64,000 bases of DNA from Schmidtea nova. Lineage: Eukaryota. The notes below the pieces were generated by a model, which was not told the DNA's origin, ran no database searches, and saw only the letters and a program-made list of their open reading frames with translations. The stretch is from NCBI GenBank assembly GCA_044892505.1, contig CM097883.1, positions 286,006,001 to 286,070,000 on the forward strand. The letters are read 5' to 3'. Both the position numbers and the translations under genes were made by a program. This document shows, one piece after another, positions 1-64,000 of the stretch; positions within the stretch are counted from its first letter, which is position 1; every line of letters starts with the position of its first letter.

Positions 1-2299
1 GTTAAAATGTAAAAAAACGAAATCTAAATATTAAATAATATATAAAATTTTCCTAAAAGTCGTATTGATATTTGAGTGCGATGGAACATACCTTCTGAAC
101 CACACTTGGTTTCACCAATCAACAAAGCATCACATATTATCGTCCTCAGTCATCAGATTTGTGCACCACATCTAAATCCATTCTTCAGGCGTTGTTATCA
201 TCAACATTCATCATAAATTATTTCACAACATCGTCAACATTCCATGCATCCTAATGGATGGGGTTAAATTTCGCTACTCCGATTAGGGCGAAAAAAATTT
301 ATTTTTCTGTTGTGTACTACTCGATGTGTAATCCTGGGGAATCTCTACGAATTGAGAATGCCTAATTACTTTCCTTGAATGTTCGACTAATTACCATTTT
401 GCACACTGTGATGTTTCATACTGACCCTTTCATATCAAGATATATTTTCGCCTGCTCTGCCCTTTGTGTGCAGCCCTCCCGCACCAGTTTAGATTATGAT
501 ACTACGCCCAAACGCCCGGCAGGTCCGACGACCATCGGATTACCTTACTCATTTTAATAGAAGAGCATGAAGGTTTAAAATCAGAAATAACACAAGTTGT
601 CAAAGAATTACCTTTATTTCAAATCTTCAGTTGGTTTAGAGATCGTTTTCAAATTCACGCTCTCAGTACTCAAGGTAAAAAGTGACGTTTTTTTCACTGC
701 ATTTGGCTGTTGCTTATATACTAATATGGCCTCTCCTTCCAGCCAATCAAGATGCTTTTACTGCCCTCATAATGGTTTTTTATATTTTTTAACTAAATTT
801 TATTGTGCCGTTGTGTTGTGTTGTGTTTTGATTTTATTTGATTTTATTGTTGTTTAGTCATGCGTAATTTATTTCTGTCATTTATTTTATCTTTATATTA
901 TTTTCAGGTAATGTCACCCCCGTGTTGTCATTTCTGTATGACTCACTCAAGTGTGCGTCTCTTTTTCGTTCTGCGTGAGTAAGTTTTTTATTGTTAACTT
1001 TTTCTATTCATCATCTTTTGTTCAGGCTTCAATGTATTTGCAGATGTTTTAGTATCTAATGGTAATATTTATTTATATTTTGTTTTTCGTTTATCTTTAT
1101 TATTTCAGCTTTTTATCCGATTTGCCTGGCCCAACACTCATTATATTGATAAAAGTTGTATAAAGTGAATTCGACGAATGAAAATCATTTAATTTTGAAA
1201 TTCATTTATATAGTTTATTTTAGAAATTGAAATTTACCGTTTCAAAGGGCAAGGGAGCGGGGTAAATCCTAATTTTGTAATATATAATTAAAAGTACTAT
1301 CTCTTCGCAAGCGCATATATGGAAATTTTGAGTTCTGACCGACCCAGGTTTTCGTTTTTGGTACTGACCATAACCGTTGCTGTTGTCAATGCCTCAGTTA
1401 GAGTTTCAAATTCACATATGTTAAAATTCCGCTGAAATACTAGATAAGTTGTTTTTAAGCAAGATTGACATTAGGTATAAGGGATAAATAGAGTTTAGTT
1501 AAACTTACTAACACAGCAATATAGAAATCTAAAGAATCACTGAAATTGACCGGTAACACATTCTCTGTGTGATGATTTCTGTATGATTAAAGATTGATAA
1601 CATAATACATATAAATGGCTTTGTTATATTTCAAAGTCTTTGATTTCAGATAATTATTATTTTATTGCCTTTTTTAAATTTTAGATTTTTAAAATTAATT
1701 TATTATGTTGCAATACCTGATTTATAATAGAAGACAAAACTTTTCAGTAAGACGCTGATAATTTTTCGGACGTTCCCAGTGACGTCGAAAACAATGAAGA
1801 CATCGAAAGTGATGGAAGAGAAAATATCGATTATTTCAGGGGAGAGGAAAATTCTTTTGCACTATCAAGAAGAAATCCCAGTGTATTTCGTATATCAACC
1901 AGCAGTGATGAAGAAGAAAGCGACGATATATGGTAGTGTTTCTCAAACTGCATGTCGTGAAAATTTTGAAAAATATTTAAAATTGCTAGGGTTTTTGAAC
2001 TCTTGAATTTTTTTAATTCTTTGTACTTAGCATTCTAAAACTATGAATGTTTTGGACTTGTGTTGAATAAAATATAGATTTAAATTTTATGTTTCTTTCG
2101 ATAAACGATATTTAATTTGAAATAATTGCAATCTAAATTATTAACGTATTTTTCTATTTCAATCAAAATTTAAATTACATTATATTACAATATTATTTTT
2201 ATATTTTTTGAATGGCTCCAAATAACATTTTTTTGAAGTTTAAAGTTCTGTTGATTTTGAAATAAATTTTCGAATACAGTGTAAGTGTTTATATTTGAT

Positions 2300-2730
2300 A
2301 GTTTTGGTATTTTCGAATACGGTTTTATGGCATCGGGACCAGAAGATTCTCAAATTCCTTTTTATCTGCTGTGTAACTTAACTTTGTCAAATGAAAGTTT
2401 AGTACCAAATAAATTAAAACGACATTTAGAAACAAATCATCCAGCACAAAAAGTCAAATCAAGAAAATATTTTGAGAAACTCGCAACTGAATAGACACAG
2501 CAATGAATTGCTAAGTTCATGAAAGTTCATGAATAAAGTTCGCTCGCATGCTACAAGGTCGCTCAATTAATAGTACAACGGAAGAAAGCTCACATTGAAG
2601 CTGAAAAAAAAGTGAAAACAGTGCCACTTTCAAATGACACAATTTCTAGACGAATTGAAGATATATCATCTGATATGGAAGATCAAATTCGAGAGTATTT
2701 TCACACATCTGACGATAATTTGTAGGCGTT
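2300..2730 (+). pseudogene. hAT (Buster/Charlie-like) transposase N-terminal relic
   Basis: Translates to YGF...LCNLTLSNESLVPNKLKRHLETNHP, then ACYKVAQLI and VPLSNDTISRRIEDIS across stops/frameshifts; motifs typical of Buster/ZBED8-type transposases. Confidence 0.75.
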
Positions 2731-3483
2731 CGTTTCGATCCATCCGAAAGATTAGCCAAATGAATATAACATCAGTCAATATATTATTGATAAAAAAGGG
2801 TGTACGAAAGGTTGTCGTGTTTGTTATGCGAATAAAATTAGATAACCTACGTATTTTGTGTGTAAGACTTACCAAGTACAATTACATCTAGGTGAATCCT
2901 TCAATAATTATTACAAAGAAAAAAATATAAAAAATTTATTTTTATTACTTTATTGTTTTCTTTTATTAAAAATGAACTATTAAATTATTTAATGAATTTT
3001 TAAAACGTTTTTTTATTTAATTCTTTAAAAATATTACCGGCCCCTGGTGAAGTTTAACTGAGTAGGCGTGCGACCAATAAAGTATTAATGGTTAGGTTTT
3101 TCTAATATCGTTTTTTTTATATTTTTATTGGTTATTTTATTTTTCTTCATTCTTTTCAATTAATTTCAATTAACTTTGTCAATCATTGTGGTAATGATGA
3201 ATTTTGGTAAATTTATTAGTTTTTTTATTCGTTTTAACTTTTATATTTTAATTTTGCATTCACTATTTAATCTCTTGATTAATTTACACAATTGTCCATT
3301 AACTTTCTACTTTTTTCTTATTTATTCCTTTCTAGATATCCCTTTATTTAAATTTAGTGTTTTCATAATTTTATATTTTTGATTCAAACCCAACAATATT
3401 ATGATGCCATTTCAAATATTGACTTAATTTCTAGCAAGAGTTGAGTATACCGAATAAAAAATCAATACATTAATAAATATTTA

Positions 3484-3986
3484 CAGGGTTTCTACAGGAT
3501 AACTGCGCAATACATAAAATAGTGAGTGTTAGGGAATTGATATTTTACAGAGGACATGTGGCTGTATTTTTACAACCTTATTCACCTCAACTAAATCCAA
3601 TTGAGAAACTGTTTTCAAAATGGAATGGACTGATAAAACAAAGCGAAGCTAACAACACTTGAGAATTTTTTGAGGCAATAGCAACAAGTTATACAAGGAT
3701 TACATCTGAAGGATGCCAAATTATTTTGGTCATATGAGAGAATTTGTCGTTGCTGCTTTGCGCAGTGAACCATCTTAATAAAATATGGATATCTAAATTT
3801 GTTTTTTTAATTTTAATTTAATTTAATATTTGTGGTGTATCCACTATTATTTTTTTTTAAATGTGCATATTTATTTTCAAATTACAATAGTTTCAATCAA
3901 TTACTTTTTACTTTAAAATTTATTAATTATTTTGATAAGAATATTAATATATTTGCAAACTTTATTATTTCAAGTGGGAAACCCTG
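3484..3986 (+). mobile_element. Deleted Tc1/mariner element (DD34E C-terminal fragment)
   Basis: QDNCAIH...FLQPYSPQLNPIE with 34 residues between D and E; TA|CAGGGTTTC at 3482-3492 and GAAACCCTG|TA at 3978-3988 form a short inverted repeat with TA flanks. Confidence 0.7.
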
Positions 3987-4755
3987 TATACTCTAGTTCA
4001 TAAAACGAACTCCGGTTGAGTTGCCCCATAAGAAAATACGTTTTAACGGTTATCTGTTGTTTTTGAGCAAAAACATTCGATTGCAGTTGTTTTTAGATCA
4101 AACCTGACCTTGTCATAACCATTTTCTTCAGCAAAGCGAAAACTCGTTAAGTTAAAAAAAATTGTATGAATATTGCATACGTCAAGATCTGGAAAATCGC
4201 CTGAAAATTAACTTTAAAGAAGATATTGATTTGAGAAAAATTTGAAAAAAAGACATTGAAAAAATTAATCGGTTGAACCAATTCATGCAATTCTAAACAA
4301 TTATCAATAGAATCAATTCATCAAAAAAGAGAAAAAGACCTTTAGGAACATGGTTTATGTAACGAACAAATCAGAGTTTACTGACAAACTCGTTTAAAGT
4401 TAATTTTCGGTTAAATTAACTTTTTAATTTGTGAAATTGTCATTTTTAATTTTGTTTAAATATTAGTAAGATATATTATTTGAGGTGTAAATTGTTTTTC
4501 AAATAAATAGATATTTCGAGAATTATCTATCATTGGCTCCTTTACTAAATAATGAGTAATATTGAAAGTTGTTATTCTAGTTTTCCCCAACCATGAAGTC
4601 TACTTTCTCATGCAAATACGAAAGTGGGATTCTCAAATTTGAAGAGTTACGGGTTATTTTAACAATCACTAATCCATATTTTAATGAAAAGTACAACTCG
4701 TCAGTGTGGAACACGGAGCCATGATTACAAACGTCATTCTTATTGAAAAAGATAA

Positions 4756-6084
4756 CACTACCCGACACTAAAATTTTTTATTTGATAACAAGAAGTTGGT
4801 ATAGTGTATTTTTGCATGCTGATTCCAAAAATGATATCAGAATTTCTCTATCGCGTCCAGTTTTTTATATAAAGGATATTCGAAAATTTTGAAGAAAATC
4901 TATGTTACATACATTGTATCACATCCAGATAGAGAAATAAGGCTTTAAAATCGTATCGGTTTTTATTTTAGTTATTTTAATGTACACATAAGAAATAATG
5001 GTTGCTCCCTTTAATTTGTTTCAATGAAGTAAAGCTGGCTAAATTATAAATTCTGCTGCTTTTTATGTCTGTGGGATAGCAGAGATAGACAAAACTACTA
5101 CACTACCAATCAGTGGCCAGCTAGACAGACCCGAGTACCGGGGACATATTCAATTAAATACAACTATTTAGTCGATCCTAATGACGTCTTGTTACCTCCT
5201 CTCCACATCAAATTGGGCCTGTTTAAGCAATTTGTTAAAGCCTTGAATACAGGAGGAGAGCCAGTGAAAACACTGAGACGGACATTCCCCAGATTGTCCG
5301 CAACAAAGATAAAGGAAGGAGTTTTTGTCAGCCCTCAGTTAAGGAAGATAATGGAAAGTGAAGTGTTCAGAATGACACTCAACCAGATAGAACTTCGAGC
5401 CTGGAATGGTCTCCTGGAGGTAGTCAGAAATTTTTTGGGAAAACACCGCTCTAGCAACTACAAAGAAGTCGTTTCTGAGCTGCTTGATGCTTTTGCTGCA
5501 CTGAAAGAAACTTCAAATTATTGTGGCTGTAGCATATCATTATTTTTCTACCTCTTACAGCTCAATATGTCTCTCAAAATTCATTTTTTGAAGAATCATC
5601 TTGAATTTTTTCCTGGCGATCTGGGAAAAGTGAGTGATGAACACGGTGAAAGGTTTCACCAGACAATCAAAGCTATTGAAAATCGCTATCAAGGCAGGAG
5701 TCACTCAAAGATGATGGCAGACTTTTGCTGGTTAACGAATGTTGATACTTAAATTTTATTGACACTGCGTTTCTTTGCTGAAATATCAAATAGTGACAGC
5801 CTAATTCAGCGTATTTTTCCGTTTCATTTATCTCGCTGTTGAAATTCTCATGCAAGTATCTTTCTACTTCTGTCTATGTCTATCATAAATTGTTTTCGCT
5901 ATGATTTACTATATTTTTAATGACAATCTCCAATCTACTTTTTTTCTAAATTTCGGATACTGCTTTATATAAAAAACTAAACGTGATGTAGAAATTTCGA
6001 TAAAAATTTCGGAATCAGCATGCTAAATTACCCTAGAGACACATTTTTATCAAATAAAATAAAAAAAAATTTTGTCGAGTAGTG
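4756..6084 (+). mobile_element. Internally deleted CMC/Chapaev3-like DNA transposon
   Basis: Imperfect ~120 bp TIRs beginning CACTAC (4756) and ending GTAGTG (6084), TAA on both sides; ORF 5189-5752 has LPPLHIKLGLFKQFVKAL, KEGVF, SDEHGERFHQ, MMADFCW. Family name is from recollection of this motif set. Confidence 0.75.
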
Positions 6085-7139
6085 TAATCAAAAAAGCAAT
6101 CATTTGGGTACTTTTCATTCCAAATACAGCTTTGGATGATTACAAAAGTTTAAGAAACAAGATGGTATCTTACACGAGACATGGTCATTCAACTTCTGAT
6201 TTGGTAAATATAATCGAAAGAGGCAGAAAGGAAATTTAAGAAGCCATTAAAAATTATTTAGTGGATGAATTCTACCACATGGATGAGACCCAGATGCGGA
6301 ACGGGATTCATACCATTGCAACTTAAATAAAATGATAATAGGATATAAGTAATAATAAAGGGAGTCGGTTAAAGTTGGAAAATTTGCAATCTCGAATGAT
6401 CATTTTTGGGCGGGAAATTAATGCGAAAAATCAATTTAATTAATAGTTTCGCCTGCAAAGCAATGGAGTGGAATTCGATCCTCCTCGTCATTAGCGAAAT
6501 TGCAAATTCAATGGAATTTGATCCTCTTCGTAAGTAACAAAATTTATGATGAAGTGAAAGTTGATCCTTATTGTTATTAATTGATTTGCGTGGAGGACGT
6601 GGATTAGCAATTAGCTTGAGTGAGTCAAATTTCAATTCCAACAATAAGTGAGAATGACGTATAAGACTAATCCTAGAGAAACTCGCGGGAAATTAGCAAT
6701 TAAGGGTAAGAAATTTGATATAGGTAATTTGAGATATTGGTTATAGGAAACCCGAGAGCTGGAGTCACGAGTTAGCATATAAATTCGAAATAGAGATTTC
6801 GAAAATCCGTCGATCAGCTAAGGACAACACTCGATTAGTATAAATGGAGACGGCGTGCACCGTTGTTTATAAAATATATAATATGCAAGTACTCGACGAA
6901 ATAATTAAGGTACAATTGTCGGACGGTATTCTTAATATGCAAGTCCTGGATGAGATAGGCATCAAGAAACGCTGGAGAGAGCCGAAACCATTTAAAAAAA
7001 GAATTAATTTATATAGATGTAAAACGATAAAGAACCTTGAAAATTTAAAATAAAAACTGAAAATGATTTATTAAGACATTTCAAGAGCTTTTTCAGAATC
7101 AACCATACCGTTTATAGAAGAGGATGAAGGAGAAATTGT

Positions 7140-7960
7140 TTTAAAAAAATTAATATAAAATATTTTTAGAAATGCAGAAAACGAAGTTATTATGCCTCAA
7201 TCAGACGGACCTGGAGAAGGAACACATTGAAAAACGTAAAATAAATTAATGAAATAGGTGATAATTATCAAGAATCTGGTCGGCAAATTGGTTTTGAACC
7301 TAAAAGTATTAAAAACATTGTGTCGAGGTAAAAAAAACTGGGCTTTTGACAAGAGAGAAGAAACAGAAAACATATAAGCTTAAATAATGAAGAAAAATGA
7401 ACACAATTATTAGATTTTGTGGACCACAATTATTGGTCTACTATCGAAGATATGAAAAACTTCCTGGGTAAAATTAATTATAATGTGTCCACAAAACTAT
7501 ATCCAGATTTTTCAGAAATAAGCTGATAAGCTTCAAGAACGTACATCCATTTATTAAAGATCGAAACTCGGAAAGAGTTTTGCAAATTAGATCAAATTAT
7601 GCTCGAAAACTTCTTGAAGAAGGATTGACTGATGTATTTAAATCTATTAATGTGGCCTTAATATATGGAGATGCAAAACATAAGGACGAAATAGAAAAAG
7701 TGTGAGACTGCTCAAATTCCTACCAGGAGAGGTGTAATAAGTCATAATGGTCCAATTCACCATAAAGTGATTTTTGGATCATTTAGGAAAGAAAGGTATC
7801 AAAGCTTTATAGACTAACTGCCAGAAAAACTAAATGGAACACATTATTTTTTGATACATGATGTTTCTATCCATGTACATGTTATATAGCAAAATAATTA
7901 CCCTAAATATCGGCGTATACGCCACGGTGTTATATGAAGAAGAGTGAGGGCTTTAGATGG
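7140..7960 (+). pseudogene. Degenerate Tc1/IS630-like transposase relic
   Basis: Fragmented HTH/DDE-like peptides (GRQIGFEPKSIKNIV; FLIHDVSIH); 7145-7320 is clearly similar to 55800-56030, so a dispersed repeat. Confidence 0.5.
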
Positions 7961-8099
7961 AATTTTTTACCTAAGTAGCAATTTTTGCACTAATGAATGT
8001 ATTTGAATAATTTAATTAAATGTCATAAATAACATCATATTAATCAAAGGAGTGTTGAATGCCAAATATTTATAATTAGATTTTATTCAAATCCACCAA

Positions 8100-8870
8100 A
8101 TTCTTCATCGGATTCAATACGAAAAGCTTCGAGTATGTCACAGTATTTATTTAATTTAAGATCAAACTTTTTATCACAATCTGTTTCGTCAGAATCGTTA
8201 TGGATATTATCTTCATTTGATTGACTAATGTCTTTATAACAGTAATCATGAAGTTTTGCTTTTTTAAGTCATTTTTAACTTCATAACAACTTTCGAGAAC
8301 CCATTGGCAAACCTCTTCATAAGTCGCATGTTTCATTCGGTTTGCCTTGGGGAATGATTTGATACCATTAACCATCAAATTTTCCCATTTTTTGCGAGTT
8401 TTATTTTTAAAAGATTTATTGGCTGAGAGATCGAGTTGTAATATTTTAGTGAGGCCGCCAGGGATAACTGCTAATTTGGAATGTTTTTGAACACTTCCTT
8501 TTGTGCTAGGATTGAGGTGTGAATGATGATAGTAGTATATTAAAAGCTATTTTGGTCTAATGGAGCCTTTTCTTTTGCGCCATACTTTCTCCAGCCACTG
8601 ACTCATTATTTTTTTGTTCATTCATCACTTCGGTGATAGTGACAACAACATTTTCGGGGAAATTAACTTTTGGCTCGCATTTGGCTCCATTAGCAGTACA
8701 ACATAGTAATATAGTTCTGATGGTTCATTAACAATTTAATTATGCTCAACTCACAAGTGTTTTTAACTAAGGAGTGAATTCTTTTCACATCATAGTTAAA
8801 CCTTTAAAGTAGTTTAGCCATTGTAACTATATTACACCATAAAATGCGTTCGCTCCACGCTTTTCATTTT
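8100..8870 (-). pseudogene. pogo-type DDE_1 transposase relic
   Basis: Minus strand reads IPGGLTKIL..LDLSANKSFK..RKKWENLM...EEVCQWVLES, and upstream ANGAKCEPK and WSERILW; typical pogo catalytic-domain motifs. Confidence 0.6.
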
Positions 8871-9571
8871 AAATTTCTAAACGTTTTCATAGTTTTTAAA
8901 ATCTTACAATCATAAGCCCTCAAAATTTTCTGTATGGGGATAGGGTAAATTATTATTTTAGTTAATTTTAAAAACGTGGTAAAATAAAAAAAATTATATA
9001 TTTATTTTCCTGCTTTTTCGTCTTCTGTGAGTAAAAATCTTTTATTATTATATATTTTGTCATTTTCATCACTTTTACAACCGTTTTTTATAAGGGTCCC
9101 CCTAACCCCGGGTCCGGACCTGTGGCAAATTGTTGAATATTGCATTATCATCGGGGTCTGAGCTATGTTCGAAATTTCAAGACTTTAGCTCATCGAAAAG
9201 TTAGTTAAAAATCGATTACAAATGTTGGGCCCGCCAAATCACCTAAAAACACAATAAAAGAGCGAAAACATGAAACAATAAAGAAATAATAAAAATAAAA
9301 ATAACAATAAAAACAAATTAAAAACAAGAATAAAATGACAAATAATAATTGATAAATTTTCAGTAAAAGGAAATTTTGAAAATAAACCGGCAAACAACAG
9401 CAAAAGGGGGCCTGAAATAAGAAAAGATAGAATTAAATAAAATAATAGTGCAAATAATTAATTAATTACTTGGAAAATCAGGACCACCCAGCGAGAAACC
9501 GGAAAAGGAAACAAAATAATGTTTAGGTTAGAATAAAATAATAAAAATACTTTGATGGACGGCCTGATCCT

Positions 9572-9606
9572 GATTGGTCAATCCAACCAGACGGATCAGT
9601 ATAAAT
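9572..9606 (+). promoter_or_regulatory. Putative LTR promoter (inverted CCAAT + TATA) in solo LTR
   Basis: GATTGGTC...GATCAGTATAAATA, same motifs and similar spacing as 15654-15688. Confidence 0.55.
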
Positions 9607-10649
9607 ACCGATCCAAAAATCACAACTGACACACTTTTTAGAAACTTACAATCAAGACTAAACTTTGATTTTAAGAAATATTTTTATTTAACGGAACGAT
9701 ACTTTTTCGAGAAACAGATTTTCATCAAATACAAGGAACCACACATTCGAGTACGGAACGTAATTTGTTTGTTTTGATTATTTATTGTATATGAAATTTT
9801 TATGTATCCATGATTTTCATCATTTAGTTAATTAAAATTTTATGAAACTTTTAATTTTCTCTATTTAATTTTTAATCATGCATATAGTTATACTTCCTAG
9901 GCTGCTCACGCGGCAAGGGAGTCCGAGTCGTCGTTGTGGGGCCCCAGGGTCTCACATGGCGGTTCCACCTTTTTAGTGTTGATTTTAGATTCATTATTTT
10001 AACTTGATAACATGTCTATAATTCGATCCAGTTGAAAAATTTTATGAATGATAAATTAATTTATTTAATTCGGGGTTGCACAGGGGACGAGCGTCGATGG
10101 CTAAAGGGTATAAAGGCGGAAAGCGGATTGATAGGGAGGGACCCCTGGTAGGGCGCACTCATCGGTAGAGTTTTAGGCCAAATAAATCTAAATTGGACCT
10201 CTAGCAATGAAAAGCAACGAAAACCAAACAGCATTAATTCGAATATTTTTCGCTGAAATAAAAATTTCAACACAGTTCAAGGTCCGATTTCATTCGGAAT
10301 CAACAACTCGACTTTAAAATCATAATATCAATAAATTCCGATCGCATTAGAATGCGACGGAAATCCAAGTTGAATTAAACCATTTTCTAAAAATAGACCG
10401 ATCGTCGTATATGGCGCAGTTTCCTAATTTATCTTCCGATCGCTGTATATAGCGCGGAAAATCTTTATTAAATTTTGTATGTCCTGAATGCTATACATAG
10501 CACAGGATTAATCATGAATCCCTTATTTCCGACCGTGGTAGATCGCGGCGAGACAAATTAACATAACCATATCATTAAATTAAATTCGGTTGATTTTACA
10601 TGTTAGCAGTAATCCTCTTACAATTTTTTTTTGGTTTATATTCAATAAA

Positions 10650-11150
10650 ATGATACAGATGCCGATCGCCGAAATTATGAACCAATTAGCTCAAATACGG
10701 AATGTGGAACAAGGGAATACAAAAAATGGAACGATCTTGCAACTCAAGGATCTACCGGCACCGATATTACGAACCCTCAACTGCCAGATGTATAAGTGGC
10801 GACATGGGTTTGGTCGAAGATGCCCGTTCTCAATATGGACAGGAGGGAACGACCAAGTATACTATCGTGGAGGACCGAACTGGCCAATTTCCCAGAGGCC
10901 TTATTCAAATAAGTTTGGCCGAATGATCATATTAATAAAGAACACAGATGGACGAACAAGCCGTATAATTTATTGGGGGGCATATCCCTCGCCGAGAACT
11001 GTGTCAACTAGGCCTGCACGAGTTTCTACCGCGGAAACCGTTCGGCAAGGAATGCCAGAAAGGACAACCCTCATTCTCTTGGGCTCGCCTTCGTCAGATG
11101 CCGATAAACAGCGAAATGCACAGCTTGTTTCGGCGATGAAAAATGCTTGA
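10650..11150 (+). CDS. Unknown 166 aa protein inside solo LTR
   Basis: Intact ATG-started ORF, more GC-rich than flanks, no recognisable domain; absent from the 15295/37307 LTRs. Confidence 0.5.
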   Translation: MIQMPIAEIMNQLAQIRNVEQGNTKNGTILQLKDLPAPILRTLNCQMYKWRHGFGRRCPFSIWTGGNDQVYYRGGPNWPISQRPYSNKFGRMIILIKNTDGRTSRIIYWGAYPSPRTVSTRPARVSTAETVRQGMPERTTLILLGSPSSDADKQRNAQLVSAMKNA

Positions 11151-11320
11151 CAATGATTAATTTGTGTTAAAATATTAATGTTCATCAGTGATTTTTGTTT
11201 TGAGTTTTCTTGTTTTGTATTATTAAGCCGGTCACATTTTGAATTCTAATAAGCATGTATTCAGATTTTAAATTTTCACATAATTTAACCATAAAGTGAT
11301 TATCGTAAATAAATTATAGA

Positions 11321-11917
11321 ATGACCACCGATTTGGTACAAAGGGAGTTAGAAAAGATGTGGCGGATCCGGAGAGCCCAGGACAAGGAATTGGGTCTCCT
11401 CAAAGCACAATTAGTCAAAGCCGAGGCACAAGTCGCATATTTGCGCAAAAGCTGGTTTGCTCCGGCCAGGATGAAAGAGCAAATCAGTAAAACAAAACGC
11501 GCCCAACAGACTGCAGCCGATTACCAAATGGAATGGGAGGCTACAAAGATAGAACTCCGAAAATGCCTCCATTCCGTAACTGCCTCATATATTGAGAAAG
11601 AACTCAGAGATCAAATCCGTCCGGTCACGTATCAGGAATGGACATCGGGAAAGAAAACCGTAAACTCAGTTGGCACGGATGTCGCTGAGCTAATTGAAAG
11701 CCAAAATGAGCCGGTTCCAGCAGTAATTCCATCCACCTCAACGACAAACGCGCACCAGAAACGCAAGCGCATTGGGCAGAAACGGCGAAGACAAAGGAAA
11801 TTGTTTGCCCAGCGATTACAGAGCCAAGTAGATGGCCTACATCAAATGACCGAAGAAGAATTATTGACGGAAATTTTTCCTCCGGCTGGAGTTTTTTCGG
11901 AACTAATAAAAAATTGA
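11321..11917 (+). CDS. LTR-encoded coiled-coil protein with Arg/Lys-rich motif (solo-LTR homologue)
   Basis: Ungapped hand alignment to the 16935 ORF gives about 50/101 identities; basic motif QKRKRIGQKRRRQRK; preceded by TTATAG|A ATG. Confidence 0.8.
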   Translation: MTTDLVQRELEKMWRIRRAQDKELGLLKAQLVKAEAQVAYLRKSWFAPARMKEQISKTKRAQQTAADYQMEWEATKIELRKCLHSVTASYIEKELRDQIRPVTYQEWTSGKKTVNSVGTDVAELIESQNEPVPAVIPSTSTTNAHQKRKRIGQKRRRQRKLFAQRLQSQVDGLHQMTEEELLTEIFPPAGVFSELIKN

Positions 11918-13374
11918 ATAAATTTTCGTGTTATCTTAAAAATTTTATCGTTCATTTCAATTGATTCAGTAACTTGACAAATGATTAGATAAATGTAGAA
12001 TAAAAGTATAAACTCATCTCACAAAATACCTAATAAAGGTAAATAAATAATTAAGCGAGCATTTGTTAAAACACTTCATGCAAAATGAGCAATGTTAAAG
12101 ATAAATTTTCTAAAAAGATTATTGCGGAATACCTAAGCAGATGATTTAAAGCATAAGTCCTTCTAACGGCAGCAATGAACCCGTAAACATAAATGGGGAG
12201 TAGTACTAGCAATAGTGCTCACCTGCCCATCATTGTTTAACCACCCTGCGCATCACCAACTTGATTATATAGGGAAGTAGTCAAGGGCGCTTGAGTGTAG
12301 AATTGCAATTTTATGCATGATCATGGATGAGGGATCCCTAGTCATTGTTAGAGCATTTTTCTTCTAACCCCTCCATGAACCCAGCACAAAATTTGTACCG
12401 CACACACATACGTAAAAGAAAAGCAAGTTAATAAAAACGTTGTAAAAAATGTATTTTCATAATCCGTTTCAAGTGACATAAAATGATATTAATCATAATT
12501 CAAATGTGTTATATATGGGGCGCGGGTTATATGTGAAATGTTTAACTTTTTATATAATTCATTGACATTTATGTGGTGCGTGTTATACTCCGAAATTTAG
12601 GGTTTATAAAATGCTTGCCGCCATATAACCCTTTCTAAACCCCATAGAAAGTTTATTTAGTAAAGTAACACTTTTTTGATCGGCAACTTTACACAGAAAC
12701 TATGTCATGTCACCGGTTATTATTTTATAATTTGGAAATAAAGTAAAACGTTCCATCGTGGTTAAAATTTCTGAATTACTAAAACTTTGATAAAATTCTA
12801 AATACTAAGAACAGTATTTTCTTTATTATAAAGCGGACACGACTAACCAAGATACGCATTACTACATCGGTCAACAACGTTTGGGCATGAGCAAACGAGT
12901 TAACTCGTTACCGGTCAACAAAGTTTTAAAAAGAGCTATCAGAAAAAAAGTTGTGGCAATCGAAGGATTAAGTACCACTGATTACAAAATTCGAATGAAA
13001 TCAGTCACAATATTTGTGGAGGAAAATTAGAAAAATTATCTTATTTTCATTTTAAAATTATTATGATTAAATAAAAATGTTCTCCCTAAAGTTTTTATTG
13101 AAGGAGGAAATCTTGGGGACATTATTTGCTTTTTTCAGTATTTTATAAATATCTTTTGACTGACTGTCCGTTGTTGAAACTATAACGGTTTCAGAAACTA
13201 AATTATTGGGATTAAAATATTAGTTAAAGCTTTACTTTGAATTGCAACATCATTTGATATTTAATTGACGTATAACTTTAAATCTGAATGTTTATTGCCG
13301 TTTTACTCTGAACGCTACCAATAATTGACATTTCATTGTCTTTAAATAATAAAATGCATTCATTTTTGGGAGAA

Positions 13375-13436
13375 TATATATATATATATATATATAGTGT
13401 ATTTTAGCGTATTTTAGCGTATTTTACTATTTTTTT

Positions 13437-13486
<50 letters not shown>
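13375..13486. repeat. (TA)n microsatellites
   Basis: Two TA runs at ~13375-13396 and ~13440-13486. Confidence 0.95.
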
Positions 13487-13488
<2 letters not shown>

Positions 13489-14069
13489 CCCGTTCCTGGC
13501 GGTGGTGCAGAAGGTGCCACTGCACTTGAGCGGCCAAGTCGAAGGGCAGCCACCCACCAAATATTATTATATTTTAAAAAAATAAAATTTTAAATAATTT
13601 ATTTTAATTTGGAGTACTAAACTGTAAAAAAATTAAACTTGCTCGAATTAAGTAAAAGACAAGCTTTCATAAAAACATCTAATTTTCATATAAAAGATTA
13701 AAAAATAATAAATTACAAATTCAAAAAAAAGAAATCGATAGGATTTGAATTAAAAATTACTATAGAAAAATTAAATACAAGAGAAAATATTCATAAAGAA
13801 AGATTCTATAGAAGTAAAAAATAATTTATGAATCAAAAAGTTAAAATTTTGAAGCCGAAAATTCAAATAAAAAGCCAAAAGAAAAGAAATTATAAGACAA
13901 ATAAAAAGAAATTGATAACAAGACAATATTGTTCAAGCGAGAGGGACGAAAAATCACCAAGGAAAATTAACTTGAAATAAGATATTTGTTATTATTCACC
14001 ATGAGTACTGTTTTTTTCTTTTATATAAATAATGTTTGTTATTAAAATTCGTTGTTTGTTGTAAAAATA

Positions 14070-14702
14070 TACATAAGCATACATGACACGATAAAGGAAA
14101 CGATGAATAACAAATGGATTCTGAAATTTGAAGCACCAAAAGAAATTCACGTAGATTGTGGAAAAGCGTTTGAATCGAAGGTAATAAAAGATTTCACAGA
14201 ATCAATGGGAATCACACTGTGTGTATCATCATAATACAAATGGGAGTGTTGAAAGGCAATTTAGGACAATAAGAGATTATGTAAAGGCATCATTAAAAGA
14301 AGGTAATCAAACAAAATGGTCAGATATATTGCCAGAAATTGAATTTACATTAAACGCAACATTTCAAAAGACAATTGGAAGAGTCCTGCTGAAGTGTTAT
14401 TTGGGAGGAAAATATTCAGAGAACGATGGTACAGTAAGAAACCGGGAGAGCATGCCATAGAAAAACCACAGGAGGAAATTGTCACTAGGAGAGAGTTTAA
14501 AATTGGAGATTCGGTACTAGTAAAAGTCGAAACTAGATCCAAAGACAAAGACAGATACAAAGGCCCATATGAAGTGATTCAGATACATGTTAGACGATAT
14601 ACGTTACGGGACGAAAATGGAAGATTGATTCAAAGGAATGTAGAGAAGATGAAAGAATTTCTTAAAGTAGGGGGATGTGAGATATTTAGACATGGTTATT
14701 AG
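14070..14702 (+). pseudogene. Ty3/gypsy integrase C-terminal relic of a small, unrelated element
   Basis: EIHVDCGKAFES, YHHNTNGSVERQFRTI, LPEIEFTLN, FKIGDSVLVK, YKGPYEV split over three frames; followed by purine tract AAAGTAGGGGGA and TGT at 14676. Confidence 0.8.
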
Positions 14703-15104
14703 CGAGCATTAAAATTAAATAATTATTTGGAGATAGTTAAAATAAGTTTTAAATGTGTTATTAAAAATTTTATATTTAATATAATAATATTTTAAGTAAG
14801 TTTTATTAAAAGTAAATAATAATTTGGAGATAGTTAAAGTTTTAAATGTTTTATTAAAAATTTTATATTTAATATAATAATATTTTAAGTAAATTTTATA
14901 AAATATAATTTTATATTAAAATAGTTTAATTTAATTTAAAAAGTTTAATCTTTAAAAAAAATAATAAATATGAATAAAATTTTATAAGTGCTCGTTTTTA
15001 AATTTGTTTAAATGTCCTCAAATCGACAAACATTTTCTTGAAATAAAAATTTTGGATGACTTTAGAATTTGAACTCACTGAAGATGTTTTAACAACATCT
15101 AACA
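14676..15104 (+). repeat. Probable 3' LTR of the small gypsy element
   Basis: Starts TGT right after the PPT; candidate end CATCTAACA at 15104; contains an internal ~90 bp duplication. Right end uncertain. Confidence 0.45.
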
Positions 15105-15653
15105 ACTATGATGAAATTCGTAAAGCATACATGATCTTCATTCTGCATTTTTCCTGTCATTTCTACAGATTTAATGCATATTCATCAAATTACTGAAAAA
15201 ATATTTAAACATTAAACTTACTTCATAAAATGGAAAAAAAACAAATAGTTTTCATATATTTAAACAATTTATTAGTTGATTGAATATGTATTATTGTTGG
15301 ATCCACCATTTGGTCCACATTTAGCATAAAAAATAATAATTATAAGAAATAAAATAAGAATAAATTAAAATAAATATAATTATGAAAATATCAGTAAAAA
15401 CGAATTAAAATGTAATAAAGAATATTAATTTTCTATCAAAATTTAGAAGAAAGTAAATAGAAAATGTAAAAGTGTTAAAGAAACAATGATATTTAATTAT
15501 ATTTAAGGAAAAATAAAGAAATAATAAAGAAAAAGAATTACAAAAAATATTAAAAATCAAAATAGCAAATCGCTAGCAATTGACAACAAAATCAATTGAT
15601 TTTAGCGTAATAAAAGTTATTAATTGTGCTGATCTGATGCTCAGCTTCACGCT

Positions 15654-15688
15654 GATTGGTCCAAGCTTTGATCTGATCAGTATATATA
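15654..15688 (+). promoter_or_regulatory. Putative LTR promoter (inverted CCAAT + TATA)
   Basis: GATTGGTCC...GATCAGTATATATA, conserved in the divergent solo LTR; also present at +22012 in the 3' LTR. Confidence 0.55.
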
Positions 15689-15913
15689 CTGATACAGATC
15701 CAGATAATTTTAATGTTTTTTATATGCTTTTTAGTTATTGAGAATATTCAAATTTGAGATCATTCTTAAAACCAAAGGTATGGATTATTGATTGTTTTTA
15801 TTTGTGTAATTTTATTGTGAAGTTCTGACATTGCCATTATGTTTATCCAATTAATAAAATGTTTTTCGAATATGATTTATTTTTTTTTGTGGTTGAATAT
15901 AGAATTAAATCAA

Positions 15914-16202
15914 GCTTCTTCCACTGTGCAATCAGTGGTAGGAGACGACTTTATATATCTATTATATATCTTTTATTGAGCTTCTTCCATCGTGTAATCG
16001 GTGGAAGGAGGCAACATTATGTTGTGATATTAACAATTAGGTTGAAGTATATTTTTATAAACAATTTTTGGGTCGAGCTTCTTCCACTGTGAAATCAGTG
16101 GAAGGAGGCGAATATATATATTATCTATATACCGTATTTATAGTAGAAAATTACGTACGATTTAAGGGGCTCCGATCACCGTGCAATCGGTGAAATGGAG
16201 GC
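15914..16202 (+). other. Four tandem stem-loops with TG(C/T/A)AAT hexaloop
   Basis: Hairpins at 15914-15946, 15980-16012, 16078-16110, 16168-16202; inner stems ACTG/CAGT, ATCG/CGGT, ACTG/CAGT, ACCG/CGGT. Confidence 0.7.
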
Positions 16203-16668
16203 ATACTGTGCCGAGTAGAAACGACTGCTCCGTACAGTTAGGCCGTCCGACCGGTGTAAAGCGCCGTGACGAGGGTAGGAATTCTTATTTAACAATGATT
16301 TTTAACCCTATTTTTCACTGGATAGTATAACCAGTTGAAGTTTTATTTTATAATCGATTTAAATTTTTTGAGTTTATAGTTAAGTTGAGTTTTGATTTTA
16401 GTTGGATACAGATGTAACTGCGATTTGAGTAATCTGATTTTACCTTGAGATTCACAGAGTGTTAGCGTATATTTTTCGATTGTCACATCTGGGGTTTGTG
16501 GGCATAGAGCGGCAGATACACGGTTAAGAATTTGTACAAAATATAATTTTAATAACAACATAAAAATCGATAACTCTAATAACGTAGTGATCTACTACGC
16601 AAGTAACATAGCAGCAATAGGCTATAGGTTCAAACATTCCACATAAATAATTAAACATAATTGCTTAT

Positions 16669-16806
16669 CCTGAACCCTGTACATAGGGCAGTGGATCTTA
16701 GTTTATTTTAATAATTTTCTTATCCTGATTGCTGTATATAGCACAGGCGTAACTAAATAAAATGCATTATGAAATAAATGTATCTGATCGCTGTACATAG
16801 CGACAG
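16669..16806 (+). other. Three bulged stem-loops with GTA(C/T)AT loop
   Basis: CTG-AA-CCCT-GTACAT-AGGG-CAG; CCTG-AT-TGCT-GTATAT-AGCA-CAGG; CTG-A-TCGCT-GTACAT-AGCGA-CAG; counterparts at 10398-10551. Confidence 0.7.
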
Positions 16807-16934
16807 TGTTGAAAGTGTAATAGGTAAATCATTTTCTCTTCCTGAATTCGCAATTAATGATTGTCGAAAGTATGAGAATCGTTCAAAGCAAGACTGCCAA
16901 TTTCATGTTAATAAACCATTTTGAATTTTAGAAA

Positions 16935-17525
16935 ATGTCAGCCAACACAGCAACTAATCAAGCCGAATTAGATAAAGCATGGAGGATAATTCGCAGCCTC
17001 GAAAAGGAAATGCTGCGAAAATCGGAAAAAATAAAAGAAGCCGATGGCATAATCTCCAACCTAAAGAAAAGCTGGTTCAATCCAGAACAAATGAAAATAC
17101 AAATTACAAAAACTCAACGCTCTCAGCGAGCTAACAGCGAATTACAAATGGAATTAGACGCGACGAAGATGGAATTAAAGAAATGCCTAAAATCCGTAAC
17201 GGCATCGTATTTAACTCAAGAGCTCAGCCAGCTCATTCGACCAATCATTTATCAGCATTGGGCTGACGAGAAAGCAGGATGCACAAAAGGAACGAACACC
17301 GAGGAACCCTCTCAGGTTCAAGCAACAACAGCAGCCAGTACACCAAAGAACCCGATAAATCCAGAAGTCAAGAAGAAAAAGAAGAGCAAGATGGGCGCAC
17401 GTCAGCGTCGCTGGAAGAAACAAGTTCTTCAGCAATTGGCTCAACAATCCAAAGAAATTCCAGAAATTGATTTGACCATGAATTTTGCAATATCGGATGA
17501 AGACATTACCAAATACTTTGAATAG
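16935..17525 (+). CDS. LTR-encoded coiled-coil protein with Arg/Lys-rich motif (196 aa)
   Basis: Intact in both LTRs, homologous ORF in the solo LTR; basic motif KKKKKSKMGARQRRWKK; preceded by TTTTAG|AAA ATG. Confidence 0.8.
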   Translation: MSANTATNQAELDKAWRIIRSLEKEMLRKSEKIKEADGIISNLKKSWFNPEQMKIQITKTQRSQRANSELQMELDATKMELKKCLKSVTASYLTQELSQLIRPIIYQHWADEKAGCTKGTNTEEPSQVQATTAASTPKNPINPEVKKKKKSKMGARQRRWKKQVLQQLAQQSKEIPEIDLTMNFAISDEDITKYFE

Positions 17526-18124
17526 AACTTCTGTGATTTAGTATTTTCGCTTATTAAATAATTTTTGTTTGTATTTATTTTATGGTAAAGTATAGAAAAT
17601 AGAGTGATTTATTAAAAAATTTAAAATAATTTAAAGGAAAATATAGAATAAATTAACTATACATTAGAATTAACAATAAGATTAACATAAATCTAATAAA
17701 CAATAGAAGCATTTAAGAGATAATAAATTGTAATTGATGAAGGATTATTTGTTGATATTGTAAAGAAGGGGGCTGAAAGAAAAGTAGAGAGTTGAAATAT
17801 ATTGTAGAGAAAGGGGGCTAAAGAGACATTGAAATGAAAGATAATGGATGCGGATAGATTAAAGTTAAAGCGTAAGTCCTTCTATCGGCAGCGAGACGAA
17901 CCCGTGAACATAAATGGGGAGTAGTTTTAGCAATAGAGCTCACCTGCCCATCATTGTTCAGACACCTTGCACTTTTCCAACTCGATTATTACAGGGAAAT
18001 GATCGAGGGTGCTCGTGTGATATGTAAGCATTTTATGTGAGGTTTTGGATGGAGGAATCCCTAGAGCGTTTTGTTTAATTTACTATTTTTGTTTTAACCC
18101 AATCCGAAACCAACAACATAAATT

Positions 18125-18142
18125 TGGGGGCTCAGCCGGGAT
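18125..18142 (+). promoter_or_regulatory. Primer-binding site, tRNA-Pro type
   Basis: TGGGGGCTCAGCCGGGAT 6 nt after the LTR end; resembles the canonical tRNA-Pro PBS TGGGGGCTCGTCCGGGAT. Confidence 0.85.
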
Positions 18143-18514
18143 GAAAATGGTTTTTGTGCGAAAAGTGAATCCAATAATAACCAGGAGTTTTAAAATGCCC
18201 CTCAACCGAAAATTTAATTGATTTTGTGATTAGAAGTGAAAACAATATCAACAGAGAATTTTTAAAGAAACAATGAGTGAATAAATATAACAACAGACGA
18301 TTAAAAATTGATATTAAAATAAAATAAATAAACACAAATAAATATGTCGGGACGACAATTTGATGAAACAGGGAGAGGTTTAACAACGGAAAACGAAATG
18401 TACCACTACTTTTGACCAACACAAATCGAACAAATAGAGAAACAAGATGTTGAAATTTTTAATTTTTATACCAAATAAAGCAGCAATCATATTAACAATA
18501 TCAATTATTTAGCA

Positions 18515-18976
18515 ATGAACGACAAATTAAAGGAAACAGAGGAATTCCTAAACACGGAAAACAAAACATACGATGAATTATGCGAGAAAATAAGTCGAAT
18601 AAGAGAATCCGGATTCAAAGAACCCATGACACAAACTGAAGAGACAACAGAGCTGATAAAAATAATGGAAAGAGTAGACAAAATAGATATAACTACTAGA
18701 TATAAATGGTACCGAACGAGATTAGAAAATGCTGATGTAAACATAAAATGCAGACAGTTAGAGCAACAATTAACTCCAACATACAACAAGTGGACAATAC
18801 AAGGAACTGAGACAGCTAAGAAATTTAAACTGTGTTACATATGTCGAGAAAGGGAGAATAAAATCATGTTTTTACCTTGTGGACATTTTCGGTTTTGTGG
18901 AATCTGTGCAGCCAACTGCGACAAATGCCCGATGTGCAATCTCGAAATAGACGAAAGAATTACTGTGTATTTATAA
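18515..18976 (+). CDS. Coiled-coil + IAP-type C3HC4 RING protein (no BIR)
   Basis: C-terminal CYIC...FLPCGH..CGICA...CPMC...ITVYL matches IAP/MDM2-type RING ends. Confidence 0.85.
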   Translation: MNDKLKETEEFLNTENKTYDELCEKISRIRESGFKEPMTQTEETTELIKIMERVDKIDITTRYKWYRTRLENADVNIKCRQLEQQLTPTYNKWTIQGTETAKKFKLCYICRERENKIMFLPCGHFRFCGICAANCDKCPMCNLEIDERITVYL

Positions 18977-19019
18977 TAAATAAATGATGAATTTAGTAAT
19001 ATTATTTGTAATAAGTAAA

Positions 19020-19150
19020 ATATGAGAATTCATTGTTCATAATGAGAATTAATATGAGAATTCATAATGAGAATTAATATGAGATGAGAATTAATATGAG
19101 AATTCATAATGAGAATTAATATGAGAATTGACAACGAGAATTTATAATGA
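19020..19150 (+). repeat. Short ATGAGAATT-based tandem repeat
   Basis: About ten degenerate copies of ATGAGAATT at ~12 bp spacing. Confidence 0.8.
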
Positions 19151-19613
19151 AAATTGATAATGGCAATGACAGAAATCATAATAACAATTGATATTTATAA
19201 ATAATTTTTGAGCTGCTCACGAGTAGTCCGTTAAGCACCCATTGGGAGGAACCAACTGATCAACTTACCCGAGATGTATAGAAAGGGGCCCATCGCGGAA
19301 ATTGGAAAGCTTTTGTGATGTGACTGATCACCACATCTTGCATTAGTAGACCAATGCGATCTTTTTGTATGTTTTGGTTGGGGTGAAAGGTAGGGACAAT
19401 CTAATGAGGTTTAAGTGCATGCAGAAAATACAAATAAAAATGAGAGAATAGAACACTGATCAGTGGAAGTCGAAAGAACATTAAGTAAATAAGTAGAATG
19501 AAAGTTAATGTGATAACTCTCATAAAAATAGAGATAATTCAGCTGAATGATAACTAGCGAAGTGGATAATTGCGGTTAACCGGTTAAAGAGATTAGTTAA
19601 ATACCTTGTATAA

Positions 19614-20338
19614 AAGGGTCAAGGGCAAATAAGCCATATTAGTTACTCTGAAAGAAGGGTCAAGGGCAAATAAGCCATATTAGTTACTCTGAAAGAAGGG
19701 TCAAGGGCAAATAAGCCATATTAGTTACTCTGAAAGAAGGGTCAAGGGCAAATAAGCCATATTAGTTACTCTGAAAGAAGGGTCAAGGGCAAATAAGCCA
19801 TATTAGTTACTCTGAAAGAAGGGTCAAGGGCAAATAAGCCATATTAGTTACTCTGAAAGAAGGGTCAAGGGCAAATAAGCCATATTAGTTACTCTGAAAG
19901 AAGGGTCAAGGGCAAATAAGCCATATTAGTTACTCTGAAAGAAGGGTCAAGGGCAAATAAGCCATATTAGTTACTCTGAAAGAAGGGTCAAGGGCAAACA
20001 AGCCATATTAGTTACTCTGAAAGAAGGGTCAAGGGCAAATAAGCCATATTAGTTACTCTGAAAGAAGGGTCAAGGGCAAATAAGCCATATTAGTTACTCT
20101 GAAAGAAGGGTCAAGGGCAAATAAGCCATATTAGTTACCCTGAAAGAAGGGTCAAGGGGCAACGAGCCGTATTAGTTAATTACTCTGAAAGAAGGGTCAA
20201 GGGCCAACGAGCCGTATTAGTTAATTACTCTGAAAGAAGGGTCAAGGGCCAACGAGCCGTATTAGTTAATTACTCTGAAAGAAGGGTCAAGGGCCAACGA
20301 GCCATATTAGTTAGTTACTCTGAAAGAAGGGTCAATGG
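19614..20338 (+). repeat. Tandem array A: 13 x 41 bp then 4 x 45 bp units
   Basis: Unit AAGGGTCAAGGGCAAATAAGCCATATTAGTTACTCTGAAAG; period counted from AAGGGC positions 19621...20154, then 45 bp variants. Confidence 0.95.
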
Positions 20339-20339
20339 C

Positions 20340-20590
20340 AACATAAGAATTTGAACCTATGATTGCAATAGCGATAGCAACACAAGGAATGTGAACCTGT
20401 GATTGCGATTGTGGATAGCAACACAAGGAATGTGAACCTGTGATTGCGATTATGGATAGCAACATAAGGAATGTGAACCTATGATTGCGATAGTTGATAG
20501 CAACGTAAGGAATATGAACCTATGGTTGCATTGTGAATAACAACGAAAGGAATATGAACCTAAAATTGTAGTCGTCAACGACGTAGGAAT
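20340..20590 (+). repeat. Tandem array B: six degenerate 40-41 bp units
   Basis: Unit like AACACAAGGAATGTGAACCTGTGATTGCGATTGTGGATAGC; GAACCT at 20353, 20393, 20434, 20475, 20516, 20556. Confidence 0.85.
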
Positions 20591-21226
20591 AGTGAGCATT
20601 AGAGTTTGAGTAATAAAAGTAAAGATGATTAAGTAAACTAGAGATTCAGTATGCATACGAGTAGAAATAGGAATAAGAGAAATTAGAGTTGACCGGAAAA
20701 ACCGGTAGAAATAGTGAGAATAATGAATAATGATGAGAAATTAGAGATGACTGGAAAATTTGATAGGAATAGTGAGAATAGTGAGTAATGATGATATAAT
20801 GAATAGTGATAAAATGATAATTGAGTCAGGAGAACTCAAGGGAATTAAAGCGTTTGAGCGACAAATTAAATTGGGAGACTGAGGGAAAAGTAACGAATTT
20901 ATTGGATAACGATAGATAATTATTACGACCATATAGATAATTGTTACCAGTGAATAGATAATTTAAATAGACTTAAATAAAGGGGAAACCGGGAATGGGG
21001 AAACAATGGAAACCCAATAATGAGGAATAAAAGCGCAACGATAACAATGATGTATCGTTGAAGTGACTTTTTAATTTAGATATACGGAACAGAACAAGTC
21101 AAAACAACCAACCAATCAATCAGAATACGATAACAGAGAAACAGAAAAATTGATAAATTAAAGAAAAGTAAACCGAGATCAAGAGCAGTTAAAAATCAAG
21201 AAGTTAATAATTCACAAAGAAATAAA

Positions 21227-24200
21227 TTGAGATCAAGAGCAGTTAGTGCTACAATCGAAAAAGTTGATAATTCACAGAGAAATAAATCGAAACAAAGAGC
21301 AACCAGTGCTACAAAGAAAACAAATCCTAAAGGAAGCAAATCAAGAAGAGTAATAGTAGAAAAGTCAAAAATCGAAAACAGTAAATTAACAAAAACTAAC
21401 GAAAGTGAAACAGAAGAAAGTGCAAGTGAAACCTACGATAATTATAATAATACGGAAGCATCAGATAACGAGTCAATAAACACAGAAGAAGTAGAAGCAG
21501 AAATTGATAATAATTCAAACGAAACGAATAACGAGCATACTAGTGAAACAAGAGGAAACGAGAGTAAAACGACACAAGACAGCGGAATCGAAATAAACGA
21601 ACATAAAGAGGAAATTAAAGATAAATTTACTGGAGAACCATTCAATGGAGATGCCAGCAAGTTAGAAACGTTTTTAAAAGAATTTGGTATATTTGTAGAA
21701 GTGTGTAAATGGAAACCAGAAACGATAAGGAGCAGAATTCAGTTATATTTAAAAGACAGTGCGTTAGACTTATATTTAGAAGCTAAAAATTCGGATGATC
21801 AACTCGATAGTTGGGAAAAGATAAAGAATTTTTTCCAGCAAACGTTTGGAATAAATAAAGTATTAAATGAAGCATTTACAGAATTTTCAATGAGGAAGCA
21901 GAAAGTTAATGAATCAAATGCAGTATATGCAAGTGAATTAAAGAAATTGGCTAAATTAGCATTTAATCAAAATAGTCCAATGAGTCCAGAATTAATGGCA
22001 GCAATTTTTGTGGGGGGATTGAGAAGACCCTATATAAGAGCACAAGTTGGATGCCAAGGTTGTAAAACAATAGATGAAGCGTTGGAAATCGCCAACAGAT
22101 TTGAATTACATATGATCGGAAGTGAAGGAAGAATTTACCTAGCAATGGATACGACACAAAACGAACAAGCAATAAAGATAAATAACCATATTCCGAATTC
22201 ACAGCAATTAAACCGACCACCACCTCAAAGGAGAAATGAGGGAAACAAAATACAAAATTACAGAAACCAAAATAATTATAGTACGCAAGGACAAACAAAG
22301 CAATGTCAAACCTGTGGAAAGTTAGGACATTGGCAACAAGAATGTTTCGCGAATTTAAATTGTAAAAAGTGTGGAAGAAAAGGACATTCGGAAAGTAGAT
22401 GTTACCTGAATTCATGTTATAACTGTGGACAACCAGGTCATATGGCAAAGAATTGCCAACAACAAAACAACCAGCAAAGGAATTGGTCGAACAACGGAAA
22501 TCGACAAAATTATACGAATCAACAGAGTAACGGAAACCGTCAGAATTTTGAAAATCAACAGAGTAATTATAACCAGAATAAAAGTACCACCAAGGAAATA
22601 CATTTATTACAAGAAGTTCAGAGATTGACAGAGTTAATAAATAATACACCGAGAGGAAATCAACAAACGAATCAACAACAAATGAATATGATGAGAAAAG
22701 TGGAAAGTGAAAATGAACGACTAAATCGAGAAAGTCAAGCACGACATGCTCAAGAATGGGCAAGAATACAAAGAGAAGACGAACAGAAACGACAAGAAAG
22801 AGAACGACAACCATTGAGAATTAATATGATGAGAGCAACGAATCAAACAAGAGATAACAAAGAAGATATCGAACCAGAAACAAACCAGATAAACCCAAAT
22901 CCGGAAGATGAAGAAAACCAAAAAGAAATAGTACAAGAAAACGAAGAAGTTATTGAACAAAAAATGATGTTGGTAGTCATGCCAAACGATCATGTATTTC
23001 GATTTGAATATGATGAAAAAGAGGAAGTAGGAGTATTAATTAATAAAGTAAACAAGACGATTCCGGGAATGACGAAACTACCCCGAGAAGCATTTTTACA
23101 GACAGAAGACGAAGCAGCAATAAAATTGAAACCAACCGACATATGGAAAGATTTAGGAGTACCAATGAATAAAATGAAAGTCACAGTTATCCAAGAAATA
23201 GAAGAAAATAACGATGAAGAGAAATCAAAACCAGTAACAAAAGTCAAAAGTAGAGCATTGAAGATATTTGAAGAGAAAATCAAACAGAGAAAAGCGATGG
23301 AGATAGAGAAACGAAGAGGCCAAATAGAAGAACCAAAAAATAATGACAAAAAAGAAGAGATACCACCAAAAAATGTACCAGATAAAGTAGAACAGACAGC
23401 ACATATAAACATGTTAAGAAACTTAACTAGAGAATTTTCAGATGTAGAAAGTGACAGTGATGTCAGTAGTTTAGCAGGAGATATGCTAAAAGAACCAGAA
23501 AATGAAGACAACAAGATAGAAGTAGCGAAGACGCCAGAAAATATACAAATTAAAGAAGATGAAATTCAGAAACTATTAGATAATGCGTTAGAAGTGATTT
23601 ATAACGAAGAATTTATTGATAAGAAGCGATATCGAAAATTTATAAGAGCAGTATTCCGAATGAACTATAAAGAACGATTACAAAGTCGTGAAATAGAGAT
23701 ATTATCAGGATACGTCGTCAAACTATTAGATGAACCACTCCATGAATACATAATTTTAATAGAAATAAACGAATGTTCACCAAGAATTTGGATCAAATCT
23801 CCATGCACGAACGAAATTTATCGATGGGTAGAAGACAGATTAGGAAGTTCGTATAAAAACAAATTTATATATTCAGGAAATGAACTTGTAAGACGAGCAA
23901 CGCATTTGGTAGAAACAGGCATATGGCCAGGAGAGATAACAACATTATCAATATGCGACAATAAGAAAGAGGAGAATTTACAAGAAATCGCAAAGGAAGC
24001 AAATATGTGTTTTGAGATGAGAATTAAACCTCAGTTAGTAGAAAGGAAAGAAAGAATTCTCAGAGAAAATTTAAATTCACTAATAGAACAAATTATTCAA
24101 CAAATCGACAAGAATAGAGAAGAATTAACGAAAACTGAATATGAGAAATTAAAACAATGCATCGAAAATATACGAGATACCAGCCATACGAGACATTCGT

Positions 24201-27200
24201 CATACAAGACTTGGAAAGTGATCGCAAAAATGGGAAAAGCGATGTTTAAACGAGGAGAAATAGGAGATTTAAAAATCAAAGTGAAATTACCAAACGAAGA
24301 CACAAAAGAAATTGAAGTAATCGCGGATTGCACAATAGAAGAATTAGTTGATGTTATCAATGAGACTTTATTACAACGGGAAAAAGAAGACGAATTAGAA
24401 GACGATATCATCATAAAATATAATGAACACGTACTAGGAGATCATGATGAGAGACGATTATATAAAATCGGTATATGGGATAATCACCAAACAATTCACG
24501 TTATCAGAATGGATGATACGTCAAGAGAAACACCAAAAGACGAAAAAAGGAGACAAGAACGTCGAAGAGAAGCGATGCACAAACTAAGACAAATAATAGA
24601 AATTTATCGAAGATGGCAGATACAGCCAGAATGGGAAAATGTATTAGGAGAATTAAACTTCAACGAACGCCGATTAACACCAGTAGAGAAACACTGGGAT
24701 GTTAAAGAGAAATGCTGGAAAGCAAAAGGAGGTATATATGAAGAGGAATTTAGACCAGAAATGGAAGATAGATATGAACCAGAAATCAGAAGAATTTGTA
24801 TGGTAACAAGAAAAGTCATGCCAACAGATTTGGATGGACCAGAAACCGCAGCAATATGGTTAGAAACGCAAAGACGAAAAGCTGACGAACTTATTGAATT
24901 ACTAAAAGGAAATGTACAAGGAAAAAGGCGAACGATCAAAGGATTAGCCGAATTCTTTGTAGCAGGCGGCGAAGATATAATCAGTTTAAGAAAAGTAGCA
25001 AAGGCAGTAACAGAATATAAACGAGTTAACGAGTGGTGCCCAGAACAATTAGACAATATAATCAAGAAATGGAGAAACCAAGAAAACGCCCAAGAACCAC
25101 CGCAGAAAATACATTTAAGGATAATATATCCAGATCGAGAAAAAGAAGAGCTTTGGGTAAGATTAACTGAAAAGATTCGAGATGTTAAAAAGAGATTAAA
25201 ATATGAACCACCATTTCATCTACAACATCAAGGACGATCACTAGAAAACGATATGGAAATTTTGATAACGCCAGCACAGTTAGAACTGGCAAATACGTTA
25301 ACAGTAGACGCAATAGCAGGTCAACCATTAAAACTTAAAGAGAAAAGAATAAAAGAAAGTGGAGATACTCAGAATCTAAGGAAGACGATGCAGATAAAAC
25401 CAGGAACAAGCGCAAGGCAGTACGAAACAACATCAATTAAAATCCAAGAAAGAACTCGACCACAACCATACGATACAGAAGAAATATTAACAGACAGCGA
25501 TGATATGCTAGAAGAATTAACCAATTTGACAAAAGAAAAAGGCAATAATATTTTCGAAAGAGTACAAGAGTTACCCACAACGTCACAAGCAATCAATACC
25601 CAAGATGAAGTTGAGCAAGAAATAGAAATAGAAGAAGTGAACGAAATCTCTGAAGAAGAAGCAAGAGGAGCAAATACAGAAAACGAACGATTTACACAAG
25701 AAATGGAAAAATGGTGGGAACAGAGAAATAATGAACCAAGAGATGTTACAGAAGAAACTGGACGAGAAACCAGATTAATTGAAACAGGTACAACAATGGA
25801 TAGACGACCTAGGCGTAGACCAAAGACAGATCCAACCAACATAATCAACAAAACAAAAGAAGAAAGGAGACAAGAGAAATGGGAAGTATGTTTAAAGAAA
25901 CTCAACAAAATAGCAGAAGCGAAAGACCAAGAAATAACGCAAAAATGTCAAGGCGAAGGATGGATATCAAAAACACTAATGGAAATATTGGCGATAATTG
26001 ATCCAGAATTGAAAAAATGGTGGAGAATAAACGAAATAAGCGACAAGGCTAAAGCATTACATAGCGCAATCGCACCAATCTTACCCGAACTGATAAAAGA
26101 GAAGACAAAATCAAGCCATTTAGATTGGCAAGGGACCACAACGTTGATAAAGAGGTTAACTGAAGATGCAGAAAATGATAATAAATATGTGATAGCAATT
26201 GCGTATACAATTTATAACTTATTAACATTGAGTAGAGGTAATCCAAAATCCACAGCAATAGAGAAGCACATCAAAAATACAGCAAATATCATAGCAAAAG
26301 AAATAGAACCATACGTCATCAGTAAAGGAGGATGGGAAACATTTGCTAAAACGAATCAAAGAAACAGTCAAGCAAAGAATATGAAAAAGAAATTTGAAGA
26401 AATTTTAGGAGAATTAGAAAAAGAAAAGTCAGGAACAGGAAGTGGAAAATCTTCACTAAACCTGAATTCAATCATAATGATGATATTAATATGGCTAATT
26501 AGCGTTGAAGGAGCAACGGCGTTCGAAGTATTTGATTGCGACCAGGTGGCATTAGGAGAAAAATATTCATTAAGAGGAACCGAACAATGCAAAGATGCAA
26601 CTCCAACAGAATTAAAAGTATTACATAGTAAACAAATATATCACGTATATCAGGAAGCCGACTTAATAAAGACAACAGTTAATGAATGTAAAATATATAA
26701 AACAAGATTTGCTTTTTATTGTGGACATCGCCACTACTCTGCAATCGTAATGCCAGGAACGGAAAGGGAAGCGATAATGTTACAAGGAGAAGATTGCAAT
26801 AAATTGTTCAAACATGGAGAAGTCGAAACAAGAGATCGAATAAAGATAAGAGGAAAAGCTGGAGTAATACTACAACAAACTTATTATGTAGCAGGAGCTA
26901 TCACAGGAGGAGAAGGTTACTGTCAAGGAGCAACATATCCAATATTTGGAGTACCAGCAACTAACATGGTAGTGATCGACACATATACGGTAGAATTAAA
27001 AGCGTATGAAGCATATTTTGACCCAGCAACAGGAGAAATGAAGACGTTATCAATGTGCAAAATTGAAGCCAGTACTTGTCAAACCGGTATGTCAACTTTA
27101 ACATACATAGCAAAAGCAAATGAATGCCAATTACAATTATTAAAGGAAGCAGAGTTCGACGAGGTACAAGGAAAAATCTTTCAGGAAGAAGAGGATGATG

Positions 27201-27565
27201 AAGTAGCAAGAGGAAAACGTCTACAGGGGACAGTAAAAGGAGAGAAACCGTTCACAACTAAAGTACAAGAAAAAGAGGTGAGAATGAGAGAGACGCCAAC
27301 AGTATTGGTTACATCAAACGCAAATATAGGAATGAGGTTTGTAAAAGGAAAACCGGCATTAAAATGTGGTGTTTCTATGTTAGAAACAAATTATCCAGGT
27401 ATTTATGTATCAAGACAAGCAGCACCGAATGCAAAACCTAAGATAGATACTACAGACATCAGATTGCACGTATATTTAAATAACAAATTGGATTTTTATT
27501 TCATAAAGGCCAAGCATCAATGGAAAAAATATACTACGATCTCATTAACAACGACTGTATATTGA
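21227..27565 (+). CDS. Polyprotein part 1: Gag (CA + 3 CCHC) - Ubl-like modules - Bcl-2-like - signal peptide - N-half of glycoprotein
   Basis: 2112 codons; frame open from 21134, first in-frame ATG only at 21890; domains listed separately below. Confidence 0.9.
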   Translation: MRSRAVSATIEKVDNSQRNKSKQRATSATKKTNPKGSKSRRVIVEKSKIENSKLTKTNESETEESASETYDNYNNTEASDNESINTEEVEAEIDNNSNETNNEHTSETRGNESKTTQDSGIEINEHKEEIKDKFTGEPFNGDASKLETFLKEFGIFVEVCKWKPETIRSRIQLYLKDSALDLYLEAKNSDDQLDSWEKIKNFFQQTFGINKVLNEAFTEFSMRKQKVNESNAVYASELKKLAKLAFNQNSPMSPELMAAIFVGGLRRPYIRAQVGCQGCKTIDEALEIANRFELHMIGSEGRIYLAMDTTQNEQAIKINNHIPNSQQLNRPPPQRRNEGNKIQNYRNQNNYSTQGQTKQCQTCGKLGHWQQECFANLNCKKCGRKGHSESRCYLNSCYNCGQPGHMAKNCQQQNNQQRNWSNNGNRQNYTNQQSNGNRQNFENQQSNYNQNKSTTKEIHLLQEVQRLTELINNTPRGNQQTNQQQMNMMRKVESENERLNRESQARHAQEWARIQREDEQKRQERERQPLRINMMRATNQTRDNKEDIEPETNQINPNPEDEENQKEIVQENEEVIEQKMMLVVMPNDHVFRFEYDEKEEVGVLINKVNKTIPGMTKLPREAFLQTEDEAAIKLKPTDIWKDLGVPMNKMKVTVIQEIEENNDEEKSKPVTKVKSRALKIFEEKIKQRKAMEIEKRRGQIEEPKNNDKKEEIPPKNVPDKVEQTAHINMLRNLTREFSDVESDSDVSSLAGDMLKEPENEDNKIEVAKTPENIQIKEDEIQKLLDNALEVIYNEEFIDKKRYRKFIRAVFRMNYKERLQSREIEILSGYVVKLLDEPLHEYIILIEINECSPRIWIKSPCTNEIYRWVEDRLGSSYKNKFIYSGNELVRRATHLVETGIWPGEITTLSICDNKKEENLQEIAKEANMCFEMRIKPQLVERKERILRENLNSLIEQIIQQIDKNREELTKTEYEKLKQCIENIRDTSHTRHSSYKTWKVIAKMGKAMFKRGEIGDLKIKVKLPNEDTKEIEVIADCTIEELVDVINETLLQREKEDELEDDIIIKYNEHVLGDHDERRLYKIGIWDNHQTIHVIRMDDTSRETPKDEKRRQERRREAMHKLRQIIEIYRRWQIQPEWENVLGELNFNERRLTPVEKHWDVKEKCWKAKGGIYEEEFRPEMEDRYEPEIRRICMVTRKVMPTDLDGPETAAIWLETQRRKADELIELLKGNVQGKRRTIKGLAEFFVAGGEDIISLRKVAKAVTEYKRVNEWCPEQLDNIIKKWRNQENAQEPPQKIHLRIIYPDREKEELWVRLTEKIRDVKKRLKYEPPFHLQHQGRSLENDMEILITPAQLELANTLTVDAIAGQPLKLKEKRIKESGDTQNLRKTMQIKPGTSARQYETTSIKIQERTRPQPYDTEEILTDSDDMLEELTNLTKEKGNNIFERVQELPTTSQAINTQDEVEQEIEIEEVNEISEEEARGANTENERFTQEMEKWWEQRNNEPRDVTEETGRETRLIETGTTMDRRPRRRPKTDPTNIINKTKEERRQEKWEVCLKKLNKIAEAKDQEITQKCQGEGWISKTLMEILAIIDPELKKWWRINEISDKAKALHSAIAPILPELIKEKTKSSHLDWQGTTTLIKRLTEDAENDNKYVIAIAYTIYNLLTLSRGNPKSTAIEKHIKNTANIIAKEIEPYVISKGGWETFAKTNQRNSQAKNMKKKFEEILGELEKEKSGTGSGKSSLNLNSIIMMILIWLISVEGATAFEVFDCDQVALGEKYSLRGTEQCKDATPTELKVLHSKQIYHVYQEADLIKTTVNECKIYKTRFAFYCGHRHYSAIVMPGTEREAIMLQGEDCNKLFKHGEVETRDRIKIRGKAGVILQQTYYVAGAITGGEGYCQGATYPIFGVPATNMVVIDTYTVELKAYEAYFDPATGEMKTLSMCKIEASTCQTGMSTLTYIAKANECQLQLLKEAEFDEVQGKIFQEEEDDEVARGKRLQGTVKGEKPFTTKVQEKEVRMRETPTVLVTSNANIGMRFVKGKPALKCGVSMLETNYPGIYVSRQAAPNAKPKIDTTDIRLHVYLNNKLDFYFIKAKHQWKKYTTISLTTTVY
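21635..22456 (+). other. Ty3/gypsy-type Gag capsid and nucleocapsid
   Basis: PFNGDASKLETFLKEF...SWEKIKNFF...Q..NES...Y...L; three zinc knuckles CQTCGKLGHWQQEC, CKKCGRKGHSESRC, CYNCGQPGHMAKNC (22304-22456). Confidence 0.9.
22961..25315 (+). other. Up to four ubiquitin-like modules, three preceded by helical segments
   Basis: Clearest: LKIKVKLPNEDTKEIEVIADCTIEELVDVI...IIIKYNEHVL...LYKIGIWDNHQTIHVI (24269-24510); weaker at ~22961, ~23747, ~25109. Confidence 0.5.
25880..26350 (+). other. Bcl-2-like domain
   Basis: BH2-like EIEPYVISKGGWETFAK (cf. Bcl-xL HLEPWIQENGGWDTFVE), degenerate BH1-like LDWQGTTTLI, BH3-like ISKTLMEILAIID. Confidence 0.7.
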
Positions 27566-28400
27566 ACAGAGAAATATTAAAGACGAAACTAGCAGTAGCA
27601 ATTACAAACCCGGATAGTGCGATGCCATTACTACCACTTAACGAAGGTCATTTTGGAAGAGTAGTTGGAGAAGTTATGTATGTATATATATGCCAAAAGA
27701 CACAAGCAAACCTAGCAACAACGACCAGAATACGACAAGGACAATGTACCAACGAATTGGAAATTGAATATAAAGGGAAAATAAGATATGTACAACCAGT
27801 GACAAGAATCATTAACCCAGTTAGTTTTGAACCAAACCCTTTCAATTGCAGCAATGCATACGGACCATTATATCAGAAACCAGACGGGAATTGGGTCATG
27901 TTTCCGTCAAGATCAGAAGTACAACCACCTAGAGAATTTGAATTGATGCAACTTTCAAAAGGACGAAAATTTTCCAATATAGATGTAAATAACGGAGGAA
28001 TTTACAGTGCAAAAGATCTTGAAGCAGCACGACAAAATATATTATTTCCAGCTAGAAGAGAAGCAGTATTATCTAGCATTGTAACGATAACAGGAGGAAC
28101 AAGTTACCAAGGAGGACCAAATTATGAATTATTATTGTCACCAGCACATTTTAGGAAAGCGACAGAAAATATGATGAAAGCAATGTGGGGACGATTTTTA
28201 ATTTTCGGACAAATGATGGCCGGAATATTAGGTGTAATTTTAATCATACAAATAATACGAGTGATAATCACACAAATGCTAGCATGTTTTGATATTTATA
28301 AAAGAGAAAAGAAAGTTAATTGGAAATTAATAGCAGGATTTTTACCATTTTTAGCAAAAACGATGGTGTTACATGGTCACTCCAAAGATATTCACAGAAT
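26468..28400 (+). other. Env-like glycoprotein of chuvirus G / herpes gB-like (class III) type, split by a -1 shift at ~27493
   Basis: Signal peptide SIIMMILIWLISVEGATA|FEVFDC, conserved Cys pattern (FDC, CKI..R..FYCG, YCQG, YLNNKL, DCILNREIL, GEVMYVYIC), furin-like RGKR (27209-27220), C-terminal W..FLIFG...AG TM helix. Confidence 0.75.
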
Positions 28401-30798
28401 AAAACGATTATTAAAAATACTGGCAAAAATGAAAGGAACAGATGAAGACGTGGGAAGAAAATTCAAAAAGATAATGACAGATGAACAAGCGAGATTACAA
28501 TTAAAAAGCGAAAGAAAAGGATTATGGGAAAGAATAAGAGGAGATAAAACTCAAGATGATTCCAGTGATGACGATGATAATAATGACGACTGTGAAGGAG
28601 GGCAAAGGTATAGAAACCAAGCACCGCAATATAGCGACAAGAATCCAACAGAAGCATGGAAATGTCACGCACCTCCACCAACAATGTACCAAGAACCATT
28701 ACAGGTATCAGGACACAGAGCAATGCAAATGATGCCAATGACAACTTTATATCCAATTATACCAGAAGATTATAAACTAAGGCGATGTAGAAGTATGGAT
28801 CCGCAAGACGATTCACTCACAATTGCAGTCATGTCATCAAATACAGGACCAGTATTAACCACAACCATAGAAATAAATGGAAAAGAAATAGAAGCGATGA
28901 TAGATACAGGAGCAAATATTTCGGCGATAGATATTAAATGGATATCGCAAGAACAGAGACAAGAAATTGAAAGAACAAATGTTCATGTAATAGCATGTAG
29001 TAAAGAAATAGTTGAAGTTGCAGGAAGATGGTGGGTGAAAATACGACACCAAAATAGAGAAATCGAAACCTATGTAGCAGTAATACCAGCTTTAAGTGTA
29101 CCATGTATAATCGGAACAGATTTAATGCCAACACTATTTAAAGAAATAATCATCGACCTTGGAACAATGAGATTAAAGGACAGAACAAGGAAAATAGGTG
29201 CCATGGAAGCAAAAATAATGATACCGGAAGAAAGAATCATGACGAGATCACAAACCATCAGAATAAATATGCTCAGAGCGGAAGAAATTAACACAACTAG
29301 TCAAGTAGAAAGTGAGAAAATCGATGTTGACAAAGAAATCGTACGAAAAGCCAAAGAAATAAACGAAAGATGGGAAATCAGACAAGAAAAAGACGTATTA
29401 TGGGATATACGACAAATAATCAGTGATTACGCACGAGGATGCCCAACCAAACCAATTATAATAGAATTACTAAAGAAAATACCAGAGATACTCTTATTAC
29501 AAGATACAGGAGGTGCAACTGCACTACACAATGCCATAAGTTGGGGTAAAACGGAAAAAGTAAAAGAATTTTTGAAAATAGCAAAAGAAACGAATCAAAA
29601 TCTAGACATTGTAAATCGAGAATTAGAAACGCCAATGATGACAGCAACACTAAAACTAGCAGACAAAGAAATAGTAGATATACTGATAAACGCAGAATTC
29701 AACTGGACAGCTCGGGATAGAAGAGGAAATACAGTTTTAGATCATGCAATAATGAGTGAAAATCAAATGATACTAAAACATATAACAACCAACCTCACAT
29801 GGGAAATCGATGAATTAATCAAAGGAGAAATTATGAAAGAAGCGATTCGGAAGGGAAACACTAAAACAATATGGAAACTAATACAATGGAAATGGCCGAA
29901 TAATAAAACATGGGTATTGGATATAAACAAAGAATTTAGCGAAGGACAGAATGCACTATTGAGATACTTATTAGAGTTTACGTGCGATCAGAGAACGATG
30001 TTAGCACTAATGAATAGAGGAAAAATAAATATTAGTAAAAACGAAGAGGAATATAAACTAGAAGTCGAAAAGAAAGCGTTATTCAGGAAAATTTGGATAT
30101 GGTGTCAAAAACAACTACGCAAAGACATAAGCTACAAAAATCTAAATGATTTCCAAGAAAAGTATAAAACGATAATAAAGGAATACAAGAAGCTAGTGGA
30201 GATATTAAACGATCCAGAAAAATTTAATCAAGCAATAAATCAGAAAGAAGAAGAAAGTAAAAGGATACTCACACCATTGTTCAACGCAAAGATAGATTAC
30301 CAAGAAAGATTAGATGCAATACACAAAAAAGCAAAGGAACTATTACCAGAATTCAAAAATACTAAATACGCCTTGGAAATACTAGGCGCGATAGTAGAAA
30401 AAGTACACGCGTACGCGAAAGGAATATATAATGGAAATGATATAATAACTATAAAAAGAGAAATGCCAGTTGCGTTTTTATTAACAAAAGAAAGAATAAT
30501 GCCGATTCATAGAGCATTGAGAGCAGGAAAAGACAGTAAAGTAATCGAAATCGCAAGAGTAATGCATCAATGTGGATGTGATATGAATATGATAGACGAA
30601 AAAGGAGACACCCTTATGGTATACGCAGCAAGAGCAAAAACAAAAATCAAAGTATTAGAAGAGTTATATAAAGCAGGCGCAGGATTAATCGGAAAAACTG
30701 TCAAAGACAACTCAATATTAGACGTGACATTATTAGGTCCAAACTGGGAAATGTTGAATTTCATTAAAACAATAACAAACCAAGAAGAGATTATTTAA
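27520..30798 (+). CDS. Polyprotein part 2: C-half of glycoprotein + TM - retropepsin - ankyrin repeats
   Basis: 1092 codons in the -1 frame relative to part 1; IEAMIDTGANISAI...IIGTD protease; two ankyrin clusters; no YxDD RT, RNase H or integrase motifs seen. Confidence 0.9.
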   Translation: MEKIYYDLINNDCILNREILKTKLAVAITNPDSAMPLLPLNEGHFGRVVGEVMYVYICQKTQANLATTTRIRQGQCTNELEIEYKGKIRYVQPVTRIINPVSFEPNPFNCSNAYGPLYQKPDGNWVMFPSRSEVQPPREFELMQLSKGRKFSNIDVNNGGIYSAKDLEAARQNILFPARREAVLSSIVTITGGTSYQGGPNYELLLSPAHFRKATENMMKAMWGRFLIFGQMMAGILGVILIIQIIRVIITQMLACFDIYKREKKVNWKLIAGFLPFLAKTMVLHGHSKDIHRIKRLLKILAKMKGTDEDVGRKFKKIMTDEQARLQLKSERKGLWERIRGDKTQDDSSDDDDNNDDCEGGQRYRNQAPQYSDKNPTEAWKCHAPPPTMYQEPLQVSGHRAMQMMPMTTLYPIIPEDYKLRRCRSMDPQDDSLTIAVMSSNTGPVLTTTIEINGKEIEAMIDTGANISAIDIKWISQEQRQEIERTNVHVIACSKEIVEVAGRWWVKIRHQNREIETYVAVIPALSVPCIIGTDLMPTLFKEIIIDLGTMRLKDRTRKIGAMEAKIMIPEERIMTRSQTIRINMLRAEEINTTSQVESEKIDVDKEIVRKAKEINERWEIRQEKDVLWDIRQIISDYARGCPTKPIIIELLKKIPEILLLQDTGGATALHNAISWGKTEKVKEFLKIAKETNQNLDIVNRELETPMMTATLKLADKEIVDILINAEFNWTARDRRGNTVLDHAIMSENQMILKHITTNLTWEIDELIKGEIMKEAIRKGNTKTIWKLIQWKWPNNKTWVLDINKEFSEGQNALLRYLLEFTCDQRTMLALMNRGKINISKNEEEYKLEVEKKALFRKIWIWCQKQLRKDISYKNLNDFQEKYKTIIKEYKKLVEILNDPEKFNQAINQKEEESKRILTPLFNAKIDYQERLDAIHKKAKELLPEFKNTKYALEILGAIVEKVHAYAKGIYNGNDIITIKREMPVAFLLTKERIMPIHRALRAGKDSKVIEIARVMHQCGCDMNMIDEKGDTLMVYAARAKTKIKVLEELYKAGAGLIGKTVKDNSILDVTLLGPNWEMLNFIKTITNQEEII
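28850..29180 (+). other. Retropepsin aspartic protease domain
   Basis: TIEINGKEIEAMIDTGANISAI (DTG at 28903) and CIIGTDL. Confidence 0.9.
29500..29790 (+). other. IkB-like ankyrin repeats (three)
   Basis: GATALHNAI...LDIVNRELETPMMTA...ARDRRGNTVLDHAI parallels IkB-alpha ANK1-3 (..LNFQNNLQQTPLHLA...RDFRGNTPLHLA). Confidence 0.7.
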
Positions 30799-30824
30799 CA
30801 GAAACTGTAAAAGGACCAAGCGTA

Positions 30825-31400
30825 TTGACAATGATGCAAAACATCAAATTGACAGAAGAAGTATTAAACTGGAAAATACCAAATACAAATAAACCAGCAT
30901 TTAAAGTTAACAAGTTTATGGAGAAAAATCGAAATTGGTGTATCCAAAGCGCACTAATAACTTATATATGGCCCGAAATTGTAGAAATTTTCATGAGAAG
31001 AGAAGACCTGAGATTTACAAACAAGCCTAAAGAAACGGAAAAGGTAGTCAAATGGAAAGAACTGATGAGAACACACCTCCAAAGTTGGATAAAAGCCAAG
31101 AAAGAAATTATACAGTATCAGTTAGACAAGAAAAAGATACCCGAAGATATAGAATACCAAGAATTCGAAGCAAGTAATTTAACATCACTATATTATGCAA
31201 AACTAATAGAAACAAGTAATGTCGAGGACGACATTTTTAACGAGCTAGGGAGAGATAATAATACTGACAAAGACGATGATGATAATAATGAAAACAATGA
31301 CGACGAGAGAAATAAAGACGATGATGAACAATCTAAAACAATCATGAAAAGAAAGGAACAAGTTACAGAAGGAATCCATTATTCAGACCAGAAGTATTAA
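30825..31400 (+). CDS. Probable polyprotein part 3 (ankyrin-like start, acidic tail)
   Basis: Frame open from 30768, overlapping the end of part 2 in the -1 frame; ETVKGPSVLTMM echoes the preceding repeat KTVKDNSILDVT; D/N-rich tail; its stop overlaps the next ATG (TAATG). Confidence 0.7.
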   Translation: MTMMQNIKLTEEVLNWKIPNTNKPAFKVNKFMEKNRNWCIQSALITYIWPEIVEIFMRREDLRFTNKPKETEKVVKWKELMRTHLQSWIKAKKEIIQYQLDKKKIPEDIEYQEFEASNLTSLYYAKLIETSNVEDDIFNELGRDNNTDKDDDDNNENNDDERNKDDDEQSKTIMKRKEQVTEGIHYSDQKY

Positions 31401-33364
31401 TGTTCGCAATAATCATAACGCTTATGGGACAATGTGAAGCAACGAAACAAGAGATATCAGTAGAAATGGAAGTACCAATACAAAAAGCATCAACACAAAT
31501 AATGAATTCAAAAGATATTGAACAAGTATGTTGGGTAAAAGAGAATGAAATTCTCGGAGATAACAACCTATTACGATGTATAATACCAAACCCCGAGCGA
31601 AAAACTATAATAATCGACGAAATGGATATGGAAACATGGTATAGAATATGTGTAATCAGAAAACCCAAAGACGCAGAATCACACAAAACAGTCACATGCC
31701 AAGTATACAAGACACCCAAAGTTCGATACGAGTTCGCCAATGGAATAGACCTTCCAGGACCATTTTATTTTAAAATAACAAGAGAACCAGCATCAAGAAA
31801 AGTCTTACAACAACCAAGAACCAAGATAAGAACACCAAGTATAAGGAATACAACGGATAAACCAGAAGCAAACAGAAGAAATACAACGGATAAACCAGAA
31901 CCAAAAAGACGAACGAAACAAACCACAAGAGTAATCTATAATTCCAAGTTGTTATGTATAGCACTTATTATGACAATACTGAAGCGATTGGAAGAAGGAA
32001 TAGAAATGGATACAATGACATTAATAGACATGGAAGAGACACGAATGACAAATCAAAAATGTTGGTTTAGAAACGATGAAAAATTAGAATTAAAGGAATC
32101 AAGAGAAATTCAGAAATTGGAAGCGAGTAAAACGAACAAAGTAATCAAGATAATAAAGATAAAAACAGACAGAATTCATAAACTATGTTTATTGGAAAAA
32201 GAGAGAAACAAGAAAGGAATAACCAATTGTAAAACATTCCAAGCAAGGAAAATAATAACGTTTGCAAGAAAAATGGGGAAAAGAAACAAACAGAATTTCC
32301 AGAAATTAACCATAACGTTAGAAATAACGGGAATAGAACAAAACGTAAACGGAGTATGCTGGAGAAAATACGAGAAAGAAACGAATAAACATAAATCATC
32401 ACAATGTCAAACAATCAGAGGAACAACCGCAGTACAAATAAAAAGCTTAGAAAGAAATCAAACGTACGAAATATGCCTAGTAAAGGAAAATGATCAAATA
32501 ACGAGAGAAGATTTAGAATGCAGAATATACAAAGCACCGAACAGAGTAAAAACCATTAAAGCAATACGAAAGAATAAAAGTCAACAAAAACCGAAGCATA
32601 ACACTACCGAAAGTCAAACAGAACCAGAGAGGAAAACCTCAGCAACACTTATACTGTGGAAATTGGATGACAAAACAGTGGAAATATGTTGGACAATGAT
32701 CAAGAAATACGAAGAAAGACAACCACAACAATGCGAAAAGATGAATAAAGAAGAGGGGATCAGAATTCAGAACCTACAATTGGACAAACAATACGAAATA
32801 TGCGCAATAGAGAAAGCAGACAAATTTGGAAACCAGCAAGAAAAATGTGGAAACTATTATACACCGACAAATACTATGATCAAAGGAAAAATCAAGAAAC
32901 TAACCTTCGGAGAATTGAATCAAACAACGAAACAAATAGAAAACGAGGAAGTAATAATAAATTCTTATGCCAAATGGAAACCAGAAAAAGTAATTCATGA
33001 AGTCAAAAGGAAACAACAAGAACGACAACAATTGGAACTCAAATTAAAAGGACAATATGGACCAATGATCAACCAAAGCAAATTCACCCAAATTAATATT
33101 AACAAGCAAAGAAGAGAACTAATTGGAGTAGGAATACTGGCAGTATGCGTACCAGTAATAATAATACTATCAATAATATGGCTATGGGACATAATAAAAA
33201 AGAAACCAACCAGACAATGGCCAGATATAAAGATTATGAATTGTAAAATCAAGATACCAGAAGAAGTGAAAAAAGAATTCCAAAGAAGAACCAAAGGCAA
33301 AGAATTTTGGAAGCAAATAGAAGACGAGGAGCGACACGATGAAAAAGCAGTGATGATAGTATAG
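31400..33364 (+). CDS. Type I membrane protein with four FN3-like Cys modules (654 aa)
   Basis: N-terminal hydrophobic leader, four repeats of CW...C...I..L....Y.IC....C, TM LIGVGILAVCVPVIIILSIIWLW, short cytoplasmic tail. Confidence 0.75.
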   Translation: MFAIIITLMGQCEATKQEISVEMEVPIQKASTQIMNSKDIEQVCWVKENEILGDNNLLRCIIPNPERKTIIIDEMDMETWYRICVIRKPKDAESHKTVTCQVYKTPKVRYEFANGIDLPGPFYFKITREPASRKVLQQPRTKIRTPSIRNTTDKPEANRRNTTDKPEPKRRTKQTTRVIYNSKLLCIALIMTILKRLEEGIEMDTMTLIDMEETRMTNQKCWFRNDEKLELKESREIQKLEASKTNKVIKIIKIKTDRIHKLCLLEKERNKKGITNCKTFQARKIITFARKMGKRNKQNFQKLTITLEITGIEQNVNGVCWRKYEKETNKHKSSQCQTIRGTTAVQIKSLERNQTYEICLVKENDQITREDLECRIYKAPNRVKTIKAIRKNKSQQKPKHNTTESQTEPERKTSATLILWKLDDKTVEICWTMIKKYEERQPQQCEKMNKEEGIRIQNLQLDKQYEICAIEKADKFGNQQEKCGNYYTPTNTMIKGKIKKLTFGELNQTTKQIENEEVIINSYAKWKPEKVIHEVKRKQQERQQLELKLKGQYGPMINQSKFTQININKQRRELIGVGILAVCVPVIIILSIIWLWDIIKKKPTRQWPDIKIMNCKIKIPEEVKKEFQRRTKGKEFWKQIEDEERHDEKAVMIV

Positions 33365-33484
33365 AGGGTGGGATATGACTGTAAATAATATTGTAAATTA
33401 CAAAGCATTACCGTATATAGTATGGGTATTAGTATTATAGAGTATATAAAAAGAGAAGAGAAAAATAATAATGTATTTTAGAAA

Positions 33485-33739
33485 ATGAATGTACAAGGAG
33501 AAACAACCGAAATGACTTTGACTATGCGATGGAAAGCACAATGTGAAACGTTAGTTCGATCAATTAATGCACTACAGAATCAATTGGTAGAGAAGCAAAA
33601 TATATTAGCAGATTGTTACAACAATATCTTTGAGCAGTTACATAAAATAGAAGAGCAAGAGAATAATAACAGAACTAACCAGAGAGAATCAAAGATTGAG
33701 ACAAACGATGGAAATAAATCAACTAACAAGAAGAGATAA
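33485..33739 (+). CDS. Small coiled-coil protein (84 aa)
   Basis: Heptad-like LVRSINALQNQLVEKQNIL; preceded by TTTTAG|AAA ATG like its neighbours. Confidence 0.55.
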   Translation: MNVQGETTEMTLTMRWKAQCETLVRSINALQNQLVEKQNILADCYNNIFEQLHKIEEQENNNRTNQRESKIETNDGNKSTNKKR

Positions 33740-33913
33740 ATCAGAAGGTCAATGGCTAGATTGGGTAATAAATGGATTAGAGAATGGTATAGAACCAGAT
33801 TCAACGAGCGAACCATAGTCAAATTGTAGCGGAAAATTGTAGATATGTAAAAATAAAACTCTAGAAAAATCAAAACAAAGAACAAATCAATGTATGTATA
33901 TATTATTGTAGAA

Positions 33914-35269
33914 ATGGATAAAGAGGAACGAGCAGTCGAGATTTTGAGAGCAGCCAACAGAAATTGGAACAAGAGATTTGTATGTGGATATTGTAATAAT
34001 TTATTACGGAAACCAAAGCAAACCGCCTGTGGATGTAGATTATGCACTAGATGTGTACAAATGTTAGAGTTAAAAAGAATAACAGAATGTCCAGAATGTA
34101 AAGAAGGACAAATAGTATTAGACGAAACGAGACCAGATAGAGCAACTCAGAGAGAAATCATGAGCATATTAATTGAATGTATAAATCCACCGTGCATATG
34201 GCAAGGACAAATCAGCGAAATTGAAAATCATATAGAAAATTGTGAAGAAAAGAGAAGCGAATGTGAAAAGTGTAAAGAAACGATAATTTTAAAAGACAAA
34301 GAGAAACACAGAGATGAATGCAAAGAGGAAGAAATCGCATGTGAATATTGCGAAATTCGAGAAACAAGGAGAAAAATTGAAGAGGAGCACATCAATATAA
34401 AAGAAGAGAAAATATGCGAACAGTATGTAGGAGTGTGCCCAAACAAATGTGAAATTACCGAAGAAGTGAAATTACGAGAACATTGGGAAAAGTGTACAGA
34501 AATACCAAGAGAATGTCCTTACAACAGATATGGATGCAAGGAAAAGAAGTTTCAACAAAATATGAAACAACATTTAGAAACAGAAGCAATCAATCATATT
34601 GAAATGACAAACAGAACAATTCAGAAATTGGAAAAAGAAGTGGAATCTCATAAAATAATGATGAACCTATTATTAGAAACGAGAGAACAGTTTGAATTAA
34701 CCCGAGGAAGGATGGAAAAGAAAATAATAGCCATCAAGGAATTAGCAAAAGGAATGAAAGTGCAATATAACAAGTTAATACAAGAAATTGATGAGAAAAA
34801 AGATTTACCAATAGCACCGTATGTGTGGAAATTAACGGATTTCCGAAATAAATTGGAAGATGCACGAAGCTTCAAGAAAACTGCGGTACTAAGCCCACCA
34901 TTTTACTTATGGAAAAACGGGGCTAAAGTGAGATTGAAAGTATATCCAAACGGAGATGGGAAAAGTATGGGAAAACACCTATCAATATTTTTTGCGTTTT
35001 GCAAAGGAGAATATGACGATTTAATCGATTGGCCGATAGGAGTAGGAGTAATGATAAAAATCAGGGGTTTAAACGAAACCATAGAAAAGAGATTCACGAC
35101 AGAAAAAGGAGCAGTTACGAGTAACAGACCAACAGAAGAATGTGGATTAGCAAGTGGAGAACCACACTTTGTATTACAAAGCAAGATATGGGGATTATTG
35201 TATGAGGACACCTTATACATAGAAATGGAAAGGAATGAGAAGGCAGATAGAAAAGGATGGTTGGCGTAG
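33914..35269 (+). CDS. TRAF: Full-length TRAF-family protein (RING, TRAF zinc fingers, coiled coil, MATH)
   Basis: CGYC..LL..PKQTACGCRLC..C...CPEC; several CxxC..H..C fingers; YVWKLTDF...SPPFY...LKVYPNGDG..MGKHLSIFF..KGEYDDLIDWP. Likely start ATG 33914 after TTGTAG. Confidence 0.92.
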   Translation: MDKEERAVEILRAANRNWNKRFVCGYCNNLLRKPKQTACGCRLCTRCVQMLELKRITECPECKEGQIVLDETRPDRATQREIMSILIECINPPCIWQGQISEIENHIENCEEKRSECEKCKETIILKDKEKHRDECKEEEIACEYCEIRETRRKIEEEHINIKEEKICEQYVGVCPNKCEITEEVKLREHWEKCTEIPRECPYNRYGCKEKKFQQNMKQHLETEAINHIEMTNRTIQKLEKEVESHKIMMNLLLETREQFELTRGRMEKKIIAIKELAKGMKVQYNKLIQEIDEKKDLPIAPYVWKLTDFRNKLEDARSFKKTAVLSPPFYLWKNGAKVRLKVYPNGDGKSMGKHLSIFFAFCKGEYDDLIDWPIGVGVMIKIRGLNETIEKRFTTEKGAVTSNRPTEECGLASGEPHFVLQSKIWGLLYEDTLYIEMERNEKADRKGWLA

Positions 35270-35374
35270 CAAGAGAAAATGATCGTGTAAATAAACTGTA
35301 CAAAACAATATAAAATGATAAATAAACAAAAATAATAAAAGTAGTCTGATTGAAAATATTTGTAATTATAGAAA

Positions 35375-36478
35375 ATGGGAAACGTCGAAATCAGTTTACA
35401 AGAAGTTACCGCACATCAAGATGAAGTTATTTGTGAGCATTTAGAACAAATTGAAAGTTGGATCCACGCATATTACCACAAACAAAAAGAAGTAGAAAGA
35501 CAAGCCGAACAAATAACAGAAGCCAAAAGATTAAAGCGATTAAGTCAAGATAAAATAGACGAATTATATGAATTATTAGAGAAACAAAAAGAATATTATA
35601 AAAAGATGATGAAAGAACGACGAGAAGAAAGAGAACGAGAACGAACAGAAATGGAACGGAAAATGTACTCCATTACCGAGCAAGCAAGATATTGGAAAAA
35701 AGAAGCGAAAGAATCTTATACGAAAGCAAGAGAAATAATTGAAAGAACGGCGTACAGCGATGATTGGAAATTATTTGAAGAAATCGATAAATTAAAAGAG
35801 GAATTAGAACAGAAAACCTATCAGGAAATATCGAGCAAAAAATGGAATAAAAAGAGACAACAATTCATCAGAGAGCAAGCAGGAAAAATTAAACAACTTA
35901 TGCACCAGATTGAAAGGTCGGAAAGAGAATTATATTTCAGTAAACAACAATCAGATGCAAACCTCAGAGCAGGGATGCAGAAAGAGGAAGATATGAAGCG
36001 CGATATTAATGGTTATCAAGGAGTAATCACTCAAAAGAAGATAGAATTAAAGAAAACTAAAGAAAGATTAGAAGAAGCAAAACAAAGCTATGAAGAAAAT
36101 TTATTAAAATTAGAGGAAGCAAAACAAAGCTATGAGGAAAATTTATTAAATTTAACCAAAGAAAATGAAGAGTTGAAACAAAAACTGATACAAAAATTAA
36201 CACCACCAAAAGAGACAGATATCACCAAAGCAGTAATAAAAATGATGGAAGAGGAAGAGAAAAACAATAAAATAACAGAATTAGAAAAACAGATCGAAGC
36301 ATTAACAGAACAATCAAATTATTTAGAATACCTGTTAGACGAAGAAATTCAATTGTCACACTTCTATCGAGATGAAGTAACAATGTGGAGAAACACGATA
36401 GTATGGTTACCACTCCCTACGAATCAAGTGGAACCTCAAGATGAAGGTTTTCACGAACCCAATGAGTCGTTAGTTTAA
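35375..36478 (+). CDS. Long coiled-coil protein (367 aa)
   Basis: E/K/Q-rich heptads, internal duplication LEEAKQSYEENLL x2; TTATAG|AAA ATG. Confidence 0.8.
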   Translation: MGNVEISLQEVTAHQDEVICEHLEQIESWIHAYYHKQKEVERQAEQITEAKRLKRLSQDKIDELYELLEKQKEYYKKMMKERREERERERTEMERKMYSITEQARYWKKEAKESYTKAREIIERTAYSDDWKLFEEIDKLKEELEQKTYQEISSKKWNKKRQQFIREQAGKIKQLMHQIERSERELYFSKQQSDANLRAGMQKEEDMKRDINGYQGVITQKKIELKKTKERLEEAKQSYEENLLKLEEAKQSYEENLLNLTKENEELKQKLIQKLTPPKETDITKAVIKMMEEEEKNNKITELEKQIEALTEQSNYLEYLLDEEIQLSHFYRDEVTMWRNTIVWLPLPTNQVEPQDEGFHEPNESLV

Positions 36479-36552
36479 AGAGAAGCGAAAATTCTTTGTA
36501 AATATCTGTAACATAACAATGTCAAACTGTATTGACAAATTTGTAAAGTGAA

Positions 36553-37116
36553 ATGAAGAAGCTCGCAATACTGATAATCCTAAATGTAATCGAAATCACC
36601 CAACAAAGAGAAGACCGTCCGATATCAAAAGAAAATCTACAAGTCTTACCCGAGAAAATCTATAAAGAAATAGATGATCTATTAAAAGAAGCAACTAAAG
36701 AAATTTCTCAAATTCAATTGTCAACAGCACCTAAACCAGTATCAACGCAACAAACCCTGTGCAAAATCAATAACAAATTAGAGAAGATTCGAAAAACCTT
36801 AAAAGAAAGTAAAGAAACTATAAAGAATTTACATCGAGCAGAAATTCAATACCAAGAGAGATGGATCGTTGCGATTATAATCGTATTAACAATTAGTACA
36901 ACAACCTGCGCAATTACCATTCTCATCGCAGTATACAGAATAAAAGTTCTTAAACAAAAACAATCAATCATCAATCAAACAACAGCATATGATGACAATG
37001 CCCGAAGACAAATGAGAAATCAGTTCAACAGAATACGAACCCAATACGAGTTACCAGCAATTCCACAGAACCAGTCCAATCCAGTGCGAGTTATGAACTA
37101 TTTGTATAAACCATAA
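36553..37116 (+). CDS. Small type I membrane protein (187 aa)
   Basis: Leader MKKLAILIILNVI, helical ectodomain, TM WIVAIIIVLTISTTTCAITILIAVY. Confidence 0.7.
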   Translation: MKKLAILIILNVIEITQQREDRPISKENLQVLPEKIYKEIDDLLKEATKEISQIQLSTAPKPVSTQQTLCKINNKLEKIRKTLKESKETIKNLHRAEIQYQERWIVAIIIVLTISTTTCAITILIAVYRIKVLKQKQSIINQTTAYDDNARRQMRNQFNRIRTQYELPAIPQNQSNPVRVMNYLYKP

Positions 37117-37306
37117 AGACGTGACAAAATATTTGATTAACAATTTTCTGAATTTTCTATATTTTCTTCGTGATTACGTATAGACTAAACTCACTTTATG
37201 TGAATCTTTATGCTTATGTATCAAACGTAGAAATTTTTATGAATGTTGAATACAAGTAATATTGTATAATTAATTGCGGGACGCAATTTTAGGGGTCCCC
37301 GAGTGA

Positions 37307-40131
37307 TGTTGGATCCACCATTTGGTCCACATTTAGCATAAAAAATAATAATTATAAGAAATAAAATAAGAATAAATTAAAATAAATATAATTATGAAAA
37401 TATCAGTAAAAACGAATTAAAATGTAATAAAGAATATTAATTTTCTATCAAAATTTAGAAGAAAGTAAATAGAAAATGTAAAAGTGTTAAAGAAACAATG
37501 ATATTTAATTATATTTAAGGAAAAATAAAGAAATAATAAAGAAAAAGAATTACAAAAAATATTAAAAATCAAAATAGCAAATCGCTAGCAATTGACAACA
37601 AAATCAATTGATTTTAGCGTAATAAAAGTTATTAATTGTGCTGATCTGATGCTCAGCTTCACGCTGATTGGTCCAAGCTTTGATCTGATCAGTATATATA
37701 CTGATACAGATCCAGATAATTTTAATGTTTTTTATATGCTTTTTAGTTATTGAGAATATTCAAATTTGAGATCATTCTTAAAACCAAAGGTATGGATTAT
37801 TGATTGTTTTTATTTGTGTAATTTTATTGTGAAGTTCTGACATTGCCATTATGTTTATCCAATTAATAAAATGTTTTTCGAATATGATTTATTTTTTTTT
37901 GTGGTTGAATATAGAATTAAATCAAGCTTCTTCCACTGTGCAATCAGTGGTAGGAGACGACTTTATATATCTATTATATATCTTTTATTGAGCTTCTTCC
38001 ATCGTGTAATCGGTGGAAGGAGGCAACATTATGTTGTGATATTAACAATTAGGTTGAAGTATATTTTTATAAACAATTTTTGGGTCGAGCTTCTTCCACT
38101 GTGAAATCAGTGGAAGGAGGCGAATATATATATTATCTATATACCGTATTTATAGTAGAAAATTACGTACGATTTAAGGGGCTCCGATCACCGTGCAATC
38201 GGTGAAATGGAGGCATACTGTGCCGAGTAGAAACGACTGCTCCGTACAGTTAGGCCGTCCGACCGGTGTAAAGCGCCGTGACGAGGGTAGGAATTCTTAT
38301 TTAACAATGATTTTTAACCCTATTTTTCACTGGATAGTATAACCAGTTGAAGTTTTATTTTATAATCGATTTAAATTTTTTGAGTTTATAGTTAAGTTGA
38401 GTTTTGATTTTAGTTGGATACAGATGTAACTGCGATTTGAGTAATCTGATTTTACCTTGAGATTCACAGAGTGTTAGCGTATATTTTTCGATTGTCACAT
38501 CTGGGGTTTGTGGGCATAGAGCGGCAGATACACGGTTAAGAATTTGTACAAAATATAATTTTAATAACAACATAAAAATCGATAACTCTAATAACGTAGT
38601 GATCTACTACGCAAGTAACATAGCAGCAATAGGCTATAGGTTCAAACATTCCACATAAATAATTAAACATAATTGCTTATCCTGAACCCTGTACATAGGG
38701 CAGTGGATCTTAGTTTATTTTAATAATTTTCTTATCCTGATTGCTGTATATAGCACAGGCGTAACTAAATAAAATGCATTATGAAATAAATGTATCTGAT
38801 CGCTGTACATAGCGACAGTGTTGAAAGTGTAATAGGTAAATCATTTTCTCTTCCTGAATTCGCAATTAATGATTGTCGAAAGTATGAGAATCGTTCAAAG
38901 CAAGACTGCCAATTTCATGTTAATAAACCATTTTGAATTTTAGAAAATGTCAGCCAACACAGCAACTAATCAAGCCGAATTAGATAAAGCATGGAGGATA
39001 ATTCGCAGCCTCGAAAAGGAAATGCTGCGAAAATCGGAAAAAATAAAAGAAGCCGATGGCATAATCTCCAACCTAAAGAAAAGCTGGTTCAGTCCAGAAC
39101 AAATGAAAATACAAATTACAAAAACTCAACGCTCTCAGCGAGCTAACAGCGAATTACAAATGGAATTAGACGCGACGAAGATGGAATTAAAGAAATGCCT
39201 AAAATCCGTAACGGCATCGTATTTAACTCAAGAGCTCAGCCAGCTCATTCGACCAATCACTTATCAGCATTGGGCTGACGAGAAAGCAGGATGCACAAAA
39301 GGAACGAACACCGAGGAACCCTCTCAGGTTCAAGCAACAACAGCAGCCAGTACACCAAAGAACCCGATAAATCCAGAAGTCAAGAAGAAAAAGAAGAGCA
39401 AGATGGGCGCACGTCAGCGTCGCTGGAAGAAACAAGTTCTTCAGCAATTGGCTCAACAATCCAAAGAAATTCCAGAAATTGATTTGACCATGAATTTTGC
39501 AATATCGGATGAAGACATTACCAAATACTTTGAATAGAACTTCTGTGATTTAGTATTTTCGCTTATTAAATAATTTTTGTTTGTATTTATTTTATGGTAA
39601 AGTATAGAAAATAGAGTGATTTATTAAAAAATTTAAAATAATTTAAAGGAAAATATAGAATAAATTAACTATACATTAGAATTAACAATAAGATTAACAT
39701 AAATCTAATAAACAATAGAAGCATTTAAGAGATAATAAATTGTAATTGATGAAGGATTATTTGTTGATATTGTAAAGAAGGGGGCTGAAAGAAAAGTAGA
39801 GAGTTGAAATATATTGTAGAGAAAGGGGGGCTAAAGAGACATTGAAATGAAAGATAATGGATGCGGATAGATTAAAGTTAAAGCGTAAGTCCTTCTATCG
39901 GCAGCGAGACGAACCCGTGAACATAAATGGGGAGTAGTTTTAGCAATAGAGCTCACCTGCCCATCATTGTTCAGACACCTTGCACTTTTCCAACTCGATT
40001 ATTACAGGGAAATGATCGAGGGTGCTCGTGTGATATGTAAGCATTTTATGTGAGGTTTTGGATGGAGGAATCCCTAGAGCGTTTTGTTTAATTTACTATT
40101 GTTGTTTTAACCCAATCCGAAACCAACAACA
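37307..40131 (+). repeat. 3' LTR (2825 bp)
   Basis: Copy of 15295-18118, followed by TTAT. Confidence 0.95.
38947..39537 (+). CDS. Second copy of the LTR-encoded basic protein
   Basis: Differs from 16935-17525 by N>S and I>T. Confidence 0.8.
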   Translation: MSANTATNQAELDKAWRIIRSLEKEMLRKSEKIKEADGIISNLKKSWFSPEQMKIQITKTQRSQRANSELQMELDATKMELKKCLKSVTASYLTQELSQLIRPITYQHWADEKAGCTKGTNTEEPSQVQATTAASTPKNPINPEVKKKKKSKMGARQRRWKKQVLQQLAQQSKEIPEIDLTMNFAISDEDITKYFE

Positions 40132-40389
40132 TTATTAAAAAACGACATTACTTATTTGTCGACCTAATATAATAAATTTATATTTTCCCAGAATTTCATA
40201 AAATTCACTGGAAACAATGCCATTTCGTGAAGATGAAATTGGAATATAGTATCACTTTTTTTATTTATTAAAATATTTATTATGGTCAGCCTTTCAGATA
40301 TTTCAGGTACCTCGAACAACTGCATTTCGTCAGATATCCGAAAAATGTTTGAAAATTGTAAGTTGACCTAATATATATTGAAAAAGTTA

Positions 40390-41530
40390 TTAGATTTTTA
40401 TAGGATTTCAGCTATCGACAAAGCCAGAATTATAAACGCAAAGGAAAATAAACAAGATTACTTCCGTTTGGAAGTTTATTTGGGATTTCAAAAAATTCTA
40501 TAAGAAAAATAATTTATAAATATGAAAAATATGGGCCACCTACACAAAAAACACAAGAAGTGGTAGCAAGCCTCGAATTTTAAAAGAAACAGGGATTAAG
40601 TTATTAGATTATTTAGAAACCAATGTTGGTGCAACCTTAGAAGAAATGAGAAAATTCCTCAATGAATTAAATTGCGACATAGCAAAAATATGGGCCACCT
40701 ACACAAAAAACACAAGAAGTGGTAGCAAGCCTCGAATTTTAAAAGAAACAGGGATTAAGTTATTAGATTATTTAGAAACCAATGTTGGTGCAACCTTAGA
40801 AGAAATCAGAAAATTCCTCAATGAACTAAATTGCGACATAGCAAGAGCGACAATTTTTAGGTTTTTGAACAGGAATCTAATCATATTAAAGATAAGACCA
40901 TGTGTAACTGCTCGAAATTCAGAGCGCGTCCTCGAATTAAAGTTACATAAAGTAACTCGCTTTTTAGATGAAAATTTTAATTTATATCGACGAGTGCGGA
41001 TTTAATTCATGGTCAGGCCAGAATCTGGGATGGAAGAAAAAAGATGAAAAAAATTATCAGATAGTACCAACTAACCTAGGCCAAAATATGTCACTGGCTC
41101 GCAATTGGTTTAAAAGGACCAGTACATAACAAATAAATAGTTGGATCATTCAAAAAAGAAACTTACCTAGTTTTCATATATCAATTAACGTCCGAATTGG
41201 ATGATACAGGATACCATTTAATACATGATAATGTTTCGATACATGGTGGAGCAATATCCGAAAACAATTTCGTTGATAATCTACCACCATATAACCCTTT
41301 TCTTAACCCAATCGAAGGTTTATTTAGCAAAGTAAAATGCAGTTTACGAAATACAATATCTCAATTAAATGGCTTCTCCACAATGTCTTTCCAAACAGAT
41401 TTTGTTTGGTGAAAACTGCTCTTAAAGACGAATTAAATAAAGATGAATATAAAGATTTGGAAATTTTTTTCATACATGTTCGCCGATTTCTTTCCATATT
41501 TTTTCGAAAAATTGAAATCTTTGGAAATTA
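40390..41530 (+). pseudogene. Tc1/IS630-like transposase relic with a 159 bp tandem duplication
   Basis: GSKPRILKE...TLEEIR HTH region duplicated (ATGGGCC at 40531 and 40690); LIHDNVSIH...LPPYNPFLNPIE. Confidence 0.7.
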
Positions 41531-41758
41531 ATGTATTTAATAAATAAATTTTAGTTAGAATTGAATTTTTACCAAGCATTTAAAAGTTAAATAAAAATAA
41601 ATTGGTGAATATAGATAACTTTTTAAAGCTTTCATATCATTATGAGATCAAAATAAAAGGCTTAAAAGTTATCCTAATAAATAAAATTACCCGAAAGCCA
41701 TTTTAAAATTGCTAATACGAAAATAAGTAATCATAACCCCTGGCGCGTGTCACTCACG

Positions 41759-42790
41759 TGTATTATAGGTGACCCGATTGAGTGAAACACAGTGTACAAT
41801 GTACAGTGTACAGTGTACATAGCACTCACCCCAATTGTTCCGACATATCTTAAATAGAGACTCTGTTGGGCTCTACATTTTCCTCCACAACAAATATTCA
41901 CACTACTGACATCAACAAACAACTAAAAAAATTATCATCACCACAACTATCATAACCCGATATACTCATATCTCAACCATTCCAACAACTTGGTAACACA
42001 TAACAATTGGTGTCAGAAGGCAAAACAAAATTAAATCGCGAATTTGTTTTTTCAAATCACCTTTTCTTTTAGCATAGTTATTATAGAACTATAAAGGAAG
42101 GTGAGATATTTTGATCGAACACAGAAGGTCATATTCTTTTGATACACTCAAATTGTTTACACAAATCAAAGAAAATAACACAGGAAAATAAATAATTTTA
42201 AGAGAATAAAAACTAATCTCATGATTAATCCAATCCCAAATTATTTTATTCATGAAGACGGCTCTATGCAAGCATGGTTAAAAGTAGCCAATTTGACACT
42301 ATCCTTAAGTGGAATAAACCCACCAAGACTAATATGCTCGCACATATTGACGGCACTTCCTAGTTATATCCGAAATGAAATTGCCGTTCAAATATACAAA
42401 ATTTTCACAAACAACCCTTTTGAAAAACTCTGCAGCATATTAGCAAATAAGAAATGAAACAAATAATAAACAAATGCAAGAATTTTGCCCCAGTAAATAT
42501 ATACCAAATAATTTCCCAAAACCACTAAAACAGAATTTGGAGTACGTCCAAACAAAATTAGCAAACTTTGACCTAAACGAACAGAGATCATATCAAACAT
42601 TAGCTACTAAAAATAATAAAACAGAAAACAAAATTTTGACAGGCATGGTAGATAAAATAAATGCAGGAGCTTTCCCCAGTATAAACAGTACTAATGACAA
42701 CAATAATAAAAACACGAAATTGCCAAATAATAGAAATATATTTCAAGGACATAGTCCTCATCATCAGTCTGCCATCATAATCTAAATCAA
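41759..42790 (+). mobile_element. Gypsy 5' LTR + PBS + decayed gag
   Basis: LTR end TAACA at 42005, PBS TGGTGTCAGAAG at 42008-42019, gag-like HILTALPSYIRNEI...PFEKLCSIL. LTR start uncertain. Confidence 0.6.
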
Positions 42791-42838
42791 ATGCTATATA
42801 CGGAAACAGTAATGACGTAATGGCTATTATTTAATGAG

Positions 42839-43330
42839 TTAATTTAATAATCTCAATAAATTCGTTGCTGATTGAATATTAATTGTAGGGGATTGTGATT
42901 TAATCACCAACGCCTCACATAAAATTCTTTCCCATTTATGGTTAAAGTTTTTTAATATAATTTTAAAATCTTTAAAATCAGTTTCTCCTTTACACATTTT
43001 TATATGCTCAATAATATTACTCACACCTTTCAATCGGCTATGTTCCTGAACCCTTGTGCGGAGATGACGGGAAGTCTCTCCAATGTATGTGGCATTGCAC
43101 CCATTACAAGAAAACTTATACACTAGATCAGAAACTAAAGCTATTGGGGTTTGAGATTTATTACTTAACATATTTACTGATTTTAAAGACTTTGACACTA
43201 TGTTAAATATGTTAGAATTTCCTAAGAATTTCATTATAGAACACTTTTTTAAAACCTTTCTAATATGGAATTACTAAAACGTGCGTTTTTAAATGTTCAC
43301 TATCATTAGATGGACTACCATTTCCAATGC
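42839..43330 (-). mobile_element. Penelope-like element, GIY-YIG endonuclease end
   Basis: VYKFSCNGCNATYIGETSRHLRTRVQEH...ILCEALVIKSQSPTINIQ. Confidence 0.85.
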
Positions 43331-43382
43331 TTTCATCAGGCTCAATCAATAGCCGATCAATGGTTTCCTTAGTCAGTCTTTC

Positions 43383-43525
43383 NNNNNNNNNNNNNNNNNN
43401 NNNNNNNNNNNNNNNNNNNNNNNNNNNNNNNNNNNNNNNNNNNNNNNNNNNNNNNNNNNNNNNNNNNNNNNNNNNNNNNNNNNNNNNNNNNNNNNNNNNN
43501 NNNNNNNNNNNNNNNNNNNNNNNNN
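43383..43525. other. Assembly gap (143 N)
   Basis: Run of N. Confidence 1.
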
Positions 43526-45376
43526 GTGAATATTCTAATTGGCGACACGCAACAACGTATTTTGTTCAACATGAAAACAGTACACAACATATCGAATGTT
43601 CAAAAAAGTGGTGTGAATAAAAATTGCGGATGCAGAAGAACTGCACAATAGATAAAGAGCTTGAGACATATTGTGAAATGGAAACAAAACGATGGTGTGG
43701 TATTATTGAAAGGATGATAGCTGTTGTTCAATTTTTATCTCGTCAGTATTTAGCATTTCGCGGCACATCGACAGTTATACTATCCAAACAATGGAAATTT
43801 CATGAAAGCTGTAGAAATGTTAGCTAAATTTGATCCGATAATAACAGAGCATGTAAGAAACGTACAAACATCAAAACAAAAAAAGTCATGTCACATTATT
43901 TTGGAATCAATTTTCAAATTCAAAATATTTTTCTATTAAGCTTGATTGCACGTCATTTTTAAGCCGAGTCGAACAAATCGCGTTTGTTATTCAGAGTGTG
44001 AATTTGGCTCAAAATAAAGCACCAGTCGCAGAATATTTTCTTGGTTTTTCTCCAATAGTTGATACGTCTGGTGAAGGTTTATTTAACTTCCTTACTAACG
44101 AATTGTAGTCTAAATTTAGCTTGGATGTATAAAAATGTTCGTGGCCAAAGCTATAACAATGGATCCAAAATGTGAGGTAAGCATATAGGACTTCAAAAAA
44201 GAACTTTAAATATTAACCCCAGAGCAACATTTGTACCATGTGCAGCACATAACCTAAATTTAGTGCTTAGTGATGCTGTGAACATTATTAATGAAACCGT
44301 TGGATTTTTCGACATTGTTCAGGAATTACTTCATTTTTTTCTGCCTCTCCATATAGATGAAATATGTTAGAAATCAAAATTAAAAATTTAACTTAAACCT
44401 TTAAGTGGTACTAGCTGGTCAAGCCGTATTAACGCTATAAGACCCTTGCAGCAAAATATTAAAGAAATTTCTGAAAGTTTAATTAATTTAAGAGATGATC
44501 AAAGTAGAGATATAGGCACAAGAAATCCGGCACATTCGTTATCTGAAAAATTAAAGTCATTTAAATTTTTATGTTCGTTATTTATCTGGCAAGATATACT
44601 CTCAAAAATTGACGTAGTTAGCAAAATGCTACAAAATTCCGACATTGACATTAAGCGTTTGTTAATTTTAAAAGATTTTTAAATGAGAAAAGAAACGATG
44701 CCAATTTTATTGGATATATAAATGAAGCTACAAACTTTGCACAAGTTATTGATGTAGAAAATGAATTTCCACAGACCCGCATAAGAAAAAGACCTCGTCA
44801 ATTTTTATATGAATCAAGTGATGAGTTTGTAGAAAATTAATTTTTATTTCCGCATTATAGATAGAGCGAATAATTCTGTAGAGGAAAGATTTACGCTATT
44901 AGATCAATGTAATAATATCTATGGTTTTTTGTATTCTTTCCGTTCAATAGATTCAGATATTTAAAAAAAAAGTTGCTTGGAGTCGGAAATTTTTCTACAA
45001 ATACATGTCAATGATGTTATAGAAAAAGACCTGAATGGTTTGAATTATTTAACGAAATATTAAGTTTTAGGGAAATATTTCACACTGCGGCGAAGCCTGT
45101 AATGACTTTGAATTACATCATACAAAACGACTTATAATCCTTGTTTCCCAATTTTTCTATAGCGTTAAGAATTTTTTTAACAGTGCCTGTAACTGTAGCA
45201 ACTGGAGAAAGAAGTTTTCTAAATTAAAATTTTAAAAAATTACCTAAGGTCGTCGATGTCGCAAGAAAGGCTAACCAATCTTGCTTTGTTATCGATATAA
45301 AAATATATTTGAGAATTTAAACTTATCCCAAGTAATTGATGATTTTGCTTTAGCACAAGCAAGAGTAAAATTGTGA
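43526..45376 (+). pseudogene. hAT (ZMYM1/DUF4371-type) transposase pseudogene
   Basis: QHENSTQH, LSRQYLAFRG, GQSYNNGS.M.G, FVPCAAHNLNL, LKPLSGTSWSSR, TVPVTVATGERSFS, SSMSQERL, with many stops/frameshifts. Confidence 0.85.
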
Positions 45377-45726
45377 AATCTTTTTTTAGTGCTTACACTT
45401 AATACTTTGTTTTATATGAAACTAGTATTGGGTTAGCACAGTCGATAAAAACGATTTTAGTACAAAATAATAGGGTAATAATTAAAACAATTAAATAGAA
45501 AGGAAAAAAAATAAAAAATAGAAATCAAAAATATCAAAGAATTGAGAGAATAATAACTAAAAAGATAAAAGAAAAACAAAGAAAAACGAGATAAACCTAA
45601 ATGTAACACAAAAATAAAAGAAAAGGAATTAAAATAGGAATTAAATCAATTAATAAAAGTTAATAAGACTAATAACAAAAGAGAAAAGAAGTAATTAATA
45701 GAAAAACAAAAAATATATATATATAT

Positions 45727-47460
45727 TGTTAAAGTTGATATTCACGTTGTTTTAAAAGTCTTTAGAGTCTGTTTTTATTTAGTCTGTTATGTTTAACTTT
45801 TTATATTAATAAGATATACCTATATATTGTTAATATCTGAGTCTTTTACTGTTTATATGGTATTTGTAGGTATGTACACAGAGAAGTGTAAGCGCCCGAG
45901 AGAGTCTTGCGGTAATTGTGTGCAGACACTCGGGGTGTATGCTATGTGATGCGAAAACAGTATAAACAAAATAATAAAATCAAGCAATTATTAACAATCA
46001 AATTGTTATTACAATAAAAGTTTTAACAACCTAACTTTACAAAATTACTTTAATTTACTTTGCTTTATCTACTGTCTTTTATCTATTGCAAGCTTCAAAG
46101 GGACTGAATTTTAACGATCCACCAACTCAACTTCAAAGTCTGTTATTTATAGGATGTTATTTATGGAGTGTTTGGAGTGGTATCTACTATCTTTTATCTA
46201 TCGGAATATTCGGAGGAACTGGATTTATAGAATGTTTAGAACAAATGGAATATTCGGAGGACTTGAATTTATAGAATGTTTGGAATAAATTTGTCTAGGC
46301 AACTTCTGATTCCGATCTAGTCTTTTGATTGATATTCTGTTTCTGCGTACGCTTTATATTTGTTAGTTTGTAGATAAGTTTAGTTTCCAATTAGTTTCCA
46401 AGATTAATTAAAAAATTTTAATTCTTGTATTGATTTTTTGTTGTTATTATTATAGTTTATTTCTATAGTAAGCTATTTGATTTAATTTAAAATTTGAATT
46501 TTTTTAATTAAATTTTAATTAAGAGGTTATTTGCAATTACCACCATAATAATACTAGAAATTAGCAAAATAAAAATGGGGTCTCTATACCCTCAATAACA
46601 TTAAAAAAATAATAAATAACAATAAAATATAACCATTACATATAGGTTTTGTTAAAGTTGATATTTACGTTGTTTTGAAAGTCTTTAGAGTCTGTTCTTA
46701 TTTGGTTTGTTATGTTGGACGTTTTATTATAATTAGGTATACCTATATATTGTTAGTATATGGGTCTTTTGCTGTTTATATGGTATTTGTAGGTATGTAC
46801 ACAGAGAAATGTAAGCGCCCGAGAGAGTCTTGCGGTAATTGTGTGCAGACACTCGGGGTGTATGCTATGTGATGCGAAAACAGTATAAACAAAATAATAA
46901 AATCAAGCAATTATTATCACAATAGAAGTCTTAACAACACAACTATACAAAATTACTTTAATTTACTTTACTTTATCTACTGTCTTTTATCTATTGCAAG
47001 CTTCGGAGGGACTGAATTTCGACAATACACTAACTCAAATTCAAGGTTTGTTATTTATGGAATGTTATTTATGGAGTGGTTGGGTGATATCTACTACCTT
47101 TTGTCTGTTGAAATATTCGGAGGGACTGAATTTCGACAATACACTAACTCAAATTCAAGGTTTGTTATTTATGGAATGTTATTTATGGAGTGGTTGGGTG
47201 ATATCTACTACCTTTTGTCTGTTGAAATATTCGGAGGAACTGAATTTCGACAATCCTCTAATTCAAATTCAAAGTCAGTTATTTATGGAATGTTATTGGA
47301 GATATCTACTATCTTTTATCTGTCGAAATATTCGGAGGAACTGAATTTATAGAAGGTTTAGAATAAATGGGTCTGGGCAAACTTCTGATTCCGATCTAGT
47401 CTTTTGATTGATATTCCGTTCCAGCGTACGCTTTACGTTTAATGGTTTGTGGATCCCAAG
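45727..47460. repeat. Two diverged tandem copies of a ~0.6-0.8 kb repeat, second with 114 bp internal repeats
   Basis: TGTTAAAGTTGATATT at ~45727 and ~46650; near-identical core GTAAGCGCCCGAGAGAGTCTTGCGG...; 114 bp period at 47003/47117. Confidence 0.8.
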
Positions 47461-47589
47461 AGTTGAATTAGTTTTTAGATTAGTTTATTAATTTTCATAA
47501 ATTTACAGCTGTAGCTCAGCAAATTAGTTTTTAATTTTTAAAAAATCCATATTTTTTTAATTGTCATTAGCTTACTATAGTTTATTTCT

Positions 47590-47848
47590 ATATGATTCTC
47601 CAATGTACTCAAATGATTCTCAAATGATCCTCCAATGCTGGCCATTGAATGGGTCGAATTCTCTTGACTACTTTTGCATTTTTATTCCCAATCGATTGCA
47701 GAAGATCTTTGTTTTTTCCATCACTTGATGAGGTTAATGTGACAGCCATAATGTTCAGCTGCTTTTGAAATGGATGAATTCAAAGCATAATTCACAGCAG
47801 CTTCTTTAAATTGTATTGTATATGTTTTTCGTTTTTTGTCTGCCATTT
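47590..47848 (-). pseudogene. pogo-like transposase N-terminal HTH relic
   Basis: MADKKRKTYTIQFKEAAVNYALNSSISKAAEHYG...WKKQ, then WPALEDHL in another frame. Confidence 0.6.
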
Positions 47849-49489
47849 TTCAATTTGATTTGAATTTGTTAAATTAATTATATAATTAAACAACATTATT
47901 GATTTATTATTAGTATCTTAATTTTTTAAAAAATATTTTATTAAATATTATAACGTAGAATTAGTACCTTAGTAAAAAGTGGTACCTTTCTAAAGATAGT
48001 ACAAAAATCGTGGGCTTCCAAAAACTTTAATAAAGTCATACCTTAGTAGGGAGTAGTACCTTATAACCAAAAAACAGGGTAAGCTATTTGATTTTAAATT
48101 AAATATTTGAATTCTTATAATTCTTAACAATAATAATAATAATAATAATAAAAAATTAACACGCACCAAAAAGCGGGGTTTCCTATGTCCGTAAGGACGC
48201 CCTCCTTGCTAATAGCAGCGGTCATGACAATAACGACGACAACCAAAGTGATAATCACAATAAAAATAACCGTCATAAAAATATACAGCATTAACAGGTT
48301 TATTCAGCCGATTAAAGGCTAAAATGATTTTGATTAGCTGCTTGAACGCCAAAACTAGTATTAAAGGGCGCTCAAGTCAGTAGCAGTAGCATTTTCCCCA
48401 AATTGGAATTCTTGTTAAATTGTTATCATCTTGGTTTAGTATATTTCTATTCTAGCATAAATTCGAATTTTATAGCAACACTCGGAGTAACATTTTGTAA
48501 ACATTTCTATAATTAATCGCGGAAAATATTTGTAAGTGTTTCAGTTCTTTAAATAAATATTTTATCATGAAATACTGTGTTGTTTTATTTTATTCGAATT
48601 TTTATTAAATCAATGATGGTAGTAAGTTGCCTTGAGAGTCTGTGCGGCCCTAAGGGTTGCCGGCTTTCCTGCAGTTTCGCCCTCCATTTCGCGCCTCAAG
48701 TGTGGGATGGATGGAGGAACTACTGAACGGCAAGATTGTAAATTTCAATAGCATCTGTTAGCGAGTGTCAGAATACTGCATCGCCAGTAGTTCCCCTGTT
48801 AAATAAATCGCCAGCTCTAAAATAATTCTTAATGCTAGTATTTCCCCTGTTCAATAAATTGCCAGTTCTAGAAACAATCTTGCTAATGACGGTAGTCCCC
48901 CTGTCAAATGAATCTATATAAGAAGTTGTTCACAAATAATTCGAGTAATGATAACGATCCCAGGCGTAGGAACTTATTGCCGAAAATTATGAATATCTGA
49001 TGAATTTACCGAAGTCAGCAGTTGAGAAAAAACTATAAATTAAAAATTCACTATAACCTGATTTAATTTGAGCGTTTCGTTACTTATTTTAAATTAATGA
49101 TAAAGTAATGAAATCTAATAATTTGACCCAAGCGCTAATCCCAAATTCAGACGTCTCTTAGATAATTTCTTGACACAATTATATCTGTAATTCTATCACA
49201 AATTAATCATAGTATGACTTCAAATTTAGTCGTAGTATGCGAGGAAAGTGAACGAAATTTTTGTCGGGAAGTTAGAACAACAACACGACCAACACTAGTA
49301 ATTTATTTTGTGTTTATTGGAATAAAATATTAAACCATTTTTTGTTGATTTACAAATTTTAGTTTCATTTTTTTTTTAAAATAAAAAAACTTTTCTCATT
49401 TTAATATAGCATGTTGTCGTAAATAAAAAAATTTTTTTCTTCCCTCATTTTTATTGCGTTTTCATATTCTGTATTCAATTTCATGAGGG

Positions 49490-49671
49490 TTAGGGTTAGG
49501 GGCGGCAATATTGTTTCTACACTTGAGCGGCCAGCAACGCAGGAATGGCACTGCACTTATTTAAAGAAATTTTTATCTATAGTTAGGGGCGGCAATATTG
49601 TTTCTACACTTGAGCGGCCAGCAACGCAGGAATGGCACTGCACTTATTTAAAGAAATTTTTATCTATAGTC
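49490..49671 (+). repeat. 87 bp direct duplication preceded by TTAGGG repeats
   Basis: TTAGGGGCGGCAATATTGTTTCTACACTTGAGCGGCC... at 49496 and 49583. Confidence 0.85.
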
Positions 49672-49907
49672 TTACTATTATGAGAATGATTGATATTAAT
49701 ATTAAAAAAAGATCAAAAGTGAAACAAAAAGATGATTATATATACCAACTGTTTCAGGGATTTTATAATGACATGAAACTTTGATAAATAGTAATCGGAT
49801 AATTCGAAAACTCTGTTAATTCAAACAGTTTCAGCCAGTTCCATGTACATATTTGCATTTTTAATTCGAAGTAAAAAAAGTTCATGAATCAAGCAAATGC
49901 AAATTAA

Positions 49908-52448
49908 CCCATATTAACCTAGCGTTGCCATATGGCAACGCCGCGCAATAACTTTTTATTTGCAAGACTGTACTTGTTTGTGCAAGCAAATCGTGCCGGG
50001 AAGTGTTTGCGCATGTATATGAAACCTCAGTCGAGCCGACAAAAGCAGTTTGCAAGGTTCTAATGCAATTCGGTGAGAAATTGTGGTTGGTTTATTTTAG
50101 TTCTTTTTATTTTTGACGGCGATATGGATGATTACGCGAGGTAAGTAACTATTTCTCATATTTAGCAATAATAATAATGTTTGATTCTTACGTATTATAT
50201 TCTATATAGTTCATACTATAAATAAATATTATTAGTTTGACTCTCTTCACATTACTTTCTTAGAAAATATGACGTAATTCTTTGTGTTGCCAAATGGCAA
50301 CGCTAAGCTATTCCCAATGCTATTTCTAGTAAAACGAATGAATAATATGACTTCGCGATTATTACAATATATTTTAAATCATTTTTATTTTAGAAGCATG
50401 GGCATTCGATTTGCGGATGGTTTTACTGTCCAAGAAGCATTAGACATGATACTAGAAGAGGAGGAAATAAGTGAAAACGTCGATAACCTAATAAGAGAAG
50501 TTTTTATATCTCCACCCGAGGCAGCCGTTCTTACCGATGAAGATTCGGGGGATGAAGTTGAGTGTGGGGGTGATAATTTGAATGGGAGACAATTATTATC
50601 AGAAGCAGAAGTTGTAAGGACTCATCGAATGGAAGAAGAATTTGACTGGAAAGAAAATAAAGAAAGAACATGGATCAAAGGACAATTTCAAACTACAGTT
50701 GAAGATGATTTTCCAGTCCATGTTCATGATTTTACAAACAAATCTTCTTCGGATATTTTTGAATTATTTTTCAATGAAGAAATTATTAAATTTTTAACGA
50801 GTTCTTCAAACCAATACGCGCAATTTATCAATTGTGGAAATCCTGCAATAACTTTAGAAGAAATTAAAATTTTCGTGGCCATATTGATTCTCAGCGGTTA
50901 TAATAAATTGCCAGAAAAGAGATTTTATTGGGATAAAAATAACGACATGGGCAATGAGCTAGTAATAAATAGTATGCGGAGAAATCGATTTGAACAAATT
51001 TTACGATTTTTTCATTGTTGCGATAACTCCAATCCAGATTTAGGCGACAAAATGTGGAAATTGCGACCTTTGGTGAATATGGTAAAAACAAACATTCACA
51101 AACACTATATTCCTGAAAAAAATTTGTCATTTGACGAATGCATGGTGAAGTATTTCGGTAAACACGGATGTAAACAATACATTCATGGAAAACCGATTAG
51201 GTTTGGTTACAAAGGATGGTGTTTAAACACTGTAGATGGATATCTTGTGGATTTCGAAATTTATCAAGGAAAAAGCATATCTTCGAACGAAGGATACGAA
51301 AAAAGTTTTGGGAAAGCTGCTACTCCTCTACTCAGGATGCTGGATTCTTTACCCCATGACAAACAGCTATTGCCCTATCATTTATATTTTGATAATTTAT
51401 TTACCAGTCTGAATTTATTACGTTATTTAAAAGAACGAGGATACCACGCAACGGGAACAATACGAGAGAATAGAATTCCCAAAAATAATATTCTACCTTC
51501 AAATAAAGAATTGAAAAAAAATGATAGAGGAGTTTATCAGTCTGCAATTTGCAAAGAAGATGCAGTAGTTGTTGTGAAATTGGTAGATAATTCAATTGTC
51601 TCTATTGCTTCGAACTGCAATGGAGTTGAGCCACTTTCCACCGTCAAAAGATACTCTCGAACACAGAAAAAAACTGTCCAAGTGCCACGACCATATGTAT
51701 TGGGGGAATATAATAAATACATGGGCGGAACCGATAGAATGGACGAAAATGTTGCCAAATATCGTATAAACATACGTAATAAAAATGGTATTGGCCCCTT
51801 TTGTCGTGGCTAATAGAAATCTGCATTCATAATGCATGGATACTGCAGAGGAAATTTCGAAGTTCTGAAATTCCACAACTTCAATTTCGAAGAGAAATTG
51901 TACTAGCTTATCTTGGCCAATATGGAAAAGCTGCAAAAGGCGCAGGGAGATCTTCCTCCTCAAAAAGCTCCATCACGACAAGGGTATCAGAAGAAGTAAG
52001 ATCAGCTGGGAGGGATCATTTGGTAGGAAAAATACCAGGTAACAAAAAATGGCGATGCGCTGGCAAAAACTGCAAATCCATAATGAGAACTATGTGTATA
52101 AAATGTAAAATTGGTATGTGTATTGATTGTTTTGTAGATTTTCATAAAGCGCAATAAAATGTATTTCTATAATAAATTGTTCTAATGTAATTTTCTTTGT
52201 TTTTTTTATTTTTTTGATTATATTTGGAATTATTGGAGAAGCTGCAATAGCTCGAACCATGATAAAAATTAACACCCTTATAGCAGTATGACTGCTTAGC
52301 GTTGCCATATGGCAACACGGATTTTCTCGTAACATAGATTAAATTTTGATAAATAATATGGAAAATAATCTTAAATATTAATAAAATAATAGATTTATCC
52401 AAAAAAAAATTTTAAAATTAAAAAAAAATTAATTCAGGTCATTAAGGG
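49908..52448 (+). mobile_element. piggyBac transposon, nearly intact
   Basis: TTAA|CCCATATTAACCT ... AGGTCATTAAGGG|TTAA (10/13 TIR match), subterminal palindromes GCGTTGCCATATGGCAAC at ~49921, ~50284, ~52298. Confidence 0.9.
50124..52157 (+). CDS. piggyBac transposase (PGBD2/3-like), two exons, one -1 frameshift
   Basis: Exon 1 ATGGATGATTACGCGAG (50124-50140), GTAAGT...TTTTAG intron to 50393; LSFDECMV, YFDNLFTS, MGGTDRMD catalytic motifs; Cys-rich C-terminus after a missing A at 51781-51785. Confidence 0.85.
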
Positions 52449-52839
52449 TTAAATTTTTTCTGCATTTTCTGTAAGGTCACAATCATTAAATGGGCTATGT
52501 AATTAAAGTTATTGTAGTGTACAGGAACGAATGGAAATTGTTGTTATTTTTATTACTATTGAGTGTATGTTGGTACAAAACCCCCCCCCCCCAATTATTT
52601 GTGGGCATGGTGGTTGTAAATTTAATTATTTTAGGATTATCATTTAGTAAATTATTTTTAGTTAATTATAATTTTAATTGCAAATTTGAATTTGGCTTGC
52701 TATATCAAATTGCTATAGTAAGCCAAATTACAAATAAAAGTTATCGAAATTATTGAAGAATTGATTGAATTCAGAAAGAATTTAAAGAAGAATATTCAGG
52801 ATACTGAAAATTGTAAAGATATAACTAGAAATATTTATC

Positions 52840-53140
52840 TTGCAAGATTTAACTCAACAAATCAAAGTACCAAATACTAAAGAAAGTCAAGGAAGTTCAG
52901 CAAAGATTTAACACAACAAATCAAAGTAACAAATACTAAAGAAAGTCAAGGAAGTTCAACAAAGATTTAACACAACAAATCAAACTAACAAATACTTTCA
53001 AGAAAGTCAAGGAAGTTCAACAAAGAATTGTTATCTCGTTGATAGATATAACTAGAAATCTTTAACTTGAAAGATTCAATAAAACAAATCAAAGCACCAA
53101 ATACTAAAGACAGTCAAGGAAGTTCAACAAAGATTTGCTA
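52840..53140 (+). repeat. ~59 bp degenerate tandem repeat
   Basis: AAGATTT at 52844, 52903, 52962; about five copies. Confidence 0.8.
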
Positions 53141-53277
53141 TCTCGTTGAAAATTAAACTAGAAACAACAATCTATCGGAACAATAAAGAAAAAACAAAAA
53201 CAAATCTTAGAGGTAGTGTTTTTCCAGTTGAACCAAAAAGAAATTATAGAGGTAGTGTTTTTTTATTATTATCTTAA

Positions 53278-53510
53278 CCCTTTCGCACCGACTTTCCGCT
53301 AATGACACTATGCTAAATTTGTATATTGGAACTTGTTAATATTGACCTAAATATGAAATATTCTCATTTTTGTAATCGTGGCGCTTCTGAATATCCTAGA
53401 AAGTCCTGGGATAATAAGTCCCAATAGGCTTTTATGGACCATTCAAAATCATAAATGAAAAATCATGATGAAAGTTTCTGGGACGTATTGTCCCAATAGG
53501 GGCGAAAGGG
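53278..53510. mobile_element. piggyBac-type MITE (233 bp)
   Basis: TTAA|CCCTTTCGCACC ... GGGGCGAAAGGG|TTAA; internal CTGGGA..GTCCCAATAGG repeated twice. Confidence 0.85.
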
Positions 53511-53554
53511 TTAAATATAAAGGTTGTAAATTAATTAGTTTTGTTATTTCTTTG

Positions 53555-53760
53555 TTATTTATTTAACACGCACTACAAGCAACATACAACAAACACCCCA
53601 ATTGTCCCCACCATAAGTTTTGGGAGACTCTTTTGGGCCCTACATATTCTTATATCATTTATCTTCTATCATACATAAACAAGCATCAAAAACACATATT
53701 CTACCCCTAAAATAACCCATTATAGTTATTATTAACATTATAAACGTGCATGTCAATTGA
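53555..53760 (+). repeat. LTR-like fragment related to ~41825-41880
   Basis: Shared CACCCCAATTGT and GAGACTCT.TTGGG.CTACAT words. Confidence 0.4.
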
Positions 53761-53879
53761 AATTATTTTAGTAAATGGATGAGTCATCATGCAAAGCTAG
53801 CACGCTGTCTATATATTGGTGTGAGCGTGATAATCACACACTTCATAATTTTATCATCGTGGCGAAGTATAACACTAAA

Positions 53880-55350
53880 GACGTAGAGAAAGAGCTTAAA
53901 GCGCTGCATAAGTTAGATGATGGGAAGATGTCTGATGTCGCACACCAGTTTGGAGTCCCTCTAAGCACTCTTTCTACATGGAAAAAGAATAGATCCATCC
54001 AATGAGCACAGATCGTAAAAGAAACCGAACTGCAAAGTTAGAAGACGTGGAGGAGGCCTTGCTGCAATGGTTTACTTGAGTTCGTGGTCAAAATGACACT
54101 ATCTCTGGTCCCCTTATGAAAAAAAGGCACTGGTATCACTGGTATCATGGGGTTTCCAAATTTTCAGTGTAGTAACGGATGGCTGGATCGTTTCAAAGTG
54201 AGACATGGAATAACATTCAGAAATGTTTGTGGAGAAGGGAAATCTGTGAAAGAGGAGGACATCTTATCTCCCGGAACTGCTTAACAGATACAAAGCCGAG
54301 GATATATTTAATGCTGACGAGGCTGGTTTGTTTTTTGAACTCTTACCCGACAAAACAATGAGTTTCAAGGGCGAACCATGCTCAGGAGGTAAGAAAGGAA
54401 AGCAACGTGTCACAATCTTGGTTGCTGCCAACATCACTGGCTCTGAGAAACTTCCTCCTCTCGTAATCGGACGCTCAGCACATCCACGATGCTTTAAGAA
54501 TATCAAGTCGCTACCCGATGAATACGTTTCAAAAAAAAGCATGGATGACAGCCACATTATTCGAGGAATGGCTCAAAAAATGTGATAGAAAATTTGCAAA
54601 ACAAATGAAAAACGTGGCCTTTATTGTGGATAATTGTTCAGCTCATCCTGATGTATAAGGACTTACGGTAAGCATCATTTTATAAATTCTTACATTTAAT
54701 ACATTCTTACATATAGGCCATAAAACTAATTTTCCTTCCTCTCAATAAGACGAGCAAAACGCAGCCAATGGATCAAGACGTTATTCAAAACTTGAAAATG
54801 CACTACCGCTCTCGATTACTCTCTTCTTCTCACAGATCTTGAAGATGGCAAAGAATTTCAAGATAACCTTTTGGAAGCTTTGCACACAACGAGATATGCT
54901 TGGAATTCTGTAAAGCAGATTACCGTTGCAAATTGCTTTAGGCACTGCGGATTCAAAATTTCAGATGACATGCCCTCAATCACTGAAGAGAACATTGAAG
55001 AACCGCTCAGGAAGAGCAGTACCAAGTAGGCTGAATAAATAATAGAAATTCTACATTCCTAATGAGTACAGGAACATATGGGACCGACTTCAACAACTGG
55101 GGCTCGTTACGTCGCAGTCGATAATGATGTAGCCAACTCAGGCATATTAACGGAAGAAGAAATAGCCGCAGAGGTCTTACACAAGAAGAAAGGAGCTAAT
55201 GTCGTCGATGAAGCTTGTATGACCCTCCGTACTTTTTTGCTCTCTTATTCTGATGCTCATGCCTCTCTAGAAGAATTAACCAATATTGAGAATTTTGTAA
55301 TGAATGTGCAAGTGGATCGACAGCGTTATCTGACGATACCAGAAATGTTT
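53880..55350 (+). pseudogene. Tigger/CENP-B-like (TIGD4/6-type) transposase pseudogene
   Basis: FGVPLSTLSTWKKN, SNGWLDRFK.RHGI, IFNADEAGLFF, GSEKLPPLVIG, VDNCSAHP, TQPMDQ with frameshifts. Confidence 0.85.
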
Positions 55351-56123
55351 AAGTAATAAATAATAAGAGAGCCTTTGAATATCACTGATAATATGAATAT
55401 TAAATCGTAATCGGATAATTCGAAACTATATATATACACACAGTTAACCTTGTTAATTCAAAATGCTGGGGACCAAAATTTTACTTCGAATTATATATAA
55501 AATAAATTGATTTTAACTTAAAATATACACTTGTTAAAGGCTGTGCCGAAATATTGTGGTATTGTTTATAAAAAAAATTTTGATCTAATCATTATGGGAA
55601 TTATTGATAATAATAATAATAAAAGATCAAAGGTGAAAAAAGTATGACATTAAAATATTAAATAAATTTAAAATATGCTAAAATAGCTTAACATTGTTAA
55701 AAACATAATAAATAGTTATTACTCACCAACTGCTAGTAATATATTTATTGGTCGCCCTTAATTACAGACAGTTGGTGTATTAAGATTTAATAAAAAAATA
55801 TTTTTAGAAATGCAGAAAAGGAAATTATTATGTCTCAGCCTCCCAAACCTGTAGAAGGAAAACATCGAAAAACGTTAAATAAATTTGAATTTTTAGCTTA
55901 AATTTAATATAAATATACAATACATCACAAAATATTATTAATTAAAGTAATGAAACGGGTGAAGATTATCACCAATTAGATCGAAAAATGGGTTTAGAAC
56001 CTAAAAGTGTCCGAAACAAAGTTAAAGGTAGAAAAAACTGATCCTGTAAAAGGTTATTTTAAATTCTTTATTCAAAGAATAAATCTTGGAGGACATGTAA
56101 ATAAGAACGTAATTTTATTGTCA

Positions 56124-56155
<32 letters not shown>

Positions 56156-56683
56156 CTTACATTTTTCAGTATTTCATCAATATCTAAAAATTATATAAAA
56201 TAAATTGATATTTAACTTTAAATATTAAATAATTTAAAATATGCTAAAATAGCTTTAAAATGGTTAACAAATTAGAGTTATTAATTTTTAAAACAAAGAA
56301 ATAGAATTCTAGAATTAAAATACAAAAGATTTTTGAAATAAGAAATATTCCAAATATCCAAAATTTTGTGACTGGAAAACCTCAAATATTTTTTTTATAA
56401 ATTTTATTTAATTAGAATATAATTTAATTATTAAATTAATAATATTTAAATTCAAAAAATTCTCTAATAAAATGATTTGGAATAAATTAATAGTCAAATG
56501 ATTACATCTGAATGCACAAAACTTAGTCAACAACAAACCTTAAAAGCTTTTAAATTTTATGTAAGTTTTTCTCAAAGAATGTGCTACCAAAAGCTACAAG
56601 TGTACCACATAATTCTTAAAAATTAAATCAAATCGATATCTTACCTCAATGCAGCTGTGAGTGTTGTAAGAAAATCATAGCCT

Positions 56684-58750
56684 TGTTGGGAAGTATGGGT
56701 GTTGTTAAAAAATTTATTATTGATTCTAGGGATTGACACAGCCCATACCACAACACAAATGTTATCTACCACCCCCATGTAACCATAGTTACTACTCGGT
56801 AAGCTATGTTGGTAATGTACATGGTGGCCAGAATCCAGTGAGCAGGTGAGCTCCGTTGCCGAAACTACTCCTCACAGTATCCTCTCTTTCGGGTTCCTGC
56901 TGCCGATAGAAGGTCTTACACATCACTCTCTACTCTCTATTTCCAATGGTCCTTTAAATTTATCCAGTCTCGATCTACAACCATTACACTTTCTTACCCA
57001 TCATCTATTTATCCCAAAAATACATCTCAACCACCCTCCTAAATCATAACTTTCCTTCGCCATCCTATATAATTTAATGATACAATGGCCCGGAGGAACT
57101 GATCTTCCGGTCCAGCAAATTCCGAACCATCGGAGTCATCGGGACTGGTAAGTCAACCAAGCCTCTCTTAAAATTAGTTTAATCTGGACAAATCAATTGA
57201 ACAAGGGAAAACAAATTTATCGTTAAATTAAAATATTTATTATGAATTACAATTTACAAAAATAAAGCATACTAATTTCAACAAACTTAAAAAATATAAA
57301 TATAATAAAAACATACTTGATACAAATGTACCCACAATAGAATATAAAAATTACTGAACGGTGCTGGTTGGCAGAATTAAAATTTTTCTGTGTTTAAAAA
57401 TGTTCTTGTGTCCAAAAATTTTTCAGCGTTAAAAGAGTTAAAATTATGATTTTTCAGCGCCTATTTATATTATTTTGAGTGACTGTGTGCCTACTGCCGA
57501 TACGGGGTTGCTACACAAATTTTCTATCTCCAATTCTTTAGGTGAGAGAATTTGTGTTTGTATGCGTTGAATTTTCTACCACTTTACCGACTCCCAACAC
57601 CAGTCACTCGGACACTACGTGTACACCCACTCGTTCACTTCTGCGAGGCAACATGCACGTATTTTCCAAAATTTTTTATGTTACTATTTTTAGTAACATT
57701 CTTCTAAAATTAATGAAGGAGTCATTAATTGTTAACCTTGTTTAATGATTAAATTATTTAGTTAAAACAAAGGTAATTTACTTCAATTTTATTTATTTAT
57801 TCTTGTAAAATTTGTTTTATAATTTATTTTATTTATTTCAAAATATTTTTTATGCTTTTTGTTGTCTTTTCTTTCAGTCTTTTTGTTTCTTGTATTGCAG
57901 CAATAAATTGCTTTTCAAATCCGGTTATTATTTTTGTCTCATGATTTCTTGTTGATACTTGAGATCTATTAACAGTATAATAGTCAACTGTGTCACCTTG
58001 CATTTAGTTTCTTCAATTAGGTCGTTTTGTATTCTCTTCAGATTGTGTACTTGCTTTACCAGTTTGTTGATTCCATTATTTTGCTATTCTTTTAGGTCCA
58101 ATTTTGTTTTCCTTGACTTGCGTATTATTCGTGGTTTACTGTCACCTGATTTCTTGTTTTGGTACACTGAAATGCCAAATGTACTTTCTGCCCGCATACA
58201 TACTGAAGCGTCTCCTTGATTTGTTCTCTCTTTGAATTGTCTTGAAACACTTGATTTTCCGAATACATTCTTGCTTGTTGGTCATTGTTATCACTGCATT
58301 CGTATTGCTTCGCTTCTTTCATTTTCGTTACGATTTCGTTAGTAATATTGTCTTTTGAATGTTTCGTTTCTTGATGTTTCTTGAGATCCCACTTGTCCCT
58401 TTTTTCCACAGTTGTAACCTTCATGAATTCCACATGCATTCTTTCTGTGTCCTTTTGTTCCACATTTGGTGCATATTTTATTTTCGAAACAATTTATTTC
58501 TAAGTATCCTTGTTTTTGGCAACATTTACAACAAACTTTATCAGTTTCCATATATGACTAACTAAATTAAACTTTAGATGTAAATATTTCATTTTTACTA
58601 TAACTACAAAAATTTACACTGACCTACTTAATTTTGACTTTTAATTTAACCTTGACCTACTTTTTAACCTCAAATCAACCTTTTGACCTTAGTTTAACTT
58701 TAAAATGATCTTGACCGATTTTTGTTCTTAAATTGATGTTAAATTTGTTG
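56684..58750 (-). mobile_element. Heavily deleted third relative of the giant LTR element
   Basis: Minus strand has GTAAGACCTTCTATCGGCAGC...GAGCTCACCTGC...ATCCCTAGA...CCCAACA (LTR 3' end at 56684), decayed triple knuckle with the same 5/4 aa spacing (58339-58551), and GGTCAA repeats at ~58620-58720. Confidence 0.7.
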
Positions 58751-59799
58751 GGATTGTCTAGATTGGTGTAAAAATAAAGTGAAATACACAGAAAGTTGTG
58801 TGTGGATTTATAAAAAGAGTAATTTCGTAAAAGTTTAACAACAAAAAGTAAAGTACAAAAATTAATTAAAATTTAGAAAAATTACAAATTAACATTTTCC
58901 GGATGATATGGGTATAAGCCGAAGCCAAAAAAGGAGACAAAAGCAGATATAGTAATATAAAATCAATAAAAAGCCCCAGACAAAGATGATAATAAAATAA
59001 AAATTAATTAAAAATAATAAATCAACTCATTTGGCTAATTGGAAACTCAATCTAATGGGAAACCCGAGATAATGGAAAGCGGTTAATAAACTAATAAAAT
59101 TAAAGTGATTAAGGAAAATAATAAAATAAGGAGATTTAGGTGGGCGAAAACAATAATTGAAAGAGGTCGATTATTGAATTTCTTTAAGAAGATTCCTGAA
59201 AATCCATAATATAATTATTGTTTTAGAAAGCCGTATATAAAGGATTTCAAAGTTTGCAAATTACCAGTTAAGCCGAAGATAAATTTTCGTAGTGATTCAG
59301 TAAATTCCAAAAAGATTAGTAAGAGTTGAACATATAAAAAATATCAGCTACATAAAATAAATTATTGCGTACCAAAAACGGTATCTCCTGTTGGAAGACT
59401 TACCTCTAACGCATGAAAAGTATTGAAAATTAAAAAGTGTTATTACAATTTTAGATTTAGTGTTGAACTCAAATAAAATTTATCCTGTTGGTTGACTTTA
59501 ATTGATTTTAAATAAGAGCACGGGCAGTCAAAAATTTATGCCGACTTAAAAATAAACCCAAAAAATTACCTACTTCTTGGTTACCATAGCAATCAAACTT
59601 TTGGAATGACGACTAGTAACGAACTTTTTTAGTGTGTAGACTTGAAATATCAACATACTCATAAAATTGAAATAACACATATTAAAGCAATAACATAAAA
59701 TCACAACTTTCTTTCCGTCTTACAAATCAAACCTAGGAGAGATCGACTACATTTTAAGGACCTTCGGATTAAATCATTCTCCATTTAAACATTTTATAG

Positions 59800-61100
59800 T
59801 TGTACATAGTCACTTGATTGAAGGTGTTCATTTATTTATGCTCAAAATTGTGGAATTCTTTTACACGAGAAGTTTCTGGACAGAGTTAAATCCCGTATTT
59901 TTACGATATCCAGAGAAAAACAAGAGCGTAATGGGACTTAGCATCCACAGTTTTAACTTAATATAGAAGTAGTTTACTTTTATGAAGTTGAATTTGTCTA
60001 CCTAGCCCAGAGGATTTTCTAGTTTCATAATCATTGGCAATGCGCTGCATGACTTAAAAGAACCTTTCATTAAATGTTAAATTTGTGCAAATGTTGAAAC
60101 ACTTGGCAAGGTATTTTACCAGTGAAACTTGATCAGGTTTTTCGTATGTAATGTTACTAAGATTGACTTTCATAATATGTCCATTTCTTCGAAGTTTGTA
60201 AAGAGTTTTTGTACTGCGAGTAATGTCAAGATCTCCAAGAAAATTACACAGTTCTGAGAATATGAATTATATGCCTTGATCACTATAGACTGCAACAGTA
60301 TTCCTAGTAAAGGTAAAATGTTTTGAAAGCTTGCAAATTAAGGTTGAAATAAATATGTCACTGTAAGCAAAAGCAAATGGGTATATAGAAAATTTGTCAA
60401 TCATCATCAACAAATATTTTTTCCCGGAAATTGAGATGTTGGGACAAACAAAGTCAAAGGAGATTCTTTTGAAAAAATGAGTATTGTGAATCACTTTTAC
60501 TCCAATAGGACGATAAAATCGAAAATTTATTTTAGTACAGTCTCTTTTCACACTATACATCTTCCACTCTAAAAGAAAAACTTTTAAATTAAATATAATT
60601 ACTAAGCTTTTTCACTCCAGGATGGCACATATACTGATGCATTTCTTTTAATCTAAGATTGTTAGTTATTCCCAAGTTTAAGAGTGTATTGAACTTGAGT
60701 ATTGTATTTTTCAGGACAGTGTTGAATAGTGTACTTGTTTTCACATAACTCTACTCTCCATCTAAACCTTTTGGTAGTTGAAAATAAAACTAACAAACTC
60801 TCGATGATTCAAAGAAGAAACTATTTACAAACTAGCCAAAGACGCCGTTTAATTAAAGCTATCACTGCTACTTAGACTCTATATTCTACAGATAGATACT
60901 TTTGTGGAAGCAAGAAGTTGTTGCGTTATTAATTAACAAATCAATTATTCCCTGACTCCTCGTGATCTTTCTTTATAAATCAATTGACAAAACCCAGCAC
61001 AGAATAAGTTTTGCTTTTTTTTGTATTGTTGTGTTGCTGTACCTTGTCTTTCAACAGCTCCGTTTTTTATACTGGTATTGTCAAAGCATAATAATCGCTC
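59800..61100 (-). pseudogene. Decayed gypsy pol (integrase core clearest)
   Basis: RISFDFVCP...GKKYLLMMIDKFSIYPFAF...VYSDQG at 60267-60560. Confidence 0.65.
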
Positions 61101-61970
61101 TTTGACAATTAATTCCGTAGTTCCGAAGCGATTTGTCAGGCCTCCCCTTGGGATTACTTCCTCTAAATGACATTAATCATTTTATTACTACCTGGGTTTC
61201 TTATACTGCTCGGCTTCTTTTAAATCTCCGGTTTCCTACAGCGCTTCTCAGTAGCTCAGGTTTTCCAGTGGCTCGGGCTTCTTATTAGGGAATAAATTAA
61301 CTTTAATAAATTTTCTTTACTACTTTCCTTGGGGATCCTTCTATAAACCTTCATTATTATATTTAGGTTCGTCTCTCAATTCCGCGTTCACCCATTTCTG
61401 TTATCCCCTGAAATTATTATTTTTTGATTTTTCTAATATTTTAATCAATTTTTGTACCTTAAATATTTTGATACTTTTAAACGTTGCTTTCTTCGCTTTT
61501 ATTTATATCATTTTTTATCAACCCGAATAAAGCAATCTTGAAAAGTAGGTAATGGATCTTTTATTTTGTAGGAGAACTGTAGCATTAGTGATATTAAAAG
61601 CAACAGCTTCTATTTTGAAAAATGAGTTTTCACCAATACTACAGAGAGAAACATTCATAAGTGAAGCTTTCAAAAATTTAAGACAAAGACTCAATTTTTG
61701 TTTTTTAAAATAAAGTGATGAGAACATTTTTAATAAATAAATAAATATGTGACAATCAACTCTTTCTCAAAGTTGCACACGAAAAATATTTAAAAAGCGC
61801 ATATGAAATTTCTTTTAGTTCACAATTTTATTATATATATATATATATATGAATTTGATTAAAACAAGACATAGAAATAAATTAAAGTCGGTCATTTAGG
61901 GTGCTTATTATTAATAAAAACAAATTTTGTAGGGAAATTATATTGATCTGAATAAATTATGCCTATATTG

Positions 61971-62219
61971 CAGCGGTCGGGGAACTTTTTTAACCATTAC
62001 CCCAAAATATTTTTGCGTAAGTCGATTTTATCCCCCCCATTCTGAAAAGAAAACAATCAATGTAAATTTTAAATAAACATTATTTATTAAATTAATTTAC
62101 ATATTTATAAAAAAGTTACATGAAATAACAATTTAAATATTAGAAAAATATCCCTATAACCCAAAAACTTTTCATTTTTACCCCATTTGAGGTAATTTAC
62201 CCCGGTTCCCCGATCGCTG
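61971..62219. mobile_element. Tc1/mariner-type MITE (249 bp)
   Basis: CAGCGGTCGGGGAAC ... GTTCCCCGATCGCTG|TA, 14/15 inverted match; left flank TG rather than TA. Confidence 0.65.
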
Positions 62220-62990
62220 TTATATTGGAAAAACAACAAGGATAAACGACAAAGAATAATTATTTAAGTTAGTTTTAATATTTTGTAATAATAAAATACA
62301 ATTCTCTGATTGGGTCATTTTAATTAATTTTTTTTTAATTTTGGCCAAATCTTTTTTATATCCAGCAAAAATATAACGGAATTAAAATCCACAAAGCCTT
62401 CTTATATTCTTGGTTTTATTAATTAGTATTGGTTGGATTTAACTTTAGTCTCATTCTTCGCGTTCCTTCAATCAAGATTCACAATCCAACAAATAGTAAT
62501 GATTATTTCTTTATAACAAATCCACAAAACATCGACACCAACACTTTCCGAAACTATTATAATCAAGTAAAAACAGAATTGAGATGGCGTTTTAAGATTA
62601 CTTGTTTCTTATTGGTTACATATTAGAAAATTCTCTCCCATCAGGATTGAACCTACTGGCTGTTGCTAACCATAATATCTGAACACTTACCCCTACATAT
62701 TTGATCCGAGTTGTACAAAAATTGTGTGATCGAAGATGTATTGCGGTGCATAGGTCTAAACAGGATTGTGTCTCTTATAATGTATTAATACGATCTAAAT
62801 ACGCTTTAGACTAGTCTACCATTAAAAGCCACATTGAAAATCACATAAAACATTCTAAAATAAATCACATCAGTCAAACATTAGTAATTAAAAACCAAAC
62901 AAACCTTATCCATTATTGTTCATAACTATAATCACCGACAGATGTATGTAAAACATATACAAATACAATAAAAAAATACAAATTATATTG

Positions 62991-64000
62991 ATGTCTTTCA
63001 TTGATTGCAAATCTCTGCCTTTGGATTTAGAAATCCGAGAACTTTTAATAGATTTCACTTTGGAGGCCTTGAAAATCAAACCAGCAAATTTGTTAGAGTT
63101 TTCCGCGAATTATTTTCAAACTATGTTAACCGAAAGAACCGTGGACTTACCAAAATCTTCAATTTTCGACAGAAAATTTGATGTGGCATTTACAAAAAAC
63201 AGATCAAGCATTGATAATTCTGAACATTTGAACGTTGATGAGAAAAGAAGCCGACGTCGTTTTGCTATTTCATCGGAAAGCTGGAGCCCGTACGATATTT
63301 CAGTGAGTTCTAAAGACACGCGCTCAAACACCCTGAAGACAACGACAGAGATTGAGATTTTAAAAAGACTCATTTCAAGAATTACTATTTTCAAAACTTT
63401 AGGCGATGATGAAATTGATGAGGTCATTTTAGCAATGAATATGTTGATTGTTAAAGCCGAAGACGTAATAATCCAACAAGGCGACCCGGGCGACCATTTC
63501 TATGTGATACAATCTGGGATTTTTGATGTTTTTATCAAGAATAAATACAACGCATTAGAACATATAAACACTTATAACAATCAAGGCTCATTTGGAGAGC
63601 TGGCCTTGCTATATAACTCACCAAGATCAGCTACAATTATTGCTCGAACGGCTGGAATACTTTGGTTCATGAATAGGAAAACCTTTAAAACTATTGTAAT
63701 TTTGAAAGCTCACGTAAAAAGACTGACGTACGTAAACTTTATTTCATCTGTGCCACTCTTTGATTCTTTGGCAAACGATGAAAGGCTCCACGTCGCAGAT
63801 GCGATCCACATGAAAACCTATGAAGCTGATTCTGTGATTATTCGCCAAGGAGATGTGGGAAAACACATGTATTTCATTGAAAGCGGAAAAGTAGGGGTTT
63901 ATGTCGATTCGGCAAATGTCCGAAAACAGATTGCGATTCTGGTCAAAGGGCAATATTTTGGTGAACTTTCACTGATGACAAACAAACCCCGAGCTGCGAC
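62991..64000 (+). CDS. PRKAR2: cAMP-dependent protein kinase regulatory subunit (type II-like), 5' part, runs off the window
   Basis: Uninterrupted frame from ATG 62991 (missed by the ORF track because there is no stop in the window): D/D domain LEIRELLIDFTLEALKIKPANLLEFSANYF, inhibitor site RRFAI, PBC-A FGELALLYNSPRSAT, PBC-B FGELSLMTNKPRAA. Confidence 0.92.
   Translation, partial: MSFIDCKSLPLDLEIRELLIDFTLEALKIKPANLLEFSANYFQTMLTERTVDLPKSSIFDRKFDVAFTKNRSSIDNSEHLNVDEKRSRRRFAISSESWSPYDISVSSKDTRSNTLKTTTEIEILKRLISRITIFKTLGDDEIDEVILAMNMLIVKAEDVIIQQGDPGDHFYVIQSGIFDVFIKNKYNALEHINTYNNQGSFGELALLYNSPRSATIIARTAGILWFMNRKTFKTIVILKAHVKRLTYVNFISSVPLFDSLANDERLHVADAIHMKTYEADSVIIRQGDVGKHMYFIESGKVGVYVDSANVRKQIAILVKGQYFGELSLMTNKPRAA

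What the first reader, a model, noticed from the sequence alone, without database searches (positions are those of the whole stretch)
28850..37306. Recently mobilised yet has no RT, RNase H or integrase: needs a helper
Seen: after the protease come ankyrin repeats, not RT; no YxDD, RNase H or HHCC/DDE motifs in any ORF between the LTRs. The LTRs differ at only a handful of ~2825 positions and the TSD is intact, so insertion was recent, while ~16 kb of ORFs remain nearly intact. Inference: a non-autonomous partner that supplies capsid, envelope and host modulators while a sister element supplies Pol, i.e. a possible bipartite or helper-dependent retroelement system.
Basis: partly seen in the sequence, partly recalled or inferred. 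Interest (0 to 1): 0.88.

Follow-up and report, generated by a model that had tools for sequence, protein, structure and literature searches.

The report
Pol-less copy of a Burro retroelement
This is a young 24.8-kb copy of the giant "Burro" type of retrovirus-like element described in planarian flatworms; its odd gene order and host-like genes are normal for that type, and it has lost the reverse transcriptase and integrase part, which one copy alone cannot tie to a helper.

Summary
Two 2,824-bp LTRs (15295-18118, 37307-40131) differ by 3 substitutions and 1 indel, end TG...CA, and sit in a 4-bp target duplication. About 15.6 kb of plus-strand ORFs lie between them. No RT, RNase H, integrase or dUTPase is detectable by Pfam or PDB searches.

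The layout Gag + three CCHC knuckles, long extension, in-frame mononegavirus-type fusion glycoprotein, protease, ankyrin, with RING and TRAF/MATH accessory ORFs, matches published Burro elements of planarians (PMC6431247). Canonical Burro carries PR-dUTPase-RT-RH-IN. So capsid, envelope and host modulators are the family's normal cargo, not a partner's specialisation.

This copy is best read as a Pol-deleted Burro derivative. It is non-autonomous now. A single copy does not show helper-driven movement: the deletion could have arisen during reverse transcription of a full-length parent RNA, after integration, or in assembly. The near-intact ORFs are explained by the insertion's youth.

I found no other copies: seven exact-protein look-ups, one viral-contig scan and two metagenome scans were empty. 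Two unnamed database proteins show that the Gag + extension module is conserved elsewhere.

Novelty is modest and interest about 0.3.

The parts
15291..15294 (.). Target-site duplication, left copy (TTAT)
   Evidence: Read directly from the sequence. It matches 40132-40135.
15295..18118 (+). 5' LTR, 2,824 bp, TG...CA ends
   Evidence: Repeat finder and BLAST: 99.86% identity to the 3' LTR, with 3 mismatches and 1 gap. Ends read.
16935..17525 (+). ORF inside the LTR (196 aa), also present in the 3' LTR at 38947-39537
   Evidence: Found by the ORF list. It is 42% identical (E 3e-35) to an open 198-aa ORF in a diverged solo LTR at 11321-11917. pN/pS is about 0.5, with synonymous sites saturated.
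18125..18141 (+). Primer-binding-site-like sequence (TGG-initiated, 17 nt), 6 nt after the 5' LTR
   Evidence: Read directly from the sequence. The tRNA species is not identified, and no tRNA gene lies in the window.
18515..18976 (+). Upstream accessory ORF with a C-terminal RING finger (153 aa)
   Evidence: Pfam zf-C3HC4_3, E 1e-11.
19614..20562 (+). Two adjacent 41-bp tandem arrays in the leader
   Evidence: Tandem Repeats Finder: 17.5 and 5.6 copies. Tandem repeats are drawn in the published Burro maps (figure legend).
21227..30798 (+). Polyprotein span, about 3,190 codons: Gag, extension, envelope, protease, ankyrin. Open throughout except for one frame change inside the envelope part.
   Evidence: ORF list, Pfam, geometry. 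Canonical Burro ORF1 is 4,873 or 5,140 aa and includes Pol.
21227..22462 (+). Gag: capsid-like domain (21743-22024) and three CCHC zinc knuckles (22289-22462)
   Evidence: Pfam Retrotrans_gag E 4.9e-05 and zf-CCHC E 3.2e-12 with 3 stretches. Three CCHC strings by regex. PDB hits are to retroviral nucleocapsids. 34% identity to P0002 over 565 columns, E 3e-76.
23384..25024 (+). Conserved extension of Gag with no RT-like content. It contains a possible ubiquitin-like module at 24158-24535.
   Evidence: It gave the only hit among 1.84 billion representatives: P0001, E 8e-54, 32% identity. Ubiquitin-like evidence is weak: Pfam OTU1_UBXL E 0.037; a low-confidence model (pLDDT 41) with strand-strand-helix-strand-strand order; roughly a third of the top 50 Foldseek hits (17 by my count) are ubiquitin-fold, none significant.
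26282..26386 (+). Possible BCL2-like stretch just upstream of the envelope (weak)
   Evidence: The only PDB sequence hits of 25034-26446 are five Bcl-xL chains at E 1.4-1.8. The model is all-helical but low confidence, pLDDT 47, and the fold search was uninformative.
26450..28356 (+). Envelope gene: Monjiviricetes-type (class III-like) fusion glycoprotein, with a signal-like hydrophobic start and a membrane anchor at 28189-28296. Broken by one frame change.
   Evidence: Pfam PF24664 on the two pieces searched apart: E 2.4e-22 (profile 4-208) and E 8.3e-40 (profile 326-596). Hydrophobic segments.
28861..29133 (+). Retroviral-type aspartic protease
   Evidence: Pfam RVP E 3.4e-07. IDTGA and IIGTDL strings present.
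29134..29478 (+). 115 codons between protease and ankyrin, where canonical Burro has dUTPase-RT-RH-IN after the protease. No recognisable domain.
   Evidence: Pfam gives 0 families at E up to 5. PDB gives no relevant hit at E up to 10.
29479..30798 (+). Ankyrin-repeat region (clusters at 29479-29763 and 30487-30744), running to the end of the polyprotein ORF
   Evidence: Pfam Ank_2 E 2e-12 and E 9.6e-04 for the second cluster. PDB hits are DARPins and ankyrin proteins. The stretch between the clusters has no RT or IN hit.
30825..31400 (+). Accessory ORF, 191 aa, unknown function
   Evidence: ORF list. No Pfam family.
31400..33364 (+). Accessory ORF, 654 aa, 19 cysteines, one hydrophobic segment near the C-terminus. 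Unknown, possibly a membrane protein.
   Evidence: ORF list, composition. No Pfam or PDB hit.
33890..35269 (+). Accessory ORF, 459 aa, TRAF-like: TRAF zinc finger (34409-34573) and MATH domain (34820-35230)
   Evidence: Pfam MATH_2 E 6.2e-20, TRAF-mep_MATH E 1.3e-17, zf-TRAF E 2.4e-07. The MATH domain is 32% identical to the MATH domain embedded in P0001.
35375..36478 (+). Accessory ORF, 367 aa, E/K/L/Q-rich and probably coiled coil. Holds the lone YSDD string.
   Evidence: ORF list, composition, sequence context. No Pfam hit.
36553..37116 (+). Accessory ORF, 187 aa, with one hydrophobic segment
   Evidence: ORF list, hydropathy. Only sub-threshold Pfam noise.
37307..40131 (+). 3' LTR
40132..40135 (.). 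Target-site duplication, right copy (TTAT)

Best explanation
The element is a Burro-type giant Gypsy-like LTR retroelement, an endogenous retrovirus-like element of the kind described in planarians.

Its polyprotein reads Gag, long extension, in-frame mononegavirus-type envelope, protease, ankyrin. RING, TRAF/MATH and other accessory ORFs surround it. This copy lacks the dUTPase-RT-RNase H-integrase block that canonical Burro carries after the protease. It is therefore a Pol-deleted derivative.

- **Shown:** it inserted recently by the normal LTR route, as near-identical LTRs, TG...CA ends, a 4-bp duplication and a PBS indicate.
- **Inferred:** the Pol proteins that made and integrated its DNA came from a Pol-bearing Burro genome.

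The simplest version is a one-off event. Either the deletion arose by template switching while a full-length parent RNA was being reverse-transcribed, so the parent's own proteins did the work. Or it arose in the chromosome after integration.

The copy is non-autonomous today but is not evidence of a dedicated two-part system.
For: **LTR anatomy:**

**Match to the published Burro layout** (PMC6431247). That layout includes a retrotrans_gag motif plus 2-3 CCHC knuckles, MATH_TRAF_C and ankyrin. It also has accessory ORFs that may alternatively sit inside the polyprotein, and tandem repeats. Its envelope has hits to mononegavirus fusion glycoproteins and lies in frame between gag and pol, described there as the first such case.
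- Found here: Gag with three knuckles, the envelope between Gag and protease, PR, ankyrin, TRAF/MATH, 41-bp arrays.

**Size deficit fits a missing Pol**
- About 3,190 codons against 4,873 or 5,140.
- 24,837 bp against more than 30 kb.

**No Pol by any search:**

**The extension is a conserved non-RT module.** P0001 and P0002 share Gag plus extension at 32-34% identity.

**Host context**
- Window GC is about 31%, against more than 70% A/T reported for Schmidtea.
- A related solo LTR 2.9 kb upstream shows that several lineages of the family live in this genome.

**Youth explains the intact ORFs.** Four LTR differences imply about 0.07% change per copy. That predicts roughly 14 events and 3 indels in the 19.2-kb interior. 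One frame change is seen (my arithmetic).
Against: - No canonical Burro sequence was available, so the position of ankyrin relative to integrase in the full-length family, and hence the exact deleted block, is inferred from text only.
- The reading frame stays open from the protease into ankyrin. A random deletion does that only about one time in three, and a selected non-autonomous lineage would be expected to preserve it.
- BIR was not found.
- BCL2-like and ubiquitin-like motifs are only weakly indicated.
- Host identity is inferred, not shown.
- Copy number of this variant is unknown.
Confidence: 0.6

Rival explanations
1. Amplifying helper-dependent sublineage. The Pol deletion is older than this insertion. 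Pol-less RNAs that still encode Gag, envelope, protease and accessory proteins are packaged, reverse-transcribed and integrated by Pol from co-expressed full-length Burro elements. The genome would then hold a family of such copies.
For: - The cis elements needed for this are intact: LTR ends, PBS, long leader.
- The frame is preserved across the protease-ankyrin junction.
- Pol-bearing Burro elements are reported in thousands of copies and as highly active.
- The terminal LTR bases (TGTTGG... and ...CA) are shared with a roughly 35% diverged solo LTR, so integrase recognition ends look conserved across lineages.
- Non-autonomous LTR derivatives moved in trans are well documented in plants, as LARD, TRIM and TR-GAG (PMC13570524 and PMC8704663; Kalendar 2004, cited).
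Against: - Only one copy is in hand.
- Seven exact look-ups, five with the element's own ORFs and two with P0001 and P0002, found nothing. Three collection scans also found nothing.
- These blanks are weak evidence, because the host genome does not seem to be in those collections.
- Intact ORFs are explained by youth alone.
Confidence: 0.28
2. Assembly artefact. The element is full length in the animal, and the Pol block was dropped when near-identical Burro copies were collapsed or mis-joined. The envelope frame change could likewise be a homopolymer error in A-rich sequence.
For: - Planarian genomes are reported as hard to assemble because of Burro elements and AT bias.
- The coding strand is 46% A.
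- An N run at 43383-43525 shows the region is not gap-free.
Against: - There is no gap inside the element.
- The junction lies in one continuous open reading frame.
- Both LTR-flank junctions give a matching 4-bp duplication.
Confidence: 0.08
3. True bipartite system. This lineage never had Pol in the same genome. A structural and modulator element and a separate Pol element co-evolve as obligate partners.
For: Only the intactness of the non-Pol genes and the absence of Pol.
Against: - All described family members have Pol in the same polyprotein.
- The protease, normally the first Pol-side domain, is still here and is followed by an unassignable 115 codons. That looks like a deletion scar rather than a design.
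- No partner element is visible in the window. The flanks hold only a sub-threshold integrase fragment on the other strand.
Confidence: 0.03
4. A highly divergent or novel polymerase or integrase is hidden in one of the unassigned ORFs: the Gag extension, the 654-aa ORF or the 367-aa ORF.
For: - About 2,000 codons have no assigned fold.
- One YSDD string exists.
Against: - RT and integrase of LTR elements are normally easy Pfam hits, and none appears even at E up to 5.
- The YSDD string lies in a charged helix.
- The extension's only relatives are Gag-linked proteins without RT.
Confidence: 0.02

Closest known systems
Burro giant Gypsy-like LTR retroelements of planarians: Burro1/GYPSM1 of Schmidtea mediterranea and the Burro-like element of Dugesia tigrina (PMC6431247; Grohme et al. 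2018 as cited there)
   Same: - Very large LTR element with long LTRs and tandem repeats.
- N-terminal Gag with a retrotrans_gag motif and three CCHC knuckles, at the head of a huge polyprotein.
- Mononegavirus-like fusion glycoprotein in frame between Gag and protease.
- Ankyrin and MATH/TRAF modules, and accessory ORFs that in other lineages are polyprotein subdomains.
- AT-rich host DNA.
   Different: - No dUTPase, RT, RNase H or integrase.
- 24.8 kb instead of more than 30 kb.
- MATH/TRAF is in a downstream accessory ORF. It is inside ORF1 in S. mediterranea and in an upstream ORF in D. tigrina.
- An upstream RING ORF is present and BIR was not found.
- Only 32-34% identity to the two database relatives, so this is a distinct lineage.
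Non-autonomous LTR retrotransposon derivatives of plants: LARD, TRIM, TR-GAG (PMC13570524, PMC8704663; Kalendar et al. 2004 as cited in PMC6431247)
   Same: LTRs and priming sites are kept while Pol is absent, so movement, if any, depends on Pol from an autonomous relative. TR-GAG elements likewise keep Gag.
   Different: - Those classes are defined by many copies amplified in trans, and here one copy is known.
- Those classes lack full coding capacity or keep only Gag. This copy keeps about 15.6 kb of ORFs, including envelope, protease and host-like genes.
- The host here is an animal.
Mosquito LTR retrotransposons with a captured chuvirus (Jingchuvirales) glycoprotein (PMC7642597, title and abstract seen)
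   Same: An LTR retroelement carries a glycoprotein of the Monjiviricetes type (the same Pfam family hit here, PF24664).
   Different: Beyond the shared glycoprotein type, the search result I saw gives no basis for comparing gene order or host. Burro places its envelope in frame between Gag and protease, which PMC6431247 calls the first such case.
Internally deleted, replication-defective proviruses and the mouse ETn/MusD pair (from my own knowledge, not checked here)
   Same: Deleted copies with intact LTRs can be made in one replication round, or be copied with proteins from a competent relative.
   Different: - Those are vertebrate retrovirus lineages with conventional gene order.
- ETn has lost essentially all coding capacity.

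Membership tests
Burro giant Gypsy-like retroelements (planarians) | LTR retroelement anatomy: long direct terminal repeats, target duplication, primer-binding site | tested here: met
   2,824-bp LTRs at 99.86% identity, TG...CA ends, 4-bp TSD, and a 17-nt PBS-like site.
Burro giant Gypsy-like retroelements (planarians) | Gigantism: internal region up to 25 kb, more than 30 kb in total | tested here: inconclusive
   The internal region is 19.2 kb and the total 24.8 kb. That is far above ordinary LTR elements but below the published figure. The shortfall is about the size of a Pol block.
Burro giant Gypsy-like retroelements (planarians) | N-terminal Gag (retrotrans_gag plus 2-3 CCHC knuckles) heading a multi-thousand-residue polyprotein | tested here: met
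   Pfam Retrotrans_gag E 4.9e-05 and three zf-CCHC. The polyprotein span is about 3,190 codons.
Burro giant Gypsy-like retroelements (planarians) | Envelope with mononegavirus-type fusion glycoprotein homology, in frame between gag and the protease | tested here: met
   PF24664 gave E 2.4e-22 and 8.3e-40 on the two pieces, which lie between the knuckles and PR. One frame change interrupts it in this copy.
Burro giant Gypsy-like retroelements (planarians) | PR-dUTPase-RT-RNase H-integrase block | tested here: not met
   PR is present. dUTPase, RT, RNase H and integrase are absent from all frames tested. It is therefore filed as a Burro-derived, Pol-deleted copy, not as a complete member.
Burro giant Gypsy-like retroelements (planarians) | Host-like accessory modules: MATH_TRAF_C, ankyrin, ubiquitin/SUMO-like, BCL2-like, BIR | tested here: inconclusive
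   - MATH/TRAF and ankyrin are clearly present.
- Ubiquitin-like and BCL2-like are only weakly indicated.
- BIR was not found at the Pfam thresholds used.
- A RING ORF is present.
Burro giant Gypsy-like retroelements (planarians) | Sequence relatedness to a named Burro reference and a planarian host | not testable with these tools
   - No Burro reference sequence or planarian genome was reachable.
- The only relatives, P0001 and P0002, are unnamed UniParc/MetaClust entries.
- GC of about 31% agrees with the more than 70% A/T reported for Schmidtea.
Ty3/Gypsy (Metaviridae) LTR retrotransposons | RT phylogeny and PR-RT-RH-IN domain order | not testable with these tools
   There is no RT or IN in this copy to place. 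Assignment rests on the published classification of Burro.
Non-autonomous LTR retrotransposon lineages (LARD/TRIM/TR-GAG-like) | LTRs and priming sites retained, Pol absent | tested here: met
   for the cis parts. for the absence of Pol.
Non-autonomous LTR retrotransposon lineages (LARD/TRIM/TR-GAG-like) | Multiple independent insertions sharing the same internal structure, showing amplification in trans | not testable with these tools
   Exact-protein look-ups and collection scans returned nothing. The host genome is apparently not in those collections.
Non-autonomous LTR retrotransposon lineages (LARD/TRIM/TR-GAG-like) | An autonomous partner with matching LTR ends and PBS in the same genome | not testable with these tools
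   - The literature reports abundant Pol-bearing Burro elements.
- In the window there is only a diverged solo LTR with similar termini and a sub-threshold integrase fragment.

The most novel reading that the evidence does not exclude
A Pol-less Burro sublineage keeps a working Gag, envelope, protease and a set of host-like modulators (ankyrin, TRAF, RING), and spreads in planarian genomes by using Pol of full-length Burro elements. This would be a coding 'satellite' of an endogenous retrovirus-like element in an animal, under its own purifying selection.
Probability: 0.25. Interest if true: 0.6.

Novelty: new member of a known kind. Interest (0 to 1): 0.3.

Why it matters
Burro elements are the largest LTR retroelements known and unusual virus-like polyproteins, with envelope and host-like apoptosis and ubiquitin modules fused between Gag and Pol.

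A young, otherwise intact copy that lacks only Pol is useful in two ways. It marks where the Pol block can be lost without closing the reading frame. If it proves to be multi-copy, it would show that coding, envelope-bearing retroelements of animals can have helper-dependent derivatives, as plant LTR elements do.

As it stands it is mainly a correction. The features that made the finding look exotic are the known architecture of a described family.

Tried and rejected
- **Hidden RT or IN.** Pfam at E up to 5 on all main ORFs and pieces, the 10 largest alternative-frame plus segments and the 10 largest minus segments. PDB sequence searches. Nothing found. The YSDD string is in a charged helix.
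- **Relatives by protein search.** Gag alone and the whole first reading frame found nothing. The exhaustive representative search of the extension gave one hit, P0001. A search with P0001 gave P0002. Neither is named or linked to a contig.
- **Other copies.** Five exact look-ups of window ORFs were not on record. Scans with the Gag-extension alignment in viral contigs and metagenomes, and an LTR-end/PBS pattern in metagenomes, found nothing. I did not use the envelope as a locus query, to avoid fetching animal viruses.
- **Structure.** Two AlphaFold jobs, on the BCL2-like candidate and the ubiquitin-like candidate, gave low-confidence models with pLDDT 47 and 41. Their Foldseek results are not significant.
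- **Pol in the flanks.** Only a piggyBac-type transposase, a GIY-YIG ORF, a DDE_1 fragment, a knuckle remnant and a sub-threshold rve match.
- **RNA scans.** tRNA and Rfam scans of the window were empty.
- **Literature.** Grohme et al. 2018 is not held. Troyka and the errantivirus papers were read and found not relevant to this architecture.

Full report
**1. What is in the sequence**

- A direct repeat pair frames a 24,837-bp unit. The 5' LTR is 15295-18118 and the 3' LTR is 37307-40131. They align over 2,826 columns at 99.86% identity, with 3 mismatches and 1 gap.
- Both LTRs begin TGTTGG and end CA. The four bases TTAT precede the first and follow the second.
- Six bases after the 5' LTR lies a 17-nt TGG-initiated site with the look of a tRNA 3'-end complement. 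I could not name the tRNA, and the window has no tRNA gene or Rfam match.
- I see no long polypurine run before the 3' LTR, only a short AGGGG.
- The coding strand is 46% A. At that composition a stop is expected about every 13 codons (my estimate), so the long ORFs are not chance. Plus-strand ORFs of 150 aa or more cover 81% of the 19,187-bp interior.

**2. Gene content, in window coordinates**

| Feature | Coordinates | Evidence |
|---|---|---|
| RING-finger ORF | 18515-18976 | Pfam |
| Two 41-bp tandem arrays | 19614-20562 | |
| Polyprotein span, about 3,190 codons | 21227-30798 | |
| Gag: capsid-like domain, three CCHC knuckles | 21227-22462 | |
| Long extension | after Gag, up to the envelope | see section 4 |
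| Monjiviricetes-type fusion glycoprotein | 26450-28356 | PF24664, pieces searched apart, E 2.4e-22 and 8.3e-40; signal-like start and membrane anchor |
| Retroviral-type aspartic protease | 28861-29133 | |
| Unassignable stretch, 115 codons | 29134-29478 | |
| Ankyrin repeats, two clusters | 29479-30798 | |
| Downstream ORF, 191 aa | 30825-31400 | no family hit |
| Downstream ORF, 654 aa, cysteine-rich, one hydrophobic segment | 31400-33364 | |
| Downstream ORF, 459 aa, TRAF zinc finger plus MATH | 33890-35269 | |
| Downstream ORF, 367 aa, probably coiled coil | 35375-36478 | |
| Downstream ORF, 187 aa | 36553-37116 | |

- The polyprotein span is open except for one frame change, which falls inside the envelope gene. 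I count that as one break of the frameshift kind.
- I found no in-frame stops in the recognisable domains.
- Whether the 191-aa and 654-aa ORFs are separate genes or displaced parts of the polyprotein cannot be told without relatives.

**3. Is Pol really absent?**

Yes, as far as sequence methods can see.

- Pfam at E up to 5 found no RT, RNase H, integrase or dUTPase in the main ORFs or their pieces.
- The same holds for the ten largest alternative-frame plus segments and the ten largest minus-strand segments.
- PDB sequence searches found only nucleocapsid knuckles and ankyrin proteins.
- Nothing relevant turned up in the two unassigned stretches after the protease.
- The single YSDD string lies in a charged helical context.
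- The flanks of the window hold no Pol either. They contain a piggyBac-type transposase, a GIY-YIG ORF, a DDE_1 fragment, a zinc-knuckle remnant and one sub-threshold integrase-core match on the other strand.

**4. What the extension is**

- An exhaustive HMMER search of 1,200 residues of the extension against 1.84 billion representatives gave one hit. It is P0001, at E 8e-54 and 32% identity.
- P0001 matches 23384-24727 and 24812-25024. Between those two blocks it carries a MATH domain that this element lacks at that place but encodes in the downstream TRAF-like ORF.
- A search with P0001 found P0002. P0002 has Gag with zinc knuckles plus the start of the same extension, at 34% identity to this Gag with E 3e-76.
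- Gag plus extension is therefore a conserved module of an element family present in at least one other genome. It is not a polymerase.
- A ubiquitin-like module inside it (24158-24535) and a BCL2-like stretch just before the envelope (26282-26386) are hinted at only weakly.

**5. Identification**

The layout matches the published description of Burro elements of planarians (PMC6431247). That description includes:

- Giant Gypsy-like LTR retroelements, present in thousands of copies.
- An ORF1 of 4,873 aa in S. mediterranea and 5,140 aa in D. tigrina, starting with a typical Gag (retrotrans_gag plus three or two CCHC knuckles).
- MATH_TRAF_C, a ubiquitin/SUMO-like motif and a BCL2-like motif.
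- An envelope region with hits to mononegavirus fusion glycoproteins, located in frame between gag and pol, followed by PR, dUTPase, RT, RH and IN.
- BIR and ankyrin motifs.
- Accessory ORFs that in other species are subdomains of the polyprotein.

Other points agree with this assignment:

- Planarian genomes are reported as more than 70% A/T with Burro elements over 30 kb (PMC11410931). The window is about 31% GC.
- Burro1 is described as highly abundant and active (PMC8532177).

Host identity is inferred from this match and from composition. It was not shown directly.

**6. How the Pol-less copy most likely arose**

The polyprotein is about 1,700-1,950 codons shorter than the published ORF1s, and the element is at least 5 kb shorter than 30 kb. 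That is roughly a Pol block plus some accessory modules. Three routes give a single young Pol-less provirus:

- **a.** Deletion by template switching during reverse transcription of a full-length parent RNA. The parent's own proteins then made and integrated the DNA, and no helper is needed.
- **b.** Deletion in the chromosome after integration, or a misassembly.
- **c.** Copying of an already Pol-less RNA with Pol from another Burro element, that is, helper dependence.

It predicts further copies with the same junction at other loci, which I could not test.

- The open frame across the junction mildly favours (c) but is expected one time in three by chance.
- The near-intact ORFs carry no weight. 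Four LTR differences mean about 0.07% change per copy. That predicts roughly 14 events, about 3 of them indels, in the interior. One frame change is seen.

**7. Other copies**

- Seven exact-protein look-ups found nothing on record. Five used window ORFs and two used P0001 and P0002.
- Scans of viral contigs and metagenomes with the Gag-extension alignment found nothing.
- A metagenome scan with an LTR-end/PBS pattern found nothing.
- These blanks say little, because the host genome is evidently not in those collections.
- Inside the window, a solo LTR of a related lineage lies at 9223-12386. It is about 35% diverged, has the same TGTTGG start and CA end, and has its own 4-bp duplication CAAA. 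It shows that more than one lineage of the family has been active here.

**8. Comparison with what is known**

- In how it works, the copy resembles any LTR element with intact ends and no Pol. It cannot move by itself and, if it moves, uses a relative's enzymes. Plant LARD, TRIM and TR-GAG elements do this (Kalendar 2004, cited).
- By membership, it meets the Burro features for Gag, envelope position, protease, ankyrin and MATH/TRAF.
- It fails the RT/IN feature, so I file it as a Burro-derived Pol-deleted copy, not as a complete member.
- Membership of an amplified non-autonomous lineage is untested.
- The held literature does not mention Pol-less Burro derivatives.

**9. Verdict**

- Novelty: new member of a known kind.
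- Interest is 0.3.
- The most novel reading still open is a coding, envelope-bearing, helper-dependent Burro sublineage. I give it probability 0.25 and interest 0.6 if true.

- The two reading frames of the envelope were always searched apart.
- The consensus lines that align_proteins printed were not used.
- The N run at 43383-43525 was left alone.
- The envelope was not used to fetch loci, so that no animal virus would be retrieved.

Noticed in passing
window 9223-12386: Solo LTR (3,164 bp) of a related, roughly 35% diverged lineage. It has the same TGTTGG start and CA end, its own 4-bp target duplication CAAA, and is colinear with the element's LTR.
   Followed up: yes
window 16935-17525, 38947-39537 and 11321-11917: The LTRs encode a protein of about 196 aa that is kept open in the diverged solo LTR as well. 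Identity is 42% (E 3e-35), pN/pS is about 0.5, and it has a coiled-coil N-part and a basic C-part. An LTR-encoded gene of unknown role.
   Followed up: partly
window 24727-24812 versus 33890-35269: The database relative P0001 carries its MATH domain inside the Gag extension. This element has only about 28 codons at that point and encodes TRAF/MATH as a separate downstream ORF. This is an example of a module moving between polyprotein and accessory ORF.
   Followed up: partly
window 50284-51813: Intact 509-aa piggyBac-type transposase ORF (Pfam DDE_Tnp_1_7, E 2.6e-70).
   Followed up: no
window 42842-43234 (minus strand) and 43383-43525: GIY-YIG-like ORF (E 8.4e-04, below the Pfam cut-off), possibly part of a Penelope-like element. 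It lies next to a 143-base run of N, which was left untouched.
   Followed up: no
window 58128-58557 and 60270-60611 (minus strand): Decayed retroelement remnants. One is a zinc-knuckle stretch resembling the Gag knuckles of P0002 (41% over 53 aa). The other is a sub-threshold integrase-core match (E 0.0021). Their order does not fit a single element.
   Followed up: partly
window 54250-54582: Fragment of a DDE_1 (pogo/Tigger-type) transposase, E 1.3e-09.
   Followed up: no
window 62952-63998: Open stretch of 349 codons running off the window end, with an RIIa domain and cyclic-nucleotide-binding domains. It looks like a host gene for a PKA regulatory subunit.
   Followed up: no
window 40525-40844 and 45702-47370: A 159-bp tandem duplication lies about 400 bp downstream of the 3' LTR, and a cluster of local direct repeats lies further downstream. 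Origin unknown.
   Followed up: no
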